Shown here piece after piece: positions 1 through 64,000 of a DNA stretch of 64,000 nt (the stretch's first letter is position 1; the number at the start of each line of letters is the position of its first letter). The translations under genes and the position numbers were made by a program. The notes below the pieces were generated by a model. That model was not told where the DNA came from. It searched no databases and saw only the letters and a program-made list of their open reading frames with translations. The stretch comes from an uncultured Chloroflexia bacterium (GTDB lineage: Bacteria; Chloroflexota; Anaerolineae; Anaerolineales; UBA4823). The stretch spans positions 18,324-82,323 of the forward strand of contig CAVTQM010000063.1 in the NCBI GenBank assembly GCA_963736805.1, read 5' to 3'.

Positions 1-71
1 GCATTCAAACCCACCAGCATGCTGAATATAATGATGATGCTGATTGAGAATAAAATCCTATTGCGTTTCAT
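1..71 (-). CDS. N-terminal 23 codons of a secreted/membrane protein that continues beyond the left edge
   Basis: ATG at 71 (minus strand) lies 5 nt downstream of GAGGAGG. It reads MKRNRILFSISIIIIFSMLVGLN (basic N-terminus plus hydrophobic core). Confidence 0.4.
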   Translation of the reverse strand, partial: MKRNRILFSISIIIIFSMLVGLN

Positions 72-181
72 TGCTACCTCCTCACAGTTCTTTTTATTTA
101 ATGGTTATGTACATTATCAGCGGACAATAATTTTTTTGTGATAACCACCTCCTGACCAGTGAAAAAAGAATAAATGAGTCC

Positions 182-212
182 AAAAAAAACAAAAAGCCGA
201 CCATTTCGGCCG
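182..212 (-). terminator. Rho-independent terminator candidate downstream of the dynamin-like gene
   Basis: GCCGA/TCGGC stem (196-200 / 206-210), followed on the minus strand by a long U-tract (A-run 182-195 on the plus strand). Confidence 0.5.
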
Positions 213-416
213 GTTTCGCTATTTGCTCCCCAAAGACCTCCCCAGAAAAAAGGTAAGCGCCCAATTCGATCTTTGGTTCATCGCATCCGTAGATATTTAT
301 ACTTGTCAGGCTCGATCTCGTTATCTATTAACTTATAACCCCTCCGTTTGTAACCTTGTGATTATTATCCCGATTTTATCCGTAGTCAAGGAGGGAATGT
401 CATAAAATTCACAAAC

Positions 417-2153
417 TTACACCCCGATCACTTCTCCCACCTTTACCTTCAGGCTCTCCAGACCGGTTTTCGTTTCAGCAAGATTGGTTTGCACTTCCTC
501 AAGCTTTGCCTGTTCGGAGCGCACAAAGCGCGAATAGGGAGCGATGGCATCCTTGATATTATGCATGCCGCGCTCCATCTCCTGTTCAAATTGGGTTCGC
601 AGGGACTGGATGAGCTGTTCTCTTAAATGTGCGATCTTTTCGCGCAGATCAGCTTTGGCCTGGCGCTTCTTGGCCGGGATGATGAACAAGCCCAGCAGGG
701 CGATCACGCTGGCCAGGATGATGCCGGTTGCATCTGCAGCGGCGGTGGTGGCCAGCACAGCAATCAGTGCACCCAGGCTGATTGCCCCAACCTCGGTGGC
801 AGCCAGAGCGGCCACTGCTGTTTGAGCTCCCTCCGCCATGAGGCGTGCTTCAGCTTGACGGTCATAGGTATCAACTACGCGCTGGGCTTCACGTCCTACA
901 CCATCGATCAGTTTTTCCCGGTCGTAGTGGAAGCTTCCCCCGGCTGCATCACCGATGATGCGTTCCTGGTGCTGGCGCCGCCGGTCGGCGAGGTGATCCA
1001 TCACCGCCTGCCATTGGCGCAGGTTGGCTTCCACGAGCCAGTCGATCATCTCGTTCACTTTTTTCTCAATTCTCAGTGGCACATCCGCCACCACCCGCTG
1101 TTCGAATTCCTTTTGGATGCGGGATTTATTCAGCAGGTCAAACACGCGGGGTAGCCGAAGGGTCTCGTCGAAATAATCCTGCCCACGCTGTTCCATCTCG
1201 AAAAGTACTTTTTCAATGTCAGACATACGGAAGTTAAAATCACGCCGCATATCTTCTTGATACAGGGCAAGCTGTGAGTCAACATCTTCCAGCATGGTGA
1301 AATCCGTTTTAAGCAGCTCGAGGCGTGAAAGGGTCACCTGCAGGTATTTTTCAACCAGGTACGAGCCAACCCCGAGGGGGTTCATGAATTTCAATGTCAG
1401 CCGTCCCTTATCATCCAACGTGCTTTGGATATATTTTTCCAGTGCTTCAAAACGGCTGGTTTGCCAAAGTTCCGGCTCTCCAAGCTTGGAGCGCAGCGCC
1501 AGGCGTGCGCTGATCGGGAATATCTCGGGGGAGATGCCAAGTAACGCGCGGGCATTTTCGTTAATGAAGGCAATCACCAGATCCAGTTCTTCCTGGTTTT
1601 GGAACAGGTCAGTCTTGTTGAGCACAATGAGCACTTTTTTACCCCAGTCACGGATTCTTTCCAGAAATGCTCTTTCACTTTCGGTAAAGGGGCGATCAGC
1701 GGATGTGACAAAGAGAACCAGGTCGGAGCGGGGGACAAATTGTTGGGTAATGGCTTCGTGTTGGCGGATAATCGCATTGGTACCCGGAGTGTCCACGATA
1801 TTTAGCTCTGCCAATAATTCCACCGGAGCAGTGAGCGTATGCAGGTTCTCGCTCTCTACCTGCCGTTCCTGCGTTTCACCGTACCGTAAGACGTTGATCT
1901 GGGTCGTGGTGGGCGTGACGCCTTCTTTTAGTAATTTCTGACCCAACAGGGCATTGATAAATGCACTCTTGCCTGAGTTGAACTCACCCACCACCACCAG
2001 CAAAAAAAGCTCGTCCAGCTGGCGAATGGATTGAGCCAGCGTCTCATGATCCTCAGATGTGGCACCAAATTGGATCAGGGAAGCACGCAGGTTATTCAAT
2101 AAGTTGCGGGAATCTTTAAGCAGGCTTTCCTGGGCATCGGTCAGAATTTGCAT
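417..2153 (-). CDS. Bacterial dynamin-like GTPase (BDLP/DynA family)
   Basis: Intact 578-aa ORF. G1 GEFNSGKS, G3 DTPG, G4 NKTD. Long helical stalk and a hydrophobic paddle (ISLGALIAVLATTAAADATGIILASVIALLGLFII). GGAG lies 9 nt upstream of the ATG. Confidence 0.85.
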   Translation of the reverse strand: MQILTDAQESLLKDSRNLLNNLRASLIQFGATSEDHETLAQSIRQLDELFLLVVVGEFNSGKSAFINALLGQKLLKEGVTPTTTQINVLRYGETQERQVESENLHTLTAPVELLAELNIVDTPGTNAIIRQHEAITQQFVPRSDLVLFVTSADRPFTESERAFLERIRDWGKKVLIVLNKTDLFQNQEELDLVIAFINENARALLGISPEIFPISARLALRSKLGEPELWQTSRFEALEKYIQSTLDDKGRLTLKFMNPLGVGSYLVEKYLQVTLSRLELLKTDFTMLEDVDSQLALYQEDMRRDFNFRMSDIEKVLFEMEQRGQDYFDETLRLPRVFDLLNKSRIQKEFEQRVVADVPLRIEKKVNEMIDWLVEANLRQWQAVMDHLADRRRQHQERIIGDAAGGSFHYDREKLIDGVGREAQRVVDTYDRQAEARLMAEGAQTAVAALAATEVGAISLGALIAVLATTAAADATGIILASVIALLGLFIIPAKKRQAKADLREKIAHLREQLIQSLRTQFEQEMERGMHNIKDAIAPYSRFVRSEQAKLEEVQTNLAETKTGLESLKVKVGEVIGV

Positions 2154-2286
2154 AATATGCTCTCCTTAAACCTGATTATAGTTTATTAAATCAAATGCGA
2201 CGCATTGGCTGGAGATGATCCATTATTCCAGTGTATGCGTCGCGTAGTGCTTATCAACACACGGTTGATCTTGTAAGCTAAGTCCC

Positions 2287-2499
2287 TCAGATACTGCCAG
2301 AATTGCAGCTTGACCCCGAGCTGTTGCCGAACGAAAATGAGCTCCCACCTGTCAACCTGGATGCAAAAGTTGAAATTTTCCTGGTGATGTTCAGGCTTTC
2401 GCAGGCAGGGCAGGAGATTTCACCAATTTTACTGGTACTCAACACAAGCATCTCAAATGGTTTTCCGCAATCGGCACACATGTATTCAAAAATGGGCAT
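2287..2499 (-). CDS. FmdB-family zinc-ribbon protein (putative regulatory protein)
   Basis: The 70-aa ORF starts MPIFEYMCADCGKPFE and has a second CxxC (CPACES). The C-terminal tail is Gly/Ser-rich. Confidence 0.75.
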   Translation of the reverse strand: MPIFEYMCADCGKPFEMLVLSTSKIGEISCPACESLNITRKISTFASRLTGGSSFSFGNSSGSSCNSGSI

Positions 2500-2641
2500 A
2501 TTTTTCCTCCGATAAGAAAATGTCCAGAAAAGTCTTCAAGTGCTTATCATACTCACTGGGGGTTGGATCCAAATGATTAGATGCTGGAAGCCTCAAAAGG
2601 ATACACTTGATCAGCAAATCCCTATAACTTGATGTTATCCC

Positions 2642-2670
2642 AAAAAAAAGACCCGGTTTTTCTCCGGGTC
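2642..2670 (-). terminator. Rho-independent terminator after the efflux operon
   Basis: 7-bp stem GACCCGG/CCGGGTC (2650-2656 / 2664-2670), followed on the minus strand by an 8-nt U-tract (A-run 2642-2649). It sits 9 nt past the stop of the adaptor gene. Confidence 0.75.
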
Positions 2671-2678
2671 TCAGTTTT

Positions 2679-3842
2679 TCATGGATTAAAGCTGATTTCG
2701 ACGGTCATCCCCCACCGGAAATTGGGGTCAGGCTGGTCGACGTGCAGGCGAACTTTATAAAGGATATCTCCAGCCTGAACATAGAAATTATCTGCAACCT
2801 CGGTTACCACACCACTTGCTTGCAGCTCAGGCAGCGCATCGGGGGAGATGGAAGCACCCTGGCCAATGGATACTTTTACTACCTCCTGTTCGGTCAGGTC
2901 GTTGGTCTCCACGAACCATTCGGAATAATCTGCCACAAGGACTGCCCATTTGTCGGATCCAACCAACTCCCCATTACTGATATTCACATCAACCACGCTG
3001 CCATCAAAGGGTGCTTTTAAATCCAGGTTATCCATTGCCGCCTGGGCTGAGGTTTGATGCGCAACAGCAGTATCAAAGTTCATTTGAGCGGCTGTAAGCT
3101 GATCTGGATCAGGTCCTTGCCGTGTAGAGTCATAGACACTTTGCGCCTTGGCTTGCATTGATTCAGCCAATTGCAAGTTGGCTTCAACCCTTTCCTTGTT
3201 GATGATGAGTTGGTCGCGCTCATGCACGGCATTGTCATAATCATTTTGAGCATCGTTGAGCGCTGTTTCAGCGGTCTTTCGGGTTGGATTTTCTGGATCC
3301 AAATCAGCATATTTATCAAATTCGGTTTGGGCATCATCCAATTTGGTTTGCATATCCGAAACCTTGATCTGTGCATCGTCGATCTTTTCCTGATATTCAT
3401 CGGTGTCAACCTTGTTCCAGGCTATCTCGGCATCCATAACGCTCTGCTTGGCGTTTAACAATGCCAGCCATGCATTTGCTGACGAGATGGCAGCATTTTT
3501 ATTGAGGTCATCCAATGCTTGTTGGGCATTTTCCACCTCCAGCTGAGTTGCGGTCAGGTTAGCTTCATATTGCTGCCGATCACCCAGGCGTGCCAAAACC
3601 TGCCCTTGTATGACTTGGTCGCCTTGCTTCACCAGAATCTCTTCAATATGACCACCACTGGGAAATGCCAGGTACATATAATCCTTGGGAACCAGGTTAC
3701 CCTGGCTGATGACCGACCCGCTGTCAGCGACGACCGGGGCAGGCGTGCTTTCCGGTGTGCTTTGTTTGTCAAATACGCTGCAGCCACTCAGAAAAAGAGC
3801 AGTGAAGATAAAAATGGAGAAGAATTTTAAGTAGTTTTTCAT
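2679..3842 (-). CDS. Efflux-pump periplasmic adaptor (HlyD/MFP family) lipoprotein
   Basis: 387-aa ORF. Signal peptide with lipobox FLSGC. A long Ala/Gln/Asp-rich coiled-coil hairpin is flanked by beta-barrel segments (GHIEEILVKQGDQV..., APFDGSVVDVNI). Confidence 0.8.
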   Translation of the reverse strand: MKNYLKFFSIFIFTALFLSGCSVFDKQSTPESTPAPVVADSGSVISQGNLVPKDYMYLAFPSGGHIEEILVKQGDQVIQGQVLARLGDRQQYEANLTATQLEVENAQQALDDLNKNAAISSANAWLALLNAKQSVMDAEIAWNKVDTDEYQEKIDDAQIKVSDMQTKLDDAQTEFDKYADLDPENPTRKTAETALNDAQNDYDNAVHERDQLIINKERVEANLQLAESMQAKAQSVYDSTRQGPDPDQLTAAQMNFDTAVAHQTSAQAAMDNLDLKAPFDGSVVDVNISNGELVGSDKWAVLVADYSEWFVETNDLTEQEVVKVSIGQGASISPDALPELQASGVVTEVADNFYVQAGDILYKVRLHVDQPDPNFRWGMTVEISFNP

Positions 3843-3864
3843 GACTCACCTCTTAATATTATTG

Positions 3865-6252
3865 CTATTCATATGCCAGGACTTCACGGATGGTCAGCCG
3901 GGCAGCGTTGCGTGCTGGTAAAACGCTGGCTAATGCTGATAGGATCAGGACCAACCCCAACCAAATAATAAATCCAAGTGGATTAAGCACAAATTGGCTG
4001 GGTGAATTAAAAATTGCCAGGCTGATGATGCGCGAGAGCAGGAACGTGATCGGGAAAGAGAAGATGGCTCCTAAAAACCAGCTGATACTCCCGATGATCA
4101 TTCCTTCAACGATAACCGTCTTCATGATCTGCCCATCGGTTGCTCCAATGGCGCGCATCACACCAATCTCGCGGGTACGTTCCATGACGTTCATACCCAT
4201 GGTTCCGGTCAAACCAATACTGCCAACTAAAGCCGTCAGCAGGGCCATGATGAGTAAGAAATTGATCAGGATCGCCAGGCTCTCTGAAGCGGTTTCCAGA
4301 GTGGAGAGACCAGCCTGTGTTTCGCTGACGTGGTATCCAAGATCGCGTAGATATTTATCAATCGTCGCGCTCATCTGTTTTTGGTACTCAAGCGTGTGTT
4401 CCTCAGTGACAATGCGGTAGGAAAAAGCCTGGTTGGATAGGTTGAGCAGCTCGGAGATGTAATCATAGGTGGCATAACCAATGATTTGATCACGGCTGAT
4501 GAAGCGGAAAATCCCCACTACGGTCCACTCGTCTTCCTGACCGTTAATCTTCAGTTTTAACTCGTCACCCGCCTTGAGGTCAGGAAAATCGCTCCAGATG
4601 GCCTCACTGATGGTGATGGCTTTCTTGTCCCCTGGTGTAAGCCAGCGTCCTTCCAGCATGATCGGCTCAATTAAACTGCTCTCCACTGGTGGAGCCAGGA
4701 TGGTTAAATAATCAGCCACACTATCATCAGGCCGGATGATATCCGCTGAAACGAAAGACCAGCCTTCAGAGTGCTGTACATGCGGGACATCCATGACAGC
4801 CTGGTTGATTTCGTCCACACGGTAAGGCCGATCAAAGTTAAGCGTCACATCGGCAATGAAATATTTTCCGATCTGAGCCATGTAATCTTCCAACGATTGT
4901 TGGACATTGAACACTGCGATGAAAATTGCACCACCAATCGTCAGGGTCAGCAAAGTGAGCAATAAGCGACGTTTACGCCGGAAAGTATTGCGGATTGAGA
5001 TCAACATCGGGCGGGAAAGCCATTTCACCCGGCTTCCTAATCGTTCCAACCAGCCGTAGGTGGCTTTCCCCTTGCTTAATCCACTTCCGCTGATTGCTTC
5101 CTGAACTTTTACGCGTGAACCATTATTGACCGGGATGAATCCAGCTGCTAGTGGAATCAAAATGGCCACCACAATTTGCAAGAGATAAGCCATTGGAACA
5201 ATACGGTAGCCTTGAAGGTTAAAATTCATCTTACTGGCGATAAATTGTGAAAGTGCAAATGCCGCCTGCCCCCCGGTTGGCAGTGCGATCAGTAATGCCA
5301 TCAGCCCAAAGGACAGGATCAGGACAATATACATACCGAAGATTTGTTGGCTGCGTGCCCCGATCAGCTTCATCACCCCGATATGGGGCAGATGCTGGGT
5401 AAGCAACGAGTTAAGCGTGTTGGCGATCAATGAGCTGCTTAAAAACACGATCAAGATACCCAGCGCCATCAGGATTCCTAAGATTGCCTCAACTGTGGAT
5501 GACATGGGATGTTCGTTGGTTTTATTCAGCTCGGTGCGGTAGACCTGTCGATTACTTTTTTCGATCTTGTCCGAGACGGATGTGGAGACCTCGCGAATGT
5601 GTTCGATATCGTTTGAATCACCAGTGACCGTGACCATCAGGCGGTTGTAATTGGTTGGCTGACCCAGCCAGGGGAGGGTGTCGAGCGTTACATAGCCGAG
5701 TGGAGCGGCGAGAAAATCGCCTGCTCCCGTCGTCTGGTCTTGAACAAATCCCACCACGGTCATCTTCTTAATATTGCCATTCGGGAGCTGAAACTCCACT
5801 TCATCCCCGACCTCAACCGAGAGATTATCCAGGGCTTTGCTTTCTAAGATCACCTGTTTATCCGCTGGGATGGGGTTGCCTTCGAGTGGCAATAACAGGT
5901 TAATGTGTGTATCCGTAAAATCATTAATTGCCACCAGGTCAAGGTTGGACCAATCCTCACCTGGAACACGGATACGAACAGAAAAGAAACGTCGCCCTTC
6001 AACCTCTTTTACACCATCCAGGTTACCCAGCGAATCAATAAGATCCTGGTTAAAATCATCCGTACGCATATCGATATTCGCCGGGTTGGCGGAACCATAG
6101 CTGGCGCCCATGTCGTTCGAGATGATTTCATATGCTCCAGCGATCATGCCAATCGAAAAGACACCCACTGCAATCGATGCCACCACCAGCAGGGTGCGCA
6201 TCTTGTTATCCCATAAATCGGAAAGGACCTTGCGCCATCGTGGGCGGATCAT
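3865..6252 (-). CDS. ABC transporter permease with two FtsX/MacB-type modules
   Basis: The ORF track gives 3865..6327. I place the start at ATG 6252 (MIRPRWRKVLSDLWDNKMRT), which abuts the stop of the upstream ATPase at 6254. There are two repeats, each of a TM helix, a large extracytoplasmic domain and 3 TM helices. Confidence 0.85.
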   Translation of the reverse strand: MIRPRWRKVLSDLWDNKMRTLLVVASIAVGVFSIGMIAGAYEIISNDMGASYGSANPANIDMRTDDFNQDLIDSLGNLDGVKEVEGRRFFSVRIRVPGEDWSNLDLVAINDFTDTHINLLLPLEGNPIPADKQVILESKALDNLSVEVGDEVEFQLPNGNIKKMTVVGFVQDQTTGAGDFLAAPLGYVTLDTLPWLGQPTNYNRLMVTVTGDSNDIEHIREVSTSVSDKIEKSNRQVYRTELNKTNEHPMSSTVEAILGILMALGILIVFLSSSLIANTLNSLLTQHLPHIGVMKLIGARSQQIFGMYIVLILSFGLMALLIALPTGGQAAFALSQFIASKMNFNLQGYRIVPMAYLLQIVVAILIPLAAGFIPVNNGSRVKVQEAISGSGLSKGKATYGWLERLGSRVKWLSRPMLISIRNTFRRKRRLLLTLLTLTIGGAIFIAVFNVQQSLEDYMAQIGKYFIADVTLNFDRPYRVDEINQAVMDVPHVQHSEGWSFVSADIIRPDDSVADYLTILAPPVESSLIEPIMLEGRWLTPGDKKAITISEAIWSDFPDLKAGDELKLKINGQEDEWTVVGIFRFISRDQIIGYATYDYISELLNLSNQAFSYRIVTEEHTLEYQKQMSATIDKYLRDLGYHVSETQAGLSTLETASESLAILINFLLIMALLTALVGSIGLTGTMGMNVMERTREIGVMRAIGATDGQIMKTVIVEGMIIGSISWFLGAIFSFPITFLLSRIISLAIFNSPSQFVLNPLGFIIWLGLVLILSALASVLPARNAARLTIREVLAYE

Positions 6253-6253
6253 G

Positions 6254-7354
6254 CTACCACCATCGCCTTCTGCGGTCTGCTGCCCGGTTCTCCGCCATGC
6301 GAGCCTGGACGATCCGGGAGATAGCATCTTCGGTTAATGGCGAGCCAACCAGCATTTCAGTAAAATCTTTACGACGCAAGACTACCAGCTTGACCGGTTT
6401 TTCTGGTGTTGCCCGTACGCTGGCGATTGAATTACCACCATGTATCAATTCAACCTCGCCAAAAAATTCACCTTCACCGAGCCGGGCAATGGTTACCTCT
6501 TCTTGCTTGGCGGGCTCGAGAATAATTTCCACCTCTCCCTCAGTGATCATGAAAAAGGAATCAATATGCTCTCCTTTATGAATGATCGTATTCCCAGCAG
6601 GTATTTCTTTATGCTCAAGTAAATGGGTTACCTTGAGCATTTGAGCGTGGGTAAGCAATGGAAGAGCCTTGGCAACTGTTTCATTAATGATCTTTCCATC
6701 CGAGATGATCAAGGTTCGCGTGGTTCGCTTGGTGATGGATGGGTCGTGGGTAACCAGGATGATCGTCTTGCCCTGCAAGACAAGCTGGTAGAAAAGTTCG
6801 ATGATCTCTTCCGATGAGCGTGAGTCGAGGTTTCCTGTCGGCTCATCCGCGACAATGATAGGTGGGTCGGTCGCCAGTGCCCGGGCAATTGCTGCCGCCT
6901 GCTGCTGTCCGTTAGAGACAGCTGCCGGGAGCTGGTTAGCATGCTCCTGCAACCCAACCATCTTGAGCAGCTCAAAAGCACGTTCCGGGCGTTCGGCTGG
7001 AGAAAACACGTTGCAAAAATCCATCGGAAGCATCGTATTTTCCAACAGGCTGAGCATCGGAAGCAGCTGGAAGAATTGGAAGACGATCCCCAGATTATGA
7101 CCGCGCCATAGTGAACGTTCACTCTCGGTCATTTTATAGATATTCACCCCGTTTACCAGCACCTCTCCGGAGGTCGGGTGGTCAATTCCGGTGATCATAT
7201 TAAGCATGGTGGATTTGCCGCTGCCAGATTTACCCACGATGGCAATAAACTGTCCTGCCAGGATGTCCACATCCACACCGTTCAGGCCGATGTATTCGCC
7301 CGCCGTGGTCTTGAAGCGCTTAACCACCTGGCGAAGTTGAATCATCTGGGGCAT
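6254..7354 (-). CDS. ABC transporter ATP-binding protein fused to a C-terminal cyclic-nucleotide-binding-like (CAP_ED) domain
   Basis: Walker A GKSGSGKST, signature SNGQQQ, Walker B IIVADEPT. The C-terminal ~130 aa match the CAP effector-domain pattern (IPAGNTIIHKGEHIDSFFMITEGEVEI...LGEGEFFGEVELIHGGNSIASVRA). Confidence 0.85.
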   Translation of the reverse strand: MPQMIQLRQVVKRFKTTAGEYIGLNGVDVDILAGQFIAIVGKSGSGKSTMLNMITGIDHPTSGEVLVNGVNIYKMTESERSLWRGHNLGIVFQFFQLLPMLSLLENTMLPMDFCNVFSPAERPERAFELLKMVGLQEHANQLPAAVSNGQQQAAAIARALATDPPIIVADEPTGNLDSRSSEEIIELFYQLVLQGKTIILVTHDPSITKRTTRTLIISDGKIINETVAKALPLLTHAQMLKVTHLLEHKEIPAGNTIIHKGEHIDSFFMITEGEVEIILEPAKQEEVTIARLGEGEFFGEVELIHGGNSIASVRATPEKPVKLVVLRRKDFTEMLVGSPLTEDAISRIVQARMAENRAADRRRRWW

Positions 7355-7366
7355 TAGCTACTCCGT

Positions 7367-8155
7367 TCATCGCTGCTCCTGGGCGGATACCAGGTGGAAT
7401 CCTGAATCAGCGGTGATGGTCCCGTCCGCAATGAGCAGTCGGCGTGTGAAGCGTGGGGCAAGGTTGTTGTCATGCGTGACCATGATGATGGTACGTCCCT
7501 GCTCGATCAGCTTCTCAAATATCTCGAAGATGGTTTCGGCGGTGAGCGTGTCCAGGCTGCCGGTTGGCTCATCTGCGACAATGATGGGAGGGTCATTGGC
7601 AAGGGAGCGGGCAATGGCAACCCGCTGCTTCTGCCCACCCGAGATGTAAGCTGGCAGCTTATAGGCGTGATCTTCCAGCTCCATCAATGTGAGCAGCTCA
7701 AGGGCGCGCTCCTTACTGATACGCCGCTGATAATGACCACTAAAATCCACTGGCAGCATGATATTTTCCACCAGGTTGAGCATGGGCAGCAGCTGAAAAG
7801 ACTGGTGGATGATGCCTACATTGCGACCGCGCCACACAGCCAGGGAATTCTCGCTCAGCTTGTGAATGGAGGTGCTCTTCCCGTCTGGGTCATTGAAGAC
7901 AACCTCACCGGACGTGATCATGTCTGCGCCGGTGATCATATTGAGCAGGGTAGACTTGCCTGCCCCAGACTTGCCAATCACACCCACGAACTCGCCCGCG
8001 TGGAGATCAGCCGTAATGCCCTTGAGGGCGGTGAAATCACCTGCGGCGGTATTGTATACCTTGACCACCTGGCTTAGCTGGATGAGAAGCCTGTGGTTAT
8101 TGGTTGGGGGAACTGGAAGGGAAGAAAAGTAAGAATTCATCTTTATATGCGACAC
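7367..8155 (-). CDS. ABC transporter ATP-binding protein (MacB/LolD-like), first gene of the efflux operon
   Basis: Walker A GKSGAGKST, signature SGGQKQ, Walker B IIVADEPT. Start is GTG at 8155 or ATG at 8140. Confidence 0.85.
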   Translation of the reverse strand: MSHIKMNSYFSSLPVPPTNNHRLLIQLSQVVKVYNTAAGDFTALKGITADLHAGEFVGVIGKSGAGKSTLLNMITGADMITSGEVVFNDPDGKSTSIHKLSENSLAVWRGRNVGIIHQSFQLLPMLNLVENIMLPVDFSGHYQRRISKERALELLTLMELEDHAYKLPAYISGGQKQRVAIARSLANDPPIIVADEPTGSLDTLTAETIFEIFEKLIEQGRTIIMVTHDNNLAPRFTRRLLIADGTITADSGFHLVSAQEQR

Positions 8156-8531
8156 AATAAAACTAAACCACCATTTTGACGGCGGATGATTTTACCATAA
8201 TTAAATACCTGACATCCTTATACTCACCTTAAGCAGCATTGTTTCCATCTCTTGCATAACGCTGTAGATCGGCCGGAGCTGACATCCAAAGGCTCTCTTA
8301 ATTACAGCATCACCTGGCCAGGACCATTGACTACTCGGAACAATCGAGTTCATTGATGTTAGATTACCTCCAAGAGACATGCTGAACCGAGACGCGGGCA
8401 GAGCCTACAGGCGATCCGCAATCCCTGGTAGCAGGAAACCAACTGGGTGAGTACACCCAGGAGATGTTGCATATTTGATGCCTGACCTAATAATTCATCT
8501 CATGGCGAACTGATGAAATTCTAATGTTATT

Positions 8532-8545
8532 AGAACAAATGTTCT
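8532..8545. promoter_or_regulatory. LexA operator candidate (Cheo-type SOS box, GAAC-N4-GTTC)
   Basis: Perfect 14-bp palindrome AGAACAAATGTTCT that directly overlaps the extended -10 element of the downstream cassette. Confidence 0.7.
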
Positions 8546-8553
8546 GGTATAAT
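8545..8553 (+). promoter_or_regulatory. Extended -10 promoter element (TGgTATAAT) of the GC-rich cassette
   Basis: TGGTATAAT at 8545-8553. ATG 8560 follows 6 nt later, which suggests a leaderless transcript. Confidence 0.55.
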
Positions 8554-8559
8554 CAAAAT

Positions 8560-9132
8560 ATGGACACTTATACATACCCCACTCTGAACCATTCCAGGAA
8601 TATGGATGATTCTCTTCAACTTTCCCCCCGCCAGCTTCACCTGGTGCTGGCACCGCACCGGGCTCAACGCCAGATGATGACTGTCTTGACCGCGCGCCTG
8701 GCAGTAACCAACCGGGTGCGCCTGGTGGATGCTGGCAACTGTTTTGATGGCTACGGGCTGGCACGCCAGCTGCGCCAGCGGACGTCGTCCTGGCAGGCTG
8801 CACTGGACCGGGTAAGCGTGGCACGCGCCTTCACCTGCTACCAGGTGGAAACGCTGCTGACCGAGTCGGTGGCAGACTTCTCGCCCGTGCTGGTGCTGAA
8901 CCTGCTGGACACTTTCTACGACGAGAACGTGAAGCTTTCAGAGCGGATGCGCCTGCTGGAAGTAAGCCTATCCGAGCTGCGGCGGTTATGCCGCTCAGCA
9001 TCTGTGGCGGTGAGCGCCAGTTTACCCAACCGCAACCAGCCGGGAGAATTGCTTGAAATATTGGCGGGTGCAGCCGGACAGGTATGGAGCTTTGAAGAGC
9101 CGCAGCCTGCCGAGCCATTGCGCCTGTTTTAA
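8560..9132 (+). CDS. Hypothetical protein, predicted RecA/KaiC-like core without a P-loop (ImuA-like candidate)
   Basis: The ORF-track ORF is 8524..9132. I prefer ATG 8560 (alternative 8602) because 8524-8553 is occupied by the operator and -10 element. Hydrophobic strand motifs alternate (LHLVLAP, VRLVDAGN, VSVARAF, PVLVLNLLD, ASVAVSA) and there is no GxxxxGK[ST]. The fold call is inference only. Confidence 0.5.
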   Translation: MDTYTYPTLNHSRNMDDSLQLSPRQLHLVLAPHRAQRQMMTVLTARLAVTNRVRLVDAGNCFDGYGLARQLRQRTSSWQAALDRVSVARAFTCYQVETLLTESVADFSPVLVLNLLDTFYDENVKLSERMRLLEVSLSELRRLCRSASVAVSASLPNRNQPGELLEILAGAAGQVWSFEEPQPAEPLRLF

Positions 9133-9143
9133 GGAGGTTCTTT

Positions 9144-9563
9144 ATGGGACGCACACTTCCATCTGTTACGCAAGTTTTTCTGAAAGAGCAGGAGTTTTTC
9201 CTGCGTTTCCGGCGTGCCCTGCGGCGCAGCGACCAGAAAGCACTGGACGACCTCTTCGCCGCGGCCCACAAGCACCTGGCTGCCGCAGCTTATGCCGCAC
9301 ATGCCCTGCCTTTCGAGGTCTTCCTGCTTTCGATGCTGCTGGAGGAACACAAGCAGGTGCTGCGCATGCGTTACCTGCTGAACCCCAGCGATGCGGCCGC
9401 CCTGGAGCAGCTGGAGCAGGGCGATTCCACGGCCTACCTTGATTCGCTCGCCGCAGAGGTGGAAGGGGGTGACCCTGCCCCACTTCGCACGCCTCTGAGG
9501 AGACGCAGCACCGGCCTCACCTCCTGGCCGGGTGGAGGCAGAGCCCCCGGCCTCGCCTCCTGA
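9144..9563 (+). CDS. Hypothetical small Ala/Leu-rich (predicted helical) protein with a Pro/Gly/Arg-rich tail
   Basis: 139-aa ORF with AAGGAGG 6 nt upstream. It lies 11 nt after the previous stop and 14 nt before the polymerase ATG. I recognise no family. Confidence 0.5.
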   Translation: MGRTLPSVTQVFLKEQEFFLRFRRALRRSDQKALDDLFAAAHKHLAAAAYAAHALPFEVFLLSMLLEEHKQVLRMRYLLNPSDAAALEQLEQGDSTAYLDSLAAEVEGGDPAPLRTPLRRRSTGLTSWPGGGRAPGLAS

Positions 9564-9577
9564 CCTGCTCAACTTGC

Positions 9578-11852
9578 ATGGCTGAACTCAAAGGCTGGCT
9601 GCTGGACCTGTTTGCTGATACGCACAGTGGGATTGTGCTCTGGCTGGTGGGTGAGGATGGGCAGCGCCATCGCCTGATTCAGGATTTCCCCATCACCTTT
9701 TATGCGGCTGGCGAGTCAAAACGCTTGCGGCAATTGTGGCGCTTCCTGCAGTCTCAGCCGGAGAAGGTGGAGCTGAAGCGCACCACGCGGCAGGATATCT
9801 TCTCATCCCAACCTGTGGAGGTACTGGAAGCCCGGTTGGACCAAACGGCAGCTCAGCCTAATCTTTTCCAACGTGTCGCCCGCGAATTCCCCGAGCTGCC
9901 TTATTACGACGCTGACTTGCCCATCACCACGCGCCATTCTGCCCTTTACAATACCTTTCCACTGGCACACTGCCAGGTGGAAGCAGATGAACGGGGTGCC
10001 GTGCAGGCACTGGAAGTGTTGGATACGCCCTGGGAGCTGGACCCCCCACCACCCCCTCTGCGCCTGTTGGCGATCGAGCCAGATGTTGACCCGGCACACG
10101 CAGATCCGCAGGCCCTGTACGTGCGCTCCATGAGCGTTTCCTACCGATTCAGCCTGGAACACCCCCGCCCGCTGCTGGTCAACCTGCGCGCAATTCTCCA
10201 GCGCCAGGACCCGGATGTGCTGATGACTGCCTGGGGCGACACCTGGCTGCTGCCTTACCTGATCGACCTGGCTGAAAAGTGGCGCATCCCGCTGCCCTTG
10301 AACCGTGAGCCAGGTCGGGAGGTCATCCGCAAAGATGAGCGCAGCTACCAGGCTTATGGGCAGGTGATCTACCGTGGCAAGCAGGTGCACCTGTTTGGGC
10401 GCTGGCATATCGATGGTTGCAATGCAATGCTGTTCCATGAGTACGGTCTGGAGGGGGTGTATGAGCTGGCGCGCGTCACTGCCCTGGCCGGCCAGGTGGT
10501 GGCACGCGTTTCGCCCGGCAGCGGCATTTCTGCCATGCAAATGGTGACTGCACTACGCCTGGGGATCATGGTGCCCTGGCACAAGCAGCAAGCCGAACGC
10601 CCCAAAAGTGCCCTTGAGATGATGCAGGCTGACCAGGGAGGATTAGTCTACCAGCCCCTCATCGGCCTTCACCGCGATGTGGCGGAGGTGGACTTCATTT
10701 CGATGTACCCCAGCATCATGCGCCACTTTAATATCTCGCCCGAGACGGTGGCAGACCCGAATGCTAAAGGGAGGGACCAGTACGCCCGGCTGGAGCGGGT
10801 TTCGGAGCTGGGTTTGTGGATCGACCAGGATACCGTCCGGCCTGATCCCCCAAACGCTGGCTCCCCTGCTGGACAAACGCCTGGAGCTCAAGCTGCGTCT
10901 GGCAGAGTTGCCCGCCTGGGACCCACGTCGCCAGACTTACCAGGCTCAAGCTACAGCTCATAAATGGCTGCTGGTCACCTGCTTTGGCTACCTGGGTTAC
11001 AAGAACGCCCGCTTTGGGCGCATCGAAGCCCACGAGGCGGTCACTGCTTATGGGCGCGAGATGCTGCTGCGCGCCAAGGAGGCTGCTGAAGACCTGGGAT
11101 TCACCGTGCTGCACATGTATGTGGATGGCTTGTGGGTGAAAAAGAAGGGATTGGCGGATGTGCCGTCGTTCCAGCCGCTGCTGGAGGAGATCACCACCCG
11201 CACCGGTCTGCCGATTGCCCTGGATGGAATTTACCGCTGGGTGGCTTTCCTGCCCTCCCGCATGGATGAGCGCGTGCCGGTGCCCAACCGTTATTTTGGT
11301 GTCTTTCAGGATGGCAGCCTGAAGATGCGCGGCATTGAGACCCGCCGTCACGACACGCCAGCCTGGGTGGCTAATGCGCAAAAGGAGATCCTCGATATCC
11401 TGGTGCATACCTCCGATGTGGAGGACCGCTCCACCTACCTACCCCAGGTATTAAGATCACTGCGCAGGGCGTTGACCAGGCTGCGCACATCTGGGGTGCG
11501 TGTGGAAGACTTGTTGGTCTCGCAGACGTTAAGCCGCGAGTTATCGGAATACCGCACACCCTCACCAGCTGCCCGGGCGGCGGCACAGCTGGCTGCGCGG
11601 GGTAAGCACCTGCGCCCGGGGCAGCGGGTGCGCTTCGTATATACGCTGGGTGAGCCGGGTGTGCATGCCTGGGATTTGCCCCAGCAACCTGAGCTGCGCA
11701 GCATAGACCAGGAACGCTACCGGGTATTGTTATTCCGTGCTGCCGCCACCATCCTGCAGCCGTTTGGTGTGGAAGAGGATGACTTAAAAACCCGCGTGAT
11801 TTCAAATGCATTTGATGTAACCTTTTTTGCACCGATGTATCTAAATAGTTGA
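9578..11852 (+). CDS. Family B DNA polymerase (archaeal/Pol II-like architecture) with degenerate exonuclease motifs; one frame disruption near 10828-10840
   Basis: Two overlapping ORFs (9578..10963 and 10677..11852) join into one PolB. Motif A is EVDFISMYPSIM. GLIPQTLAPLLDKRLELK follows after the frame switch. Motif B region is KWLLVTCFGYLGY and motif C region is VLHMYVDGLWV. Confidence 0.8.
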
Positions 11853-11906
11853 TGATTCAGGCAATCATTAAAAAAAAACGATCTGAGTGACAAAAAGGAG
11901 AAAATT

Positions 11907-12122
11907 ATGGGTTTCGCACGTTTCATGTCTTCATTAACTGGCCGTCTGCTCCGCATCGTGGCGGGGATTGTACTCGCCGCCCTTGGTCTGGTTGTTGTGC
12001 ACGGAACAGGTGGAATTATCCTGGCAATTATTGGTCTTGTAGTTTTAGCAGCCGGCTTGTTTAACTTTTGTATTTTTGCGCCTATATTTGGTGGACCTTT
12101 CTTGGCCAAAAATATTAAATAA
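11907..12122 (+). CDS. DUF2892 (YgaP-like) small membrane protein
   Basis: 71-aa ORF with GGAG upstream and two hydrophobic helices (LRIVAGIVLAALGLVVV, IILAIIGLVVLAAGLFNFC). Confidence 0.65.
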   Translation: MGFARFMSSLTGRLLRIVAGIVLAALGLVVVHGTGGIILAIIGLVVLAAGLFNFCIFAPIFGGPFLAKNIK

Positions 12123-12211
12123 TATTAATGCATTTTTCCATGCGATTGGTCCATTCTGTCCATCTAAAATGGATAATTAGGTTAAAATAGCATATCTTGA
12201 AGGAGGCATAT

Positions 12212-12982
12212 ATGAAACTATATGTTGGTCAGTCAGCTCCCGATTTTACCCTTCCATCCCACTTGGATAAGGATGTCAGGCTCAGCGATTACCTGGGGAA
12301 AAATGTCGTACTGGTGTTCTTTCCAAAGGCCTGGACGCCCATCTGAACAGGCCAGATCCCGTCGTACGAAGCCGATACGGGTAAGTTCGCGGGATTGGAT
12401 GCCCAGGTCCTGGGCGTAAGCATTGATCACGTTCCCTGCCTGAAAGCATGGGCAGAATCTATGGGGGGATTAATTACCCCCTGATGAGTGATTTCTGGCC
12501 ACATGGCAGGGTGGCAAACTTGTATGATGTGTTCACGAGAGAAGGAAGGGGATTCTGAGCGGGCTATCTTCGTCATTGATAAACGCGGTTATATCCGCTA
12601 TATCGATATCCATGATATCGATCATCAGCCGGATAATGATGTTGTGCTGGAAGTGCTTCGTCGGGTCGACCCCGAAGCAGCATTGCGCAGCCCGGCACCA
12701 CCTCCCATTAATCCGGATGAGATCCGCTTGCCGCATGGGGGCGTGGTGATGTACTGCACCCGCTGGTGCCCTGGTTGCCGGCGAGCGCGTGCTTGGCTTC
12801 AGGCAAATAAGGTCGAATACATTGAGGTGGATATCGATGTCACCCCGGGTGCTGCCGACCAGGTGAAGAAGTGGGCTAATGGCACCCGCACAACCCCAAC
12901 CTTCGATATCGAAGGGACCATCCTGGTGGGCTATGACGAGAAAAAGGTCGAACAGGCCATCAAGGAAAAAATAACCAGGTGA
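12212..12982 (+). CDS. AhpE/Bcp-like peroxiredoxin fused to a CxxC glutaredoxin/mycoredoxin-like domain; in-frame TGA (12344-12346) at the peroxidatic Cys position; two compensating indels at G-runs
   Basis: AGGAGG at 12201-12206. Reads MKLYVGQSAPDFTLP...VVLVFFPKAWTPI-TGA-TGQIPSYE. The frame leaves at G6 (12463-12468) and returns at G4 (12548-12551), and the intermediate frame reads GINYPLMSDFWPHGRVANLYDVFTREGRG. The C-terminal part reads VMYCTRWCPGCRRARAWL...TTPTFDIEG. Confidence 0.75.
12358..12381 (+). other. Stem-loop starting 11 nt 3' of the in-frame UGA (SECIS-like position)
   Basis: CCCGU (12358-12362) pairs with ACGGG (12377-12381). An inner CG/CG pair extends the stem, with an AU bulge and an 8-nt loop UACGAAGC. 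Confidence 0.35.
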
Positions 12983-12990
12983 GTAAACAG

Positions 12991-13025
12991 CCCGGAAGTT
13001 GAATACTTCCGGGTTGATTGTTTAT
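12991..13025 (+). terminator. Rho-independent terminator after the peroxiredoxin gene
   Basis: 9-bp stem CCCGGAAGT/ACTTCCGGG (12991-13013) followed by the T-rich stretch TTGATTGTTT. Confidence 0.7.
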
Positions 13026-13039
13026 AGGGAAGAGTCTAT

Positions 13040-13440
13040 ATGGCGATTGAATTTGTTATATCAGCATTGATTCCCGCTACTCCGCAGGAAGTTTATAGCA
13101 GCCTGGTTGAGTTCGGAAGGCCATTCCCAGATGACAGGTGGGTCAGCATCCATAAATTCGGATTGGGGAGGCGAATTTGAAGCCTGGAATGGTTATATCC
13201 ATGGGAAGAATCTTGAGCTGGAACCTGGCAAACGCATTGTTCAATCCTGGCGGACGTCAGAATTCAATGCGGATGAGCCAGACTCGCGTATAGAAATAAC
13301 CTTGGAAGCAGTCGGTGATCATGACGAAGCTCACATTACTGCACACGGATCTTCCACTGCATGGAATGCAGTATGAGCAGGGCTGGCTGGAGAATTACTT
13401 TGAGCCGATGATAGTATATTTTTCAGGTTCTACTGCCTGA
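13040..13440 (+). CDS. SRPBCC-superfamily (Aha1/AHSA1-like) protein; two frame disruptions
   Basis: MAIEFVISALIPATPQEVYSS in frame 2, then SEGHSQMTGGSASINSDWGGEFEAWNGYIHGKNLELEPGKRIVQSWR in frame 0, then LLHTDLPLHGMQYEQGWLENYFEPM in frame 1. Confidence 0.65.
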
Positions 13441-13463
13441 CTTGCGGATACCTGGGAACCTGG

Positions 13464-14636
13464 CTATACCGATTTTTTTGACTCCGCCCGGGCAGCATCA
13501 ACCCCTACGTTTGGGTTGAATTTATAACCACATCCAGCCAGGGCGCTTTCAATAGCGCTGACGGTTACCAGGATATCCGATAGGTTGGCAGCCCCCATGT
13601 GACCGATTCGGAAGTACTCTGCACGGATGGCGGGGTGCAACCCACCTGCCAGGGTCACGCCTGCCTTTGAAACACCTGCCAGAAAGTCAGTTCCATTGAC
13701 CCCTTGTGGATAGCGTGGGGCGGTCAGGGTATGGGCAGCAAACTCGGGCTTGAGCGGCACCTGGCCTAATCCAAGCGCCTGCATACCTGCCTTGCACGCC
13801 CGGCTGATGGCGATGTGGCGGGCAATACGCTTTGGCATACCCTCTGCCAGAATTTGCCCGAGGCTCACATTCAAGGCAACGATCAAATTAACCGGTGGGG
13901 TGCCGAAGTAACCCGCCTTTCGGGCTTCGTAAGCCTGCATGATGGGCAGCCAATTCGTCCAATCTGCATAATAGTTGAGCACAGGCGTGGTCCTGTTTTG
14001 GAATTTTTGCATGGCTCGTGATCCGATCATCAGCAAGGCTAACCCCGGGGGAACTCCAATTGCCTTCTGAGAAGCGGTGAGAGTCAGGTCAACCCCCCAG
14101 GCGTCCATGGGCAGTTCTTCCCCAGCCACCGAACAAACCCCATCCACAATGACCAGCACCCCATACTGCTTTCCAAGAGCAGTGATCTGCTGCACATCTG
14201 CCATAACCGCAGTCGATGTATCCACGTGGGTGATGGTCATAAGCTTATAGGAATCAGATTCCAGGGCTGATTTTACCTGTTCCAAACCCGGGCGATCACC
14301 TGGAGGTGCTGATACAAGCGTCACCTGGGCACCATAACGCTCAAGGATGGCGGCAAAGCGTTCGGAAAAGTAGCCGGTGTTGATCACCAGGGCTTTATCC
14401 CCGGGCTCCACCAGGTTGGCTCCGGCGCAGTCCATTGCCAGGGTACCTGAACCTGCCAGTACCAGCGGCTGGCCGGACGGGCTTTCGAACACCCGGCGTA
14501 ATTGTTCCAGGGCTTGCCCAAAAGTTTCGATAAAGTCAGGTGCCACGTGGCTGGTGGTGGGTTCTCCCATGGCAGACAGCACAGCCGGCTCGAATTCGAT
14601 GGGACCTGGGATCATGAGCAGGGTTCGTTTTTTCAT
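13464..14636 (-). CDS. Class V PLP-dependent aminotransferase (serine-pyruvate / alanine-glyoxylate aminotransferase family)
   Basis: Start moved to ATG 14636 (MKKRTLLMIPGPIEFEP). PLP-lysine context TASQKAIGVPPGL. Intact ~390 aa. Confidence 0.8.
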   Translation of the reverse strand: MKKRTLLMIPGPIEFEPAVLSAMGEPTTSHVAPDFIETFGQALEQLRRVFESPSGQPLVLAGSGTLAMDCAGANLVEPGDKALVINTGYFSERFAAILERYGAQVTLVSAPPGDRPGLEQVKSALESDSYKLMTITHVDTSTAVMADVQQITALGKQYGVLVIVDGVCSVAGEELPMDAWGVDLTLTASQKAIGVPPGLALLMIGSRAMQKFQNRTTPVLNYYADWTNWLPIMQAYEARKAGYFGTPPVNLIVALNVSLGQILAEGMPKRIARHIAISRACKAGMQALGLGQVPLKPEFAAHTLTAPRYPQGVNGTDFLAGVSKAGVTLAGGLHPAIRAEYFRIGHMGAANLSDILVTVSAIESALAGCGYKFNPNVGVDAARAESKKSV

Positions 14637-14652
14637 AAATAATCTCCGTCTA

Positions 14653-15051
14653 TCAGTGAATAGCTGGATCTTCGATAATAACAACACTCCCATCAATCTG
14701 CACCAGGCTGCCAGAGAGGATTTCTTGGATGGGTAACTGGTCCACACACGGGATTTCGGCAATAATACAGCCCACCGCAATAATGGTCTCGCATTCCGCG
14801 TTGAGGATGGCAAGTGGAGCGTGTCCGTTCATCTTCAGGCGGTAAAGCGTATAAGAGCCCACTGTGGAACCTTTCCCGGTGGGGAAGACCAGCACCTTCC
14901 CGGCGATACACTGGCCTTCCAGGGGATGCCCCCGCTCAACCACGATACCTGTCTCGGGGTCTACGCCACCGAAGAAGGAGATGGGTTGAGATGTAACCAA
15001 GGCTTCACCCTGGGCATTGCCCTGAAAAATGCTGCGCCCATGGAGTATCAC
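14653..15051 (-). CDS. Aconitase X swivel-domain subunit (DUF126, AcnX small subunit)
   Basis: 132 aa: GEALVTSQPISFFGGVDPETGIV...GKVLVFPTGKGSTVGSYTLYRL. Its ATG overlaps the stop of the large subunit (ATGA). Confidence 0.8.
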   Translation of the reverse strand: MILHGRSIFQGNAQGEALVTSQPISFFGGVDPETGIVVERGHPLEGQCIAGKVLVFPTGKGSTVGSYTLYRLKMNGHAPLAILNAECETIIAVGCIIAEIPCVDQLPIQEILSGSLVQIDGSVVIIEDPAIH

Positions 15052-16243
15052 TGTAATGCCAGCCTGACTACTTCATCGAAGGGGAGAAGCAGCGTCTTGA
15101 ATTTGTTCTTGGCGGAGGCATAATAACAGGCTTTGGCGCTGTCCGTTGCCATGGCGGTGAAGCGACCCTGGATGGGAGCGACAACGCAGCAGGTATCTGC
15201 GGCAAATTTTGCGCCGGCAGCCTCGATAATGTGGGTATAACCGAGCTGGTCCGCAATCTGCCTGGTGGCACGTGCAGTGGTAATCCAGAACTCTTTTTTC
15301 ACCTGCCGGCCATCCAACAGGCGCGCGATCTGCTCAATCTCATGAATGCTCAGGTGTGGGCAGCCCAGGCTGACGAAATCCACTTCCGCTGCGCTGGCAT
15401 CGTTGAGAGATTGCATGGCAACCTCAAGCTCTGGCTGGGTGACCTCGACCTGATCCAGTCGGGGCCGTGAAGGATGATGCTTCGGGTGTGACGCCCTGCA
15501 TGTGGAACAGCGCAGCTCCACCGTAAGTTGCCAGGCTGGCGCACAAGGATTTGAGGTTTTCCAATGTGGCAGATTGAATCCCCGTAATGTAGGCGATGGC
15601 TTTGGAAGCCTGGATGTGTTCTCCAATCAGCTTACCCAGCCCACCGAATTCACTGGTTTCTTTCAGGCAGGGATTGACCTGGAAGGTCAGTGTTGGGCGC
15701 CTATTTTCAGCCAGGTGATAGCCATATTCGGGGGTAAGTCCGGTGAGGGCTGATGCCAGGGCGGACGGTCCACCTTCACGGTTGGTACGGGCACCCAGAA
15801 CTGAGTTCGCGTAGCACACCGCCGAACTTTCCGACCAGGCAATGTGCTCACCAAATAGAGGTAGATTACCGATGAGATATGGGGTACAGGTGCAAGTGGT
15901 GGATCATTCCCATCCTTGAATAGGCATCCAAAACACGCTCCTGTTTCTCTGCAAAATCCGGTTGGATGCCCAGGCTGCGCCAGTTTTCGATGTCCATCCC
16001 GGCAGGGTTGAGGGTGGTTTGCACACGCACTTTACCGCCTCCGTCAGCCATCTCAGAAAGGAACTGTAGCCCGGCCTCCCCCAGGTTGTCATAACTCACC
16101 CCGGCGATCTGGACTGAACTGACTGGGATCATACGCTCAGCACCATAAATCTCGCCCAGGGCAACCAGGATTTGCATGGCTTTCCGGGTCGCTCGGCCTT
16201 GAGAGCCATCAAGCATTGCGTTTTGTTCAGGAGTAAGCAGCAT
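15048..16243 (-). CDS. Aconitase X catalytic subunit (DUF521, AcnX large subunit); two frame disruptions
   Basis: Three collinear ORF fragments (15866..16243, 15424..15819, 15048..15626). They read MLLTPEQNAMLDGSQG...VSSVQIAGVSY, then CYANSVLGARTNREGGPSAL, then VDFVSLGCPHLS...CCVVAPI. Confidence 0.75.
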
Positions 16244-16297
16244 GTTCCCTTTTCCAAGGAAATTGTAGATATAGAAAGCCGATGATAATAATAATCA

Positions 16298-17629
16298 TCA
16301 TTCCTTTATGTAATTGGTGATGTCCACCACCGGGAAAATGGCTTTATCGAAGCCCTTGCCTTGCGAAACAAGCGGCTTGGTCAGGTCAAAACCCAGCTTT
16401 GTGGTCAGGTGGGTGCCGCTCTCCGTGCGCTCGCTGGATGGGTCGAGGCTCGATCCCGTCTCTTTCGATTTGATCACCAGATCTGTGTCACCCTGGAAGC
16501 GGGTTGCCATCGCCCATTCTACTTCCAGCGGATTATAGATGTCGATGTCCTTATCCACCACGTAGACGTGTTTGCACGAGCGGTGTCCGGCAAAGGCAGC
16601 CTGGATAGCTTTTTTCCCATCATCTTCAGAGCGTTTATCGATCTGGACGATGGCGTGCAGCCATGAACAGCCACCCGGGTTGATGTTTACATCCAGGCAG
16701 TGCACGACCTCATTGACTTTTTTATAGATGGTCGGTTCGCGTGGCATGCCCATCAGCAGTTTGTGTTCGAGAGCGCCTGGCAATAGGGCATGCCATACTG
16801 CGTCATGGCGATGGGTGATGGTCTTGACCTCGAAAACAGGTTCGTTGCGTACGATGTCGTAAGTCTCGGTCAGGTCAACGAAAGGTCCTTCAGCATGCCT
16901 GCGGTCAGCGTAAACTGTGCCTTCCAATACGAATTCTGCCTCGGCGGGCACATATAAATCGACCGTTTTGGCATGCACCAGGTTCACAGGCTGGCCCAGG
17001 CAGCGTAGGGATAGCGCATTAGCAATTTCCAGCTCATCCACGCCTAGCTCCACCGAGGTTGCAGCTGCCACGAGCACCTCCGGTGGGACTCCTATGCAAA
17101 CTGCCACATCCAGGCTACCCAGCTCTTCCAGGAATCGGTCGAAGTGGCGCCCACGCACCACCCGGATGGCCATCTCGGTTTTGGAGAACTGCATGGCGCG
17201 GTGGAAGTCCAGATTCTGCCCGAGCCTGGGATGACGAGCGATGAATACCCCCGAGCTGATGTAATTTCCGCCATCCAATGCACAGTGGCGCAGGATGGGC
17301 AGGCTGTCCAGGTCGGGGTCTGTGATAACCACTTCATGGCAAGGCGCCTCAGATATCGTTGGACAAGCTGTGCGCTCCTGCAAAGCCTGCATCAGGCTGG
17401 GGATAATTTCCTTCACCTGGATGTTCAAGTAATTTGCAAAACCTGCCTTGGAGCAGAACAAGTTACCCATGACCGGAAATGGGCTTTCTTTCACATTGGT
17501 TAACATGACTGGGTGTGGCTCTAATTCTTTTAGGATCCCAGCCATTTCGTAAATCTTCGAAATAGGCGCAGACAGGGTGAGCATTTCACCCGTTTCAGTC
17601 AGTTTTTGGAGGTGAGGGCGCAGGGTCAT
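16298..17629 (-). CDS. UbiD-family (prFMN-dependent) decarboxylase
   Basis: Intact ~443 aa from ATG 17629 (GGAAGGAA 5 nt upstream). UbiD-like throughout (e.g. GGNYISSGVFIARHP, EGPFVDLTETYD). Confidence 0.8.
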   Translation of the reverse strand: MTLRPHLQKLTETGEMLTLSAPISKIYEMAGILKELEPHPVMLTNVKESPFPVMGNLFCSKAGFANYLNIQVKEIIPSLMQALQERTACPTISEAPCHEVVITDPDLDSLPILRHCALDGGNYISSGVFIARHPRLGQNLDFHRAMQFSKTEMAIRVVRGRHFDRFLEELGSLDVAVCIGVPPEVLVAAATSVELGVDELEIANALSLRCLGQPVNLVHAKTVDLYVPAEAEFVLEGTVYADRRHAEGPFVDLTETYDIVRNEPVFEVKTITHRHDAVWHALLPGALEHKLLMGMPREPTIYKKVNEVVHCLDVNINPGGCSWLHAIVQIDKRSEDDGKKAIQAAFAGHRSCKHVYVVDKDIDIYNPLEVEWAMATRFQGDTDLVIKSKETGSSLDPSSERTESGTHLTTKLGFDLTKPLVSQGKGFDKAIFPVVDITNYIKE

Positions 17630-17717
17630 AGGGTTCCTTCCGCGATGCAAAGGAATTAAAACTTATACCACTTAATTGTAACAAATGTATGGATTTCACA
17701 CACCAGTTAAGGGTTGC

Positions 17718-19784
17718 CTACTCTTGCGTGGGTAATGGTATTTCCTGCCAGGTTAACCCTCCATCCATGGACTGCTGCAAGGAGCTGTCACTCCGGCAGG
17801 TGAAGTCTGGAGAGGATTTTTCACCACTGCAACTCCCCGTAGAGGTAACAGCCCAACCCACGCCACTCGCCTGCCAACCGGACAGCGTGGTTCCCTCCGG
17901 AAGGGGTTCCAGGGCTTTAGGATACTGGCCAGGTGTGGCAGCTTGCCAGGTGACCCCTGAATCCGTGGTATGGTAATTTTGATCTCCATTTCGATTCGTA
18001 AGCCAGCCTTCCTGTCTGGAGACGTTGCGAATCGGGGCAGCCGAGGGCAGATCATATTTTTGCCAGGTACGCCCACCATCGCTGGTTTTCATCAGCACCC
18101 CAGAGTCAAATGCCTGGCTGGTTTGCTGCTGCAGCACCACCCAACCGGAAGTGGGGGAAGTAAAATGGAGCTGTAGGGGAATCCAGGTTCCATCCACCGG
18201 CAGCGGGAAATTGATAATTTCCCAGCTATCACCCCCATTCGATGAATGGTAAAGGGTCAGGGGCTCTTGGTTTTCAGATGAAAGTGCCCAGCCTTCCCCG
18301 GAGGGCAGGAAATAAGCACGCTGAACCGAGCCTGGAGAGATATCCTGCCAATTTTTCCCCTGGTTATCTGTCCAATATAATGTATCTCCCAGGATGAGCC
18401 AACCCTGGTCAGCCGACAGCCATCCGGTGTCCTGGATGGGAATTGTCTTGGGGACAACCGGGTTGCTCAACGGTTTGCTGGGTGGCATGGCAACCATGCC
18501 ATCAGCAACATCACTGTCGATATTAAACTTGATGCTACCCCAGGTCTCATTGTGGCCACCGGTATACTGGCGTAGACGCTGGTTGTTGATCCACAAGCCA
18601 TTCAGCCAGCTGATTCCATAAACGGATGCAGCCGGGTCATAAGTGTTGGTGTACCAGGAGGCGACCCAAACATCATTCGGGACATGGGCTATGGTAGCCC
18701 AATCTGCCAGGTATGAATTTCGGGATCCGTACCCCCCGGCGATATTACCCAGTTCATGCAGGCGTTCCACCCAGCCATTCATGAATGATTTGACCGTCTG
18801 GCGGCATTCGTAATTGGCTCCACCAAATGACTCCATATCATAATAAATAACCGTGCCGCCCAGGCCGTAATTGGTGAGCCGCATGGATGTGGCTGCCTCC
18901 GATGCAGCCTGAGCTTCCTGACGCCCTTCTTGATATGCAGCTGATGGGTCGCTACTCATCCGATGTTTCCAGGATGAGCAAGGTGCCTGGGGTCCCACCC
19001 AGGTGGGGACGAAGCTCCAGCCTTGCTGGTGAACTGCACTCACCCAGGTAGAATTAGCGATGGCACACCCACTGTAAAGGCTGATTCCGCCCATGTAAAG
19101 GGCATAAAAACGGTAAGGGCTATGATTCCACCAGGTTTGCATTTCAGATATCTCCGGTAGATGGCAGGCATCGAAACCTTGTGCCTGGATCACCCCGGCA
19201 TTGGGTGGGGGTTGCCCGGATGGGTCGGTGTAATGGACAATCGGTAAGTAAACATTTGGGCGGTCCGATCGTGTGAAGGTGAAGCGCATGGCACTGAAGG
19301 AGATGGTCGTGCTGAATTCTTCTTCTCCGTTCAGATCGGTCAGGTAAACAAAGCCGCTGTCATCTGCATTGAAATAATATTCACCCAGGTTTAGCCACTG
19401 GTTGCTGAGCGGATATTGGCTGAAGGAACGCATTGTCACCCCAGTTGCGTGGTGGATGGAATAATGAGCTTCGGTCGTGTCATGGTTGATGGTGCGACCT
19501 TGCCCGGCGCACCAGGTGATGGCTGAATGGGCTGCGATGTATGCCTCCACCAGGTAGTAACCTGGTTGTGGGATAACCGGACGCCATTCTGCATCGTTTG
19601 TGGAATTGGCGGGATTAGAGGCATTCAGGGTCAGATAGGCGGTATGACCGCGGTCATTATCAAATGGGTACCAGTAAGATTCAGGGCAGGTGGTGAATGG
19701 AGGGCTAAGCTCAGGATCTTCAACGACCACCTCGACAACTTGCCCGGCTGGCGACTCGGAGGATGGCAGGAGTACTGCAATCAT
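17718..19784 (-). CDS. Secreted glycoside-hydrolase-like (DUF1906/Rv2525c-like) protein with a C-terminal BNR/Ycf48-like beta-propeller
   Basis: The middle region reads GFDACHLPEISEMQTWWNHSPYRFYALYMGG...WSFVPTWVG. The C-terminal part repeats an S/T-x-D-G-G-x-T/S-W motif (SNGGDSWEI, TSDGGRTWQ, TDSGVTWQ, MDGGLTWQ). A signal-like N-terminus (MKSIRIKPQGLIKYLPFLF, ATG 19845) lies upstream in another frame, so one more indel is likely near 19790. Confidence 0.7.
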   Translation of the reverse strand: MIAVLLPSSESPAGQVVEVVVEDPELSPPFTTCPESYWYPFDNDRGHTAYLTLNASNPANSTNDAEWRPVIPQPGYYLVEAYIAAHSAITWCAGQGRTINHDTTEAHYSIHHATGVTMRSFSQYPLSNQWLNLGEYYFNADDSGFVYLTDLNGEEEFSTTISFSAMRFTFTRSDRPNVYLPIVHYTDPSGQPPPNAGVIQAQGFDACHLPEISEMQTWWNHSPYRFYALYMGGISLYSGCAIANSTWVSAVHQQGWSFVPTWVGPQAPCSSWKHRMSSDPSAAYQEGRQEAQAASEAATSMRLTNYGLGGTVIYYDMESFGGANYECRQTVKSFMNGWVERLHELGNIAGGYGSRNSYLADWATIAHVPNDVWVASWYTNTYDPAASVYGISWLNGLWINNQRLRQYTGGHNETWGSIKFNIDSDVADGMVAMPPSKPLSNPVVPKTIPIQDTGWLSADQGWLILGDTLYWTDNQGKNWQDISPGSVQRAYFLPSGEGWALSSENQEPLTLYHSSNGGDSWEIINFPLPVDGTWIPLQLHFTSPTSGWVVLQQQTSQAFDSGVLMKTSDGGRTWQKYDLPSAAPIRNVSRQEGWLTNRNGDQNYHTTDSGVTWQAATPGQYPKALEPLPEGTTLSGWQASGVGWAVTSTGSCSGEKSSPDFTCRSDSSLQQSMDGGLTWQEIPLPTQE

Positions 19785-20292
19785 CGAGGAAAAGAAAGGG
19801 AAGGTATTTAATCAAACCTTGGGGTTTTATTCGGATCGATTTCATGGGTTATCTATTCCAACTCTGAGACAAAGACTGGTTTACGAAGAAAAGAACCACA
19901 ATGACCTGCTCACTGTTGCAATTTGTTTGCCTGTTTAATAAGCAGTACATGGCTATTGATTTTACTGGGCCAGGGAATTATGCGTCAAAAAAGAGGTAAT
20001 TATATTTACAGAGAAAAAATAACCAACAGCCCAATCATTGTTCAAACCTTCCATAAACTGACCCCAAAATATGCTGGATCATCCAAAGTACATCGAAACG
20101 GAGATACATTGCACGATTTTGATATTTGAACTTGCCTGAACTTGAAGATTGGATGGAAATTGGACTAGAAGTTGCAACGTGGTTAATGAATGTTGAATTT
20201 AAGAATTGTTCAGATGAAGGAATTTTTACTACTGGTTCTTTTCAACCGGATAGGACGATGGAAAAATCATCCTGCAGGCGTAGTTTCTAGAA

Positions 20293-23125
20293 ATGGAGAA
20301 TGAGATGACAAACAAGCTAAAAAAAGCACTTCAATTAATTGCTATCATCGTGATAGGGATTTTCATGGTGGCGACCGTTGTAGGGTTTGCCCGGAACTCT
20401 TCACAAAGAGTGCTTGCTTCCGGTCCAATCCCCCCTCCGGAAGGATATCCGAAACTTTCCCTATCCACCAAGGTGGTCACTCCCACCCTGGCAAATACAG
20501 ATGGAGCGATCCTGACCTATAACCTTGAGATTCTCAACACCGGGGCATATACCGCTTCAGATGTAAGCTTGGCTGACGTAATCCCCGCCAACACGGTCTA
20601 TAACGGGGATGCCTGGTCAAGCACCCCGCCCACTCCGGTCATCACGGATGGGGTCCTGATCTGGGAGAATGGGACGGTCGGATTTGATTCCTCGGTCGTC
20701 ATCACCTTCAGCGTGACGGTCACTCCGGGGTATGTTGGAATCATCTCCAACACCGCAGTGATCAGTGACCCGATGATTACAGAACCGGTTTCGGTTTTGG
20801 CAGAGACACGTATAACCGATACGCCGATGTTCGAGATCGGTAAAACTTCTGCACCTGACCTGCCTGGCAAGAATAAACCTCTCACGTACGAGCTGGTGGT
20901 CACCAACCAGGGTCAAGCGGCAGTTGCGACACCCATAACCGTCACCGACTTCGTCCCTACGGATACAACCTTCCTCGGCGTGGGTCCGGATGGCTCATAT
21001 AACCCGCTTGATAATGTGGTGACGTGGCATCGCACGGTTGACCTTGGATTTGGCGAGACATCTGCTTTTACCTTCAGTGTGAATGTCGGGGATGTTCCAA
21101 GTGGAACGGTTATCGATAATGACAACTACCTCGTGGTCAGCCCGGATGGTATCGTTGCTGGAATGCCTTATTCAACCACGGTGATCGATCCGATATTTAT
21201 CCTCTCCAAGAGCATCTTCCCTGATCCACCTGGATCAAACACTGAGATGACCTATACCCTGACCGTGCTTAACTTAGGCTCAAAGGCGACCGACCTGGAA
21301 ATTACGGATACCGTTCCGTCTGAACTGGAATATGTACGTGGCGGTGATGATTTCACGGATGGCGTCGTTACCTGGCATCTTGCCAGCCTGGACACGCGCG
21401 AATCAGCGCAGGTTACCTTTACGGTTTATGTTGGCGATATCGCCGATATCATCGTCTTGAACGGTGATTACGGTGTGTGCAGTGCCGAAGGAGTATGCGC
21501 CTCAGGTATTCCGGTGCCGAGTTTGATCGTCGGTCCAACATTTGAAGCGACTGCCATCTTGGATCCGGTAGCTCATAAGCCTGGAGGTGGCAATGCGCCG
21601 GTTACGCCTACCTTGACCATTCAAAACTTGGGTCCGGGTAATGCATTGGACGCCACCGCCCTGGTTACTTTTGGACGTCTCAGTGTCAGTATGAACGATA
21701 TGGCTGTGATACCACCTGTCGGAACATTGGTGGATGGACCACCATGTGATGTAGCTTTCCCGTGTACAAATTTCGTCTGGACGGGCGATGTTTCTGTCGG
21801 TGAGATTATCACCTTTACCACCCTGGAAGGACAAAGCACGATCGGTGGCGATGAAGGGACTCACTATACAGCCACGGTTGTGATCACGGATGAGCTCAGC
21901 GGTTATGTTACCGAGCCCATCACTGGCACGGCCATTGGGCATGTCACCCATTATGCCAACCTGATCCCAACCAAAACCGCTCCACCTGAAATTGGACCTG
22001 GACAGACCATGACCTATACCATCCAGGTATTTGACAGCGGCTTGAGCACGGAGGAGGATCCAACTCCCACCTTGACGGAAACCGTTCCAGCCAGCGTGAC
22101 CTTGCTCAGCATCAGTGATGGTGGAAGCTCGGATATCATCGATGGAGATACGGTCATCACCTGGGAATTACCACCCATGGGTCCGGGCGATATCCTGCTG
22201 CGTTCCTTTGCCGTGGAAGTGGACCCAGACCTGGTGAGCGGGACATTGATCATCAACGATGATTATCGCACCAGCTGGTATGAGAGCGAGGTGACCGGAA
22301 CTGTATCCAATACGATGTCCATCCTGGGTGAGCCGGTCACGACCACCGTGCGTGAGGTTGGATTGATCGACTCGTTCAAAACAGTCGACCCCACCTGGGC
22401 TTTGCCAGGAACGGATACAGTTTTGACCTATGTGGTACATGTGGTCAATTCCGGTCCCGTCGAGCTGAGTGGAGTGCAGGTGAGTGATATCTTCCCATGG
22501 GAAAATACCACCTACCAGCGGGATGCGGTGGCTAGTGCGGGAAGTCTGATCAGTGATATTGTCAGCTTGGAGTGGACCGGAGATGTTGCCCCATATTCCG
22601 AGCAGCTGATCACATTCACTACCGTGGTGGATGATTTCTTCGAAGGGGTGATCACGAATACCGCCACCATCACACACACCAGTCTGAAGCAGGATGTGGC
22701 TGTCACTGCGGTGGCATATATCACCGATAAACCGGTACTTGCAGATTTCAAAGAAAGCTACCCCCAGCCCGGTGTCAGTCGGTAATCCCTTGCTTTACCA
22801 GCTCCAGGTGACCAACCTTGGGCAGCAAGCAACCATGCTGGTGGTAACCGATACCATCCCTGTGAACACGTCTTACATCCTTGGCAGCGCCAGCTCAGGC
22901 GGGCAGCTGGTGGGGGATACGCTCCAGTGGAATTTGCCTGTGCTCAACCCAGGCGAGACGCTGAAGTTTACCTTCCAGGTGATGGTAACGGGCGGAAAAG
23001 AAATCGTTAATGGCAGCTACGCAGTCCGCTGTGATGAAGGTGTGTTTGCTTCTGGGGAACCGGTGGTTACGCCTGTGTTATTCCCCGTGAATATGGTCCA
23101 CCTGCCACTCACGTTTAGATATTAG
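20293..23125 (+). CDS. Large membrane-anchored surface protein made of ~9-10 DUF11 (conserved repeat) domains; one frame disruption near 22740
   Basis: N-terminal TM helix LIAIIVGIFMVATVVGFA-like. Repeat signature recurs (LTYxLxVxNxGxxxAxxxxxxDxxPxxTxF/Y). ORFs 20293..22785 and 22694..23125 join at ITDKPVL/QISKKATPSPVSVGNPLLYQLQVTNLG. Confidence 0.8.
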
Positions 23126-23145
23126 GTAGCTAGATGGTAAATTAA

Positions 23146-23182
23146 AGAGCACCTCCGAGATATTTTCCGAGGTGCTCTTTTG
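23146..23182 (+). terminator. Rho-independent terminator after the DUF11 gene
   Basis: 10-bp stem AGAGCACCTC/GAGGTGCTCT followed by TTTTGATTT. Confidence 0.75.
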
Positions 23183-23185
23183 ATT

Positions 23186-23260
23186 TGGTGGGCCCAGTAG
23201 GGATCGAACCTACGGCCAAACGGTTATGAGCCGTCCGCTCTGCCGCTGAGCTATGGGCCC
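23186..23260 (-). tRNA. tRNA with CAU anticodon (elongator Met or lysidine-dependent Ile2), CCA encoded
   Basis: Reverse complement is GGGCCCATAGCTCAGCGGCAGAGCGGACGGCTCATAACCGTTTGGCCGTAGGTTCGATCCCTACTGGGCCCACCA. It folds as a cloverleaf with a canonical TTCGATC T-loop. The 1:72 pair is G:C, so it is not an initiator. Confidence 0.9.
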
Positions 23261-23299
23261 TTGTTAAAGTACAAAGTCCCTTGAATTGAGGACTTTCAG

Positions 23300-23370
23300 A
23301 GCGGGCAACGGGAATCGGACCCGTCTAAGTAGCTTGGAAGGCTACCGCACTACCACTATGCTATGCCCGC
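23300..23370 (-). tRNA. tRNA-Gly (UCC), CCA not encoded
   Basis: Reverse complement is GCGGGCATAGCATAGTGGTAGTGCGGTAGCCTTCCAAGCTACTTAGACGGGTCCGATTCCCGTTGCCCGCT. Anticodon loop is CTTCCAA. The T-loop reads TCCGATT (C at position 55). Confidence 0.85.
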
Positions 23371-23475
23371 ATTTTAGCGCTCCTATTTTATCATAAATCA
23401 AGTTGGTAAAAGCCTTGATAACTCATCAATAATTAAATGGGATATAATCTATCCAAATATATAGGAGATAAGTGT

Positions 23476-24030
23476 ATGGACAGCAAATTAAATACCCCTA
23501 CCGAAGTAACCACCCTGGCGGGAGGATGCTTCTGGTGTTTGGAAGCTGTATACGATCAACTTAAAGGTGTGCTGGATGTGGTTTCAGGCTATTCTGGAGG
23601 GCGGGTGGAAAATCCTTCCTACAAGGCAGTTTGCACCGGTAAAACTGGGCATGCTGAGGTGGTTCAGGTGACTTATGACCCAACCGTGGTCAGCTACCGG
23701 GAGCTGCTGGAAGTGTTTTTTACCATCCACGACCCGACCACGCTGAATCGCCAGGGGGCAGATGTGGGCACCCAATACCGCTCAGCCATCTTCTACCACA
23801 GCCCGGAACAAAAACTCACCGCTGAAGAGGTCATCCACGAGCTGGAAAGCGAAAAAGTCTGGGATAAACCCATCTTAACAGACCTGGTTCCCTTCACGAT
23901 TTTCTACCCGGCAGAAGAGTACCACCAGGATTATTTCCTGCGTAATCCGTACCAGGGTTACTGCATGGCGATCATCGCGCCCAAAGTGGCGAAGTTCCGG
24001 AATAAGTACCTGGCAAAATTAAAGCGATAA
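23476..24030 (+). CDS. msrA: Peptide-methionine (S)-S-oxide reductase
   Basis: AGGAGA lies 7 nt upstream of ATG 23476. Active-site motif GGCFWCLE, then TGHAEVVQVTYDP and QGADVGTQYRS. Confidence 0.9.
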   Translation: MDSKLNTPTEVTTLAGGCFWCLEAVYDQLKGVLDVVSGYSGGRVENPSYKAVCTGKTGHAEVVQVTYDPTVVSYRELLEVFFTIHDPTTLNRQGADVGTQYRSAIFYHSPEQKLTAEEVIHELESEKVWDKPILTDLVPFTIFYPAEEYHQDYFLRNPYQGYCMAIIAPKVAKFRNKYLAKLKR

Positions 24031-24102
24031 CTTTGGGTTGTCAATTTAGCCGGGTTGATGTTAAACTTGCCTTGCCGTTTAGGTAATGGCAAGGAGATCA
24101 GC

Positions 24103-25467
24103 ATGACAACATCCCATGACGGAACAGGCAGATTACCCATTGATCTAGGCGATGGTTTGGTCCTTCGGCGTTCGAGCCCAGAGGATGCTCAATCCCTGGC
24201 AGATTTCAATGCCAGCCTCCATTCAGATCGGGGACCGGACAAGCCCGACGAAAGAGTGTGGTGGTGGACACACGACCTGATTGCCAGGCCTCATCCAACT
24301 TTTAATCCATCTGACTTCACCATCGTTGAGGAAGCTGCTTCCGGGAAAATTAGTTTCTGTGATGAACCTAATCCCCCAAACCTGGACCTTATGCCGGCAT
24401 CCCGTTTAAGGTAGGCCGTCCCGAGCTGGTGGGAACTTTACCCGAATACCGTAATCGTGGCCTGGTGCGACGTCAGTTTGGTATTATTCACCAATGGAGT
24501 GTCCAAAATGGCGACATGGTTCAGGCAATCACCGGCATCCCATACTATTATCGCCTTTTTGGATATGAGATGGCGATGAATTTAGGCGGAGGACGGGCTG
24601 GTTTTCCTACTCATATCCCAAAACTTAAAGACGGTGAATTGGAATCTTTCAATTTTCGCCCAGCAATCGAGCCAGATATTCCATTTTTATCTGAGTTATA
24701 CATCTCGGGCTGCCAGCGTTCATTGGTGGCTTGTACCCGGGATGAAGCAGTATGGAAGGATGAGATAGATCGGAAAGAGTGATAAGAGCATCATGCGCCA
24801 GGAGATACGCATCATCGAGACAATCTCTGGTGAGCGGGTAGGTTTCATTGCCCACCCGCCTTTTACCTGGGGGGATGCTATGGCGGTGGTGAAGTATGAG
24901 ATTGCACCTGGTTTCACCTGGAGAGAGGTAACTCCTTCTGTAATCCGCTACCTGGAAAAGGTTTACAACCAGTTGGATCCCGAACATGGTGATGAAAAAA
25001 AACCCTTTGGTGCCTTTGGTTTCTGGTTTGGCGAAGAACATCCAGTCTACCAGGTGATTCCTGACAGCCTGCCACGTGTCCGTAAGCCATATGCCTGGTA
25101 TCTACGTGTGGCGGATGTGCCTGGTTTCCTGCGCCTGGTAGCCCCTGAATTGGAAAAACGGTTGTCAGGCTCACCCATGTAGGGGTACTCCGGTGAAGTA
25201 AAGATCACTTTTTATCAAGACGGGGTGCGCATTGTCTTGGATAAAGGTAAGCTGATCACGATCGAAAGCTGGAAACCCACCCCAATGGGTCACTCAGGCG
25301 ATGCTGGCTTTCCGCCCCACACCTTCCTTCAGCTTTTGTTTGGATACCGCAGCCTGGATATGTTAAAAGCGAGTTTTGTGGATTGCACGACAGACAGGGA
25401 TGAGATCCATGTCTTGCTGAATGCCCTATTCCCCAGGCAGCCATCTGATGTGTGGCCAGTTTCATGA
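24103..25467 (+). pseudogene. GNAT-family N-acetyltransferase (Eis-like, multi-domain); at least 3 frame disruptions in this assembly
   Basis: Four collinear fragments (24103.., 24429.., 24793.., 25225..25467). The acetyl-CoA motif is PEYRNRGLVRRQF. The reading frame is restored by shifts near 24400, 24775 and 25185. Confidence 0.6.
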
Positions 25468-26012
25468 TCACCCTGGGTGTGCTTGCGGATACGCACATAC
25501 CTGACCGAGTGCCGCAATTAAACCCACGCATACTCGATATCTTTCAGCATGCGAAAGTAAATGCGATCCTGCATGCTGGAGATGTTTCCACCTCGGGGGT
25601 GCTGGATGAGCTCAGGCAGGTGGCACCCCTATATGCGGTCCAGGGGAACAGGGATATCGTTTATCTCAGGCAGCTTCCCATGCGGATCGAAATGGATTTT
25701 GAAGGGGTTTCCGTTGGCATGGCGCATGGACATGGGACTTTCAGCCGTTATATGGTCGATAAAATCCACCGTGCGATGCGCGGGCGCACGGTGGGAATAT
25801 ATCTTCAACGCCTGTTGCTGGCATTCCCAGCCGTGGACGTGATCGTGTTTGGACACCTGCATGTGCCGTGCAATTTCCGCCTGGAAGGAAAATTATTATT
25901 TAATCCCGGGTCAACCAGCTACCCCTGGCCGCGCGGTGACCCTGCTACAGTCGGGTTGTTGCATGTGGATCGAAATGCAGGGGTGGAAGGCGAAATAATT
26001 TCACTTGGGTAA
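25464..26012 (+). CDS. YfcE/MJ0936-family metallophosphoesterase
   Basis: MITLGVLADTHIPDR, then HAGDV, GNRD, GHLH. The ATG overlaps the preceding stop (ATGA). Confidence 0.8.
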   Translation: MITLGVLADTHIPDRVPQLNPRILDIFQHAKVNAILHAGDVSTSGVLDELRQVAPLYAVQGNRDIVYLRQLPMRIEMDFEGVSVGMAHGHGTFSRYMVDKIHRAMRGRTVGIYLQRLLLAFPAVDVIVFGHLHVPCNFRLEGKLLFNPGSTSYPWPRGDPATVGLLHVDRNAGVEGEIISLG

Positions 26013-26081
26013 ACCTATAGATACGCAGGCATGTAATACCTGTGTGAAAGATCGCCGATATTAAGCTAATTGATTTCTGAC

Positions 26082-26924
26082 TTATTTTTGATCGACAACC
26101 GCCTTGACGAGCTTGACGGCAATAGAGCCTCCGGGGACAAGCATGCCGACTGCATCCGCAGTGACATCGAAGATCAGATCTCGGGTGAGAATACCTTTGA
26201 ACTGGTCCTGAAGCTTCTTGCCCCCGCCGTTGATCTCGCCGGTGAGGGCGTTGAACTCAATTACAGAACGCTTGCCTTTACTGGACCTTTCGTATTCGAA
26301 GGCATAAACCGGGCAGAAATTCAGATCTAAAGTTTCCACGTCCACCCGTTCTTCGTGGATGGTATGGGCATTCTGCACCGGGCGGAGTACCTCCCCAATC
26401 ACCTGGCGGGCGACCGCTGTAGCGCGCAGTTGCGGTGGCACCACAAGAACGCCTTCGGGTGCAAAAGTGTTCAGGTCCGGTATGAGGGTTTTAGCGAATG
26501 CTGAGTATTTCTCCGGGTCAGTCTGCACTCCTTGCACACCTTGGAAGGCGCGGGTGATACGGGTGCTTTGCTGACAGTGTTCGATTGCATCCAAGCTGAA
26601 TATGGTAAGCTTGTCTTTCATCTCCACCGGAAGTTCTTGTCCCAATACACTCACCGATATCACTTCTGCCCCGTTAACCGGCACGGCGTATTTGCTTGCT
26701 CGGTCGTAGACAGTCCGGCTGGAGATCGTTACCAACCAAAAAGGCTCCAAACGGTTTTCCATCCCTAAGAACTTGATATCCTCCGGCTTGATTTGCCCAA
26801 ATAAGGAGCCCATCGTTCCTGCCATGAGCTGGACCTTTCGCTGCTCCACACGGTCGCAGGCGACATCCGGGGTAAAATGAGGTATGAAGTGATAGGCATG
26901 TTCTTCAGTAAGGGAAATTTCCAT
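26082..26924 (-). CDS. Hypothetical protein (no family recognised)
   Basis: Intact 280-aa ORF with GGAGG upstream (reverse complement of CCTCC at 26931-26935). No motif that I can name. Confidence 0.5.
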   Translation of the reverse strand: MEISLTEEHAYHFIPHFTPDVACDRVEQRKVQLMAGTMGSLFGQIKPEDIKFLGMENRLEPFWLVTISSRTVYDRASKYAVPVNGAEVISVSVLGQELPVEMKDKLTIFSLDAIEHCQQSTRITRAFQGVQGVQTDPEKYSAFAKTLIPDLNTFAPEGVLVVPPQLRATAVARQVIGEVLRPVQNAHTIHEERVDVETLDLNFCPVYAFEYERSSKGKRSVIEFNALTGEINGGGKKLQDQFKGILTRDLIFDVTADAVGMLVPGGSIAVKLVKAVVDQK

Positions 26925-27155
26925 TAGAAAGCCTCCTGAACTTGGTGAACTTAATTATACTGTTTTCCTACTCTTACTCAGCCCTGGCTTAGGGCAAGAT
27001 GAATGCTTCGGGAAATATTAAATCCGGGATACCAAGAAATCCTTCTGAGTAAACTTATACAGGACTTCTTCAATGGTCAAGCGTTTCAGGATGCCCTGAT
27101 CGAGCTGTGCTAAAAGGGTCTTACCCGGTCCAAGTGGAATAACAATGAGTAAGGA

Positions 27156-28100
27156 TTATTTCTTCTCGTATACCGGTGTAAGCCAATGCTGATAGCGGGG
27201 CACACGACCATGGAGAATGTCTTGAAAGAGGTGATATAAACTGGTGGTCAAAGGTCCCATCTTACCGTTACCCACTGGTCGATGGTCTACACTGGTGACT
27301 GCCGTGATTTGAGCGGCCGTTCCGGTAAGGAAGAGTTCATCACACAGGTATACTTCCGTCCGGTCCACCGGGCGTTCCAGGATGGTCAGGTTTAACTCCT
27401 GGTGTGCCATCTCGATCACACTCCGGCGAGTGATGCCTTCAAGGATATTCTCAGTGACTGGAGGGGTGATCAGTACGCCATCACGCAGCATGAAGAAATT
27501 CATCGCACTGCCTTCGGATATGTGCCCCTCCTGGGTAAGGACTAGGGCTTCATCAAACCCAGCCCGTACCGCATCCGTCTTGATAAAAGCAGAATTGGCA
27601 TATGCTCCAGAAATTTTTCCGCGTGCAGGAATGATATTATCATCCACACGCCGCCAGGAGGAGATGGTAACGCTGGCATTGGTATCATCATCGAGGTAGC
27701 GCTCAAAAGGCAGGGCGCAGATGGACAATTCCTCGTGCAGGCCGTGCAGCTTTACCCCGATCACCTCATCCGATTTATACGCCAGCGGGCGGATATAAAT
27801 ATTCTGCTGATAGCCATCCACGCGCAGTAAATCAACTGTTAATTGCGTCATGCTTGCCGGTGTATGCTCAATCTGCATACATAACAGCTTGGTGGAGTTG
27901 AGAAATCGGCGATAGTGGTCATTCGCCCGGAAGATGAAAAGCTGCTTCTGCTCTTCATTCCAATAGGCACGTATACCTCCAAATGCAGCCGTACCGTAGT
28001 TTAGAGCATGGGTTAGCATACCTACTTTAGCTTTGGAATAAGGGACAATTTTTCCCTTGAAATACGCATGCTTGGGTAGTATCACAGGTTTCGCCTCCAT
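27156..28100 (-). CDS. ilvE: Branched-chain-amino-acid aminotransferase (class IV)
   Basis: NYGTAAFGGIRAYW, then YIRPLAY, EGSAMNFFMLRDGVLITPP, GITRRSV. Start is ATG 28100 (TTG 28106 is also possible). Confidence 0.85.
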   Translation of the reverse strand: MEAKPVILPKHAYFKGKIVPYSKAKVGMLTHALNYGTAAFGGIRAYWNEEQKQLFIFRANDHYRRFLNSTKLLCMQIEHTPASMTQLTVDLLRVDGYQQNIYIRPLAYKSDEVIGVKLHGLHEELSICALPFERYLDDDTNASVTISSWRRVDDNIIPARGKISGAYANSAFIKTDAVRAGFDEALVLTQEGHISEGSAMNFFMLRDGVLITPPVTENILEGITRRSVIEMAHQELNLTILERPVDRTEVYLCDELFLTGTAAQITAVTSVDHRPVGNGKMGPLTTSLYHLFQDILHGRVPRYQHWLTPVYEKK

Positions 28101-28352
28101 GAACAACCTATTTATGCTGTCAATGTTTATAATAATTTTCCGCAGGTATTTGAATTATAATCTTTTCGACCAGAATACCAAAGATGGGAATCCATAAAGC
28201 TGCCCTGTCATAAATTTTATGCAGCTTGGTTTTTTCAATAACTGTCGAAAATATCTTGGTATCTCTACAGGTTTTATGGTGTTCTACTTCTTGTACGGCT
28301 TGAATGTTTTGTTAGCAGGAAATAACTATTCTTTCTTTCGGAGACGAATCTC

Positions 28353-29252
28353 ATGAAGCGAGCGGTCAGTATCAGCATAGGCTCTTCCAAACGGGATAAA
28401 TCCGTGGAAGTGGAACTGTTGGGGGAAAAAGTATCTATTGAACGGATAGGTACTGATGGCTCGATGGAAAAAGCCGCCTTACTTTACCAGGAGCTGGATG
28501 GCAAGGTAGATGCTTTTGGCGTAGGTGGTGCAGACCTGGGGTTAATGGTGGACAATAAGTGGTACCCACTCTATTCGGTGCAGCCCATGGTGAGATTTAT
28601 CAAGCAAACCCCCGTTGTGGATGGTACTGGATTAAAAAATACCCTGGAAAACCGTATCGTGCCATTCATGAATGGAAAAATCGGTGATTATATCAAAGAA
28701 AAAAAAGTGATGCTCACTGGCGGAGCTGACCGTTGGGGGATGACCATGTCTTTTATGGATGGTGGCTACGATTGTGTTTTTGGAGATATCATGTTCGCCT
28801 TGGGGTTGCCATTCCCGCTCCGCAGTCTTACTGCTGTGAAAAATGTTGCTGCTATCATCATGCCCATCGCAGGCAGGTTGCCTTTCGAGTGGGTATACCC
28901 GACGGGTGAGAAGCAGGAAAAACGGATCCCCAAGTGGGGAAAGTATTATCAGTGGGCAACCGTAATTGCTGGTGATTGCCATTACATTAAGCGTCATATG
29001 CCAGACCGGTTGGAAGGGAAAGTCATCGTGACCAATACCACGACACCAGAGGATGTGGAGACTTTCCAAAGGGTAGGCGTCAAGTATTTAATCACTTCGT
29101 CACCCGCATTAGAGGGGCGGTCATTTGGGACGAATGTAATCGAAGCAGCGCTGGTTGCTGTCTCTGGAAAAGGTCGCAAATTGACCCATGCTGAGCTGAG
29201 CCAAATGCTGGATCAGCTAAATATGCAACCCCAGCTCCAGGTGTTGAATTGA
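28353..29252 (+). CDS. Conserved protein of unknown function (family often auto-annotated as quinate 5-dehydrogenase-like)
   Basis: Intact 299-aa ORF with GGAGA upstream. The functional label rests on my recollection only and is not supported by motifs. Confidence 0.45.
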   Translation: MKRAVSISIGSSKRDKSVEVELLGEKVSIERIGTDGSMEKAALLYQELDGKVDAFGVGGADLGLMVDNKWYPLYSVQPMVRFIKQTPVVDGTGLKNTLENRIVPFMNGKIGDYIKEKKVMLTGGADRWGMTMSFMDGGYDCVFGDIMFALGLPFPLRSLTAVKNVAAIIMPIAGRLPFEWVYPTGEKQEKRIPKWGKYYQWATVIAGDCHYIKRHMPDRLEGKVIVTNTTTPEDVETFQRVGVKYLITSSPALEGRSFGTNVIEAALVAVSGKGRKLTHAELSQMLDQLNMQPQLQVLN

Positions 29253-29296
29253 GCTTGTTCGTAGGTAATATAACGATAATAATTAGGAGGTGACCG

Positions 29297-30072
29297 ATGG
29301 ATGCAGTCGTTATAGCAGGAGGCATCCCACAACCGGATGAGCTCTTATACCCATACACTCAAGGAAAATCTAAAGCGATGTTGGATATCTGCGGCAAGCC
29401 CATGGTGCAGTGGGTGTTGGATGCCTTAGGTGCAGCAGAACGTGTGGAGAATATAGTTTTGATCGGCTTGACCGAGGAAAGCGGCCTCACCTGCACAAAA
29501 TCGCTCTCATTTATCCCCAACAAGCTCAGCATGATCGAAAATATTATCGGCGGAATCAACAAGGTGCTTGAGATTCACCCATCTGCCACTCATGTGCTGC
29601 TGGTATCCTCAGATATCCCTGCCATTACCCCTGAAATGGTAGACTGGGAAGTCGATACCTCTCTCAAAACGGATGTAGACCTGTGCTATAACATCATTAA
29701 ACGGGAAGTGGTCGAAGCACGCTACCCTGGTTCAAAACGTACTTTCACCAGACTGAAAGGTATGCAGGTGTGTAGTGGTGATATGAATGTGGTTCACACC
29801 TCCGTGGTCTCAGCAAATCCGGAAATCTGGGAGAAATTAGTGGCTGCGCGCAGAATCCCATCAAGCAGGCAGCCATTATCGGCTTTGATGTCTTGCTATT
29901 GGCTTTGCTTGGCTTGATCACGGTGGATCAGACGGTGCAAAAAGCAACCGCACGCCTGCACATGACCGGAGCGGCGATCATGTGCCCCTATGCCGAGGTT
30001 GGCATGGATGTGGATAAACCGGTTCAGCTTGAAATCATGCGCGCCGACTTGGCGAAGCAGGTGAAGCATTGA
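29297..30072 (+). CDS. MobA-like NTP-transferase-domain protein (nucleotidyltransferase); one frame disruption near 29860
   Basis: AGGAGG upstream. MDAVVIAGGIPQPDELLYPYTQGKSKAMLDICGKPMVQWVLD. The C-terminus continues in another frame (...AAIIGFDVLLLALLGLITVDQ...[11 protein letters not shown]). Confidence 0.65.
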
Positions 30073-30589
30073 TCGAGATGGATGAGCGCATTTCTGAGCA
30101 GATGCGGATTGCTGAGAGACCTGGACCGCTGCGCACACTGGCAGCGGTTTTGGCGCATTCAGGGGATTTCCTGGTTTTGGTTGGCGGGACTGGGTTTAGT
30201 TTGGTGGTTGGGATCGGATTACTGGAAGGAGAGGGCGGTCATCTTGATTGTTTCCATCCTGCTAACAGCGTTGATTGTATTTGGTTGTCAAGTTTACCGT
30301 ACGGCGAAAGCGGCCAGAGGGCGAATGGGGCAAGTTTTACCGTAGCACTGATCCACACTCCTTCCCCTCCGGGCATGCTGTGAGGGCGGTGATGTTGGCT
30401 GTCATCATGCTTGGGCTTGGTCCTGTGTGGCTTGGATTATTGTTGCTGATTTGGGCACCCCTGGTTGGCCTTGCCCGCGTAGCCATGGGAGTGCATTATT
30501 TATCGGATGTGTTGGCGGGGATGATTCTGGGATTGCTGATTGGGATTGCAGTGCTGCTAATTATCCAGGCGGGAATATTACCCATATAA
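30069..30589 (+). CDS. PAP2-family phosphatase (membrane); two frame disruptions
   Basis: PAP2 motifs [18 protein letters not shown] and [13 protein letters not shown] lie in the last fragment. The N-terminal TM segments are in two other frames. Confidence 0.65.
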
Positions 30590-31511
30590 TTTCCGGTGTA
30601 CGATGCTCAGCTCGCGCACCTGCTCAGAAGCATGATATGAAGATCGTACAAGCGGTCCGCTCTCAACCCACTGAAAACCGATCCTCGATCCATAATCCTT
30701 GAGTCTCGGCAAATTCATCCAGGGTGTAGTAGCGTTCAATCGGCAGGTGTTTTTTACTGGGCTGGAGATACTGCCCAACCGTCAGGATATCCACTCCCCA
30801 GCTGCGTTGTTGGCGCATCACTTCCTTGATCTCATCCATGCTTTCTCCCAACCCCACCATGATGCCAGATTTGGTCAGTACTTCTGGATCCAGTCTCTTG
30901 GCGTTGCTCAGAGTAGCGGCTGCCCATTCAAAGCGGTCTTGTGGTTGAACCTGTTTGAATAAACGTGGAACAGTCTCCACATTGTGGTTGAGAATTTCAG
31001 GACGGGCAGACATGACGATTTGGAGTGCTTCGAGTGAGCCTTTAAAATCGGGGACCAGCACTTCGATAGAGCAGCCTGGATGAAGCTCGCGAATACGCCG
31101 TATGACCATGGCAAAGATTGGCGCGCCTCCATCGCGGCGGTCATCCCGGTTGACGCTGGTTATCACGGCATGTTTGAGTTCCATGGCTTTCACTGCCTGG
31201 GCAACCCGATCTGGCTCAAGCCAGTCGACCAATGAGGGTTTACCGCGTTTGATATCGCAGAAGCCACACGTGCGTGTGCAGATATCACCCAACATCAGAA
31301 AGGTGGCGGTCCCGGCGCCCCAACATTCACCCATATTGGGACACATGGCTTCCTCACACACAGTGTGAAGCGCTTTTTTACGCATCAAACCTTGCAGCCG
31401 CTGGTAGGTGTCACCCGAGGGCGCTCGCACCTTGATCCAATCCGGGCGGCGTAAGGGGGTGGTGGGTATTTTTTCGGGGTCAACCCGGTCACGGGTGGGC
31501 TTGAAAGACAT
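30578..31511 (-). CDS. lipA: Lipoyl synthase; one frame disruption near 30700
   Basis: Cluster motifs [12 protein letters not shown] and CTRTCGFC. The C-terminal [17 protein letters not shown] lies in the ORF 30578..30778 frame. Confidence 0.85.
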
Positions 31512-31801
31512 CGTGGTCGTAATTAGTAATTAGTGATTAATTGGGTTGGGTTGAGTGAGAGGTGTTTGCGACGAAACCTTGCGAACATAGGGAACTAGAC
31601 AAGTGCGAAACCCAACAACAATAACATCTCCATGCATATGAAGATCACAGGTGTAAATTTTACTCTAAAATTGCAGATGTTTAGGCTCGGGGATTTCGAT
31701 TCATACGAATTCTTAATTTATTTGTTTCGATGGATATTTTTATTACAAAACGGTAAGGTGTAAAATTAGACGGCAGGTATTCGTCTGAAAATGAAAGAGA
31801 C

Positions 31802-32500
31802 ATGGGGCAAATGAAAATATTGCGCGTGGTTACGTTCTGTGCCTTTACAGGGCTACTTTATTTTGGTGTCCCTTTACTCGGCTGGGGACTGGATGACCTG
31901 CCAGGATATTTCTCCAATCCAGCTCGCTTTGGGTATGCTGTGCTGGTTGGCTTGTTCAGCCTGGCTGTTGGGATCCAGGCATTTGACTCCACAGAGGGGA
32001 TCAGGGGACGAAAAGGCGAGGCAGGCAAATTTGTTTTTCGCCAACGGATCGTCCGGGTGGTGCTGGTGCTTTCGTTGTATATCGCACTTTTCTTCATCCC
32101 TTTCTTTGATCGGCATGCAATTGGTGTTTTTAATGATGGAAGCCTGGCGCGTTGGTTGGGGATTGTATTATCTGCCCTAGGATTTAGCCTGGTTTTTTGG
32201 TCGGGCTTGGCTTTGGGAAGACAATATAGTGCGGATGTGACCATCCAAAAGGAGCATCACCTGATCACTTCAGGTGTTTACCGGCTTATCCGCCATCCGC
32301 GTTATCTGGGGGTGATTACCTTATCAACCGGCGTATCGTGTGTATTTCGATCATGGATCGGACTGCTTGCAAGCCTGTTTTTCTTTGCTGTGCTTATTTT
32401 TCGAATCAGGGATGAGGAAGCGACGATGCATAAGGAGTTTGGCATGCAGTGGGAAGCATATTGCAAGCACTCATGGCGATTAATTCCATATATTTACTAA
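31802..32500 (+). CDS. Isoprenylcysteine carboxyl methyltransferase (ICMT/PEMT)-family membrane protein
   Basis: Multi-TM protein. HHLITSGVYRLIRHPRYLG, then IRDEEATMHKEFGMQWEAY. Confidence 0.75.
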   Translation: MGQMKILRVVTFCAFTGLLYFGVPLLGWGLDDLPGYFSNPARFGYAVLVGLFSLAVGIQAFDSTEGIRGRKGEAGKFVFRQRIVRVVLVLSLYIALFFIPFFDRHAIGVFNDGSLARWLGIVLSALGFSLVFWSGLALGRQYSADVTIQKEHHLITSGVYRLIRHPRYLGVITLSTGVSCVFRSWIGLLASLFFFAVLIFRIRDEEATMHKEFGMQWEAYCKHSWRLIPYIY

Positions 32501-32536
32501 TGAGATTTTAAAGAATTGCTCAGACAGGAAGGTAAT

Positions 32537-33693
32537 ATGCAAAAAAATTCAATATTGATCCTGGGTGGGTATGGGAATACTGGCAAAGCGTTGGCTCGCT
32601 TGCTTTTGCAGGAGACTGATGCACAACTCGTACTGGCAGGTCGGAATATTGGCAAAGCACAACAGTTTGCGGATGAATTGAATAAAACGGTTGGTGTTAA
32701 CAGGGTGTGCGGAATTTTTGCAGATGCTTCCGATTCCGCCAGTCTAAGGAAGGCATTCACTGGGATGGGTATCGTTGTTATGGCTTCCTCAACCACCCAG
32801 AATTGCCGCCAGGTGGCTGAAATAGCCTTGGAAGCCCGGTCAGGTTACCTGGATATTCAATATTCAAACCAGAAGATTGCCCTGCTCAAATCAATGGCAG
32901 CTGAGATTCAACAGGTCGGTTGTTGTTTTATCACCGATGGCGGTTTTCATCCTGGATTGCCAGCATTATTAGTTCGATTTGTCGCCCAGTATTTTGACCA
33001 ATTGCTGACTGCCAGGGTGGGTAGTGTGATCAAGGAAGATTGGAAGAGCCTCGAGGTTGGGGATTCCACCGTGGTTGAACTGATCGAGCTCATGGATGAT
33101 TTTGAGATGTCAGCCTTCAGAGCTGGTAAGTGGAAGAAAGCTAGTTTATTCGGTATGTCAGACTATTTAAAAATGGATTTTGGGGTTGAATTCGGAAAAC
33201 AGTTTTGCGCCCCCATGATGCTGGAGGAGATGCGCTCGCTTCCGCAATTGTTCCCTTCCCTAAAAGAAACAGGTTTTTATGTAGGCAGCTTCAATGGATT
33301 TACCGATTGGGTTATCATGCCGATTGCGCTGGTTGCCATGAAACTTTTTCCACGGCAAGCAAAACGACCGATGGCTCGCTGGATGCACTGGGGCTTGAAT
33401 ACATTCTCAAAGCCACCCTATGGCACGTTGTTAAAAGGTCGAGGCCAGTGGAGTGAAAGACAGCCAGGACACGCGCGATGGAGATTACCATTGCCCACCC
33501 GGATGGATACATGTTTACTGCCATCCCGGTGGCAGCCTGCCTGCTGCAATACCTGGATGGATCGATTGCCCAGCCGGGTTTGTGGTTACAGGCTCATATC
33601 GTTGAGCCCAACCGCTTCTTGAGCGATATGCAGCGCATGGGGATCTCGTTACACACCTCCAAGGGAGACAGCCATGAAATGGAACAGGAATGA
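32537..33693 (+). CDS. Saccharopine-dehydrogenase-like NAD(P)-binding protein; one frame disruption near 33440-33480
   Basis: Rossmann motif [18 protein letters not shown] from ATG 32537. The C-terminus continues in the frame of ORF 33478..33693. Confidence 0.65.
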
Positions 33694-34300
33694 GATAAAC
33701 CGTCTCTTGCCCATATTGGAACAGTTATCTTTCGACCTGGCTCCGGTGGATGGAAAAAATATCCTCGTTCTATGCAGTGCCACCGGTGAGGTAGCCTTCT
33801 GGTTGGGCGAGATGATGGAGCAGGGTCTGGTAGTTGGCCTGGAGCTTGATCCGGAAACCCTGAATATAGCCCGCCGGTCTGTACACGAGATGGGCCTGGA
33901 ACAGGTAGTACAATTTTTACCTGCTGAGAAGGACAGGATTGCCTTGCCTGATTCAAGTTATGATGCCCTGGTGAGTGAATTCATCGTCTACCCGACCTCA
34001 ATGCCTATTAAAATCGGGCAGGCTGAGATGGCACGCCTGCTGAAACCGGGAGGAAAATTAATTTTAACCGATGTGATTGCAACCCAGCCACTTCCAGGCC
34101 ATGTGCGCCAGGACCTTGCCGCGATCGGATTGGATTATATTTGTGATGCTACCCTTGAAGACTTTCGCAGCTGGATGACTGAGGCAGGGTTGATCAATAT
34201 CGAAGTAACACGACCTGACATCTACCGTGAAGATGGTTTGGGAGGAGATCGGATTCCGATTTGGCAATTTCTCATCAGGCAGGCTATTCATACCTGCTGA
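33674..34300 (+). CDS. Class I SAM-dependent methyltransferase
   Basis: Motif I-like [16 protein letters not shown] and post-[16 protein letters not shown]. Confidence 0.65.
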
Positions 34301-34433
34301 ATGGTCCCCAGGCTGGATTGGGAAAATCAATCTTTTACATCTATGCGTCTGGGGAAAAACCAAAAAACTGGCTGGATGGTAGGAATAAAGCTGAGGAATT
34401 ACCAGGAGATATTTTTATTGGGAGATCAAGCAA

Positions 34434-36291
34434 ATGACTGAAAACACGTTTCTGCACCAATTGATGACTTTACCCACCGTCCTGGAGGGCAGGCTGTCGC
34501 CGGATAAGCGTTGGGTGGCATTCACCTGGTATCGTTTCCACGAAAATATCGATGTTTTTCTCGTGCCTTCGGATGGCTCGCAGCCTCCCATTCCCCTTGA
34601 CCCATACTCCCGAAGCTACCGAGCTGTGAGTTGGACACCCGATTTACAGGCGGTTATCGTCTCTGAAGATCATGATGGGGATGAATATTCTCGCCTGTTT
34701 CGTGTGGACATTGGTCAACCCTTGCACATGCTCCCGCTAACAGAAGATCGCCCGGCATACTTTATCCGAGGCGGTATGCTACATCCGAATGGAAGGCACC
34801 TCTTCTACGGGGCAAATTTTGACTTTGAACAAGGAAAACTGATCGATCCGACCTGGTTATACCGGCATGATTTGATCTCAGGGGAACATGTTACCATTGC
34901 CCGTCCATCCATCCCCAATTGGCTGGTGCCACAGCTGAACCGCTTGGGAACGGATCTCAATTTACTCCCGGCGAGGTCAGAACCCCTCTGGCAGGCAGGT
35001 GTGGCTGGTGGATGTGGATGGTAGTCAGGATAAGGAAATTCTCAACTTTGGCGATCAGGTAAAAGTTACTGCAGATTGGCACCCGGATGGAGAGCACATC
35101 GTCTTCTTGAGTGAATCCACAGGCAAAGGACCACAGGATCACTTCAGCCTGGGTGTGTATCATTGGCCTACCCAGAGCACGCGTTGGCTGATAGATGACC
35201 CATCCCGGGTAATTGAGAATGATTGGGTCACCCGAGATGGCCTGGTGGTGGTTGACGAAGTGAAGGATGCTAACCACCTGACCACGTTCCTGGATATTAA
35301 ATCTGGAAAAGAGACTTGCTTCCCGCGCCTGCCAGGTAACCTGTTGCCGATTGGTCAGGCACCGGATGGGGTACCTGGATTGCCCTGTATTATTCGTCAA
35401 CTCATCCTGAAGAGCTGGTCCGGGTTCCCCTGGATGCCAAAAGGCCGGATGATCTCGGGATCCTTAACGAGGGTTTGGGAGCACACCAGCCTTTCTCCTG
35501 CACAGCTCACGCCTGCACAGGATTTCCGCTGGAAATCAGAAGATGGTTTACCGATTCAGGGTTGGTTGTATCAGGCACAGCCTAACTTAAAAAAGGCTAT
35601 TGTGTATGTACATGGGGGTCCAAGCTGGCATAGTGAGAACTGGATCAACCCTCAAATCCAATATTATGTTCAAGGGGGCTTTAACGTGCTGGATGTGAAT
35701 TACCGGGGCAGCACAGGGTTTGGCTTGAAGTATCGCCTGTCCATCAAGGAGGATGGTTGGGGCGGCCGTGAGCAGGTGGATATTGCCAGTGGAGCACTGG
35801 CACTGGTCCAGGCAGGGCTGGCAGATAAGGGAAAATTGGGGTAACGGGGACTCCTATGGAGGCGACAGCGCCTGGTACCTGCTTACTCATTATCCTCAGG
35901 AAATCTTTAAAGCTGCTGCTCCTATTTGTGGCATGACCGACCTGGTGGTGGATTACAACACAACCCGCCCTGATCTGCGCCCATTGAGCGAGGAGATGAT
36001 GGAGGTCGACCTGACCAGGTGCCGGAGCGCTATCATGAGCGCTCTCCGATCAATTTCGTTCAGGATATTCGTGGAAAGTTGTTCATCATCCAGGGTGCCC
36101 TTGACCCGAACGTCACCCCTGAAAATGTGCACCAGGTGCGGGAGAAGCTGGAGCAGATAAGATTCCCTACCAGCTATTGGTCTTTGACGATGAAGGGCAT
36201 GGAATTCACAAACCAGCCAACCAGGAAATATTGTATACTAGGCTGGCTGATTTCTTTGAGCAAGAGTCAAAGGATAAAATTTTATGCCTAA
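34434..36291 (+). pseudogene. S9-family serine peptidase (prolyl oligopeptidase / acylaminoacyl-peptidase type); at least 3 frame disruptions in this assembly
   Basis: Four collinear fragments. Beta-propeller N-terminal half, nucleophile elbow GDSYGG, and C-terminal QGALDPNV...HEF-like segment. Confidence 0.7.
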
Positions 36292-36990
36292 TATTTTGGT
36301 TGTTGAAGACGATACCTCACTGCGTGAGACATTAACATATAATTTTTTTACGACAGGATTATAGTGTACAGGCAGTCGGTGATGGTCGTGACCGCCTGGA
36401 AACAGCTCGGAATATCTGATCCTGCCGGGTCTGCTGACCTGATGCTGCCCGGGATGGATGGTTTTGAAGTATGCCGTATCCTGCGCCAGGAGTATGAATA
36501 TCCCCATCCTGATCTTGACTGCCCGCGATGACGAGATTGATCGGGTGATTGGCTTGAAATTGGAGCGGATGACTACATCACCAAGCCCTTCAGCATGCGG
36601 GAGTTAATGGCCCGCGTGAAAGCTCACCTGCGGCGGGTCGCCTCATTCGCCAGGAGGTCGAGTGCAACTCAAGAAGTGACCTCACATGAGATACTCACCT
36701 TTGGAAACCTGACTATAGATCTCTTCAGGCGCGGGGTTTCGCCGGATGGGATGCCCCTTGCTTTAAAACCGAAGGAATATGACCTGCTGATTTTCCTTGC
36801 ACAGCATCCAAGGCAGGCGCTTTCACGCCAGTTCCTGCTTGAAGGCGTGTGGGGACGGGAATTTGGTGGTGGCACCCGCACGGTGGATGTACACGTGCAT
36901 TGGTTGCGTGTAAAGATTGAAATCGACCCGTCTAAACCAAAGCGGATTGTCACCATGCATGGTTCTGGATATCGATTTAAGGATGATGGA
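36284..36990 (+). pseudogene. OmpR/PhoB-type response regulator; several frame disruptions (one at the T7 run 36344-36350); 3' end uncertain
   Basis: [48 protein letters not shown] and DDYITKPFSMRELMARVKAHLRR are found across three frames. The winged-helix part LTIDLFRR...TRTVDVHVHWLRVKIE...GSGYRF is intact. Confidence 0.75.
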
Positions 36991-36991
36991 T

Positions 36992-38736
36992 ATGTTCCGT
37001 TCCATTCGTTGGCGTATTGCCCTACCTTATGTTGGATTGATCCTGATCACCATGCTGGCTTTGGGTGTATATCTCTCAAGTTTCCTTAAACAAACTTATA
37101 TAAGTGATCTGGAGTCAAAGCTTACGGATGAAGCCCGCATGATCGGGGACATCATCATCACCAGATTTGCAAACCGATGGAGCACTCCCAAACCTCGATC
37201 AACAAGTCAGACATTGGGCTGATGTCCTTGATGTGACGATCATTGCTCCAGACGGTTCAGTCTGGGGAGAATTGGATGAAGACCGGGCAGAGATGACCAA
37301 TCACAGTGATCGCCCTGAAGTGATACAGGCACTATCTACTGTGTAGGCAGCAGCAGCCGTTTCAGTCACACACTCGGTTATGACATGCTATATACCGCAG
37401 TCAGGGTTAAATAATAATGAAAAAGTTCTGGCGCTAGTACGGATTGCATTGCCCCTTCAACAGGTGTCCGCTAATCTTGCCCATCTCCAGCGCATAATGA
37501 TTGCTGCCACTGTGGTGGTGACGCTCCTCGCAGTACTTCTCGCAACACTGATTGCAGGTCGAATTCCACGACCGGTACGTGACCTGACCCAGGCTGCCTG
37601 GCAGCTGGCATCTATAAATCCAGACGACCACCGATCTTACCGAATCAGGATGAGATTTCCCAGTTAGAAAGTGTGTTCAATTACATGTCAGCTCGATTGA
37701 GCGGTGAGATCAAGGATCTAATAAAGAGCGCGCCACTTTGGAAGCGGTATTACAAAAAATGACCGATGGTGTTTTATTGTGGATGCCATGGGGTAATATT
37801 CAACTGATCAATCAAGCAGCTGAAAAAATGTTTTTAATTTCCAGATCATCCTCACTCCAGAAGCCCTTGATTGAAGTGGTAAAACATCATACACCGGTGG
37901 AAATGTGGCAACGTTGTCGAGATCTGGGGGAAATCCAGAATATTGATTTTGAAATCTGGCAACCGGCTGTCATTACAAGGAATCGCCACCTCCCTGAGCC
38001 CGGTAATTTCAGGTTCCACCCTTCTTCTTTTTCAGGATATGACCCGTCAAAGACAGATTGAAACCATGCGCCGTGATTTTATTAGCAACGTCTCACATGA
38101 ACTGCGTACACCCCGGCGGTGTCTAAAGCTCTCACTGAAACCCTTCAAGGTGGTGCCGGAAAGACCTGCCTGCCGCGCATAGGTTTTTAGAGCAGATGGA
38201 GACCGAGGTGGATTCGCTCAGCCTGATGGTCAGTGAACTGCTAGAGCTCTCCCGTATTGAGTCCGGGCGTGTGCCTCTCAAACTGGCATCCACCAAACCT
38301 ATTGATATTGTTAACCCGGCATTTGAGCGTTTATGTTTGCAGGCAGAGCGTGCTGGTCTTTCCATCACCATGGATTGTCCCGCTGATTTGCCTCCTGCGC
38401 TGGCGGATGCCACCCGGGTGCAGCAGGTGGTGGTCAATTTACTGCACAATGCCATCAAATTTACCCCCTCGGGTGGACAGGTGACCGTGCGTGCAATGCT
38501 ACAGGAGCATGTAATTCGTTTCAGTGTCACGGATACTGGTATTGGTATCGCTGCACAGAACCTGTCGCGGATCTTTGAGTGTTTTTATAAAGTCGATCGT
38601 TCACGTGCCACCAGTGGAACCGGCTTGGGTCTGGCAATTGCTCGTCACCTGGTGGAGGTCCACTGGGGGAAGGATATGGGTGGAGAGTGAGGTAAGCCTG
38701 GGCACCACTTTTTATTTCACCATTCCACTTGCATAA
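36992..38736 (+). pseudogene. PhoR-like sensor histidine kinase (TM-sensor-HAMP-PAS-HisKA-HATPase); many frame disruptions
   Basis: MFRSIRWRIALPYVGLILITMLALGVY. H-box RRDFISNVSHELRTP. N/G boxes LLHNAIKFTP and DTGIGI...GTGLGLAIARHLVE. Ends GGRIWVESEVSLGTTFYFTIPLA. Confidence 0.75.
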
Positions 38737-38755
38737 TCAAAGCCATTAATATTTA

Positions 38756-38789
38756 GCCCGCAGGTCAGCCCGTGGGCATTTTTGTTTTT
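38756..38789 (+). terminator. Terminator candidate after the kinase gene
   Basis: GCCCGC (38756-38761) pairs with GTGGGC (38772-38777, one G-U pair), followed by ATTTTTGTTTTT. Confidence 0.5.
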
Positions 38790-38840
38790 ATAGTTCAGAA
38801 TGATCTTACAACCCCTGAGGCGCTCATCTGAATTCTAACG

Positions 38841-38914
38841 TTACATTTGTTATTAACAATACGATTACAAATCAATTGTAATTTCTTAACTAAACATTGT
38901 CTGAACGTTAAACA
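38841..38914 (+). promoter_or_regulatory. Array of ~11-bp-phased TT(A/G)(A)CA-like hexamers (Pho-box-like) upstream of pstS
   Basis: TTACAT 38841, TTAACA 38853, TTACAA 38865, TTGTAA 38876, TTAACT 38886, TTGTCT 38897, TTAAAC 38908. The spacings are 12, 12, 11, 10, 11 and 11 bp. Confidence 0.55.
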
Positions 38915-38971
38915 ACCAGAGTATCCTTCAATAATGAAAAAGATAAGAATTATTATTTGGAGGAAAAAGAA

Positions 38972-40029
38972 ATGTATAAAGTATAAACCTGCTTTTTGTT
39001 GTTGTAATGATCGTGGCTTTGCTACTGAATGCTTGTACCAGTCCTGCCACGCCTGAACCAACAATACAAATAAGTGAACCAACCGAAGCTCCTGCTCTCT
39101 GAGCCAACGGCTGGAATGACGAGGCATACTGCCTGAGGTTGATCCTGCCAGTGTTTCCGGTGACATCATTGCAGCTGGCTCATCCACCGTCTACCCCCTG
39201 GCTGAAGTGATGGCTGACCGTTTCAAAGACGAAGGCTTTTCCGGCAATATCACCATCGACAGCATTGGCTCAGGTGCGGGTTTTGAGCGTTTTTGCAAGA
39301 CGGGTGAGACCGATATTACCAATGCTTCGCGGAAGATCAAGGAATTGTAGGTGGAGAGTTGCACAGCCATTGGTCGCACACCGATCGAGTTCCGTGTGGG
39401 CACCGATGCTTTGGCGATCGTGGTGAGCAGTGAGAATGACTTCCTGACCGATGTGACCGTTGAAGAGCTGGGAATGATCTTCTCCAGCGAGGGGGTCAAG
39501 TGGTCAGATGTGCGTGCCGAGTGGCCTAACGAGGACATCCTGCGCTTCAGCCCAGGCACCGTCTCGGCACCTTCGACTACTTCGTGGAAGTGGTGATGGA
39601 CCCGCTCTATCCAAATGCTGAGGGTAAGCCTGACCTGGAAGCTGGTGAGGCGTCGATCCTGAATGCTGAGAACATCCAATTCTCGGAGGACGGTACAACG
39701 TGCTGGTGCAGGGAGTGGAAGGCTCACCGTATGCGATTGGATACTTCGGGTATGCCTACTATGCTGAAAATCAGGGCAACTTGAAAGCGCTCTCGGTTGA
39801 TGGTGTTGCCCCTTCCGTGGAGACTGCAGAGAACGGCGAGTACCCGCTGGCGCGTCCCCTGTTTATCTACTCGGATGCCGCTATCCTGCAGGCCAAACCG
39901 CAGGTAGCTGCCTTCATCAATTTTTTCTTGAGCTTTGTCAATGAGGAAATCCTGTCAGTGGGTTACTTCCCCGCCAGCCAGGAAGCTCTCGATGTTGCCA
40001 TGCAAAGCTGGCTTAATGCTATGGAATAA
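38972..40029 (+). pseudogene. pstS: Phosphate ABC transporter substrate-binding lipoprotein; about 4 frame disruptions
   Basis: GGAGG upstream of ATG 38972. Fragments read AAGSSTVYPLAEVMADRFKDEGF...IDSIGSGAGFERF and GSPYAIGYFGYAYY...YPLARPLFIY. Confidence 0.8.
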
Positions 40030-40162
40030 AGTTATCATCTTCCCTGCTTGGGAAGTATTGATAATTCCCCGGGTGTTGGAGCTGGATCTAAAGCCTCAAC
40101 ACCCTTGCCTGTAAGGTAGGTAATGTCTGCTATCAAAAAATTAAGTAAAATTGAAGTCCGAA

Positions 40163-41091
40163 ATGAGTATCAAGCTGATATCCCAATCGACTGAAGTCAA
40201 TTCCTTACACCGCCGCCCGCGGCGTGTGGAATTCCTGATTCGGGGGTTTCTATTCTTTTGTGGGGCATTTTCAATCGTGACCGACGCTTGGCATCGTTTA
40301 CGAATTGGGTAAAGAAGCCCTGTTGTTCTTCCGCAACCCGGAGGTGGATTTGTGGAGGTTTTTCACGGGCACCAAGTGGCAGCCACAAGCGGGTTTTTCG
40401 GCGTCTTCCTTTGGTGAATTCGACATTGATGACGACAGCCATAGCCCTGCTATTGCACGACCACTCGGCCTGGCGGTTGCGATTTACTTGAGTGAATATG
40501 CATCTCGCCCACGCACGCGTCCCTCAAACCCATTCTTGAAATCTTGGCGGGCATTCCCACGGTTGTGTATGGTTATTTTGCGTTTACGTTCATGACCCCT
40601 GCTTCGTTCGATTTTTGGCAAGGATATTGTAGAAATTTATAATATGGCATCCGGCGGTAGTGATGGGTATTTTGATCCTGCCGCTGATCACTTCGATGAG
40701 TGAGGATGCTCTCTCTGCAGTGCCCGCGCGTTGCGTGAGGCGGCTTATGCGCTGGGGAGCTACCAAGCTGGAGACCGCCGTCAAGGTGGTGGTGCCGGCT
40801 GCCATTTCCGGGCTGGCGGCGGCTTTCGTCGTTGGTATATCGCGTGCCATTGGTGAGACGATGATCGTTGCGATCGCAGTGGGAGCCGGGCCAAACTTTA
40901 CCTTCAATCCCTTCAAGGGTGCTGAGACGATGACCGGTCACATCGTGCGCATCTCGGGGGGTGACCTGAGTTATGATTCGATCGATTATGACAGCCTGTT
41001 TGCCATTGGTTTATTACTCTTCGTTATCACCCTTGGTCTGAATATCATCAGCCAGCGTATCGTGCGTCGTTTCCGGGAGACTTACGAATGA
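40163..41091 (+). pseudogene. pstC: Phosphate ABC transporter permease PstC; several frame disruptions
   Basis: [26 protein letters not shown]-like and EDALSAVP..LREAAYALGATKLET-like EAA loop segments are spread over frames. The tail ISRAIGETMIVAIAVG...RIVRRFRETYE is intact. Confidence 0.75.
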
Positions 41092-42337
41092 GCACGGCTA
41101 CGAGTGGCACGCGCCTGCCTCCACACTTTGAATCCAACCTCCCACCACGCAATCGGAAGGCTTCCCTCTGGCGCACTCTTTTTCAACTTTCCACCACCAT
41201 CGGCATGATCATGCTGCTGTTATTGCTCTATAAGATTGTTAATGAATCCTTTGGTCTGGTAGCGATCGACAACAAGATCGACCCTGCCAGCCTGGCGGTG
41301 GACGGCGTGCCGATCGAGGAGCTTGACCAGGCGACTCTGATCACCATCATCGAGGAGAATGTCTCGAAAGGTAAGTTTCGCCAATTAGAGCGTGAACAAC
41401 CCCTTGCCGAGCGCACCTGGGAGGAAGTCTACCAGGTGGTCATCGATGATGTCGTCCAGCCGAAGGATATTGTCGGCACCTGGACTTGGTCGAGTCGCTC
41501 ACCCGCAGGGAGGAAGATTGTGGCAGAGGTGGAGCAGGAGCACCCCCAGGCTACCGTCAATTTCACCTCATGGATCGACTCGCAGTTCGTCACTTCTCCG
41601 CAATCCTCGGATGTGCTGAAAGCCGGTGTGCGCACTGCCTTGCTTGGCTCACTGTGGATTATCGCCATCACGATTATGGTAGCCTTACCGATCGGAATTG
41701 GCGCGGCGATCTACCTGGAAGAATACGCCTCAGACAACTGGTTCAACCGGATGATCCAGACGAATATCAACAACCTGGCGGGCGTTCCGTCCATCATCTA
41801 TGGCATCCTGGGACTGGCAATCTTTGTGCGTGTTATGGACCCTTAACCAGCGGAGCTATATTTGGTTTTACGGATCCGACCACCCAATGGGCGCACCATC
41901 CTCTCTGCCGGGTTGACCATGGCATTGCTGGTCTGCCAGTGTTGATCATCAACGTGCAGGAGGCTATCCGGGCGGTTCCCAACTCGTTGCGGGAAGGCGC
42001 TTACGGTCTGGGTGCTACAAAGTGGCAGACCATCTGGTATCATGTGCTCCCCAATGCCATGCCGGGCATTCTGACTGGCACGATCCTGTCGGTATCGCGA
42101 TCCATCGGCGAGACCGCGCCTGCTGGTGGTGATTGGTGCTGCCACCTACATCACCTTCGACCCAATGGCCCCTTCTCCAAGTTCACCACCCTGCCCATTC
42201 AGATCTATCAATGGACCTCGCGCGCGCAGCGCGAGTATCACAACATTGCTGCAGCGGCCATACTGGTGTTATTGCTCTTACTCAGTCTTAATGCCGCTGC
42301 AATTCTTCTTCGTAACCGCTACAGGCGGAGATATTAG
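41088..42337 (+). pseudogene. pstA: Phosphate ABC transporter permease PstA (with long N-terminal periplasmic insert); several frame disruptions
   Basis: IGIGAAIYLEEYA, INNLAGVPSIIYG, AVPNSLREGAYGLGATKWQTIW, SIGETAP. ATG 41088 overlaps the pstC stop. Confidence 0.75.
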
Positions 42338-42345
42338 AATATAAT

Positions 42346-43140
42346 ATGTCAGACACAATATAAATTTTGCGATTCAAGCCCAAAACTTGAACGTTTTTTA
42401 TGGCGACTTCCGGCTGTAAAAGATGTAGACATGTCCATTGAGCGCAAGAAGGTCACCGCCATCATTGGTCCCTCCGGGTGCGGAAAGAGCACTGTGCTGC
42501 GCTCTTTCAACCGTATGAACGAGTTGGTGCCCTCCGCTCGTTGCGAAGGTCAGGTGATATTTTCATGGGTCAAAATATCTATGACCGCCAGGTGGACCCG
42601 GTGGAAGTGCGCCGGCGTATCGGCATGGTCTTTCAAAAGCCCAACCCCTTTACCAAGAGCATCTATGAGAATGTTGCCTGGGGTGCCAGGTTAAATGGCT
42701 TTAAAGGCGGAATAGGCAGACCCAGCATGGATGAGTGGGTGGAATACTGCCTGCACAAGGCCGCATTATGGGACGAGGTCAAAGACAAACTCAAGCAGAG
42801 CGGTTTGTCACTCTCCGGTGGGCAGCAGCAACGCTTGTGCATCGCCCGCGCCCTGGCAGTCTCACCGGAAGTCATCTTGATGGATGAACCAGCTTCTGCT
42901 CTCGACCCAATCGCCACGCTGAAGATCGAAGAGCTGATGCGCGAATTGGCAGAAGAATATACAATTATCGTGGTTACTCACAACATGCAGCAGGCGGCGC
43001 GTGTCTCTGACTTTACCGCTTTCTTCAATATGGACAGAGACCGGGCTGGGTACCTGGTGGAGTATGGACCAACCACCCAGATTTTCACCATCCCGCAAAA
43101 TAAACTGACTGAAGATTACATTACCGGTAGATTTGGTTAA
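42346..43140 (+). pseudogene. pstB: Phosphate import ATP-binding protein PstB; about 3 frame disruptions
   Basis: [54 protein letters not shown]. Confidence 0.85.
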
Positions 43141-43154
43141 TATTAGGAGAATTT

Positions 43155-43842
43155 ATGACACGCGAACGCTTTGACCGACAATTGCAGATGCTGCTGGATC
43201 AGGTTCTCGTTCTAGGGAGTATGGTGGAGCAATCTGTGCTCGATTCTCTCGATGCCCTAAAAAGGCGTGACCAGGCTGCTGCCCGTCGCATCTATGAACA
43301 AGACCAAAAAGTTAATGAAAAACGCTATTCTATTGAGAGCGGCTGTGTCACCCTGATCGCCACCCAGCAGCCGATGGCACGCGATGTGACGTTTTTTGGC
43401 TGCCATCCTTGAAATCATCACCGAGCTGGAGCGTATTGGTGATTATGCCAAGGGCATCAGCAAGATCAATCTTCTTCTCAGCGAGGAGACGATTGATCCG
43501 TTTATCTTGATTGATTTACAACAAATGGCCAAGCTGGGTCTGGATATGCTCCGGCGTTCCCTGGATGCTTTCGTTGCCGGTGATGAAAAGATTGCCCGAG
43601 AAATCCCGGACGAAGATGATGCCGTGGACGAGCTGTACAACCAGATCTACCGCAAACTGGTGGAGCAGATGATCGCTGAACCTGAAACCATTGACCGTGC
43701 CAACCACATGATGTGGGCTGCACATAACCTGGAGCGTATGGCTGATCGGGTGACCAACATTTGTGAACGTATTGTTTACGTGGCTACCGGTGAAATGAGA
43801 GAGTTGGATACAAGCGAGGGGTATGAAGCAGGCCTCAATTGA
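43155..43842 (+). CDS. phoU: Phosphate signalling modulator PhoU; one frame disruption near 43390
   Basis: Two PhoU repeats ([12 protein letters not shown]..., [10 protein letters not shown] and DDAVDELY..., [14 protein letters not shown]). Confidence 0.85.
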
Positions 43843-44254
43843 TGAATAAAAAGAAAGTATTATTCCTGTGCACGGGAAATTCCTGCCGGTCACAGATGGC
43901 TGAAGCGATTGTGAATGCTCAATTGGGTGACCGATGGGAAGCTTTCAGTGCTGGTTCTCATCCAGCCGGGTATGTTCATCAATTGGCGATTAAAGGCTCT
44001 ATCGGAGATTGGGATCGACCATCAGGGCAGGTCAAAGTCCATGGACGAATTCCACGGTCTGTCATTTGATTTGGTTGTCACATTATGCGACCAGGCTGCT
44101 GATGAATGCCCTGTGTGGTTGGGAAGAGGAAAGCGGGTTCATATGCCCTTTCCAGATCCGGCGAAAGTGAATGGAAATGAAGATGAGAAAATGGCAGCCT
44201 TTCGGAGAGTTCGCGATCAGGATTGCCAGGGGGATACCCCAGCTGCTTGAGTAA
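43842..44254 (+). CDS. Low-molecular-weight phosphatase family protein (thioredoxin-coupled ArsC-type arsenate reductase candidate); two frame disruptions
   Basis: [18 protein letters not shown]-loop and [14 protein letters not shown]. The ATG overlaps the phoU stop by 1 nt (TGATG). Confidence 0.7.
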
Positions 44255-44276
44255 TCGAAACATGGAGACTAACTGA

Positions 44277-45606
44277 TTATTTAGCCTTACGTACGATCAC
44301 GCGCAAGCCATCAACTCGAATTACCTCGACCCGCGTCCCGGAAGGCAGGCTTGCGCTTTCATCTTCCAGATTGGCTGACCACAATTCACCCCCAACCTGC
44401 ACGCTGCCGCTCGGAGAAAGGTCTGTTCTGGCGGTGCCTATCCGGCCGCTCATGCTTTCTCTACCCACCTTGATGGGAGCCCGTTGGGCACGCACCGCGA
44501 TCATCATGATCACAAAGAAGACGGCTCCGCTGACCAACGAGACCCCCACTACCAGCGGTACTGAGACGTGTTGGAAGCTGGGGGTGGCTGGGGTGTTGAA
44601 TAATACCAACGCACCAATAATAAGGCTGCCAATCCCTGCCGCAGTGAGTGCCCCATGGGTAGGTGCCTTGATATCCAGGATGAATAACACGAATGATGTG
44701 ATGATGAATAGCAGACCGAACCAGTTTACCGGCAGGATGCCCAAGCCATAAGTGGCTATTGCCAGGCACACAACACCGATGAAACCAGCCACCCAACCAC
44801 CAGGGCTGGTGATCTCAAAAATAAGAGCCTGGACACCGATCGTGATAAGCAAAAAAACGATATTGGGGTCAGTTACGATCAGGAGCGCCTGTTCGATAAT
44901 CGAGATATTTATGGGAACAAAACTGGCATTGGCGGTATGTAAGGTGACCGGTTGCCCGCCGACAGTCACGGTGAAAGCCGTCCAGCTGGTTACGCAGCTG
45001 ATTTAAATCGACCGAGATGAAATCGATCAACCCGGCTTGAAGGGCTTCACTGGCGGAAGCTGCGCTTGCATTCTGGATGGTATCTTCAGCCAGGGCGACT
45101 GCTGCAGGACCGCGTCTTTCGGTCAGGGAACGGGCAGCAGCAGCTGTGGCGTTCTTTACCTTGGCTTCTTCAGTTGTACCCAGATCTTCCCCCTGACCTC
45201 CCACCGGGCTGGCTGCCCCGATCATGGTTTTTGGTGCCATTGAGGACGCATGCCCTGCCAGGGTGATGATGGTGCCAGCGCTGGCAGCCATGGCTCCCGA
45301 TGGGGCGACATAAACGATGACAGGGACTGTGGAAGCGAGGATCATCTGCTCCATCTCGGTCATCGTGTCAATCGAACCACCAGGGGTATTGAGTTGAAAT
45401 ATCAATGCCTCTGCACCCTGGCGCTCTGCGATCTTAATCCCACGTGACAGGTATTGTGCCATGGCGGGGGTGATCGGACCATCTGCAGTCAGCACGAGTA
45501 TTTCCGAGCCTTCGCCTTGGGCATGAACCGGAAGGTTGAAGATTGGGCTCAAACTGACCAGGCTGAGCCAAACCAGGAATAGAATTCGCTTGTATCTCAT
45601 TTTCAC
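44277..45606 (-). CDS. NfeD-family membrane-bound ClpP-class serine protease; one frame disruption near 44900
   Basis: Signal peptide, then LNTPGGSIDTM and GAMAASAGT in ORF 44869..45606. TM bundle and C-terminal OB domain (GELWSA...GTRVEVIRVDGLRVIV) in ORF 44277..44969. Confidence 0.8.
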
Positions 45607-45789
45607 TCGATTATTGTACCTTACATTAATAACTAAATACTCAGATTATATTAGTTACAGGGCCAGGGAAATCTTCGCAGCAATGAATTAGGAAGTTATG
45701 CCCATAAACCAATTTGGTATGGTTTTATCGATATATTTTCTTTGTGTCCGTCTTGTTCTTTGTGGTTATCATAAGGTTATAAGTTCAGG

Positions 45790-45798
45790 TGTTATAAT
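45790..45798 (+). promoter_or_regulatory. Extended -10 element (TGtTATAAT) 6 nt upstream of ATG 45805 (leaderless arrangement)
   Basis: TGTTATAAT at 45790-45798, CCCGCC spacer, then ATG. There is no Shine-Dalgarno sequence. Confidence 0.45.
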
Positions 45799-45804
45799 CC
45801 CGCC

Positions 45805-47147
45805 ATGCGCGGCCGATTTTCATCCAAATACCTGCTTGCCATCCCTGTTCTGTGTGTGCTGGCAATTTTGCTGTACAACGTCCCATTCATCCACAGCCGC
45901 CTGGCATGGCGGATTGATAATTTACGCGTGCGCATCCAATACGCCCTCAACCCACCTGAGCAGGCAGTTTTCCAGCCTCAGGAGCAGGCAGAGCTGGAAA
46001 ACCAGGTGGATGCCATCGTCAATGCCACCCTGACTGCCCTGGCGCCCACCTCCACCCCCACGGCGATTACTCCCACATCTACCCCAATCGGTCCTACCTC
46101 TACACCGATGCCTTCCCCAACCCCCACCTTATCACCCACTCCTTTGCCGGATTTCTGTCAGGTTGGAGGGAGTCAAGTATGAAGACCAGCATAATCGCTA
46201 TAACTTCTGCGGTCCGGCAAACCTATCCATGGCACTTACGTTTTGGGGCTGGGATGGCAACCGCGACACGGTTGGCGAGTATGTTAAAACCAATACAGGA
46301 TGACAAGAATGTCATGCCTTATGAGCTGCAGGATTTCGTCCTGACCCAGCCCGATGGTTATGGAGCACTCATCCGTTATGGTGGTGATATCGACTTACTG
46401 AAGAAGCTGGTGGCAGGTGGCTTCCCGGTGGTGACTGAAAAAGGTTACTATACCTACGATATGACCGGGCGCTATGGCTGGTTGGGGCACTACCAGTTTG
46501 TCACCGGTTACGATGATGCCAAGGGTGTGCTGGTGGTGCAGGACACGTATATTCCGCAGGGTGAGAACCACGAATTCCCTTATGCTGATTTCAACGATGG
46601 TTGGCGCTCGTTCGATAACCTTTTCATGGTGGTATACCCGCTCGAGCGTGAAGCGGAGCTGCTGAAGTTGCTCGGTGACTATGCTGATACGGATTGGTCC
46701 AGCCGGCGTGCCCTGGAGGTTGCCACCAACGAGACCTCTACCCTGTCTGGTATTGACCAGTATTTTGCTGCTTTCAATACTGGTACCAGCCATGTCAACC
46801 TGAAGGAATACGTGGATGCCGCCTATGCCTATGATTATGCCTTCCAGTTATATGCCAACCTGCCGGATGACGACCAGCGGCCATTTCGCATGCTTTGGTA
46901 CCAGACCGGACCGTATTTTGCGTATTATTACAGCGGGCGCTACCAGGATGTGATCGACCTTGCCAATGTCACCTTCAACACGATTGGTGATGATGTCCTC
47001 GAGGAAACCTGGTACTGGCGCGGCATGGGAGAGCTGGCCCTGGGTCAGACGGATGCCGCCATCGCTGATTTTCGCGAAAGCGTGCGCCTGCACCCAGGCT
47101 TCGCACCCGGCCTCTATCAATTGGAACAGCTGGGCGTATCACCCTGA
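45805..47147 (+). CDS. Membrane-anchored C39-like (peptidase_C39_2) cysteine peptidase domain protein with Pro/Thr linker and C-terminal TPR; two frame disruptions
   Basis: TM anchor YLLAIPVLCVLAILLY. Linker PTSTPTAITPTSTPIGPTSTPMPSPTPT. The intermediate frame reads YNFCGPANLSMALTFWGW (catalytic Cys context). TPR-like tail. Confidence 0.65.
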
Positions 47148-47179
47148 TCCTTGATGCAAATCGTTTGGGAGGGAATTCA

Positions 47180-48478
47180 ATGCTGACCATTCTTCACTTT
47201 GCCGATGCGCATATCGATATGGCCAACAAAGGCCGGCATGACCCTGTTAGTGGGCTGCCGCTACGCGTGCAGGATTTCTTGAAGTCACTCGATACCATCG
47301 TTAACACCGCCATTGCCGAGAAGGTTGACCTGGTGTTGTTTGCCGGGGATGCCTACAAGGACCGTAATCCAGCGCCTACCTTCCAGCGGGAGTGGGGGAA
47401 GAGAGTGATGCGCCTCTCCAGGGCAGGCATCCCAACCCTGTTGCTGGTTGGAAACCATGACACTTCACCCACCCTGGGTCGTGCGCACACCCTTGATCCA
47501 TTCAGTACCCTCGAAGTGCCCAATGTTTTGGTGTTGGATCGCCCGGCATTTTATAAACCAGCCGATCTGTGGGGTTTGCCCCTGCAGGTCATTGCCTTGC
47601 CGTGGATTTCACGGGCAGGTCTGATGGCCAGCCAGGAGATAAGTGCGGTCAACCTGGGAGAGGTCAACGAAGCCATTGAAGAGCGGCTGACTGCCATCGT
47701 GAAGAATTCATTGGACGAGGCTGACCCAAACCTCCTGTGGTGCTGACCGCTCATGCCTCGGTGCAGGGTGCCACCTATGGTGGCGAGCGTACCGTCATGT
47801 CTCACCGCCCATGCCTCGGTGCAGGGAGCAACCTACGGTGGCGAGCGTACCGTCATGCTGGGGAGTGACCTGGTGCTGCCGGGCTCGCTCGTCCGCGACC
47901 CACGCCTGGACTATGTTGCCTTGGGGCATATCCATAAATCCCAAAATTTGAATGAGAATGCCCACCCCCCTGTCATCTACCCCGGGTCGATCGAGCGGGT
48001 GGATTTTGGTGAAGCAGCCGACGATAAATTCTTCGTCATCGCCCACCTGGAACATGGTCACACGGAAGTGGAATGGCGCAAGCTGAAGGATATCCGCCCC
48101 TTTGTCGATCGCAATCTTCGTCTGAAAAGCCCGGAGGATGTTACCCATCAGCTGCAGAAAAGCCTGCCACCCGCCTCAAAGCTGGAGGGTGCCATCGTGC
48201 GCCTGGTTTTGGAATATCCGCCTGAATGGGAGACACTGATCGACGAGGTGGCATTAAGGGAATATGCCGCTGGGGCATTTGAGTTCCAACTGATCCGGCG
48301 ACCAATGCAGGAAGCGCGTGCCCGCCTGGCCCAGGACGAGACCATCGAGAGCCTGACCCCGCTGGAGCTGCTGGACCGCTTCCTGCGCCTCAGCCATGTC
48401 GAGCCATCCGAGCGGGATGACCTGCAAAAGCTAGCCCAAGCGGTTATGGAAGAACCGGAAAATTTGATATTGACTTAA
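47180..48478 (+). CDS. sbcD: Exonuclease SbcD (Mre11-type nuclease), disrupted by a tandem duplication at 47743-47857
   Basis: GGAGGG upstream of ATG 47180. Phosphoesterase motifs ILHFADAH, FAGDAYKD, VGNHD and GHIH. Confidence 0.85.
47743..47857 (+). repeat. Imperfect tandem direct repeat (57 nt + 58 nt) inside sbcD
   Basis: Both copies encode LTAHASVQGATYGGERTVM. They differ only at five third-codon positions (ctg/ctc, gct/gcc, ggt/gga, gcc/gca, tat/tac) plus one junction T. Confidence 0.9.
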
Positions 48479-48494
48479 GCTTCAGTAGATAAGC

Positions 48495-49163
48495 TCAATC
48501 GCCGGTAAGTGCATCGGTGGGTGTGCGTTGCTGGCTCATCTTAAATTTACTGACAACCCCGTTCATCAATAAAACCGTACGCCAGAAGGCAACCGCAGCC
48601 ATTCCGTGAGCCAGGACGGCAAACACCGGTGGGGTTTGAAATGTGTAGTATGTCCAGCATTCCCGGGTGGTGCCCCATCGCTCAAGAAAATATCCCAGCC
48701 CCGCACCAGCCACAAAAGTCAGTACTGCCAGACGGTGGTTTGTGGGAGTGAGGATTAGAAAGCTTACCAACCCCAGCGCACAAATGGTTAAGGATTTGTC
48801 CAGGGTGGGGCGAACGAAGGTGAGCATCATGACAAAAAATACTGGAAAAACGACCCAGTAGGTGATTTTGAACCATTGATTACCCACTCGTGGGATATTT
48901 TTATGGAATATGCGAACCAGGCGGTCGATGGATAAGCTGGCGATCGGCCAGGCGGGGATGATCCATAGCGGAGGGCGTTCGGCTGTGTAATAATGCCACA
49001 GGTTGGTCTGGGTGCCCCAAGATTCGATCACCAGCCCACCAACCATGCCCACCAGGATGATCTTGAGATCAACCCGCAAGTCTGCACCTGCCATGATCAG
49101 CATTGACATGAACAGGAAGATACCCAGCAAGCAGCCAATCCAGGTACAGCCACCAGTTGCCAT
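48495..49163 (-). CDS. Polytopic membrane protein with an internal duplication (unknown family); the N-terminus probably extends to ~49336 in another frame
   Basis: Two repeats, ESWGTQTNLWHYYTAERPPLW and ERWGTTRECWTYYTFQTPPVF, each followed by TM helices. The upstream ORF 49097..49336 is also hydrophobic. Confidence 0.55.
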   Translation of the reverse strand: MATGGCTWIGCLLGIFLFMSMLIMAGADLRVDLKIILVGMVGGLVIESWGTQTNLWHYYTAERPPLWIIPAWPIASLSIDRLVRIFHKNIPRVGNQWFKITYWVVFPVFFVMMLTFVRPTLDKSLTICALGLVSFLILTPTNHRLAVLTFVAGAGLGYFLERWGTTRECWTYYTFQTPPVFAVLAHGMAAVAFWRTVLLMNGVVSKFKMSQQRTPTDALTGD

Positions 49164-49415
49164 GCCAATCGATATAAGAAAGGTATTCTTTGGCCAATGG
49201 CCACCAGATATAACCCAATAGGAACAAGGTGAGCAGGAAACCGCTCAGCAGGAAATAAGAGTGGCTTCGTCCACCCCATCCAAGATGACAATCGCTTGCG
49301 TGTAGTCAAGGGTCTTGAATGCGTCTCTGGTGCCATGAGAGAATTTTACTATATTAAGAAAAATAGGGTTTCAAAGGCAGTGCGATTATACTTAAGCCCA
49401 TAGAATGGAGGCAGG

Positions 49416-51978
49416 ATGATCCCGATTAAACTCACCATAACCGGTTTCCTCTCGTATCAGGAAACAACTGAGCTGGATTTTACCCAGTTCGACCTGGCGT
49501 GCATCTCCGGATCCAATGGGGCAGGCAAGTCATCCCTGCTGGATGCCTTCACCTGGGTGCTGTTCGGCCAGGCACGAAAACGTGACGAGACCCTCATCAA
49601 CCTGCATTCAAATGCCGCCGAGGTTGCCCTTGTATTTGAATACGAAAGTAATACCTACCGCGTGCAGCGCACCCTGGCGAAAGGCAAGACAACCGTATTG
49701 GAATTTCAGATCCGTGCTCCTTCGGATGGGAAGTGGAGAGCCTTATCTGGAGCTACCCTGCGCAATACTCAGGAATTGATCGAGCACACCCTGCGCCTGG
49801 ATTATGAAACCTTTGTGAACGCCTCCTTCTTCCTGCAAGGCAAGGCTGACCAGTTCACCCAGCAGAAACCTGGTGATCGCAAGCGCATCCTGGGCAGCAT
49901 CCTGGGGCTGGAAGTGTGGGAAACCTACAAGCTGCGCGTGATTGAGCGTCGTAAAGGGGTTGAATCAGAAATAACCAACCTGGATGGTCGTACAGCCGAG
50001 ATTAACACAGAGTTGAGCGAAGAGCATGCTCGCACCGAGCGCCTGGCTGCTTTACAAGCGGATCTGAAACACCTGGCCAAGGCACGCAAAGCCCAGGAGC
50101 AGCTGCTCGAGCAAGCCCGAAAGGTGGACGCCACCCTGGCAGAACAGCGCAAGCTGGTAAACATGCTCGGAGGGCAGCTTGAAGCATCCCAAAACCGGCT
50201 GAATGAGCTGGATGCTCGCCTTTCTGCCCGTAAACAGGAGCGGGAGGAGTATGCCCGTAAGGTGGCAAATGCGGATGAGATTGAAGCTGCCTATGCCTCC
50301 TGGATGGAGCGTCCGGGCAGAGCTGGAACGTTGGGATGAAGTGGCAACCCGCTTCATGGAGCATGAAATCAGGCGCCAGGCACCGCGCATGGAGATTGAA
50401 GCGGAAAAGGCACGTTTACGCCAGGAACTGGACCAGCTCCAGCAGTCTGAAAAACAAATCCAGGCTCAGAATGCCTCACGGGTGGAACTTGAAGCGCAGG
50501 TTACCGATGCCCGGGAAGCCCTGGATAGGGTTGAGCAGGCTATCAGCCAACGTACTGCTCTGGATGCCGACTTGCAGGCTGCCCGGCAGAGGCAGGCGGA
50601 ATCAAGGGCTGAAAATCCCCGTTTGAAAGCCGAGATGGACCAGCTAAAAGCCCGCATTGACCAGCTTTCTCAAACGGAAGGGGCAGCCTGCCCCTTATGC
50701 GGCCGGTCCTTAGAGACACATGACCGCCTCCAGCTGATCGATGAGATTGCCGCCCAGGGAAAGGAAATGGGGGATCGTTACCGCCTTAACCTGGCTTACT
50801 TGAAGGAGGCGGACCAGAAAGTGGGGGAGATCGAAGCGCAGATTGCCCTGCTTTCCAGGGCAGACAGCGAGCGGCTGGCCCTCACCCAGGCTGTCACCCG
50901 GCTCACTGGGCAGATTGAAGCCATTCAGCAAAAAAATGATGAGTGGGAAAAGAAAGGTGCTCCCCGCATGGAGGAGCTCCAGGCAATATTTGCAACCGAG
51001 TCTTATGCGCTGGACCAACGTAAAATATTGGCGGAAATCGACGATGAATTGAAATCCATCGGCTACGACGCAGCTGCCCATGATGCCAGTCGCCAATTGG
51101 AGACCGCTGCACGCACTGCTGAGGGTGAATTACGCCTTCTGGAAGCTGCGCGGGCAGCTCTACAGCCCCTGGAGCGCGAGATTGGCGAAACGCACAAGCA
51201 GCTGGAATCATCAACGACCGAAGTCTCCCATCTCCAACAGGAGTACGATGCCGTATGTGCCCGTCTGGCAGCCGCCGAAGCAGAAGCACCTGATCTGGAT
51301 TCAGCCGAACGCAGCCTGCATGAGCTGCTCGAACAGGAGAACAATCAGATATTGGAAGTGGGTGCTGCCCAGCAGAAGGTGATGGTCTTGAAGGACTTAA
51401 AAATTCGCCTCAAAGATCTCACCGCCCAGCGCGAGGGACTTGCTCGTCTGGTTGGGCAATACAAACAGCTTGAACGGGCATTTGGCAAGGATGGTGTGCC
51501 GGCTCTGTTGATTGAACAAGCCCTGCCGGAGATTGAATCGCGTGCCAATAACTTGCTTGACCGTTTAAGCGAGGGCAATATGTCGGTCCGCTTCGCCACC
51601 CAGGCACAATTTAAAGATAAGAAACGCGAAGACCTGAGGGAAACCCTGGATATTCTCATTGCGGATGGCGCAGGGACGCGGGATTATGAGCTGTACTCGG
51701 GTGGTGAAGCTTTCCGGGTGAACTTTGCCATCCGGCTGGCCCTCTCCGAGCTGCTAGCCCGGCGTGCCGGTGCACGCCTGCAGACCCTGGTAATCGATGA
51801 AGGCTTCGGTAGCCAGGATGCGATGGGCAGGCAGCATCTGATCGAAGCCATCAACATGGTCAAGCAGGATTTTGCTAAAGTGCTGGTCATTACTCATATC
51901 GAAGAGCTGAAAGATGCCTTTCCCAACCGTATCGAGGTGGAGAAGACTGAGCATGGCAGTCTGGTGAGGGTGGTATAA
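49416..51978 (+). CDS. sbcC: SbcC/Rad50-type SMC-like ATPase; one frame disruption near 50310
   Basis: Walker A GSNGAGKSS, long coiled coil, zinc hook CPLCGRSL, signature YSGGEAFR, Walker B LVIDEGFGSQD. Confidence 0.85.
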
Positions 51979-51980
51979 GC

Positions 51981-53152
51981 TTGGCCTGGCTGATCGTTTT
52001 ATCCACTCTGGCTATGGGGTTAGGGGTGTATATCACCTGGCTGGTGCATGGGCGGAGCACTCTCGACATCATGGTCGAACCAGGATCTGACCAGGATGAT
52101 TTTCCAACCGATGCTGAATCCCCTCTGATCTCAGTGATCGTCCCAGCCCGGAACGAAGGGCGCAATATCGAGCGTTGTACACGGGCATTATTCGCGCAAA
52201 CCTATCCGAATTACGAGATCATCGTGGTCGATGACCGCTCCAGCGATGAAACCCCCAATATCCTGTCAGAGCTAAAAGATCAGGATACACGCATGCACAT
52301 CATCCATGGTGCAGAGCTCCCCACAGGATGGGCTGGAAAGCCGCATGCCCTGGTGCAGGGTGCAGCGGTTGCCCGGGGCGAGTGGTTGTGTTTCATGGAT
52401 GCCGATACCTTTGCTGAGCCGAATTTGCTTTGGACAACCTATCGTATGGCATTGAAGCATGGAGCTGATATGTTTTCCATCCTGACGGATCAGGAGCTGG
52501 GTAGCTTTTGGGAAAGGACCATCCTGCCCCTGGTTTTCCTGGGTTTATCCTTTGGGTTCCCAGCCCAGCGGGTGAATGACCCCAACACACCGGATGCAAT
52601 TGCCAACGGGCAGTTCATCCTGGTCAAACGTTCCGTTTACGACCAGGTGGGTGGGCATGCTGCAGTCAAGGAAAGGGTAGACGAAGATAAAGCCATCGCC
52701 ATCCTGGTCAAACGGGCTGGTCACAGGCTGATCATCGCCGATGGGCGCAAGGTTGCCAGCACGCGTATGTATACCTCCCTTCCCGAGATGTGGGAAGGCT
52801 GGACCAAGAATATCTACCTGGGATTGCAGGATAGGCTGTGGCTCTTGTTATTTGGGGCTTTCCTGGGTTTGGTGGTTTCCATCCTGCTCCCAGTCTGGTT
52901 GGTGGGTAGCCTGGTTTGGTTCATCTCAGGCGGTGGTGTCACGGCTGCAATTATCGCAGGAGAAGCGAGTGTGCTTTGGATATATCTGATTTTAAGCGCC
53001 TCCAGGCATGCCGGGCTTTTTCCATTCCCGGCGCATATGCTTTCACATTTCCGCTCGGTGCACTCATTTTCACCCTCATGATGGCAGCCTCAGCATTTAA
53101 TGTGATCTCTGGAAGAGGGGTGCGCTGGAAAGGCAGACGGTATACCCATTAG
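51981..53152 (+). CDS. Family 2 glycosyltransferase (membrane-associated); one frame disruption near 52990
   Basis: TTG start. ISVIVPARNEGRNI, IIVVDDRSSDET, FMDADT. C-terminal TM helices continue in ORF 52916..53152. Confidence 0.75.
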
Positions 53153-53263
53153 CTGATTGTGATTTTCGGAAAATTACATCATGAAATGCTGATGTATTGA
53201 CATAAACCTTTTACAAAAAAGCCTTAGGTGTGTTAAGATTAATAGCAGATGAAAGGAGGCGCG

Positions 53264-54542
53264 ATGGACCAACCTTCAAAGCCAGTAAGAAAGTACCGTA
53301 CCTTGATCATTAGTCTGGTGATTGTGATCGTTTTCCTTGGCATAGCATTCATTATCTGGGCGATCGGGCAGGCAGGCACGCCGGTTGAATTAGGCGAGGT
53401 GGATGTCCTGGCCAATAGCAACGATGAATGTGTCACCTGCCATCGGGAGGAATCACCAGGTATCGTTGACCAGTTCAGCCACAGCACCATGGCAGCTGCT
53501 GAAGTCACCTGTCGGAATTGCCATGAGGTCAGTGCGGATTATCCTGGTGCTGTTGAACATGAAGGCGGTTTGTCCTGGCTTCACCCACCACAGCCAAGTG
53601 CGAGACTTGCCATGAAGCTGAGGTAGCCCAGTATTACCAGAGCCGCCACAGCCTGCCATCCTGGGTGGCAGTTGTAGGTTCAAAAGACCTCCCTCCAGAA
53701 CAGATGGCGATGTATGAGGCCATTCCAGAAGGTTCATTTTCCCCTGATAAAGGCCGTAATGCGATTGCTGCCATTGAAGGACCCGTCCTGACTCCCTTTA
53801 CCTGTGAAAGCTGCCACAGCGTCGGGGCTCCTGCCATGGATGGATCGGTTGGGCGTTGCCAGAAGTGCCACATCCGCCACAGCTTCAGCCTCGAACAAGC
53901 TCGCAAGCCTGAGACGTGCAACAACTGCCACATTGGTCCTGACCATCCCCAATGGGAAATCTACCAGGAGTCTGCCCACGGCATCATGTACGCCACCATG
54001 GGTGAGACGTGGAATTGGGAAGCTGAAGCTGGCAACCTGTCGGTGATCGATTTCCCAGCACCAACCTGTGCTTTGTGCCATATGAGCGGTTTTGGAACTT
54101 CAGGCACCACCCATGATGTGGGCGACCGCCTTTCATGGTTTTTGTTTGCCTCCATCAGCGAGCGACGCCCGAGCTGGCAGGATAACATCGCACGCGTATG
54201 CAAAGTGTTTGCTTTGAATGTCACAACGAGAATTTCATCACAGATTTGTACGCTGCTGCAGATCCCGCCACTGAGCAGATCAATGGTTATGTTCAGGCGA
54301 GCAATGACCTGATGGCTCCACTCAAGGACCAGGGGTTGTTAACCATTGAACCCTTTGACGAGCCGATTGATTTCACGTACTTCGATCTATGGCATTATTG
54401 GGGACGTGTCGCCAAGTTTGGCATGTGGATGCAAGGACCCGATTACTCCCAATGGCATGGTGTATATCCGCTGTTGGATACCATGTCTGAGCTGGAAGAA
54501 ATGGTCAATGAAAAGCTACAGGCGGCAGGAGCCACGCCCTGA
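53264..54542 (+). CDS. Membrane-anchored octaheme c-type cytochrome of the hydroxylamine-oxidoreductase (HAO) family; two frame disruptions
   Basis: AAGGAGG lies 5 nt upstream of ATG 53264, followed by an N-terminal TM helix. There are eight CxxCH motifs across the three collinear frames: CVTCH, CRNCH, CETCH, CESCH, CQKCH, CNNCH, CALCH, CFECH. Confidence 0.75.
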
Positions 54543-54544
54543 CC

Positions 54545-55450
54545 ATGTACCACCTGGCGACTGTTTTCCCCTTCATCAAGCGCGTGCGCATCCCCATCAC
54601 ACGCGACCAGGCAATGCTGCTCATGCTGGCTTTTAATGAGCTCCTGCTCGGCCTTGAAACGTATCTGGCACATTCGATCAGCGGTACGATCATGCCCAAG
54701 GAATGGATCCCGATCATCTTCGGTCCGGTTGCCGGGGTATTGTTGGGGCTGGCCGGTCTTCTAGCCCTGCGTAAACGTACCCTGGCAGCGGTGATTGCCA
54801 CCCTGATCTACCTCGCCAGCCTGGTGGTTGGTTTATTGGGGGTCTGGTTCCACCTGGTCCGGGCTGCCTTGCCCTACGCCTCGCTTGGGGAGATTGTTTC
54901 TGTGCCGCTCTTCATCTGGGCACCCCCCATCCTCGGACCCCTCACCTTCGCCCTGGTCGGCTTGATGGGTATCAGCGCGGTCTGGCTGGAGCAACCAACC
55001 GATAGCGGACGCCTGACCCTGCTGGGAGGGCATAAACTGCAATTACCTTTTAGCAAGACCAATGCCTTCTTCTTCATGGTTGGATTGGGAATCCTGGCGA
55101 CCGTGATTTCCAGCGTGCTGGACCACGCCCGGACTGAATTTGATAACCCATGGTTGTGGCTACCGACGGGGATTGGCATATTTGGCACCATTGTGGCAGT
55201 GGTGCTCGGAGCATTGGAGCATCCTCGCCGTAGTGACCTGATTACCTACCTGGTGGCGATGGTGCTGCTGATGCTGGTAGGCTTGCTGGGCGTGCTCCTG
55301 CATATCCAACGCAACCTGGTTATGGAGAATGCCATCGTGGTCGAGCGCTTCATTCGCGGCGCACCTTTCCTGGCACCCATGCTGTTTGCGGATATGGGAG
55401 CTTTGGGTTTGGTCGTCCTGCTGGACCCCAATGAGAATGATATCGGATAA
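54545..55450 (+). CDS. Polytopic membrane protein (~8 TM), unknown family, probable operon partner of the octaheme cytochrome
   Basis: Intact 301-aa ORF that starts 2 nt after the cytochrome stop. Hydrophobic throughout, with several His residues at helix ends. Confidence 0.55.
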   Translation: MYHLATVFPFIKRVRIPITRDQAMLLMLAFNELLLGLETYLAHSISGTIMPKEWIPIIFGPVAGVLLGLAGLLALRKRTLAAVIATLIYLASLVVGLLGVWFHLVRAALPYASLGEIVSVPLFIWAPPILGPLTFALVGLMGISAVWLEQPTDSGRLTLLGGHKLQLPFSKTNAFFFMVGLGILATVISSVLDHARTEFDNPWLWLPTGIGIFGTIVAVVLGALEHPRRSDLITYLVAMVLLMLVGLLGVLLHIQRNLVMENAIVVERFIRGAPFLAPMLFADMGALGLVVLLDPNENDIG

Positions 55451-55514
55451 CCACCCGCCGATAGTATTGTGGGTGAGTTATTTAGGTGATGCTGTAAGCT
55501 AGCCTTGTAGCACC

Positions 55515-56000
55515 TTATCCGGGACCCCGGTCAATCTCCCACGGGTAAATGATGTGTGCATCCGTGATGGCAGCATAGTAGTCGGGTCTGACATTTCCAA
55601 ACAGGGTGCGGTATGGGTTGAAGTGCAGCACGCAGGTAAAGGGGGTGCTGCCTGCTGCGGCAATGCGGTTCTTAACTGCCGTGATCGTCCGACCTGAACC
55701 CCACACATCATCCACCACCAGGCAGCGTTTCCCACGCAGTAGTTCGTCATTCGGGAATTGGATGAAGCGCGGCCAGGCGAACAAGCCTGTCTTTTGACGT
55801 TCCACTTCCGCTGGGAAGTCCACTGCTGCTGTCAGGATCGTGGGAATGCCGGTTGCTTCTGCCAGCAGTCCACCCGGGACAATCCCTCCGTGGGTGATGA
55901 TCACCATCGCCTCAAAATCACCTTGAAATTGTGGCAGCAAATGGTCGATCAGCTTGTCGACATCATCCCAGGTTAAGGCTTCATGGCGCATTTGGGGCAT
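55515..56000 (-). CDS. Phosphoribosyltransferase (Gpt/xanthine-guanine PRT-like)
   Basis: PRPP-binding motif CLVVDDVWGSGRT. 161 aa. Confidence 0.7.
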   Translation of the reverse strand: MPQMRHEALTWDDVDKLIDHLLPQFQGDFEAMVIITHGGIVPGGLLAEATGIPTILTAAVDFPAEVERQKTGLFAWPRFIQFPNDELLRGKRCLVVDDVWGSGRTITAVKNRIAAAGSTPFTCVLHFNPYRTLFGNVRPDYYAAITDAHIIYPWEIDRGPG

Positions 56001-56044
56001 ATACTTCTCCGTCTCTGATCAGAATTAATTCCCGTATAACCCGT

Positions 56045-56930
56045 TCACTGGAGGGCGGAGGCTAAAGGTGAAGGAGCCATGACTACACCGGTTTCCCCAG
56101 CCTGGCGGGCGCGTTCTACGTCTCTTGCCCACAGGTACAGGCAGGTGTGGTAAGCCGTGGCAGTGTAGCTGTTAATCACGGTGGCGAACATGATAAAAGG
56201 TGTGGCGACCAGGATACCCAGGGTTACACCAATGATTAAACCTGCTGTCGAACCCTGGCTTACTGAAATGATTCCCACACCCACACCCAGACCAATACCA
56301 ACCCCCAGAGCGCCGAGTATGAAGCTTACTAACCCTACAATAGCCTTAACCCCCACTGTGCTGATGCCTACCAATAGCAGATTATCCTTGATGATCTGGG
56401 TGGCACGCTTGACACCAGCTTTCAAATTGATGTCCTCGATCACCATGGCTGGCAGGATTAGATAGGATGCTTCTGTCCACACGGTTTCAATCAACCCAGC
56501 CAAAAAACTCCGCCCACCACCCTTGCCTTTTCCTCTCACTGCACTCGAAAACAGATTGACCAGCCGTAGATGCCGCGGCCAGGCTGGCGATATCCCAGAC
56601 ATCCCGTTTAACGATCGCCCAGGCTTTATCCATCCTCCCATCCCCTTCTGCCAGGTAACCAAAGATGAGATACACCGTCATGGCGGAGAAAATATACCCT
56701 ACGGTGTATTGGATGAAGATCACAATTGCCCATAAGATATAAATGATATATTTTCCAAACAGGCTATCTTGTATAAGGAAGGTCACGAATCCAATCGGGA
56801 CGACCAGGATCAGGGTAACGATAAAGCCTGCTATTATCGTGTAAATGGATGGCTTGATCAGGTCCTTGTCTTTAATCGCCATTTGCCATGATTGTTTAAG
56901 AAAAGCCCAACCTCGCTTAAAACTTTCCAT
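56045..56930 (-). CDS. Polytopic membrane protein (DUF6159-like); one frame disruption near 56600
   Basis: MESFKRGWAFLKQSWQMAIKDKDLIKPS, then YLILPAMVIEDINLKAGVKRATQIIKDN. Gly-rich TM helices. Confidence 0.55.
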
Positions 56931-57006
56931 ATGGACCTCCAAATTTGACAACTGGTCTTGAAATGGATAGGATCGCTATTTACCACGCATAAAACATCCA
57001 TTGGTA

Positions 57007-59562
57007 TTATAGCAAAGAAGGTGGATTTACCTCAATCTGCCATTCACCGAGAGATCGACCCCTCAGCAATGATGCCGGGTCAGGACCGCGCAGCACGATC
57101 TGCCAGCGGTACAATCCACCCCGGCGTGGGAAAAAACATGGCACCGGGCCGACCACTTCCGTCTCCCGTCGATCCTCTTCTGTCAGCCAGGTCTTGATCT
57201 GGCTGGCAAGCCTGTTGGCAGATGCCTCCGCGCGTTCGTACTCTTGATGCCGGTATTCCAGGCGCACGAGCTGAGAGAAGGGTGGGTAATGTAACTGCCG
57301 CCGGTAAGCCAGCTCCTGTTCATAAAAAGCCTGGTAATCATGCCTGGAAGCCGCCTGGATGACGTAATGTTCAGGCTGGAAGGTCTGCAGGATTACCTGC
57401 CCACCTAATGGGCTGCGACCTGCTCGCCCGGCAACCTGGGTGAGTACCTGGAAGGTCCTTTCTGCTGACCGTAGGTCGGGCAGGCTCAATCCCACGTCTG
57501 CCAGCACCACCCCCACCAGGGTAACCAGCGGTAGGTCCAATCCCTTGGCGATCATTTGCGTGCCGATCAGAACATTGGCATGCCGGTTGACAAAATGGCT
57601 GAGGATCGCTTCATGGGCGCCTTTTTGGCGTGTGGTCTCAAAATCCCATCTCAAGGTCTGAGCCTGGGGGAAGAGTGCTTGTACTTCAGCCTCTACTTTT
57701 TCGGTTCCAGTGCCATATTGCCGAATGCGTTCGCCATGGCATTGTGGGCAGGTGATCGGGATTTGTCGTGTGTACCCGCAGTAATGGCAGTTGAGTATAT
57801 CCCTGGTGGTATGCCCCTCGATTCCTGCCTTGGAGCGTGCAGCATGAGAAGTCAAAGGCAGATCACAGCGTGGACATTTCAGGATGTAACCACAATCCCG
57901 GCAGAAAATATAGGTTGCATTGCCACGCCGATTTAGAAACAGGATGGCTTGTTGTTCGTTCTCCAAAGTCTTGTTGAGCGCGTCTTGCAGTGCCTGGCTG
58001 AATATCGACCGATTTCCCGCTAATAATTCCTTGCGCATGTCCACCACTTCAACGGGAGGCAGGTCGATGGTCTCTGCCTCATCACCGATAGACCGGTACT
58101 TTGAGTGGATCCCAAGCTTCTTCACCTGGCTTTGCACTGCCTGGCGATGTGCCAGGATACGCAGGGGTAGGCTTAGGTAATGCCATTTTCTTTGTTCAGC
58201 CTTATACCGGCTGACGATATCGGGTGTGGCAGAGCCTAACACGCACACCGCCCCGGCAATTTGTGAATAAGTAACTGCTGCATCCCGTGCATGGTAATGA
58301 GGCTGCGATTCAGACTGGTAGTATGTATCGTCGTGGAACTCATCCACCACGATCAGCCCCAGCCGTGGAAAGGGAGCGAACAATGCACTACGCGGACCTA
58401 CCACCACCGAGATCTGGCCCAGCCTTGCTCGGCGCCAGGTATCGTAGCGCTCTCCAGCTGATAGTCGCGAATGCATACTGCCCACCTGGCCTGGAAATCG
58501 GCTCACAAAACGCCGGATGGTTTGGGGCGTCAGGGCAATCTCTGGCACCAGCACAATCACCTGGCGACCCAGTTGCAGGGTTTCCTGAACCGCCTGCAAG
58601 TATATTTCTGTCTTGCCAGAGCCGGTGACGCCGTGCAATAAATAGGGTTGGACCGATTTTCCGCTTGCCGCGCTGTGAATGCCAGCCTGTATTTCCTTCC
58701 AGGCAGCGGATTGGTCGGCTGTCAGGAATGGTGGCTCATTGGGGATGAACTCGATGCTCTCCAGAGGATCGCGCCACACCTCTGCTTCACCCAATACCAC
58801 CAGCCCACGCAAAGCCATTGCCTGCAGGTCAGCCAGGTTGCCTCCACTTTCCGCATATAACCAGGCTACATCCACATCTCCTGTTTCGCGCATCAAAATC
58901 TGTAACATCGCCTGCCGACGCAGAAGGGCTGGACTGCTTACCCGAGCCAGGTTGGGCATCTGTTCTTCAGCTTGCTCGGCAGGGCAGGCTAGTCGGGCAG
59001 TACGGGTGGTTTTTGCTCTGATAGAGGTTGGGGGCAGAACTGTTTTTGTGCTCAGCAATCCCTGGTTGACCAGCGAACGGATTGATGTACGCCAATCCAC
59101 ATGTCGAAACGCCGCCTCCAGCTGCCGGCTACGCAAAGGACCGCGCTCAGTCAGCAGTTTCAAGATACGGTTCTGCAGGCTGGATAGCGGATGTGAGATG
59201 GGAGGACTTGGAATTTGCTTCTGGTACAGTGTGTCTGCCTGCTGTGCCAATCCTGGTGGGATCATCAAGTCGATGCAGGCTGCCAATGGTGATAGGCTGG
59301 TTTCAGCCAGCTCCCCTGCCAGTCTGATTTGCGCTGGGGTGAGAACCACCTCTTCATCGATCAAGGACAAGACTGGCTTGGTTTCGGGCACATCCGGTTG
59401 TTCGACAATACGGAATACCACTCCCTGTACCTGCTGGTGACCAAACTCTACGACCACCAGGTGACCGGGCTTGACAGTATCCTCCAGCTCAGCAGGTAGG
59501 TGGTAGTGGAAAGAACCGCTTACCTGGGGCACATTGACGGCAACTTCAACAAAGATGGTCAT
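57007..59562 (-). CDS. priA: Primosomal protein N' (replication restart helicase)
   Basis: Intact 851 aa. Walker A GVTGSGKTE, DEFH box VVDEFHD, Cys-rich zinc region CRDCGYILKCPRCDLPLT...CHYCGY...CPQCHG. Confidence 0.9.
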   Translation of the reverse strand: MTIFVEVAVNVPQVSGSFHYHLPAELEDTVKPGHLVVVEFGHQQVQGVVFRIVEQPDVPETKPVLSLIDEEVVLTPAQIRLAGELAETSLSPLAACIDLMIPPGLAQQADTLYQKQIPSPPISHPLSSLQNRILKLLTERGPLRSRQLEAAFRHVDWRTSIRSLVNQGLLSTKTVLPPTSIRAKTTRTARLACPAEQAEEQMPNLARVSSPALLRRQAMLQILMRETGDVDVAWLYAESGGNLADLQAMALRGLVVLGEAEVWRDPLESIEFIPNEPPFLTADQSAAWKEIQAGIHSAASGKSVQPYLLHGVTGSGKTEIYLQAVQETLQLGRQVIVLVPEIALTPQTIRRFVSRFPGQVGSMHSRLSAGERYDTWRRARLGQISVVVGPRSALFAPFPRLGLIVVDEFHDDTYYQSESQPHYHARDAAVTYSQIAGAVCVLGSATPDIVSRYKAEQRKWHYLSLPLRILAHRQAVQSQVKKLGIHSKYRSIGDEAETIDLPPVEVVDMRKELLAGNRSIFSQALQDALNKTLENEQQAILFLNRRGNATYIFCRDCGYILKCPRCDLPLTSHAARSKAGIEGHTTRDILNCHYCGYTRQIPITCPQCHGERIRQYGTGTEKVEAEVQALFPQAQTLRWDFETTRQKGAHEAILSHFVNRHANVLIGTQMIAKGLDLPLVTLVGVVLADVGLSLPDLRSAERTFQVLTQVAGRAGRSPLGGQVILQTFQPEHYVIQAASRHDYQAFYEQELAYRRQLHYPPFSQLVRLEYRHQEYERAEASANRLASQIKTWLTEEDRRETEVVGPVPCFFPRRGGLYRWQIVLRGPDPASLLRGRSLGEWQIEVNPPSLL

Positions 59563-60889
59563 TGATCCAGGTTACGCAGTTTTAGCTGGGCGATGCGCAG
59601 TCCATCCATCGATTTAACCTGAAACTGCACGCCCCCAGAATTGATTTCGTCACCAATCTTGGGAATATGCCCCAGCTTGCCCAGGAAGTAGCCGGCTATG
59701 GTGTCATAGTGTGGGTCGGTCAGGTTGAGCTCCAGCTGTTGATTTACCGCCTCGATCAGGGTCAGTCCGTCGATCAAAAAGCTGCCATCTGGCAGGCTTT
59801 GGATTTCCGGGGAGCCTGCATCGAACTGGTCACTCACCTCACCCACGATTTCTTCAAGCAAGTCCTCCAGAGTCACCAGGCCGGCAGTCCCCCCAAACTC
59901 ATCCATCACGATGGCGATATGCTGGCGGTTATGGCGGAATTGGTGCAACAGCTCGTTCACGGGCAAAGTCTCGGGGATGTAGAGCGCTTCACGAGACATT
60001 TCCCGCGCCTGTTGTTTGCTTGGAATCTGGCTGAATCATCACCCGCAGCAGGTCTTTGACATGCAAAATGCCAATGATCTGGTCAAGGTCATCTTCATAG
60101 ACTGGCAGCTTGGTATAACTGTGCTGGGTGACTGTGTTGATGATCTCATCCAACAAGCATATCTGCCTCAATGGCAATGACCTCCGTGCGTGGAACCATC
60201 ACCTGCCTCACCAGCAGCTCGCCAAAATCAAACACTGATTCGAGCATCTCCCGCTCAGGCGGTTCAAGCACACCACCCTCCTCGGATTCAGAGATCATCT
60301 GCTTGAGCTCATCCACGGTATAGATCAGCGAGTGTTCACCCTTCAGCTGCAAGCCAAAGAGCCGCAAGATTTGCCGGGTTGCCCAATCCAATACATCGAT
60401 GAACCACTTAAAGATCGTGGTGAAGGCATTCATGGGTTGAGCGCTGAGCAGCGCGATCCGCTCCGGCTGGTGCAGCGTGGCAACCTTGGGCACCTGTTCA
60501 CCCAGGACGACATGGATGCTGGTGATGATGAGCAGCGATAGCACCAGAGGCAGTGCTGCTAATAAGGATGTCAATCTCTGCAGGCTGGGTGCCAGCGAGA
60601 TCTGGTTGAAGAAAGGGGTTAATAAAGCCTCGAATGTATTTTCACCCACCGCTCCCAATGCCAGGCTGACGATGGTGATGCCCAGCTGGGATGCTGCAAT
60701 GATCCGATCACGTGCTTTTGGGTTTTCAATCCAGCCTTTAACGATGTTTGCAGCCTGATTTCCGTCTTCAGCCAGCAGCTCAATGCGTGCCCGGCGTGAT
60801 GCAACGGAGGCAAATTCCACACTGACAAAAAATGCGTTCAAGCCCACCAGCAGCAGGATGAGCAGGAAGTTCCAGGTGAACATGCTCAA
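59559..60889 (-). CDS. CNNM/CorC-HlyC family transporter-associated protein (DUF21 + CBS pair + CorC_HlyC); two frame disruptions
   Basis: The N-terminal DUF21 TM domain is in ORF 60146..60889, a CBS fragment in 59989..60177, and a second CBS plus CorC_HlyC domain in 59559..59999. Confidence 0.8.
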
Positions 60890-60946
60890 GCCACCCTTTT
60901 CTGCGGTCCGGGCATCGATAATCGCCTTATAACATCACGCATTGTT

Positions 60947-61807
60947 TCAATGAACCTCAGGATGGCTTCTAAGTACCACAGCCGCGCCATACCCCACCAC
61001 CTGGGAGGTATCACCGGTTACATCACCCGACGTGGCATGCTTCAGGATCTTAACCACATCTGCACCCATGTCCTTGGCTGCCCAAAGCACGGCTGCTAAT
61101 GCACCTCTTCCACAGGCGAAGCCCTTGCCTTTCTCCTCTGCCTGGATGACAGCCTCCGGGTCGAAGGTCTCGATGCAGCGCAGCATCTCATCATCCAGCT
61201 GGTTTGCCACCTTCTGCGGGTAGAAATGGGACAGGTCTGTGCTTGCCACGAGCAGGGCGTTGCGTCCTTCCAGGGTTTTTGCCAGGCATTGTCCCAGGAT
61301 GCGCGTGACCATGCGACTTTGCTCCCGCACCATCACCGGCAGTAGCTTAAAGGATGTTTCGATCACACGCTGTAGGAAGGGCAGCTCGATTTCCAGCGAG
61401 TGTTCCCTGTCACGCCGTACCTTGCTCAAACCGTAGCCCAATTCTTTCTCAAGCAGCGTATCCAGCATTTGCACCGCCTCGGTATCCACCGGGATGACAC
61501 CGAGAGGGGTTTCATAGGCTTCATGTGCCGTGGTCAGCAAGGGCTCGTTGTAGGGGTAATGCATGGGTGATACGACTGCCACCAGATCTGGTTTGTATCC
61601 CATTAGAGCAGCAAACGCGTAGCCTGCCACCGGGCCTGAGTAAATATGCCCGGCGTGCGGTGCGATGATGGCGACCACTTCGCCGTTCAGCTCCGGCAGT
61701 ATGGCATCGTGGATATAGCGGTCCACGTTGATGGAAAGGCGCTTAGGGTCACCCTCATACCACTGCCCGGCTATTGGGGATGGGCGAATATCGAGGTTGG
61801 TATTCAT
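60947..61807 (-). CDS. Memo-like protein (AmmeMemoRadiSam system protein B)
   Basis: AAGGAGG upstream of ATG 61807. RPSPIAGQWYEGDP, then IAPHAGHIYSGPVAGYAF and STDLSHF. Confidence 0.8.
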   Translation of the reverse strand: MNTNLDIRPSPIAGQWYEGDPKRLSINVDRYIHDAILPELNGEVVAIIAPHAGHIYSGPVAGYAFAALMGYKPDLVAVVSPMHYPYNEPLLTTAHEAYETPLGVIPVDTEAVQMLDTLLEKELGYGLSKVRRDREHSLEIELPFLQRVIETSFKLLPVMVREQSRMVTRILGQCLAKTLEGRNALLVASTDLSHFYPQKVANQLDDEMLRCIETFDPEAVIQAEEKGKGFACGRGALAAVLWAAKDMGADVVKILKHATSGDVTGDTSQVVGYGAAVVLRSHPEVH

Positions 61808-62312
61808 AGGTACCTCCTTATTCTGTTTGGATTGTAGCATATTTGGGGTGCATCATGGCGTTAAATTTCCATTCCCCAATAGTTGGTTTATACAACATGT
61901 ATATTTGCAGTCTAATTGCAAATATACACATTACCAGGAGGCACAGACCATAGAATAGTTGATTATAACTAATTCTGCAAGCTTACCTGAGGGTGATGGG
62001 AATGTTTGGACAGATGGTTAAAGGGGTATAAAATATGTAGAGCCTCCCTTTTTGGGACATTCCCCCCGAATCGCATTACTGTATAGGTAAGGATTGATTT
62101 ATTTTATTTTAATGGCAATATCATGCATACACGTTCAAGATATTCTGCCCCTTGTTGGTATCCAAATAAATATGCTGTTATTTTAAAATTTCTACGTATG
62201 GTTGTTTTTACAAAATCAAAATAGCCTATCAGAGTGGATGGGTGACTTCCATAGCAACGATAATATACTAGAATTCTTTTTTTATTTACTAGTAGACGGA
62301 TGAGATCATTAT

Positions 62313-63899
62313 TTATGGTAATGGCCGCCAAACATGTTCTGGAGAGCAAGTTGTTGGTCCACCATCCATAATATAACCTGTCCAGTTGGTAAATCCCCTT
62401 CCATCGATACTGATCATGCCATCATTTGCCACATCGGCATAATCGTTTAATATAGTGCTTGCAGAATAACAAAAATGAACATATTTTTCGCCAGGTGAAA
62501 AATCATAACTAATAATACTTCGGCCTGTGAGTGCATCTATGCCATCTGTCGGACAATTTATCGATCCATTAGTCAAGTCATAAATGCATAAATCACCGGA
62601 TATTTTGTATGCCTGATCGGTAGATAAGTAAACATAGGTATAGGCAATAGACTTGTCATCTAACATCCAGTGATAAATACCCGTGGTCATTAATGAAAAC
62701 TGATTGGGTATATGTGTATATGGAATACTGGTTAAGCATTTGCTTTTCCCTGATTCCACGTTCAGAATACACGGGGCATCCGTAAAGGCTATCCCGTAGT
62801 TTCTAAAAAAATACTCAGGATTCAGGTAAAGGATATACCGGCTGTCGTGAGACCATTCAATTGGACCAATATTCCCTTTATACGATTTAACAACATTACC
62901 TTCTCTTACATCTACAATAGTTAGCCTCATATCTGATATTTCAATTAAATCTACCGGTAGAGGCCTTCCCCCGATGATCGCTAAGAGGTTGTTGTTAGTT
63001 GGAGACCACTCAAACTCCATGTTCCAAATTCCATTATTGGGATCTGTTTTCCAGATTTCCTGCCCATTGCGAGGGTCGGTAACAATAATTTGGTATTCAG
63101 GTTGTCCTGTATTCCTCATAGCAAAATATGTATTATTCTTCGAATATGTGGATTCAGGATAATTTTTTGCCTGCATAAAATAAAAATCATTATTTGAATT
63201 GTCTTCTCGAATCACAAGTAAACCAGCTAAGAATAATTCACTATTTAGATTAATAAAGCGTGTTTCTTGTTCGTTGGTTTTATGCGTCGATACATCACCG
63301 TTAAGTGTATCAATCAGATATAAGGTTTTTTTATCAATACTAATAAATCCAAAATGACTATTATCGAACCAGAAAAAACCACCAACTTTCTGAGGAACTT
63401 GCATCTCATATTTTTCTCCAGTCGTTGAATTTACAAAAAGCAAGTGGCGTATCTTCTTAATATCATCTGTGATCAGGGCTGTAATGATCGTTGTATTGGG
63501 ATCTGAGATCCAAACTGGCAAATCATAATTGTAAGGAAAGGTCGGCGAGTTTGTTGTCGGAATTGGTATAAAGATTGAAGTGCTTGTTATTTTTTGAGAT
63601 CGTATTTTTGTTGGATTGAGTGACGGTATCATGGTTCTTGAGATTGTAGGTGAAAACGGCAACAGAGTCTCACTGACCTGAAGGGTGATATCTACTTTCT
63701 GGGTACTAATTATATTTGGCAATGATTTTGTTGAAGGAATATCATAATTATTACATCCTGATAGTAAAGGTACGGCAATGACCAGAAACAATATGATCCA
63801 CCTTTTGAATATCCATCCCCATGTTGAAATATAAACACCCCCGAAAACACTTAGCTGCAGAAAAAGGTCATCGAGAAAAATAAAGAAAATTTCTTTCAT
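62313..63899 (-). CDS. Lipoprotein with TolB/PD40-like beta-propeller repeats, encoded in an AT-rich segment
   Basis: Intact 528-aa ORF. Lipobox LLSGC after a hydrophobic stretch. Repeated W/Y-rich blades (EWSPTNNNLLAIIGG, IEWSHDSRYILYLN). Codon usage is visibly A/T-biased compared with the rest of the window. Confidence 0.6.
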   Translation of the reverse strand: MKEIFFIFLDDLFLQLSVFGGVYISTWGWIFKRWIILFLVIAVPLLSGCNNYDIPSTKSLPNIISTQKVDITLQVSETLLPFSPTISRTMIPSLNPTKIRSQKITSTSIFIPIPTTNSPTFPYNYDLPVWISDPNTTIITALITDDIKKIRHLLFVNSTTGEKYEMQVPQKVGGFFWFDNSHFGFISIDKKTLYLIDTLNGDVSTHKTNEQETRFINLNSELFLAGLLVIREDNSNNDFYFMQAKNYPESTYSKNNTYFAMRNTGQPEYQIIVTDPRNGQEIWKTDPNNGIWNMEFEWSPTNNNLLAIIGGRPLPVDLIEISDMRLTIVDVREGNVVKSYKGNIGPIEWSHDSRYILYLNPEYFFRNYGIAFTDAPCILNVESGKSKCLTSIPYTHIPNQFSLMTTGIYHWMLDDKSIAYTYVYLSTDQAYKISGDLCIYDLTNGSINCPTDGIDALTGRSIISYDFSPGEKYVHFCYSASTILNDYADVANDGMISIDGRGFTNWTGYIMDGGPTTCSPEHVWRPLP

Positions 63900-64000
63900 A
63901 ATGATTTATATATTTCTAATTGTCAGGAACTATAAAGGCGATAGAGGTTTATCAATGCTTTCCCATTAATTTAACCACATAATATCTAACTCAGATTAGC

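Follow-up and report, generated by a model that had tools for sequence, protein, structure and literature searches.

The window analysed here, a stretch of 64 kb from an Anaerolineae (Chloroflexota) genome, carries three adjacent genes on the forward strand, in the bacterial order iRadA-PPB2-PolB2. They encode an ATPase-dead protein with a Rad51/RadA core (iRadA, ORF1, 8560..9132), a small helical protein called partner of PolB2 (PPB2, ORF2, 9144..9585 once its end is repaired) and a B-family DNA polymerase (PolB2, ORF3), read in two parts between 9578 and 11852. Upstream lies a palindromic operator, AGAACAAATGTTCT, at 8532..8545, a Cheo/LexA-type box of the form GAAC-N4-GTTC. It directly abuts an extended -10 element, TGgTATAAT, on the forward strand at 8545..8553; both were read directly and stand where the preliminary description of this DNA had placed them. 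The region was compared with 127 related loci, 47 from genomes and 80 from metagenomes. We estimate at roughly 85% the probability that it is a bacterial PolB2 mutasome operon, the best explanation of the data when it includes the mechanism, the LexA-type control and the origin of its frameshifts by error that are discussed below.

ORF1 can be read from the ATG at 8560 to 9132, and all the peptide strings previously quoted from it are present. Scans of the single protein against Pfam, NCBIfam and PADLOC yielded only a weak Rad51 hint (E = 0.054), and a single-sequence search of the PDB returned nothing useful. Because single-sequence searches were weak for this protein, a family profile was needed; it matched RadA, Rad51 and DMC1 in the PDB at E = 3e-7. 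The AF2 model has a pLDDT of 95.5, and its best Foldseek matches are RadA, RAD51 paralogues and DMC1 (E about 5e-9, TM 0.63-0.76). Profile, model and Foldseek agree on a RecA-type fold without Walker A, as had been proposed: GxxxxGKT is absent, APHRAQRQ stands in its place (family consensus LLxAPR), and an Asn occupies the position of the Walker B Asp. With 176 to 190 amino acids, iRadA comprises the ATPase core only, without the N-terminal helical domain. Profile and predicted fold make ORF1 a RadA/Rad51 derivative of archaeal type. The extreme C-terminus reads [Q/P]-[L/P]-R-L-F in about 110 of 150 family representatives; the tail in the window, PLRLF and not QLxLF, is predicted to be a beta-clamp-type motif.

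The start of iRadA is ambiguous. The N-terminus conserved in the family begins at the ATG at 8602 (MDDSL), which may be the true start and would give a protein of 176 amino acids, the length of many homologues. An ATG at the position equivalent to 8560 is also found in other clades, and is missing in four close relatives. The ATG at 8560 lies 6 nt past the -10 element, a spacing that would fit a leaderless mRNA.

For PPB2, the Shine-Dalgarno sequence AAGGAGG reported upstream of the ATG at 9144 was found by direct reading at 9131..9137 on the forward strand, overlapping the iRadA stop codon. The PPB2 family has been described as helical, about 90 amino acids long and endowed with a conserved N-terminal MGRT arm (PMC11791011). 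The window protein has this arm, and MGRT forms the N-terminus of every ORF2 homologue whose start can be read, in 45 genome loci. ORF2 had no match in single-protein scans against Pfam, NCBIfam and PADLOC; a precomputed match to PF26485 exists on PPB2 homologues. Its model, of low confidence (pLDDT 54.6, shallow alignment), consists of three long helices (residues 8-27, 31-51 and 56-77). In relatives, PPB2 finishes with ...LHG*, and its stop codon TGA shares bases with the ATG of the polymerase (ATGGCTGA). The window copy stops at 9563 as read, and its repaired end is a TGA at 9583-9585.

The identification of ORF3 as a B-family polymerase with degenerate motifs is borne out by Pfam and NCBIfam matches to type-B polymerases and by alignment to 5mdn; BLASTP likewise places its N-terminal part (9578..10834, forward strand), which contains a decayed exonuclease domain and motif A (DFISMYPS). 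The C-terminal part (10836..11852, same strand) contains motif B (KWLLVTCFGYLGYKNARFGRIEAHEA), motif C and the thumb. When aligned to 5mdn and 4fm2, Exo I reads IEPD in place of FDIE, and Exo II AWGDTWL in place of NxxxFD; the 3'-5' exonuclease active site is thus predicted to be lost. Motif C, HMYVDG, aligns to YGDTDS of 5mdn, DTD being changed to YVD: the first Asp is replaced and the second is kept. This xxD Asp is invariant in 41 family members, among which YVD, LTD and IVD occur as variants. A BLASTP comparison with the published N-terminal 399 amino acids of the Haloarcula PolB2 gave 31% identity (E = 4e-31), and the polymerase resembles archaeal PolBs (1e-44) far more than E. coli Pol II (7.7e-7). 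Its best NCBIfam models, NF004416 and NF004418, both score below cutoff. The KWLLVTCFGYLGYKNARFGRIEAHEA signature matches published PolB2 rows in the supplement of PMC11791011, where YVD is listed for Chloroflexota. On these motifs and similarities the polymerase is a member of the PolB2 clade, and not of the Pol II or Pol-epsilon-like bacterial groups. Orthology to E. coli Pol II (polB) in particular was considered and rejected: the polymerase has lost the exonuclease motifs, lacks a C-terminal motif and shows weak similarity to Pol II. In the clade of the window, PolB2 ends in ...YLNS, without a clamp motif. In the published complex, a PolB2 loop with a Rad51-oligomerisation-like beta-alpha motif and a subsequent D(K/R) is predicted to bind iRadA and the PPB2 arm. 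Where this loop is expected, residues 239-262 hold a conserved L-x-L-N-R-[ED] and S-Y-x-x-Y-G, with NR at the place of D(K/R).

All three proteins show the defining features of the published PolB2 family, and the three-gene cassette is already known. Makarova et al. 2014 (PMC4104785) described the PolB2/iRadA/PPB2 operon and its association with lexA in bacteria, and Timinskas, Timinskas & Venclovas 2025 (PMC11791011) modelled a heteropentameric 'PolB2 mutasome'. The supplement of the latter lists many Chloroflexota/Anaerolineae operons with exactly the iRadA-PPB2-PolB2 order and YVD motifs. Gene order is variable in archaea and fixed in bacteria (PMC11791011). In our comparison, the three genes were found in this order in all genome loci with sufficient flank, and tight packing was kept in every relative examined, so that the neighbourhood is conserved, a point that the preliminary description had proposed to check. 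Its statement that no equivalent was known is contradicted by these two papers, which include Anaerolineae members: the window holds an ordinary bacterial copy, nothing new in kind. With the bacterial PolB2 operon of type 1a, of which many listed examples come from its own phylum and class, it shares gene order, strand and packing, as well as the YVD motif, the decayed exonuclease, the MGRT arm, the Walker-A-less RadA core and the beta-clamp-type C-terminus of iRadA. It differs from published bacterial operons in that lexA is not adjacent, the SOS link being a promoter operator that was not analysed in PMC4104785 or PMC11791011, and in that the window copy has two probable sequencing frameshifts. 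What is added to the published operon is a strongly conserved LexA-type operator inside the promoter.

AGAACAAATGTTCT is the sole exact GAAC-N4-GTTC in the window. Given a chance expectation of 0.69, and at least one occurrence in 50 of 100 shuffles, a single box is unremarkable by itself, and its significance therefore rests on position and conservation. An exact box is present 5' of the iRadA gene in 91 of the 117 related loci that have upstream sequence. The related loci, 1.2 Mb in total, contain 100 exact boxes, and 93 of them, distributed over 91 loci, stand no more than 900 nt 5' of iRadA; the first 0.7 Mb contained 44 exact boxes, against about 10 expected, and 38 of these were at the operon. 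The exact boxes at a distance from the operon contain GC-rich spacers and resemble chance matches. One-mismatch boxes in the window are fewer than expected by chance and have no informative positions. The operator consensus across related loci is TA-GAAC-AWAT-GTTC-T. Its position between -35 and -10 is fixed across clades whose iRadA proteins are only 36-50% identical, and the relatives retain TATAAT or CATACT at a matching distance from it. Where a clade lacks the TGn, a canonical TTGACA lies 3 nt 5' of the box. There is no good -35 in the clade of the window, which explains why a simple sigma-70 scan did not call the promoter; a terminator 3' of the polymerase was not found by the same simple sequence scan.

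The LexA protein of Dehalococcoides binds GAAC-N4-GTTC. In B. subtilis and other Gram-positives, the same sequence serves as the LexA motif (PMC3323433). LexA control of the operon is strongly suggested by how well its operator is conserved, and since the palindrome is a Gram-positive-type LexA box, the operon is predicted to be, most likely, a direct member of the SOS regulon. The palindrome, (T)AGAAC-N4-GTTCT, of 14-16 bp, would fill the promoter spacer beside the -10 element; a dimeric repressor sitting on it would block RNA polymerase, and the operon would be derepressed after RecA-stimulated self-cleavage of LexA. By tblastn, no lexA, recA or dinB was found in the window, the 47 genome loci and the 80 metagenome loci, with the exception of a LexA/S24-like gene beside the operon in L045, the sole MAG labelled Bacteroidota. 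In the searchable literature we found no report that supports LexA control of a bacterial PolB2 operon at the level of its operator. It is probable that Anaerolineae have wired a horizontally acquired archaeal PolB2 mutasome directly into their SOS regulon, via a LexA operator in the promoter spacer (TAGAAC-N4-GTTCT), with a probably leaderless mRNA and no lexA nearby.

The question arises as to whether the operator and the genes could be read otherwise. The palindrome might bind a repressor that is not LexA, or be a promoter-spacer element, in which case the operon would escape SOS control in Anaerolineae. Such a situation would account for the fact that lexA is never adjacent in Anaerolineae loci, and that no second regulon member with the box was seen in the window and the fetched loci. 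Moreover, a GerE/LuxR-type HTH gene sits between the box and iRadA in one sub-clade, and GerE is among the neighbourhood-enriched families in Table S1 of PMC11791011. However, the palindrome is an exact and extended match to the Gram-positive-type LexA box, lexA is enriched near bacterial PolB2 operons in several other phyla (PMC4104785, PMC11791011), the archaeal operon is damage-induced (PMC11791011), and exact boxes away from the operon are chance-like; we therefore regard this possibility as unlikely. The reading frames raise a different doubt. The preliminary description took 9578-11852 for one ORF, but frame A runs from 9578 to a stop at 10963, and frame B carries the remainder to 11852. 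The polymerase gene is split by a 1-nt insertion, an extra G at 10835 (forward strand), which is absent from all relatives (L001, L002, L004 and L009 lack it); deleting it restores a protein of 757 amino acids, a length found uninterrupted in 17 relatives. In the same way, the end of ORF2 at 9563 results from a tail frameshifted by an extra base near 9495, as seen in alignment with L001, L002, L006 and L009. The tight packing of three ORFs on one strand thus stands, whereas the limits given for ORF2 (9144-9563) and the continuity of ORF3 do not. Programmed frameshifting at 10835 was rejected because the site lacks conservation, the gene is in frame in relatives, and further genes of the window are broken as well. 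Two independent frameshifts at most 1.4 kb apart in one operon, neither of them in a long homopolymer, could be real mutations in a decaying pseudogene cassette. We consider this quite unlikely: the remainder is under strong purifying selection (88-97% protein identity to relatives, with DNA identity of about 86%), and removal of one base gives exactly the 757-residue length. Compared with L001, 1-nt indels interrupt unrelated neighbouring genes too (that at 15048-16243 is in three pieces in the window and intact in L001), and L001 and L002 have frameshifts of their own elsewhere, a pattern typical of consensus errors in long-read MAGs. Given that the neighbouring gene is split too, sequencing or assembly errors are the most likely cause of both frameshifts.

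Even with an intact gene, the complex could be a catalytically dead one, with a regulatory or fork-processing role in place of translesion synthesis. This was the original 2014 idea for an 'inactivated' PolB2, Makarova et al. (PMC4104785) having suggested that it acts at stalled forks or regulates replication, and it agrees with the loss of the first motif C Asp and the alteration of the motif B Asn and Tyr. It is nevertheless very unlikely, as three residues never vary in the family, namely the Asp of motif A, the second Asp of motif C and the Lys of motif B. Moreover, Sulfolobus Dpo2, whose motif C reads IID, is catalytically active as a polymerase, and damage-induced mutagenesis depends on it (PMC7390963 and PMC8764526, as summarised in PMC11791011). 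Finally, the preliminary description saw here an SOS mutasome of a kind not described before, in the style of ImuA/ImuB/DnaE2, with an ImuA-like protein partnering a B-family polymerase. Superficially the analogy is good, in that a LexA-type box precedes a specialised polymerase that is accompanied by an accessory protein and an ATPase-dead member of the RecA superfamily. Its functional gist holds: a damage-response-type, multi-subunit cassette with a degenerate B-family polymerase, an ATPase-dead RecA-superfamily partner, a small helical protein and a LexA-type box. As an account of what the proteins are, it is hardly tenable. NCBIfam ImuA models do not match ORF1, whose sequence and fold matches are RadA, Rad51 and DMC1; ORF2 is not a Y-family ImuB; and the literature, in which the cassette is published as the PolB2 operon or mutasome, refutes its novelty.

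The mechanism that we favour for the PolB2 operon is drawn from published archaeal genetics and biochemistry and from AlphaFold models. By analogy, PolB2 would be a B-family polymerase that is error-prone, has a dead exonuclease and extends primer ends that are mispaired or lie opposite a lesion. The models predict that it binds one iRadA through the Rad51-oligomerisation-like loop, and that a PPB2 trimer sits on PolB2, the MGRT arm inserting near the active site. In the lineage of the window, iRadA would anchor the complex to the beta-clamp through its C-terminal [Q/P]LRLF. For the bacterial complex, the stoichiometry, clamp binding and translesion role are thus extrapolations from archaeal work and models.

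Several known systems resemble this one to different degrees. The PolB2/Dpo2 operon of Sulfolobales, which is damage-inducible and required for targeted mutagenesis, has three homologous proteins and the same damage-response context, and the first Asp of DxD is replaced in both (IID in Sulfolobales, YVD in the window). It relies on Orc1-2/TFB3-type regulators and PCNA motifs, whereas the bacterial version presumably relies on LexA and a beta-clamp motif. ImuA-ImuB-DnaE2 is alike in outline, as a LexA-regulated, error-prone, multi-protein polymerase, one of whose subunits is an inactive RecA-superfamily member and another an accessory protein that binds the clamp. Its components are, however, not homologous to those of the window: ImuB is a Y-family and DnaE2 a C-family protein, ImuA does not resemble RadA, and the ImuA, ImuB and DnaE2 models of Pfam and NCBIfam matched none of the three proteins at E <= 1. 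E. coli Pol V (UmuD'2C-RecA) is also LexA-controlled and offers a parallel architecture, with a polymerase, a RecA-family subunit and a small subunit whose N-terminal arm is inserted, but it is a Y-family enzyme that uses active RecA. E. coli Pol II is a LexA-controlled B-family polymerase like the one proposed here; it differs in consisting of one subunit, which proofreads with an active DEDDy exonuclease and carries a clamp motif of its own at the C-terminus.

To our knowledge, no prokaryotic B-family translesion polymerase other than the PolB2 mutasome has several subunits, and we know of no bacterial PolB2 complex that has been studied experimentally. The conserved layout of an operator within the promoter offers a testable handle on whether this archaeal-derived complex joined the bacterial SOS response, and the conserved C-terminal clamp motif of iRadA provides a second one.

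The palindrome AGAACAAATGTTCT (8532-8545), the extended -10 element TGgTATAAT immediately after it (8545-8553) and the ATG at 8560 can all be read from the sequence as the preliminary description had placed them, and three genes follow downstream on one strand, encoding iRadA (ORF1), PPB2 (ORF2) and the polymerase PolB2 (ORF3). That description proposed a LexA-controlled, ImuA-like SOS mutasome with no described equivalent. However, Makarova et al. 2014 (PMC4104785) had already reported an operon of PolB2, arCOG07300 and an inactivated RadA, which occurs in archaea as well as in several bacteria and in some cases includes lexA; the names PPB2 and iRadA were given to the PolB2 partners by Timinskas et al. 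2025 (PMC11791011).

The published features agree point by point with the window cassette, which is therefore already known. In bacteria, iRadA-PPB2-PolB2 is the only gene order; the MGRT arm and the replacement of the first Asp of DxD are recorded, beta-clamp motifs are found chiefly on iRadA, a PolB2:iRadA:PPB2(3) heteropentamer has been modelled, and the supplement contains many type 1a Chloroflexota/Anaerolineae operons with YVD and iRadA clamp motifs (PMC11791011). Cultured carriers of the operon are also in that table, Ornatilinea, Longilinea and Pelolinea being examples. The signature KW[IL]LV.CFGY.GY.NA[RK]FGRIE.HEA is common to the window polymerase and the polymerase rows of that supplement, and a 2026 survey of bacterial polymerases names the group G2/PolB2 (PMC12926913). 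The cassette thus adds one more ordinary operon to the bacterial PolB2 mutasome family, with nothing new in kind. The mechanistic intuition of the first reading was good; its claim of novelty and its comparison with ImuA were wrong.

The comparison with ImuA fails on ORF1, which has no ImuA model match. Its profile retrieves the ATPase cores of archaeal RadA, Rad51 and DMC1 from the PDB (best E = 3e-7), and Foldseek, run on a very confident AlphaFold2 model (pLDDT 95.5, pTM 0.89) as had been suggested, recovers RadA, RAD51 paralogues, DMC1 and RAD51 (E ~5e-9, TM 0.63-0.76). The predicted RecA-type fold lacking a Walker A motif is thereby borne out: in a 61-sequence alignment, where the conserved core reads ...VRVLDGGNxFD...ARAFTCYQ...LVLDLLxTFYDEN..., Walker A is absent from the family and LLxAPR occupies the position of GxxxxGKT. 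At the extreme C-terminus, about 110 of 150 representatives carry [Q/P]-[L/P]-R-L-F (PLRLF in the window), a predicted beta-clamp-type pentapeptide.

ORF2 begins with MGRT in all 45 genome loci with a readable start, and a 16-sequence alignment shows no variation at R24, D30, Q31 and P56 either; a low-confidence model from a shallow alignment has three long helices preceded by an unstructured arm. Among known structures, the polymerase is closest in sequence to archaeal PolBs (5mdn, 1e-44); the match to E. coli Pol II reaches only 7.7e-7. In the alignment with 5mdn the motif A Asp is retained (DFISMYPS), whereas motif C reads HMYVDG against YGDTDS, with Tyr for the first Asp and the second retained; Exo I and Exo II are both gone. 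Among 41 family members the Asp of xxD is invariant and the first position varies (YVD, LTD, IVD). With its reading frame repaired, the window polymerase is 31% identical (BLASTP, E = 4e-31) to the N-terminal 399 residues of a Haloarcula PolB2 from the supplementary table of PMC11791011.

This repair was needed because the polymerase, first described as a single ORF (9578-11852), lies in two frames, 9578-10963 and the rest up to 11852. Alignment with four relatives identifies the G at 10835 as one surplus base; without it the protein has 757 aa, just as in 17 relatives. ORF2 (9144-9563) is likewise present with its tail out of frame, owing to a second surplus base near 9495; in relatives it ends ...LHG*, its TGA shared with the polymerase ATG as ATGGCTGA. 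Such breaks could reflect biology, that is, a decaying reading frame, or consensus indel error of a long-read MAG assembly. The latter is the simplest reading, since an unrelated minus-strand gene at 15048-16243 is broken as well, 1-nt insertions near 15453 and 15901 dividing it among three overlapping ORFs, while its counterpart in the related locus L001 (14442-15635) is one 397-aa ORF, and since L001 and L002 have frameshifts of their own at other places. A small ORF at 13107-13376 is also shortened by an indel near 13306, and together with the split gene it indicates that such errors are frequent in this assembly. The operon is probably intact but mis-assembled.

Sampling at one genome per species gave 47 related loci, 46 from Anaerolineae/Chloroflexota MAGs and one labelled Bacteroidota. 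By tblastn, all loci whose flanks are long enough keep the order ORF1-ORF2-polymerase, even where ORF1 identity is as low as about 31%, so that the three-gene neighbourhood is indeed conserved. The ORF1 family comprises 881 clusters at 50% identity, and the ORF2 family at least 5,914 proteins by profile search. ORF2 has no match in our local Pfam copy, yet all the homologues P0271-P0390 carry the precomputed match PF26485.1, so a PPB2 family apparently exists in a newer Pfam release. In the Bacteroidota-labelled locus (L045), a divergent LexA/S24-like gene (6993-7385, minus strand) lies just upstream of the operon, and the last residues of PolB2 (8821-11154) are QQLSFFYG, apparently a clamp-type motif that is here carried by the polymerase instead of iRadA.

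In the window the operon stands alone. Its upstream neighbours (417-8155, all minus strand) are not DNA-repair genes. Pfam assigns one as a dynamin-family GTPase and another as an HlyD-type membrane-fusion protein; two ATPases with Walker A motifs, along with a large membrane protein, resemble by eye a MacB-type ABC exporter. No SRAP or DUF72 gene was found adjoining the operon.

A single exact GAAC-N4-GTTC in 64 kb is unremarkable by chance (0.69 expected, at least one in half of shuffles), and the window has no second one. In 1.2 Mb, counting the window together with the 47 genome loci and 80 metagenome loci, 93 of 100 exact sites are no more than 900 nt upstream of iRadA, and 91 of the 117 loci having upstream sequence carry such a site. 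The consensus is TA-GAAC-AWAT-GTTC-T, and its position within the promoter is fixed: distant clades have TTGACA-n3-box-TATAAT or CATACT, and the clade of the window has a TGn extended -10 and no good -35. These elements vary together across the promoter alignment of all loci: TGn is missing from the clades that have the canonical TTGACA, and the window's clade shows the reverse. A repressor dimer on the spacer box would occlude RNA polymerase. In several clades the ATG lies only 6-7 nt past the -10, as does ATG 8560, which suggests a leaderless mRNA. ATG 8560 is missing in four close relatives and the conserved ORF1 N-terminus begins at 8602, so that translation may start at either.

Some loci depart from this arrangement. 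In L007 (7431-8001) the operator is kept and about 500 bp are inserted between it and iRadA, cutting the box off from the -10; the insert holds a transposase-like fragment, IS66-like by eye, fused in frame with iRadA. In a sub-clade of eight loci (L106, L095, L098, L105, L108, L118, L119, L121) the box lies 600-870 nt upstream; in L106, the one inspected (9367-9968), a 140-aa ORF resembling by eye a GerE/LuxR-type HTH regulator intervenes, and the unit under the box would there comprise four genes, that of this second regulator included. In L031, L033, L037, L040 and L042 the distance is about 250-500 nt, all five having a long untranslated leader and four a conserved hairpin, gggcGAAAgccc, directly 3' of the promoter.

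Dehalococcoides LexA binds GAAC-N4-GTTC. The same sequence serves as the LexA motif in B. subtilis and in Gram-positive-type regulons (PMC3323433). In published work, bacterial PolB2 has been linked to LexA by gene adjacency only, operators not having been analysed, and the lexA-adjacent operons in one part of the PMC11791011 table belong to other phyla; no lexA was found near the operon in the Anaerolineae loci searched. From the sequence, we put at roughly 0.7 to 0.75 the probability that LexA binds the strongly conserved operator. Archaeal Dpo2 is damage-inducible, and targeted mutagenesis depends on it, according to the summary in PMC11791011. What is gained over published work is operator-level evidence, modest and testable, that the operon may belong to the SOS regulon.

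Follow-up and report, generated by a model that had tools for sequence, protein, structure and literature searches.

A chromosomal PolB2 mutasome operon, probably under SOS control, in a Chloroflexota bacterium of the Anaerolineae type

Positions 8532-11852 of the 64-kb stretch of DNA analysed here (the window) very probably hold a chromosomal, SOS-controlled PolB2 mutasome operon of an Anaerolineae-type Chloroflexota bacterium, in which a frame switch within the polymerase gene is most likely an assembly error. Bacterial operons of this kind, whose polymerase belongs to PolB group G2/B2, have been published (Makarova 2014, PMC4104785; Kazlauskas 2020, PMC7544198; Timinskas 2025, PMC11791011), and it is the two upstream partners, iRadA and PPB2, together with a LexA box that identify the locus as one of them. 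The window and the published operons have in common the gene order, the MGRT arm of PPB2, an iRadA without Walker A, a link to LexA, a putative clamp-like motif at the C-terminus of iRadA, a motif C with one Asp, the loss of ExoII and ExoIII, and the invariant Asp of the D(K/R) motif. The locus is a further member of an already known group from which it differs in nothing essential, with at most about 90% identity to the nearest deposited proteins found.

Table 1. Positions in the window of the operon's genes, promoter elements and frame switch
Feature	Position	Strand	Remark
LexA (SOS) operator-like palindrome AGAACAAATGTTCT	8532..8545	.	single GAAC-N4-GTTC of the 64-kb window
Extended -10 element TGGTATAAT	8545..8553	+	directly adjoins the LexA box; read from the sequence
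iRadA, inactivated RadA/Rad51-family protein	8602..9132	+	176 aa from ATG 8602; ends ...EPLRLF
PPB2 ('partner of PolB2', arCOG07300 family)	9144..9563	+	small helical protein with N-terminal MGRT arm
PolB2, residues 1-419	9578..10834	+	N-terminal domain, decayed exonuclease domain, iRadA-binding loop with D(K/R), motif A
Single inserted G	10835..10835	+	splits the polymerase into two frames; probable assembly indel
PolB2, residues 420-757	10836..11852	+	fingers (motif B), palm (motif C, PNRY), thumb

The three genes are co-directional, with gaps of 11 and 14 nt between them, and polB2 occupies 9578-11852. An iRadA-like and/or PPB2-like gene lies immediately 5' of polB2 in 70 of 80 related loci (iRadA-like in 67, PPB2-like in 70). 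Related loci with these upstream genes have the same order, iRadA-PPB2-PolB2, which is the sole order reported for bacteria (PMC11791011). The supplement of that paper types operons of Chloroflexota/Anaerolineae as '1a (iRadA-PPB2-PolB2)', with the motif HLYVDGIWV scored as 'YVD' and the proteins named PolB2, and it includes cultured Anaerolineae such as Bellilinea, Ornatilinea, Longilinea and Pelolinea. The operon is flanked by ordinary chromosomal genes, encoding a MacB-type ABC exporter, a YgaP-like protein, a peroxiredoxin-glutaredoxin and an aminotransferase. Many of the related loci have an additional small gene 5' of iRadA; lexA was considered as a candidate for this gene and rejected, as the product is a small LuxR/GerE helix-turn-helix protein. 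The PolB2 literature cited here (PMC4104785, PMC7544198, PMC11791011, PMC8764526, PMC7390963) makes no mention of this LuxR-type gene.

The polymerase gene is spread over two open reading frames (9578..10963 and 10677..11852), each of which matches Pfam PF00136. The family has more than 6,000 database relatives and, at E<=1e-30, 846 clusters of 50% identity; the nearest relatives, encoded in Anaerolineales MAGs, are intact proteins of 757 aa with 85-90% identity. In NCBIfam, two short type B polymerase models score highest, far above those for Pol I and Pol II (25-62 bits for the Pol II models versus 373 for the best model). A PolB2 fragment from Sulfolobales is 44% identical over motifs B-C (E 4e-23) and has in common with the window protein the family-specific string KW(L/I)LV..FGYLGY.N..FG.IEA. 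An AF2 model of P0001, a protein 90% identical to the window PolB2, has a complete PolB fold (pLDDT 83, pTM 0.76) that is structurally most similar to archaeal PolB3 enzymes (TM 0.6-0.7). The nearest solved structures, by profile as well as structure comparison, are thus those of PolB3, the published sister group. Some relatives contain an intein with a homing endonuclease inside motif B.

To establish the motif registers, the protein was aligned with archaeal PolB of known structure, both by profile and pairwise, and columns were counted in 87 diverse relatives. The peptide strings quoted in the original prediction were all found in the sequence, and the structure alignment that it had proposed as a check, run here against solved archaeal PolB, revealed neither intact exonuclease motifs nor a DTD. 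Motif A (DFISMYPS, 10691-10714) has an Asp372 that is present in 87/87 relatives and a Tyr377 present in 82/87. Motif B (KWLLVTCFG, 10962-10988), aligned to K-x3-N-S-x-Y-G, keeps Lys462 (86/87) and has Val for Asn, Thr for Ser and Phe for Tyr; the earlier statement that NS is replaced therefore holds, but the replacement by 'TC' was read one residue out of register. In motif C, where HMYVDG aligns to YGDTDS (YVD at 11118-11126), Tyr514 takes the place of the first Asp, and the second (Asp516) occurs in all 87 relatives. Position 514 is Ile in 43 family members, Tyr in 19, Leu in 16, Asn in four, Val and Met in two each and Phe in one, and is Asp in 0/87, which bears out the proposal that the second Asp alone is retained. 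The corresponding triplet of Sulfolobus Dpo2 is IID, as compared with YVD in the window. Replacement of the KKxY motif was also read correctly, as the aligned position is PNRY, with both Lys substituted. Within the protein, conservation is strongest in the fingers and palm. Since the pattern is fixed in a family of this size, it did not arise by chance: the motif changes are real, family-wide features and not local decay. The published diagnostic traits of PolB2/G2 (PMC7544198; PMC11791011, section 3.3.2) include a PolB fold that keeps the Asp of motif A and the second Asp of motif C but not the first, as we found here.

The exonuclease domain is altered at all three motifs. At ExoI, LAIEPD aligns to LAFDIE, so that the acidic positions read E167-P-D169 (10076-10084), with the two acids swapped, and are not conserved in the wider family. 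The canonical DxE is indeed not at this position, as had been claimed, but the supposed change of Asp to Ala was placed two residues off register. At ExoII, AWGDTWL aligns to YNGDNFD (WGDTWL at 10232-10249), with Trp for Asn and Leu for the catalytic Asp; both residues are missing, as predicted, and the catalytic position is Leu, Ile or Val across the family. Relative to PolB3 structures, the ExoIII segment lacks about 45 residues: the aligned profile positions skip from ~258 to ~297, whereas those of the structures extend from ~269 to ~353. No YxxxD is conserved among the 87 relatives, in agreement with the original failure to locate one, and a search of residues 282-301 for a displaced copy found none, E/D288 and E296 being the sole conserved residues. 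With a variable ExoI, a mutated ExoII and a missing ExoIII, PolB2 has no recognizable proofreading site, as first proposed, and loss of this site is a further published trait of the G2 group (PMC7544198, PMC8764526).

Upstream of motif A, a loop (ERPKSALEMMQADQ, 10595-10636) carries the D(K/R) motif. Its Asp352 is present in 87/87 relatives and is followed by Lys in 40, Arg in 31 and Gln in 12, the last being the residue in the window. In the family, Asp352 is preceded by E340-x-(F/P)-K-(T/S)-A-x-x-L-L. In the clade of the window, Pro stands at the FxxA-like position of the iRadA-binding loop, which reads P-K-S-A against a PolB2 family consensus of F-K-T-A, and D(K/R) is DQ. In the monomer model of P0001, residues 336-356 have a pLDDT below 50, as is expected of an interface segment. 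The published arrangement for G2, with D(K/R) in a loop before the GG motif and the iRadA-binding segment on its 5' side, is found in the window.

Neither iRadA nor PPB2 had a significant match in Pfam or NCBIfam (best Rad51 E 0.06, Dmc1 E 0.03). A profile of 41 iRadA homologues matched Pyrococcus furiosus RadA (E 1.8e-7), then Dmc1 and Rad51 paralogues. Walker A, GxxxxGK[ST], is absent from all 68 iRadA homologues. The window gene thus encodes a RadA/Rad51 homologue that has neither the N-terminal domain nor ATPase motifs, as described for the mutasome. Use of an in-frame ATG at 8560 would lengthen the protein by 14 residues (176-190 aa), and distant homologues begin at the equivalent of 8602. 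Similarity to Sulfolobales iRadA was detected neither by BLASTP nor by comparing the profile with a single Sulfolobales sequence (hhalign); some archaeal groups of inactivated RadA are detectable by HHpred alone (PMC4104785). The C-terminus ends in ...LF in 40/67 homologues and fits [QP]x.L[FLW] in 42/67. In the window its ...EPLRLF resembles a beta-clamp-binding motif, with Pro where the canonical QLxLF clamp motif has Gln. PPB2 begins with MGRTLPSVT, and the MGRT start is present in 70/71 homologues of the related loci. BLASTP found no similarity to Sulfolobales PPB2, whereas hhalign aligned the two from residue 1 (E 3.7e-5). The AF2 model of PPB2 has a free arm (residues 1-7) and helices at 8-27, 31-51 and 56-77, which corresponds to the small alpha-helical PPB2 with MGRT arm of the mutasome; model confidence is low over the C-terminal ~45 residues, which vary among homologues. 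Identity over the first 80 residues is 70-89%, including cases in which that of PolB2 is only about 60%.

Control by LexA is suggested by the box at the operon promoter. One GAAC-N4-GTTC in 64 kb, compared with 0.69 expected, is not significant alone, and the window box has weight only through its conserved position. A perfect GAAC-N4-GTTC occurs within 2 kb upstream of polB2 in 48/72 related loci and only five times in the other 534 kb of sequence from these loci, a density approximately 36-fold higher upstream of polB2. In related loci the box mostly lies between TTGACA-like and TATAAT-like hexamers, and its arrangement with TATAAT recurs in loci L001-L012 and L024. The promoter in the window escaped a simple scan because it has no good -35 hexamer. 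At the level of sequence, the operon thus has the link to LexA that marks the mutasome. The main text of PMC11791011 makes no mention of a LexA operator, as distinct from a neighbouring lexA gene, and the other PolB2 papers cited here do not describe the operator either; we regard the box at the operon promoter as a modest new observation. The conserved operator is direct sequence evidence that places bacterial PolB2 in the SOS regulon.

The frame switch predicted near 10828-10840 is real in the sequence and consists of one extra G, in the context GAT ACC G TCC GGC. Deletion of this G yields a 757-aa ORF with no internal stop that is colinear with the relatives of 85-90% identity. We considered whether the switch is biologically real, such that polB2 would be a freshly inactivated pseudogene or yield a truncated N-terminal product only. 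The extra G and two overlapping ORFs are present in the given sequence, and the insertion lies outside any long homopolymer. However, the G occurs in 0/14 close relatives (80-86% DNA identity, 86% being the highest among the related loci compared), all of which are intact at this site, and the gene has no other lesion. Moreover, dN/dS is equally low upstream (0.06-0.09) and downstream (0.07-0.12) of 10835, and at least three other genes of the window, encoding SbcC, NfeD and the peroxiredoxin-glutaredoxin, are also split by frame changes, which suggests that indels are a general problem of the assembly. We therefore consider a genuine lesion improbable. Still less credible, to the point of being almost negligible, is a programmed ribosomal frameshift controlling synthesis of the full-length polymerase: the frames do overlap and could be joined by a +1 shift at 10832-10836, but every relative examined has a single ORF at this site, and the sequence at 10820-10845 showed neither a slippery heptamer nor a conserved stimulatory element. 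An assembly indel is the most likely explanation, and polB2 is therefore probably intact in the organism. The frame breaks in polB2 and its neighbours are a warning of indel errors in this assembly.

The original prediction offered two functions, an error-prone polymerase with unusual chemistry or a catalytically dead scaffold analogous to ImuB. The former pointed in the right direction as far as a specialized mutagenic polymerase is concerned; unusual chemistry is not needed, because it is the second motif C Asp that serves as metal ligand in family B polymerases (PMC8764526). A dead scaffold, comparable to ImuB, to the C-terminal half of Pol epsilon or to the early view of archaeal PolB2, which was predicted to be inactive in publications before 2020 (PMC4104785), would account for the replacement of the first motif C Asp, of Asn, Ser and Tyr in motif B and of both Lys in KKxY, and no bacterial member has apparently been assayed in the cited PolB2 literature. 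Set against this are the invariance of Asp372 and Asp516, the near-invariance of Lys462 and Tyr377 and the strong conservation of fingers and palm. Inteins are typically inserted at sites with strong functional constraint, and the intein with homing endonuclease in motif B of some relatives also speaks against a dead protein. Finally, the presumed archaeal orthologue, Sulfolobus Dpo2, with the same class of substitutions, is a robust polymerase that has no exonuclease and extends mismatched primer ends (PMC8764526). A dead scaffold is therefore unlikely, and the ImuA-like element of the operon is the inactivated RecA-family partner, not the polymerase. The original prediction had overlooked this partner, PPB2 and the LexA box. 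Bacterial family B polymerases are often borne by mobile elements (PMC4104785), and the gene could in principle belong to a casposon, pipolin or prophage and replicate that element instead of serving host damage tolerance. This seems very improbable given the ordinary chromosomal flanks, the conserved partners iRadA and PPB2 and the LexA box; there is no adjacent integrase, Cas1 or terminal protein, and loss of the exonuclease is atypical of a replicase.

Other known systems resemble the operon, among them archaeal PolB2, including Sulfolobus Dpo2. The archaeal systems belong to clade B2, in which bacterial G2 is nested, and like the window operon they have a polymerase that lacks a proofreading site and has one Asp in motif C, and the same two partner genes; damage-inducibility, known for the archaeal systems, is a likely further resemblance, judging by the LexA box. 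The archaeal operons differ in their variable gene order and in Orc1-2 control, as against LexA here, and the clamp partner is PCNA in archaea and is predicted to be the beta clamp in the window. The Sulfolobus exonuclease domain is also more decayed, the window protein (757 aa) apparently keeping a near full-size fold in the modelled structure. ImuA-ImuB-DnaE2 (ImuC) resembles the operon in combining, under LexA control, an inactivated RecA-family protein, a non-proofreading polymerase and an accessory protein. Its polymerase (DnaE2) is of family C instead of B, however, the Y-family ImuB is not in the window operon, and iRadA matches archaeal RadA/Rad51, not bacterial RecA or ImuA, which makes the operon an analogue of ImuA-ImuB-DnaE2 and not a member. 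A variant of that cassette was rejected as a candidate on the basis of the PolB2 literature and of the iRadA profile: beside iRadA lie PPB2 and a family B polymerase, where ImuB and DnaE2 would be expected next to ImuA. Escherichia coli Pol II (polB) is also a family B, SOS-induced, beta-clamp-dependent enzyme with an 'extender' role, properties that PolB2 may share to judge from its sequence and its relatives. In contrast to the window enzyme, however, Pol II consists of one subunit, has an active exonuclease with intact ExoI-III and retains the canonical DTD; it is also a far weaker match (E 8e-7 versus 1e-45 for archaeal PolB3). A parallel has been drawn with eukaryotic Pol zeta (Rev3-Rev7-Pol31-Pol32), a multisubunit family B translesion extender with an inactivated exonuclease domain (PMC11791011), although its accessory subunits are unrelated, its motif C is canonical and it has no RecA-family partner.

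On the reading of the locus as a PolB2 mutasome, LexA bound to the AGAAC-N4-GTTCT box next to the -10 element would keep the operon off, and DNA damage would relieve this repression. PolB2, a full-length family B polymerase with a decayed exonuclease site, would be the catalytic subunit, with the metal-binding Asp372 and Asp516 kept in a palm that has Tyr for the first motif C Asp. Like archaeal Dpo2, it would not proofread and would mainly extend mismatched or lesion-paired primer ends during translesion synthesis. The enzyme would act together with one copy of iRadA and three of PPB2, the latter as a trimer. In this complex iRadA would be held by the loop preceding the invariant Asp352 and is probably tethered to the beta clamp through its C-terminal ...PLRLF, and the MGRT arm of PPB2 may reach toward the active site. 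The motifs, their conservation, the gene order and the operator were observed directly in the window and its relatives; for catalysis, the extender role, the architecture of the complex, clamp binding and damage induction we infer from published relatives. Activity in particular is extrapolated from Sulfolobus enzymes with ~44% identity (over a fragment of palm and fingers) and with Ile for Tyr at the first position of motif C. Dpo2 is required for damage-induced mutagenesis (PMC7390963).

We somewhat favour the broader view that the Anaerolineae PolB2 mutasome is a directly LexA-repressed, beta-clamp-tethered polymerase for SOS mutagenesis, with a Tyr-for-Asp palm, an operator within its promoter and often a LuxR-type gene at its head, acting in the role of Pol V or ImuABC. 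If so, the PolB2 complex would do in these organisms the job that Pol V or ImuABC does in other bacteria. For a long time this class of PolB carried the annotation 'inactivated'; it is now regarded as a main mutagenic polymerase of the DNA-damage response in some archaea and, by extrapolation, in several phyla of bacteria, and public names such as 'DNA polymerase II' and 'hypothetical protein' conceal what may be a three-protein translesion machine. The cultured genera Bellilinea, Ornatilinea, Longilinea and Pelolinea would be well suited to the first biochemistry of a bacterial PolB2.

We set the motif registers of PolB2, the family B DNA polymerase encoded by the last of three operon genes, by aligning it, pairwise and by profile, with solved structures of archaeal PolB, and counted columns among 87 relatives (29-87% identity). 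The peptide strings quoted in the original prediction were all found in the window and, after two register corrections, the motif oddities it described proved real. Asp372 of motif A (DFISMYPS; numbering of the frame-corrected 757-aa protein) is present in 87/87 relatives, as is Asp516, the second and only retained Asp of motif C (HMYVDG, matched to YGDTDS). The first Asp position of motif C holds I (43), Y (19), L (16), N (4), V (2), M (2) or F (1), and never Asp. Motif B, KWLLVTCFG, matches K-x3-N-S-x-Y-G with the changes N to V, S to T and Y to F, so that the proposed replacement of NS by TC was off by one residue; the KKxY position reads PNRY. For ExoI, LAIEPD matches LAFDIE, which places E-P-D and not the suggested A-I-E at the acidic positions, and these are not conserved family-wide. 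The Asn and Asp of ExoII are both missing, as claimed, with Trp at the first and Leu at the catalytic Asp (L, I or V in the family). An ExoIII YxxxD had been reported as not found, and profile alignment and column counts revealed no conserved one among the relatives; the segment bearing it in PolB3 is ~45 residues shorter in PolB2. An AlphaFold2 model of a 90% identical homologue (P0001) has a complete family B fold (pLDDT 83, pTM 0.76), to which archaeal PolB3 enzymes are the nearest solved structures. These alignments indicate that the motif changes are fixed throughout the family rather than a product of local decay. Some homologues (P0174, P0218 and others of ~1250-1300 aa) carry a LAGLIDADG homing endonuclease intein within motif B, at about T467/C468 of LLVTCFGY.

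The original prediction held that the enzyme lacks proofreading and is either an error-prone polymerase or a dead scaffold. A dead scaffold is disfavoured because the catalytic residues are invariant among relatives and homing-endonuclease inteins sit in motif B of some of them. In Sulfolobus PolB2 (Dpo2) the first Asp of motif C is likewise missing; the enzyme polymerises robustly, shows no exonuclease activity, and is accurate on undamaged DNA and efficient in extending mismatched and lesion-paired primer ends (PMC8764526); damage-induced mutagenesis requires it (PMC7390963), and the same role has been explicitly predicted for the bacterial G2 enzymes (PMC8764526). By analogy, the window enzyme is most likely a specialised polymerase without proofreading, which would extend mismatched or lesion-paired primer ends.

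The gene does change frame, as had been noted: alignment with the DNA of 14 relatives places one extra G at 10835 (GAT ACC G TCC GGC versus GAT ACC TCC GGC). The joined frames give a 757-aa protein colinear with intact 757-aa proteins of Anaerolineales/Chloroflexota MAGs (85-90% identity). Since no relative has one, programmed frameshifting can in practice be ruled out. We consider an assembly indel very probable and the likeliest cause, the alternative being a very recent genuine mutation, because the ORF is clean once the G is deleted, dN/dS (compared with three relatives) is similar on both sides (0.06-0.09 5' and 0.07-0.12 3' of the switch), SbcC (49416/50203) and NfeD (44277/44869) in the same window are each likewise divided between two overlapping frames, and the peroxiredoxin-glutaredoxin gene next to polB2 is also broken by frame changes. 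Such split genes suggest an indel-rich assembly, perhaps from long reads. In SbcC (49416-51978, +) the AAA_23 N-terminus lies in one ORF and the zinc hook and Walker B in the next, in a different frame; in NfeD (44277-45606, -) a ClpP-like N-terminus is followed by membrane and C-terminal domains in a second ORF, again in a different frame. Further possible split genes lie at 41088-42337 and 34434-35844.

Features of the polB2 operon and its promoter (window coordinates)
Feature	Position	Strand	Remarks
GAAC-N4-GTTC box AGAACAAATGTTCT	8532-8545		5' of iRadA gene; sole such match in the 64-kb window
-10 element TGGTATAAT	8545-8553		directly adjoins the box
iRadA gene	8602-9132	+	alternative in-frame ATG 8560; RadA/Rad51 profile match
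PPB2 gene	9144-9563	+	starts MGRTLPSVT
polB2 ORFs	9578..10963 and 10677..11852	+	overlapping; Pfam DNA_pol_B match in both

Two short genes precede polB2 on the same strand, with gaps of 11 and 14 nt. The first encodes iRadA, an inactivated RadA/Rad51 homologue, for which the single sequence gave only a weak Pfam Rad51 match; a profile of 41 homologues matched P. furiosus RadA (E 1.8e-7), then Dmc1 and Rad51 paralogues. A Walker A motif was found in 0/68 iRadA homologues, and 40/67 end in LF (EPLRLF in the window). Its start, ATG 8560 or ATG 8602, is uncertain: the former lies just 6 nt past the -10 element, making a leaderless mRNA conceivable, and distant homologues begin at the equivalent of the latter. 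The second gene encodes PPB2 (partner of PolB2), whose first 80 residues show the highest conservation in the whole operon; 70/71 homologues start with MGRT, and in the model three helices follow an N-terminal arm that is free. One or both genes lie 5' of polB2, in the same order, in 70/80 related loci (iRadA-like in 67, PPB2-like in 70). A 3.5-kb contig from a Gammaproteobacteria MAG bin (L040, JASFKW010000251.1) carries the same operon at ~60% identity to Anaerolineae proteins, probably through a binning error, or else lateral transfer. A heteropentamer of PolB2, iRadA and three PPB2 with a clamp tether has been predicted using AlphaFold (PMC11791011), and by analogy the window proteins may form the same clamp-tethered complex.

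The operator, gene order, kept catalytic residues and lost exonuclease residues are directly evident in the window. We take GAAC-N4-GTTC to be a LexA operator of the Gram-positive type; this operator has also been reported for Dehalococcoides. With 0.69 expected in 64 kb, one occurrence is not significant by itself, and the weight of the box comes from its position: 48/72 loci have a perfect box no more than 2 kb 5' of polB2, versus 5 boxes in the remaining 534 kb of those loci. It mostly falls between TTGACA-like and TATAAT-like hexamers and, in loci without partner genes, ~55 nt 5' of polB2 itself. Such loci (L021, L025, L026, L036, L038) have no detectable iRadA or PPB2 5' of polB2, yet have a perfect box directly before it. 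In L054, a close relative, an ORF between box and iRadA (2414-3514), by its look a putative transposase fragment, runs on into iRadA as a single 364-aa ORF, parting operator from operon. Many related loci (L015, L017, L018, L033, L037, L039, L043, L045, L050, L053, L064, L067, L070), but not the window, encode between promoter and iRadA, ~450-900 nt 5' of the latter, a 128-157-aa protein whose C-terminal part is a LuxR/GerE helix-turn-helix (GerE E 3e-14); we found no mention of this gene in the PolB2 papers cited here.

Just 3' of polB2, a peroxiredoxin-glutaredoxin gene (12209-12982, +) requires two frame changes at ~12440-12500. Its in-frame TGA (12344-12346) may be a selenocysteine codon, as it falls exactly at the peroxidatic Cys (FFPKAWTPI*TGQ) and is followed by a possible stem-loop (-20 kcal/mol over 56 nt). 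Positions 62001-64000 may be foreign DNA, given a G+C of 0.36 versus about 0.52 elsewhere and a 528-aa ORF (62313..63899, -) without a Pfam match.

PolB2, inactivated RadA and arCOG07300 were placed in one operon by Makarova et al. 2014, with bacterial copies, some with lexA (PMC4104785). Kazlauskas et al. 2020 defined bacterial group G2 within archaeal B2 by 'ExoI not conserved, ExoIII missing altogether', one conserved motif C Asp and a conserved D(K/R) motif (PMC7544198). Timinskas et al. 2025 named iRadA and PPB2, and described iRadA-PPB2-PolB2 as the only bacterial gene order, the MGRT arm of PPB2, a Rad51-oligomerisation-like loop ahead of D(K/R), and clamp-binding motifs mainly at the iRadA C-terminus (PMC11791011); their supplement lists Chloroflexota/Anaerolineae operons as type '1a (iRadA-PPB2-PolB2)' with motif 'HLYVDGIWV / YVD'. 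The D(K/R) Asp, Asp352, is invariant (87/87 relatives); the next residue is K, R or Q (Q in the window), and the stretch ahead of this Asp reads E-x-(F/P)-K-(T/S)-A-x-x-L-L. Window PolB2 and a Sulfolobales PolB2 fragment are 44% identical across motifs B-C and share the family-specific string KW(L/I)LV..FGYLGY.N..FG.IEA; PPB2 aligns with Sulfolobales PPB2 from residue 1 (hhalign E 3.7e-5). Shared synapomorphies and the published listing thus point to the PolB2/G2 clade. The system is one already described, and known in the same bacterial class; to this picture we add only that the promoter has a conserved LexA operator, that a LuxR-type gene leads many of the related operons, and the DQ and P-K-S-A interface-motif variants in the window's clade.

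What the first reader, a model, noticed from the sequence alone, without database searches (positions are those of the whole stretch)
12212..12982. In-frame UGA exactly at the peroxidatic-Cys position of a peroxiredoxin-glutaredoxin fusion: candidate selenoprotein
Seen in the sequence:
- The ORF opens MKLYVGQSAPDFTLPSHLDKDVRLSDYLGKNVVLVFFPKAWTPI, then TGA at 12344-12346, then TGQIPSYEADTGKF.
- Conserved peroxiredoxin sequence continues after the TGA (VLGVSIDHVPCLKAWAES, SERAIFVIDKRGYIRY).
- The TGA replaces the Cys of the FFP..(F/W)TP(V/I)C motif.
- A hairpin can form starting 11 nt after the UGA (CCCGU 12358-12362 with ACGGG 12377-12381). Bacterial SECIS elements sit at this position.
- The C-terminal ~80 aa form a CxxC redoxin domain (YCTRWCPGC...TTPTFDIEG).

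Established knowledge: Sec/Cys alternation at catalytic sites, and Prx-like selenoproteins, are known in bacteria. Mycobacterial AhpE is recycled by a mycoredoxin, so a Prx-redoxin fusion makes mechanistic sense.

Inference: this is a Sec-containing 1-Cys Prx fused to its own reductant. Every other disruption I examined in this window is an indel rather than a substitution. That argues against a TGC-to-TGA sequencing error but does not exclude one.
Basis: partly seen in the sequence, partly recalled or inferred. Interest (0 to 1): 0.7.

Follow-up and report, generated by a model that had tools for sequence, protein, structure and literature searches.

The report
Selenocysteine peroxiredoxin fused to glutaredoxin
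The in-frame TGA is a real, evolutionarily conserved selenocysteine codon at the catalytic site of an AhpE-type peroxide-destroying enzyme fused to its own glutaredoxin-like reductant. Selenium-containing peroxiredoxins are already known, but public databases routinely mis-annotate this subfamily as a truncated protein.

Summary
Window 12212-12982(+) encodes an AhpC/TSA peroxiredoxin domain plus a C-terminal glutaredoxin domain, with TGA (12344-12346) at the peroxidatic position (PKAWTPI-U).

The TGA is not a sequencing error:
- 17 of the 18 closest species-representative genomes (mostly Anaerolineae/Chloroflexota) have TGA at this codon, and one has TGT.
- More distant relatives have TGT or TGC.
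- Among the top 120 protein clusters, 66 have Cys, 27 have a miscalled 'W' (one checked: TGA) and 26 are N-truncated just after the TGA.
- Both sides of the TGA show third-position-biased substitution in one frame.

A hairpin at 12355-12396, with an apical loop that usually starts with G, is conserved with covariation in the TGA forms. It is absent from seven Cys orthologues (MFE -18.3 vs -8.3 kcal/mol, p=1.5e-5).

TGA is also the commonest stop codon in the window, so the genetic code is not reassigned.

The two frameshifts in this copy (G-run 12463-12468; extra base at 12535) are window-specific indels, and several other genes in the window are split in the same way.

No selA, selB, selD or tRNA-Sec lies in the window, so the machinery is untested for this genome. 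Anaerolinea thermophila is reported as SelA/B/D-positive.

Verdict: a genuine selenoprotein and a new member of a known kind.

The parts
12202..12206 (+). Shine-Dalgarno GGAGG, 5 nt upstream of the ATG
   Evidence: Read directly from the sequence.
12212..12982 (+). Whole gene: 256-codon Sec-peroxiredoxin (AhpE-like) plus glutaredoxin-like fusion. It is read through UGA-45 and, in this assembly, needs two indel corrections.
   Evidence: Pfam AhpC-TSA E=1.1e-39, Redoxin 1.2e-22, Glutaredoxin 1e-11. Full-length homologues of 245-257 aa have the same architecture. The ATG lies exactly 44 codons before the TGA in 13 relatives.
12212..12661 (+). Peroxiredoxin domain (residues about 1-150) with active-site motif P39-K-A-W-T43-P-I-U45 and conserved Glu116-Arg117
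   Evidence: Best PDB match is M. tuberculosis AhpE Rv2238c (4X0X/1XXU), E=1.2e-27, over residues 3-134.
12344..12346 (+). UGA selenocysteine codon at the peroxidatic (Cp) position, residue 45
   Evidence: The same codon is TGA in 17 of the 18 closest loci and in 21 of 80 overall; the rest are TGT or TGC. A 'W' in a database protein is TGA in the DNA (L087).
12355..12396 (+). SECIS-like hairpin. Lower stem 12355-12361 pairs with 12390-12396. Middle pairs are 12363-12364/12388-12389 and 12366-12367/12385-12386. Apical stem 12370-12373 pairs with 12379-12382. Loop 12374-12378 starts with G.
   Evidence: 78.5% of cells pair, against 27-44% for slid controls. Covariation is 0.302 against 0.168 for shuffles (0/500). 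Sec forms average 12.7/15 pairs and MFE -18.3; Cys forms 8.1/15 and -8.3; p=1.5e-5. G is the first loop base in 18/22.
12437..12439 (+). Cys76 codon (HVPC), conserved in at least 90% of members; a possible but dispensable resolving Cys
   Evidence: Nearly invariant in A1. Replaced by Thr in L010 and Val in L011, both Sec forms.
12463..12468 (+). G6 run with a 1-nt deletion relative to orthologues (frame 0 to frame 2)
   Evidence: DNA alignment A3. Frame 2 then encodes the conserved INYPLMSDFWPHGRVANLYDVF.
12535..12535 (+). Extra base (TTC-A-CGA) that restores frame 0
   Evidence: DNA alignment A3. The corrected reading VFREKEGDSERAIF matches P0001.
12743..12979 (+). Glutaredoxin-like domain (residues 178-256). 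Invariant Cys182 (12755-12757), active site C186-P-G-C189 (12767-12778), and the cis-Pro motif T228-P229.
   Evidence: Pfam Glutaredoxin 45.3 bits (cut-off 22.9). NCBIfam YruB-family 60.8 bits and mycoredoxin 45 bits, both below cut-off.
12980..12982 (+). True stop codon of the gene, also TGA
   Evidence: TGA ends 19 of the 42 longest ORFs in the window.
12988..13016 (+). Terminator-like GC-rich hairpin followed by a T-rich tail

Best explanation
The gene encodes a selenoprotein: an AhpE-subfamily peroxiredoxin whose peroxidatic residue (position 45) is selenocysteine, joined by a Pro-rich linker to a glutaredoxin/mycoredoxin-like CPGC domain.

Shown here:
- The UGA is conserved at the catalytic column.
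- It alternates with Cys in orthologues.
- It is followed by a conserved hairpin that only the UGA forms have.

Inferred from established knowledge:
- During translation, SelB carrying Sec-tRNA(Sec) binds this hairpin, 8 nt after the UGA, and inserts Sec instead of terminating.
- The selenolate reduces H2O2 or organic hydroperoxide to form a selenenic acid.
- The fused domain's C186xxC189 resolves this through a selenenylsulfide. This may occur across a dimer, and possibly via Cys76 or a low-molecular-weight thiol.
- The resulting disulfide is then reduced by the cell's thiol system.

The two frameshifts in this copy are most likely assembly indel errors, so the gene is probably intact in the organism, an Anaerolineae-like Chloroflexota bacterium.
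For: - Architecture: AhpC-TSA plus Glutaredoxin. The nearest solved structure is Mtb AhpE.
- TGA in genomes: present at the same codon in 17 of the 18 closest species genomes, including Ornatilinea apprima P3M-1 and an Anaerolinea thermophila MAG. It is also present in more distant Prx-only relatives (Sulfobacillus harzensis, a Bacillota MAG, an Anaerolineales MAG and a Terriglobales MAG). A sister clade is all TGT/TGC.
- TGA in protein clusters: of 120 clusters, 66 have Cys, 27 have 'W' and 26 are N-truncated. One 'W' was verified as TGA with the same hairpin.
- Selection: differences at codon positions 1/2/3 are 0.30/0.24/0.60 upstream and 0.22/0.18/0.49 downstream of the UGA, in the same frame.
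- Hairpin: 78.5% paired against at most 44% for slid controls, with covariation reached by 0/500 shuffles. It is present in 18 Sec forms and absent in 7 Cys orthologues from separate clades (MWU p=1.5e-5 on MFE, 9e-5 on pairs). The apical loop starts with G in 18/22, the hallmark cited for bacterial SECIS (PMC1088965).
- Genetic code: TGA is the commonest stop in the window and ends this very gene.
- Indels are window-specific: the neighbouring PolB gene is split here but is one 760-codon ORF in the closest relative L001. NfeD, SbcC and the S9 peptidase are also split.
- Machinery at class level: Anaerolinea thermophila UNI-1 is listed as SelD+, SelA+, SelB+ with 4 selenoproteins (Peng 2016 Tables S1/S2).
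Against: - No tRNA-Sec, selA, selB or selD lies in the 64-kb window, and the rest of the genome could not be searched.
- No Rfam family matches the hairpin, even at E<=10. RNAalifold gave no consensus on the 22-sequence alignment, in which some sequences are register-shifted.
- This copy has two frameshifts within 72 nt, and the second is not in a homopolymer, so local pseudogenisation cannot be excluded.
- No protein-level evidence (75Se labelling or mass spectrometry) exists for any member, as far as I could find.
Confidence: 0.85

Rival explanations
1. The family is a genuine selenoprotein family, but this particular copy is a recently inactivated pseudogene, because it carries two real frameshifts.
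For: Two indels lie within 72 nt. Read literally, frame 0 meets TGA TGA at 12482-12487. The second indel (12535) is not in a homopolymer.
Against: The out-of-frame stretch still encodes the conserved peptide INYPLMSDFWPHGRVANLYDVF in frame 2 with no other damage. The two indels compensate exactly. At least four other genes in the window, including PolB and SbcC, are split in the same way, while the PolB orthologue in L001 is intact. That pattern fits an indel-prone assembly.
Confidence: 0.09
2. The TGA is a substitution error (TGC or TGT to TGA) in this assembly, and the real protein has Cys.
For: The assembly is visibly error-prone.
Against: The same TGA occurs in 17 of the 18 closest genomes, from independent short- and long-read assemblies, and in dozens of metagenomic clusters. 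This copy also carries the SECIS-like hairpin specific to the TGA forms, with 14/15 pairs.
Confidence: 0.01
3. UGA is reassigned genome-wide to an ordinary amino acid (Trp or Gly, codes 4/25), as the 'W' in 27 database proteins would suggest.
For: Gene callers produced full-length proteins with W at this column.
Against: TGA terminates 19 of the 42 longest ORFs in the window, including this gene. The homologous residue is the catalytic Cys, not Trp. The W calls come from short contigs, where the caller chose code 4 (1191-bp contig, 'translates to query: no' under table 11).
Confidence: 0.01
4. UGA is a real stop. The locus makes a 44-aa peptide and a separately initiated 165-195-aa 'glutaredoxin', as IMG and automatic callers annotate it.
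For: Databases annotate 165-195-aa products that start at M/L-DAQVLG or at MSDFWPHG.
Against: Such a product would lack the PxxxTxxC/U active site. The 44 N-terminal codons are under purifying selection in the same frame, and they always begin with ATG exactly 44 codons upstream. The annotated restart codon lies inside the 3' arm of the conserved hairpin.
Confidence: 0.03

Closest known systems
Peroxiredoxin (Prx) selenoprotein family with a T-x-x-U active site (Zhang & Gladyshev surveys); prototype PrxU of Eubacterium acidaminophilum (Sohling et al. 2001)
   Same: Sec replaces the peroxidatic Cys in the PxxxTxxC motif of a PF00578 domain. Cys homologues are widespread, and repeated Cys/Sec switching is reported for this family (PMC1794560, PMC1088965, PMC13188914). 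NCBIfam PrxU is the top-scoring model.
   Different: It scores 69.8 bits against the PrxU cut-off of 270, so it is not a PrxU equivalog. The Prx domain is AhpE-like rather than AhpC/Prx1- or BCP-like, and it carries a fused Grx domain.
Mycobacterium tuberculosis AhpE (Rv2238c), a 1-Cys peroxiredoxin recycled by mycothiol/mycoredoxin-1
   Same: It is the closest solved structure (E about 1e-27 over residues 3-134; shared PLLSDFWPHG and FVxDxxGxIR blocks). The peroxidatic residue is position 45 in both. AhpE's reductant is a small CxxC glutaredoxin-like protein (PMC6178380, citing Hugo 2014).
   Different: Here the peroxidatic residue is Sec, not Cys. The reductant-like domain is fused in cis with a CPGC site and an extra invariant Cys182. 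The hosts are Chloroflexota, for which mycothiol was not examined here. The mycoredoxin model TIGR02200 scores below its cut-off (45 vs 89.5).
Prx-Grx hybrid peroxiredoxins (Prx5-type, e.g. Haemophilus influenzae PGdx); from my own knowledge, not tested here
   Same: An N-terminal peroxiredoxin and a C-terminal glutaredoxin in one chain, so the enzyme carries its own reductant.
   Different: Those are Prx5-subfamily, Cys-based and glutathione-dependent. This one is AhpE-subfamily and Sec-based, with a NrdH/YruB/mycoredoxin-like domain.
Bacterial SECIS elements (e.g. E. coli fdhF), bound by SelB
   Same: A stem-loop immediately 3' of the UGA, inside the coding region, with a small apical loop containing G (PMC9312934, PMC1088965).
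   Different: There is no sequence similarity to any curated RNA family. SelB binding is untested. The apical loop lies 27 nt after the UGA. From memory, this falls inside the 16-37 nt range of the bSECISearch model.

Membership tests
Bacterial selenoprotein gene (UGA recoded via a coding-region SECIS) | In-frame UGA aligned with Cys in homologues (a Sec/Cys pair) | tested here: met
   21 TGA against 59 TGT/TGC at the same column in 80 loci. Among protein clusters: 66 Cys, 27 W and 26 truncated.
Bacterial selenoprotein gene (UGA recoded via a coding-region SECIS) | Coding conservation continues in the same frame on both sides of the UGA | tested here: met
   Third-position bias is 0.60 upstream and 0.49 downstream, against 0.18-0.30 at positions 1 and 2.
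Bacterial selenoprotein gene (UGA recoded via a coding-region SECIS) | Stem-loop immediately downstream of the UGA with a small G-containing apical loop, conserved in the Sec forms | tested here: met
   The stem-loop is absent in 7 Cys orthologues.
Bacterial selenoprotein gene (UGA recoded via a coding-region SECIS) | selA, selB, selD and tRNA-Sec in the same genome | not testable with these tools
   None is present in the 64-kb window, and the rest of the genome is not available. At class level, Anaerolinea thermophila UNI-1 is SelD/SelA/SelB-positive with 4 selenoproteins.
Bacterial selenoprotein gene (UGA recoded via a coding-region SECIS) | Selenium actually incorporated into the protein | not testable with these tools
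   This needs 75Se labelling or mass spectrometry.
Peroxiredoxin (AhpC/TSA, PF00578), AhpE subfamily | PF00578 domain above the gathering score | tested here: met
   135.6 bits against a cut-off of 26.
Peroxiredoxin (AhpC/TSA, PF00578), AhpE subfamily | PxxxTxxC/U active-site motif and a conserved catalytic Arg | tested here: met
   P39-KAW-T43-PI-U45, read from the sequence. Glu116-Arg117 are invariant.
Peroxiredoxin (AhpC/TSA, PF00578), AhpE subfamily | Closest characterised relative is AhpE rather than another Prx subfamily | tested here: met
   AhpE chains score E=1.2e-27. The next subfamily (BCP/Prx-like, 2YWN) scores 7.5e-19.
PrxU (NF040737 equivalog) | Score at or above the curated cut-off | tested here: not met
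   69.8 bits against a cut-off of 270.
Glutaredoxin-fold domain (PF00462); mycoredoxin/YruB type | PF00462 above cut-off, with a CxxC active site and a cis-Pro motif | tested here: met
   45.3 bits against 22.9. C186-P-G-C189 and T228-P229 are invariant.
Glutaredoxin-fold domain (PF00462); mycoredoxin/YruB type | Membership of TIGR02200 (mycoredoxin) or TIGR02196 (YruB) at their curated cut-offs | tested here: not met
   45 against 89.5 and 60.8 against 88.55. It resembles these families but cannot be filed under either.
Prx5-Grx hybrid (PGdx type) | Prx domain belongs to the Prx5 subfamily | tested here: not met
   The 60 listed PDB matches are AhpE, BCP/Prx-like, Prx1-4/AhpC, tryparedoxin-peroxidase and Tpx entries. 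No entry named as a Prx5-type or Prx-Grx hybrid appears among them.

The most novel reading that the evidence does not exclude
This may be a selenoprotein architecture that has not been explicitly described: a Sec-containing AhpE-type peroxiredoxin covalently fused to a mycoredoxin-like reductant. It is widespread in Anaerolineae. Sec and Cys forms have interconverted at least about nine times within one family, and the SECIS lower stem constrains the encoded peptide (I-P ... G-L). That would give a natural series of matched Sec/Cys pairs for testing why Sec replaces Cys at a peroxidatic site.
Probability: 0.45. Interest if true: 0.5.

Novelty: new member of a known kind. Interest (0 to 1): 0.4.

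Why it matters
It shows that a stop codon which looks like damage in a noisy assembly is a functional recoding signal.

Public gene calls for this whole subfamily are wrong. They appear as 165-195-aa 'glutaredoxin' or 'peroxiredoxin' fragments, or as full-length proteins with a spurious Trp. Antioxidant capacity and selenium use in Anaerolineae are therefore probably under-counted. These bacteria are abundant in anaerobic digesters, sediments and subsurface habitats.

The family also supplies many closely related Sec and Cys versions of one enzyme with its reductant attached. That makes it a convenient system for measuring what selenium contributes to a peroxiredoxin: reaction rate, resistance to over-oxidation and ease of recycling.

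It does not change current understanding, because Sec at the peroxidatic position of peroxiredoxins is well established.

Tried and rejected
- **RNAalifold:** on the 22 UGA-downstream sequences it returned no consensus structure, probably because several sequences are shifted by one register. I therefore tested an explicit structure with the count of structure pairs.
- **Rfam:** no hit at gathering score over the whole window, and none at E<=10 on 12250-12500.
- **tRNA-Sec:** none in the window or in 22 related loci.
- **Pfam scan of the 40 longest ORFs in the window:** no SelA, SelB or SelD.
- **Source contig and organism:** exact look-up of two window proteins (PriA, MsrA) found nothing on record.
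- **Gene neighbourhood:** only the closest relative, L001, shares the upstream PolB and the small membrane protein. There is no conserved operon and no sel genes in the flanks.
- **Literature:** searches for a Sec-containing AhpE or Prx-Grx fusion found only the general Prx selenoprotein family.
- **Frame reconstruction:** my first version (..TREGRGSER..) placed the second indel wrongly. DNA alignment corrected it to ..REKEGDSER...
- **Not run:** structure prediction, because the tool returns no inter-residue distances and sequence evidence already fixes the folds. The metagenome-wide scan was also skipped, because the genome scan plus targeted look-ups gave enough Sec and Cys examples.
Full report
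**1. What is in the sequence**

Window 12212-12982(+) opens with ATG, 5 nt after a GGAGG Shine-Dalgarno (12202-12206). It reads MKLYVGQSAPDFTLPSHLDKDVRLSDYLGKNVVLVFFPKAWTPI, then TGA (12344-12346), then continues in the same frame with TGQIPSYEADTGKFAGLDAQVLGVSIDHVPCLKAWAES.

The literal frame then breaks. Frame 0 meets TGA TGA at 12482-12487, while frame 2 encodes the conserved INYPLMSDFWPHGRVANLYDVF. Frame 0 resumes with REKEGDSERAIFVIDKRGYIRY... and runs to a TGA stop at 12980-12982.

DNA alignment to three relatives pins the two lesions. One is a 1-nt deletion in the G6 run 12463-12468; relatives have GGGNGGN there. The other is one extra base at 12535 (TTC-A-CGA).

The corrected 256-aa protein has the following features:
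- a Pfam AhpC-TSA domain (residues 5-131, E=1.1e-39);
- a Pfam Glutaredoxin domain (residues 178-235, E=1e-11);
- a Pro-rich linker between the two domains;
- a WCPGC site at 12767-12778.

A terminator-like hairpin follows the stop (12988-13016).

**2. Is the TGA an error?**

No. All 13 listed hits that are at least 72% identical to the query are only 165-195 aa long. They begin at M/L-DAQVLG just after the TGA position, or further downstream at MGGINYPL or MSDFWPHG. Most full-length hits are at most about 65% identical.

Among the top 120 clusters:

| Residue at the catalytic column | Clusters |
|---|---|
| Cys | 66 |
| Trp (miscalled) | 27 |
| N-truncated just after the TGA | 26 |
| Arg | 1 |

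One 'Trp' protein (P0002) was traced to its contig. The codon is TGA, and the tool notes that the gene does not translate to the database protein under table 11.

A scan of one genome per GTDB species returned 80 loci, and I read the codon aligned to residue 45 in each.
- The 18 closest loci all have the Prx domain with the downstream Grx domain where the contig allows. They are mostly Anaerolineae/Chloroflexota MAGs, plus Ornatilinea apprima P3M-1, an Anaerolinea thermophila MAG and two Acidobacteria MAGs. Of these, 17 have TGA and one has TGT.
- TGA also appears in more distant Prx-only relatives: Sulfobacillus harzensis DSM 109850, a Bacillota MAG, an Anaerolineales MAG and a Terriglobales MAG.
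- A large deltaproteobacterial clade (FVPAAWTPVCSDQWPGYN) is entirely TGT/TGC.
- Overall there are 21 TGA and 59 Cys codons.

In 13 relatives the ATG lies exactly 44 codons before the TGA. Pairwise differences concentrate at third codon positions on both sides of the UGA: 0.30/0.24/0.60 for codons 1-44 and 0.22/0.18/0.49 for codons 46-85. The whole ORF is therefore under purifying selection as one reading frame.

**3. Is the genetic code reassigned?**

No. TGA ends 19 of the 42 longest ORFs in the window, and it ends this very gene. Recoding must therefore be site-specific.

**4. The RNA signal**

Folding the 66 nt from each UGA gives the same architecture in nearly every TGA-bearing sequence. 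In window coordinates it is:
- a lower stem, 12355-12361 with 12390-12396 (GAUCCCG / CGGGAUU);
- two short middle helices;
- an apical stem, 12370-12373 with 12379-12382;
- a 5-nt loop that begins with G in 18 of 22 sequences.

Counted on the 22-sequence alignment, 78.5% of cells form standard pairs, against 27-44% when the 3' partners are slid by 1-3 columns. The covariation score is 0.302 against 0.168 for shuffles (0/500). Seven of 15 pairs show double-sided changes, for example GAUGCCC/GGGGCAU in L007 and GGUC/GACC, GGCU/AGCC and GGAA/UUCC in the apical stem.

The control is seven Cys-containing fusion orthologues from separate clades (L005, L081-L086). They encode very similar peptides (CxxQIPxYEAExxKFxAL..).

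| Measure | Sec forms (n=18) | Cys forms (n=7) | Mann-Whitney p |
|---|---|---|---|
| Pairs formed, of 15 | 12.7 | 8.1 | 9e-5 |
| MFE, kcal/mol | -18.3 | -8.3 | 1.5e-5 |

The Sec forms keep Gly-Leu (GGA UUG) where the Cys forms have Ala/Glu/Ser-Leu. The hairpin therefore constrains the protein sequence.

Rfam has no matching family. RNAalifold returned nothing on the ungapped alignment, probably because several sequences are shifted by one register.

The features match the published description of bacterial SECIS elements: a stem-loop immediately 3' of the UGA with a small apical loop containing guanosine (PMC9312934, PMC1088965).

**5. What kind of protein is it?**

The best solved-structure matches are all M. 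tuberculosis AhpE (Rv2238c; 4X0X, 1XXU and others), at E about 1e-27 over residues 3-134. The next subfamily scores about 1e-19. AhpE's peroxidatic Cys is Cys45, and AhpE is recycled by mycoredoxin-1 (PMC6178380, citing Hugo et al. 2014). Sec here is also residue 45.

NCBIfam's best models are listed below. All fall below their cut-offs, so the protein resembles these families but is not a member of any of them.

| NCBIfam model | Score (bits) | Cut-off |
|---|---|---|
| PrxU, the selenoprotein peroxiredoxin | 69.8 | 270 |
| YruB-family Grx | 60.8 | 88.55 |
| Mycoredoxin | 45 | 89.5 |

Invariant residues across 20 aligned homologues include Glu116-Arg117, Cys182, Cys186, Cys189 and Thr228-Pro229. 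Cys76 is conserved in at least 90% of members but is replaced in two Sec forms. The obligatory resolving thiol is therefore more likely in the fused domain.

**6. Mechanism (inferred)**

- SelB carrying Sec-tRNA(Sec) reads the hairpin and inserts Sec at UGA-45.
- The selenolate reduces the peroxide.
- The resulting selenenic acid is captured by the CPGC domain, possibly from the partner subunit, as in other Prx-Grx hybrids.
- The disulfide that forms is reduced by the cell's thiol system.

Steps shown here: the conserved UGA, Sec/Cys alternation, a hairpin specific to the Sec forms, and the domain identities. Steps not shown: SelB binding, selenium incorporation, and the electron path.

**7. 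The frameshifts**

The window's PolB-family gene is split into two frames (9473-10960 and 10647-11849), whereas the orthologue in the closest relative L001 is one 760-codon ORF. NfeD (44277-45645), SbcC/Rad50 (49404-51975) and an S9 peptidase (34395-36160) are split in the same way.

The stretch between the two Prx indels still encodes the conserved peptide, undamaged. I therefore read the indels as assembly errors (about 0.9) rather than pseudogenisation (about 0.1).

**8. Sec machinery**

None is in the window: there is no tRNA-Sec and no SelA, SelB or SelD among the 40 longest ORFs. I could not retrieve the source genome.

At class level, Peng et al. 2016 list Anaerolinea thermophila UNI-1 as SelD+, SelA+ and SelB+ with four selenoproteins. 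Sec-containing formate dehydrogenases are also reported in deep-sea subphylum I Chloroflexi single-cell genomes (PMC5736913).

**9. Novelty**

Peroxiredoxin with a TxxU site is one of the classic bacterial selenoprotein families. PrxU has been characterised experimentally, 43 members were found in the Sargasso Sea, and 91 selenoproteins in 78 organisms were counted by Peng 2016. Repeated Cys-to-Sec conversions have been inferred for it.

By that definition this protein is a member of a known family. What I did not find described is the AhpE-type subfamily with a fused Grx domain in its Sec form. Public annotations treat it as truncated 'glutaredoxin' or 'peroxiredoxin'.

On a rough NJ tree of 117 sequences, the Sec and Cys states are interleaved, with at least 9 parsimony changes.

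I rate it a new member of a known kind, with interest 0.4.

Noticed in passing
window 9473-11849 (+); also 34395-36160, 44277-45645, 49404-51975: Several genes (family-B DNA polymerase, S9 peptidase, NfeD, SbcC/Rad50) are split into overlapping ORFs in different frames. The PolB orthologue in relative L001 (356-2635) is one intact 760-codon ORF. The window looks like an indel-prone (long-read?) assembly.
   Followed up: partly
window 200-297 (-): Rfam c-di-GMP-II-GAG riboswitch aptamer hit, 43.2 bits (gathering score 40), E=4e-5. The gene it would control lies beyond the window start.
   Followed up: no
L005 3127-3192: The single Cys (TGT) form among the 18 closest genomes still has the apical GGCC-GAUAA-GGCC stem but has lost the lower stem. 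This looks like a recent Sec-to-Cys conversion with a decaying SECIS. Its neighbours on the tree (P0013, P0061) are TGA forms.
   Followed up: partly
L043 6193 (and 3136): A deltaproteobacterial MAG carries a Cys peroxiredoxin of this family and, 3 kb away, a second and more divergent Prx gene with TGA at the peroxidatic position (ITFFPAAFTPL*TGEMEG).
   Followed up: no
protein P0025: One full-length homologue has Arg at the Sec/Cys column (PLAWTPVRTGQIP). This could be a TGA-to-CGA/AGA change or an error, and the protein would be catalytically dead.
   Followed up: no
window 11907-12122 (+): A 71-aa ORF that looks like a small two-helix membrane protein lies directly upstream of the Prx gene. 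The PolB gene, this ORF and the Prx gene keep the same order in L001 (75% identity for this ORF), but not in other relatives. Its function was not examined.
   Followed up: partly
window 23186-24030: tRNA-Met and tRNA-Gly (minus strand) lie next to an intact MsrA gene (PMSR, E=1e-68). MsrA is a selenoprotein in some bacteria, but this copy is an uninterrupted ORF. The catalytic residue was not checked.
   Followed up: no
window 13464-14813 (-); L086 2450-3762: A class-V aminotransferase (PF00266, the fold that also includes cysteine desulfurase and selenocysteine lyase) lies just downstream of the Prx gene here, and also next to a Cys-form orthologue in L086. This is probably coincidental, and the subfamily was not determined.
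   Followed up: no

Follow-up and report, generated by a model that had tools for sequence, protein, structure and literature searches.

A putative bacterial copy of the archaeal mevalonate cassette in an uncultured Anaerolineae bacterium

A two-subunit aconitase X (AcnX) encoded beside a UbiD-family decarboxylase raises the question of whether a bacterium carries the core of the archaeal-type mevalonate (MVA) pathway or has recruited the same enzymes, together with a linked aminotransferase, for other chemistry. The locus considered here comes from an uncultured Chloroflexota (Anaerolineae) bacterium and was analysed within a window of 64 kb; the nearest GTDB genome among the matches listed is MFD00709.bin.3.105, with protein identities of 85-88%. 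Four co-directional genes lie on the minus strand, and their family assignments in the first-pass annotation agree with Pfam and NCBIfam matches. The first, at 16298..17629, encodes a UbiD-family protein of 443 aa (Pfam UbiD_N, UbiD and UbiD_C), a putative anhydromevalonate phosphate decarboxylase (AMPD). It is followed by the AcnX large subunit (AcnX-L, DUF521; 15048..16243), a putative large subunit of phosphomevalonate dehydratase (PMDh) whose reading frame contains two +1 changes, and by the AcnX small, or swivel, subunit (AcnX-S, DUF126; 14653..15051; 132 aa, Pfam AcnX_swivel_put), the putative PMDh small subunit. The last gene, at 13464..14636, encodes an AGXT-type class V aminotransferase of 390 aa (Pfam Aminotran_5, PF00266). 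The coordinates confirm the gaps previously given, 54 nt between UbiD and AcnX-L and 16 nt between AcnX-S and the aminotransferase. The overlap between the two AcnX genes is indeed 4 nt long, as had been noted, whereas its letters are GTGA rather than ATGA, the GTG start of AcnX-S overlapping the TGA stop of AcnX-L. We have considerable confidence that the archaeal mevalonate cassette is present in a bacterial copy made up of UbiD, AcnX-L and AcnX-S, that the aminotransferase stands outside the pathway, and that the breaks in AcnX-L are errors.

PMDh and AMPD are reportedly the archaeal mevalonate pathway enzymes of work by Hayakawa in 2018. Archaeal PMDh, a type IIb AcnX, and AMPD, a member of the UbiD family, are known from Aeropyrum pernix, Methanosarcina mazei and Thermococcus kodakarensis (Watanabe 2021, PMC8184944; PMC10040528). 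The archaeal pathway has also been described in Candidatus Promineifilum breve, a bacterium that belongs to the Chloroflexota (Kanno et al. 2024, AEM 90:e0110624, as cited in PMC12547664 and PMC13001223). Going by these citations, the first-pass annotation started from an outdated premise, namely that every two-subunit AcnX in bacteria is a hydroxyproline dehydratase and that none is linked to UbiD. According to the two citing papers, the archaeal mevalonate pathway has been published for Chloroflexota before, so the window cassette is not the first of its kind; it is a new member of a kind known in this phylum. It resembles that precedent in pairing archaeal-type PMDh and AMPD homologues within a Chloroflexota bacterium, and differs from it, as cited, in belonging to a different, uncultured Anaerolineae group.

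The AcnX pair shows the type IIb layout, with two separate, adjacent genes for an about 400-aa DUF521 and an about 130-aa DUF126 subunit. Residues of the T. kodakarensis enzyme (TkAcnX) that contact mevalonate 5-phosphate (MVA5P) or act in catalysis are given in PMC8184944, and 14 of 15 MVA5P landmarks are identical in the window across both subunits. In the large subunit these are A47, G48, V49, S50, N53, N79, E129, S130, S131, K361 and Y365, and in the small subunit S62, T63 and V64. AcnX-L keeps 12/12 MVA5P and catalytic landmarks as well as the Cys triad, and every residue that binds the 5-phosphate, the carboxylate and the C3-OH in TkAcnX is identical. Position 27 of AcnX-S is Phe in place of Leu27 in TkAcnX; Phe occupies this position in 24/29 Chloroflexota sequences, and archaeal sequences have Tyr (19/22) or Phe (3/22). 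Across 44 Chloroflexota and 30 archaeal homologues the landmarks are near-invariant. Type IIb enzymes have Cys ligands in three places, sites A, 1 and B (C122, C297 and C356 in ApPMDh), and no Cys at site C (PMC10040528); the window has C119, C294 and C351, with Val353 at site C, and the same 44 and 30 homologues share this pattern. AcnX-L is 47% identical to TkAcnX-L, from which it differs by a 9-residue insert (the DIENWRSLG region), and 55-63% identical to homologues from archaeal MAGs. AcnX-S scores 164.7 bits against NF003046 (cutoff 163). The assignment of AcnX-L and AcnX-S as a putative type IIb AcnX, a phosphomevalonate dehydratase of the archaeal type, is thus well supported by residue and family matches.

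A hydroxyproline dehydratase such as AtAcnX has the fold of the AcnX superfamily in common with the window pair, as well as the contacts to carboxylate and C3-OH and the catalytic Ser. Unlike that enzyme, however, the window pair has its pyrrolidine-contact residues replaced: none of the AtAcnX hydroxyproline contacts Asp203, Trp35, Thr72 and Ile206 is kept, the window having Ala, Phe, Val and Ser, of which three of four match TkAcnX (the Trp35 position is Leu in TkAcnX and Phe in the window). The Cys ligand sits at site 1 instead of site C, the score is much lower (212 versus 343 bits), and the gene context is UbiD, not hydroxyproline catabolism genes. AcnX-S scores 136 bits with TK1248 (7cnr_B) against 80 bits with hydroxyproline dehydratase, and the hydroxyproline dehydratase model NF051439 returns 62-96 bits per AcnX-L piece, far under its cutoff of 700.

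The same doubt about substrate extends to the decarboxylase, for which numerous JGI records of homologues use the name '2,5-furandicarboxylate decarboxylase 1'. The PDB as searched holds no AMPD structure, and the closest solved UbiD is HmfF (2,5-furandicarboxylate decarboxylase, PDB 6h6v). HmfF and the window protein share the three-domain UbiD architecture and the N-x3-HR and Glu motifs for metal and prFMN. They are merely 37% identical, and the HmfF loop reads EGPFGEYP where the window has EGPFVDLT, an instance of the clade motif EGPF[VIL]D[LI]T that the window shares with archaeal PMDh-linked UbiDs; HmfF also has no AcnX linkage. The window protein scores 364 bits with TIGR00148 (cutoff 245), conserves N-x3-HR, the ELEIANAL Glu and EGPFxD, and falls far under the cutoff of every specific UbiD equivalog model. 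Taken with the type IIb Cys pattern and the replaced hydroxyproline contacts, these data leave almost no probability to the reading in which AcnX would act on cis-3-hydroxy-L-proline, or UbiD on furandicarboxylate or hydroxybenzoates, in place of mevalonate intermediates.

The relatives of the window UbiD point to archaea. Identity is 45-64% to archaeal UbiDs that adjoin PMDh in MVA operons, and in an exhaustive representative search the nearest named 50%-identity clusters were archaeal (Diapherotrites, Marsarchaeota, Methanosarcinales and Methanothrix), the Marsarchaeota cluster carrying the UniRef name 'Anhydromevalonate phosphate decarboxylase'. A neighbour-joining (NJ) tree, built from UbiDs picked for adjoining AcnX-L plus one outgroup and without the characterised AMPDs of A. 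pernix, M. mazei and Ca. P. breve, sets the window UbiD within a clade of Chloroflexota sequences that is itself nested among the archaeal PMDh-linked UbiDs; HmfF, the outgroup, stands far off. Because the Chloroflexota UbiDs nest as one clade among archaeal sequences, the tree would fit one transfer out of archaea, to an ancestor of a large Anaerolineae/Chloroflexota group.

Gene order tells the same story. Among the 80 best GTDB loci, the gene just before AcnX-L is UbiD in 43/45 from Chloroflexota and 21/23 from archaea, and the gene just after it is AcnX-S in 41/45 and 29/29, respectively, so that the linkage of these three genes is conserved in both groups. The arrangement is not due to chance, because the same order recurs across dozens of genomes. 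Archaeal copies of the cassette have flanking genes for a GHMP kinase, an amino-acid kinase (IPK), FMN_dh (IDI2) and a polyprenyl synthase, and the archaeal UbiDs belong to full mevalonate operons that comprise MVK, UbiD, AcnX-L, AcnX-S, IPK, IDI2 and GGPPS. The window cassette therefore resembles the archaeal systems in its two-subunit AcnX with MVA5P contacts and Cys triad, in its UbiD partner immediately upstream, and in an order equal to that of many archaeal MVA operons. It differs in its bacterial host, in the lack of adjacent MVK, IPK, IDI2 and GGPPS found in many archaea, and in the aminotransferase that follows it.

Since the landmark residues, the position in the tree and the gene order shared with archaeal MVA operons all agree, it is well supported that the bacterium carries the PMDh and AMPD of an archaeal-type MVA core, the first of the two alternatives originally proposed for this locus. 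By homology, AcnX-L and AcnX-S would form a heterodimeric [4Fe-4S] phosphomevalonate dehydratase acting on (R)-mevalonate 5-phosphate to give trans-anhydromevalonate 5-phosphate. With prenylated FMN, the UbiD-family enzyme would then decarboxylate the latter, giving isopentenyl phosphate, and an isopentenyl phosphate kinase presumably encoded elsewhere would produce IPP. Activities, cofactor use and the presence of the remaining pathway are all predicted from sequence. Larger ORFs and tblastn probes revealed no HMG-CoA synthase, HMG-CoA reductase, mevalonate kinase, IPK or IDI2 in the 64-kb window, and UbiX is likewise missing over the 64 kb, as had been claimed; among the matches listed, 7 Chloroflexota loci have UbiX directly 3' of AcnX-S. 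An MVD-like gene adjoins the cassette in 3 Chloroflexota loci among the matches listed, and use of the PMD route is documented in Anaerolinea thermophila, also of the Anaerolineae. Because A. thermophila uses PMD and some relatives have this adjoining MVD-like gene, the cassette may be redundant or serve another role.

The aminotransferase gave rise to the second original alternative, in which the dehydratase/decarboxylase pair was recruited with it into a different, undescribed amino-/oxo-acid pathway in this lineage. The gene begins 16 nt past AcnX-S and runs in the same direction, no terminator-like site being found between the two, and the linkage is kept through its subclade down to ~70% UbiD identity. 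Additionally, many metagenome homologues are 77-92% identical, and several of these share large contigs with UbiD homologues. Surveyed across the 80 best GTDB loci, however, the linkage occurs in only 8 of 42 Chloroflexota loci, all of one subclade, and is missing from the other 34 and from all 25 archaeal loci (0/25); in L008 and L015 the aminotransferase lies on the opposite strand. The enzyme itself appears to be an ordinary AGXT-family member. In the PDB it scores highest against alanine:glyoxylate aminotransferase (2bkw, 253 bits), followed by the serine:pyruvate aminotransferase of Sulfolobus (3zrp, 250 bits); homologues bear the JGI names alanine-glyoxylate, serine-glyoxylate or serine-pyruvate transaminase, and it reaches no NCBIfam equivalog cutoff. 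An SQK motif at residues 189-191 contains what we take to be the PLP lysine. With the MVA5P contacts kept, phosphate-binding residues included, recruitment into a new pathway is very unlikely. By these matches the aminotransferase is a separate glyoxylate/serine/alanine-type transaminase and a lineage-specific neighbour outside the conserved cassette, behind which it would have come to stand in one subclade; it is probably co-transcribed with the cassette without a role in the pathway.

A further question is whether the cassette is functional, given the state of AcnX-L. Annotated as one gene at 16243-15048, it is not an intact ORF: the span of 1196 nt is no multiple of 3 and falls into three frames (16243-15866, 15819-15424 and 15626-15048), covering Pfam AcnX profile positions 1-115, 143-261 and 262-399, so that the full-length protein cannot be translated from the sequence as it stands. 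Pairwise alignments with L003, the closest relative (93.7% DNA identity) and the reference for locating insertions, place two 1-nt insertions on the minus strand, an extra T at ~15903 (GAATGA[T]CCACC, non-homopolymer) and an extra G at ~15466 (CTTCAC[G]GCCCC). Removing both yields a 397-aa AcnX-L without internal stop, which has 95% identity to its intact counterpart in L003.

These two insertions would also be expected of a genuine recent pseudogene in a cassette that is orthologous to PMDh/AMPD and whose dehydratase step is decaying, for example after a PMD-type decarboxylase took over; the MVD-like (PMD/DMD family) gene beside the cassette in some relatives and the PMD of A. thermophila fit such a course. 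Decay is nevertheless improbable in view of the rest of the window, where at least 8 syntenic genes carry 1-nt insertions outside homopolymers when compared with L003 and where unrelated genes are split, including PolB, SbcC/Rad50, peptidase S9, AHSA1, a glycoside-hydrolase-like gene, DUF11 and others. Because so many other window genes are split likewise, an error-rich assembly is the most likely source of both AcnX-L breaks, as spurious single-base insertions, and the real gene is most likely intact. AcnX-L has no further lesion, and its 37 synonymous and 18 non-synonymous codon differences from L003 are spread over all three segments, synonymous changes prevailing in each. UbiD and AcnX-S are intact in the window, and every relative sampled has an intact AcnX-L of 397 aa.

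Four co-directional genes occupy the minus strand: a UbiD-family gene (17629-16298, 443 aa), the large-subunit gene of aconitase X (AcnX-L; span 16243-15048), the AcnX swivel-subunit gene (AcnX-S; 15051-14653, 132 aa) and a class V aminotransferase gene (14636-13464, 390 aa). The first three form a cassette. Pfam and NCBIfam uphold all of the family assignments made in the first-pass annotation, and the spacing of 54 nt, a 4-nt overlap and 16 nt is as it was described, except that the overlap between AcnX-L and AcnX-S reads GTGA, not ATGA. The four-gene region is real, but AcnX-L, taken there for an intact gene, is frame-broken: its 1196-nt span is not an open reading frame and falls into three frames.

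The AcnX-L pieces lie at 16243-15866, 15819-15424 and 15626-15048 and match AcnX profile positions 1-115, 143-261 and 262-399, respectively. In four metagenome relatives that are syntenic with the window over about 6.3-25 kb (L001 and L002 from ENA ERZ25039461, L003 and L004 from JGI), AcnX-L is intact at 397 aa. Compared with L003, the closest relative (93.7% DNA identity), the window carries two extra bases, a T near 15903 and a G near 15466, neither within a homopolymer. Alignment to L003 reveals single-base insertions of the same kind in at least eight neighbouring genes, including those for a DUF11 protein, a glycoside-hydrolase-like protein, AHSA1, glutaredoxin, a family-B DNA polymerase and DUF8156; the density of frame breaks in the aligned part of the window is about 1 per 1.3 kb of coding sequence, and the window resembles a long-read assembly that has not been polished. 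Removing the two extra bases leaves AcnX-L free of internal stops and 95% identical to its L003 counterpart in protein sequence, with 37 synonymous and 18 non-synonymous codon differences and a synonymous majority in all three segments. Because insertions affect many other genes, and because the reconstructed gene lacks an internal stop and differs mostly by synonymous changes, the breaks most probably arose as errors of assembly or sequencing, in which this sequence is rich. A genuine, very recent pseudogene is unlikely. Programmed +1 frameshifting was rejected, since the same type of insertion occurs in many unrelated genes and the relatives have no frameshift at either site.

Many genes at 6800-23000, 34400-43900 and 49400-52000 are split by non-homopolymer single-base insertions relative to close relatives. 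They include SbcC/Rad50 (49416-50339 and 50203-51978), peptidase S9 (34999-35844 and 36019-36291), PolB (9578-10963 and 10677-11852) and an AHSA1 fragment (13107-13376); fragments of histidine kinase, response regulator and ABC permease genes are further cases of splitting. As the window is rich in such insertions, its apparent pseudogenes call for caution against over-interpretation. The stretch 8524-11852 on the plus strand holds the family-B DNA polymerase gene (about 757 aa when intact) and, ahead of it, the DUF8156 gene and a 202-aa gene without an assigned function; this arrangement is kept in the bacterial lineage, being found also in the syntenic parts of L001-L003.

[quoted passage not shown] The reconstructed AcnX-L scores 343 bits against the TkAcnX large subunit (7cnr_A), and AcnX-S scores 136 bits against TkAcnX and 80 bits against the hydroxyproline dehydratase. 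Among the TkAcnX residues listed by Watanabe et al. (PMC8184944) as contacting mevalonate 5-phosphate, all 11 in the large subunit (A47, G48, V49, S50, N53, N79, E129, S130, S131, K361 and Y365) and three of the four in the small subunit (S62, T63 and V64) are identical in the window. The remaining position, Leu27 in TkAcnX, is Phe in the window; Phe is found there in 24/29 Chloroflexota sequences, and archaeal sequences have Tyr (19/22) or Phe (3/22). The pyrrolidine-ring contacts of the hydroxyproline enzyme are not kept, and the window AcnX falls far under the cutoff of the NCBIfam hydroxyproline dehydratase model; AcnX-S lies narrowly above that of the DUF126 equivalog NF003046. AcnX-L also shows the Fe-S ligand arrangement described for A. 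pernix PMDh (PMC10040528): sites A, 1 and B are all Cys, and site C is not.

[quoted passage not shown] The PDB copy searched holds no AMPD structure, and the closest solved relative is HmfF, a 2,5-furandicarboxylate decarboxylase (244 bits, 37% identity). In a neighbour-joining tree of cassette-linked UbiDs with HmfF as the single outgroup, all Chloroflexota UbiDs form one clade nested among archaeal cassette UbiDs, beside Bathyarchaeia and Asgard, and HmfF lies far outside. The phylogenetic check proposed in the first-pass annotation puts UbiD among proteins of archaeal mevalonate operons, and the tree would fit one acquisition of the cassette from archaea. The window UbiD and its archaeal counterparts have in common the active-site loop EGPF[VIL]D[LI]T, whereas HmfF has EGPFGEYP. 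When 1.84 billion cluster representatives were searched exhaustively with HMMER, the next-closest clusters (44-50% identity) are archaeal where named, including Diapherotrites, Marsarchaeota, Methanosarcinales, Methanothrix and Euryarchaeota; the UniRef name of the Marsarchaeota cluster is 'Anhydromevalonate phosphate decarboxylase', a label that several JGI records also give to close homologues. The sole exception among named archaeal neighbours is an Elusimicrobiota-labelled representative (P0259, 41% identity), and AMPD-like genes may occur in further bacterial phyla.

Conservation was surveyed by an AcnX-L alignment scan of GTDB species genomes, whose best 80 loci are a sample and not a census, so that genomes (Ca. 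P. breve, A. thermophila) or phyla absent from it carry no evidential weight. These loci comprise about 49 Chloroflexota MAGs at 62-85% identity (Anaerolineae, Anaerolineales, Thermoflexales, Brevefilum), followed by archaea at 55-63% (Asgard, Bathyarchaeia, Iainarchaeia, Micrarchaeota, Altiarchaeota), which suggests a wide distribution of the cassette in Chloroflexota, with at least 49 species-level genomes carrying it. Within the best 80, a UbiD gene (product 45-88% identical to that of the window) lies directly upstream of AcnX-L in 43/45 Chloroflexota and 21/23 archaeal loci, and AcnX-S directly downstream in 41/45 and 29/29. The archaeal cassettes of this sample lie inside mevalonate operons, in the order GHMP kinase, UbiD, AcnX-L, AcnX-S, amino-acid kinase (IPK), FMN_dh (IDI2) and polyprenyl synthase. 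At least seven Chloroflexota loci (L031, L035, L040, L042, L048, L049 and L050) have a UbiX-type flavoprotein of the prFMN synthase family directly after AcnX-S, giving a four-gene cassette of UbiD, AcnX-L, AcnX-S and UbiX. An MVD-like gene adjoins the cassette in at least three (L030, L038 and L048). In L030 (8700-12571; Anaerolineae bacterium isolate Ch10), this PMD/DMD-family gene overlaps the end of AcnX-S in an operon of UbiD, AcnX-L, AcnX-S and MVD-like, flanked by BacA on the upstream side and RseP on the downstream side. Some Anaerolineae may thus possess both of the known routes that lead from mevalonate 5-phosphate to isopentenyl phosphate. Three Anaerolineaceae, Anaerolinea and Anaerolineales MAGs (L008, L009 and L015) have UbiD and AcnX-L, with no small-subunit gene detectable across loci of 17-21 kb.

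Of the two alternatives raised in the first-pass annotation, an archaeal-type mevalonate core of PMDh and AMPD is the one supported by the AcnX contact residues, the placement of UbiD and the synteny with archaeal operons. Judging from homology, AcnX-L/S would act as a [4Fe-4S] dehydratase converting (R)-mevalonate 5-phosphate to trans-anhydromevalonate 5-phosphate, which the prFMN-dependent UbiD would decarboxylate to isopentenyl phosphate; an IPK encoded elsewhere would then form IPP. HMGS, HMGR, MVK, IPK, IDI2 and UbiX genes are all missing from the 64-kb window. Archaeal MVK, IPK, IDI2 and GGPPS probes found no match in it or in any Chloroflexota locus of the best 80, and UbiX and MVD-like probes found none in the window, in agreement with the earlier remark that it has no ubiX.

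The aminotransferase is, by homology, an AGXT-family enzyme. Its best PDB matches, at about 250 bits, are yeast alanine:glyoxylate aminotransferase and Sulfolobus serine:pyruvate aminotransferase; JGI names of its homologues agree with this family, and no NCBIfam equivalog cutoff is reached. The survey of linkage gave a divided answer: the order UbiD, AcnX-L, AcnX-S is kept, but the aminotransferase lies near the cassette in only 8/42 evaluable Chloroflexota and 0/25 archaeal loci of the best 80. The eight linked loci group with the window as a single subclade in the UbiD tree, and in L008 and L015 the gene is on the opposite strand, convergent right behind AcnX-L, so the linkage is a derived, lineage-specific arrangement. 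A promoter and terminator scan gave nothing informative. The simplest reading is an unrelated transaminase co-transcribed with the cassette by position. A new amino/oxo-acid pathway around it, the other alternative, is not indicated, as the linkage is confined to one subclade. It is very unlikely that functional coupling keeps the gene behind the cassette in this Anaerolineae subclade, whether by connecting isoprenoid precursor flux with glyoxylate/serine metabolism or through a cassette acting on a non-mevalonate substrate. A related and likewise very unlikely reading has the cassette standing beside a PMD-type enzyme, the arrangement seen in L030, and serving some purpose apart from bulk IPP synthesis.

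PMDh and AMPD activity has reportedly been demonstrated by Kanno and co-workers. The archaeal mevalonate pathway, described as defined in A. pernix (Hayakawa 2018), is reported from the Chloroflexota bacterium Ca. Promineifilum breve (Kanno et al. 2024, AEM 90:e0110624), which supersedes the view that the AcnX/UbiD pair is unknown in bacteria. According to a 2026 review, some Chloroflexota encode the archaeal-type pathway; for others, Roseiflexus and Anaerolinea thermophila, the PMD (haloarchaea-type) route is described. Since the phenomenon is already published, the window opens no new question; what is new is residual, namely how widely the cassette seems to occur in Anaerolineae and relatives such as L030 with a PMD/DMD-like gene in the cassette operon. 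With this window, a further uncultured Anaerolineae lineage probably joins the bacteria that turn mevalonate 5-phosphate into isopentenyl phosphate by the archaeal route, which saves ATP. The spread of the cassette bears on how isoprenoid pathways crossed between domains and indicates mesophilic organisms as sources of PMDh and AMPD for engineering.

Elsewhere in the window, a c-di-GMP-II (GAG variant) riboswitch aptamer lies at 200-297 on the minus strand (43.2 bits against a Rfam gathering score of 40). It is downstream of a dynamin-like GTPase ORF (417-2153) on the same strand, which places its candidate target gene beyond the 5' end of the window. Positions 62001-64000 have a GC content of 0.36, against about 0.52 elsewhere, and hold a 528-aa ORF (62313-63899, minus strand) with no Pfam match; this stretch may be foreign DNA. 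A Memo-like (PF01875) gene is present at 60947-61840 on the minus strand, 43 kb from the cassette, and such genes adjoin archaeal mevalonate operons in at least seven archaeal loci.
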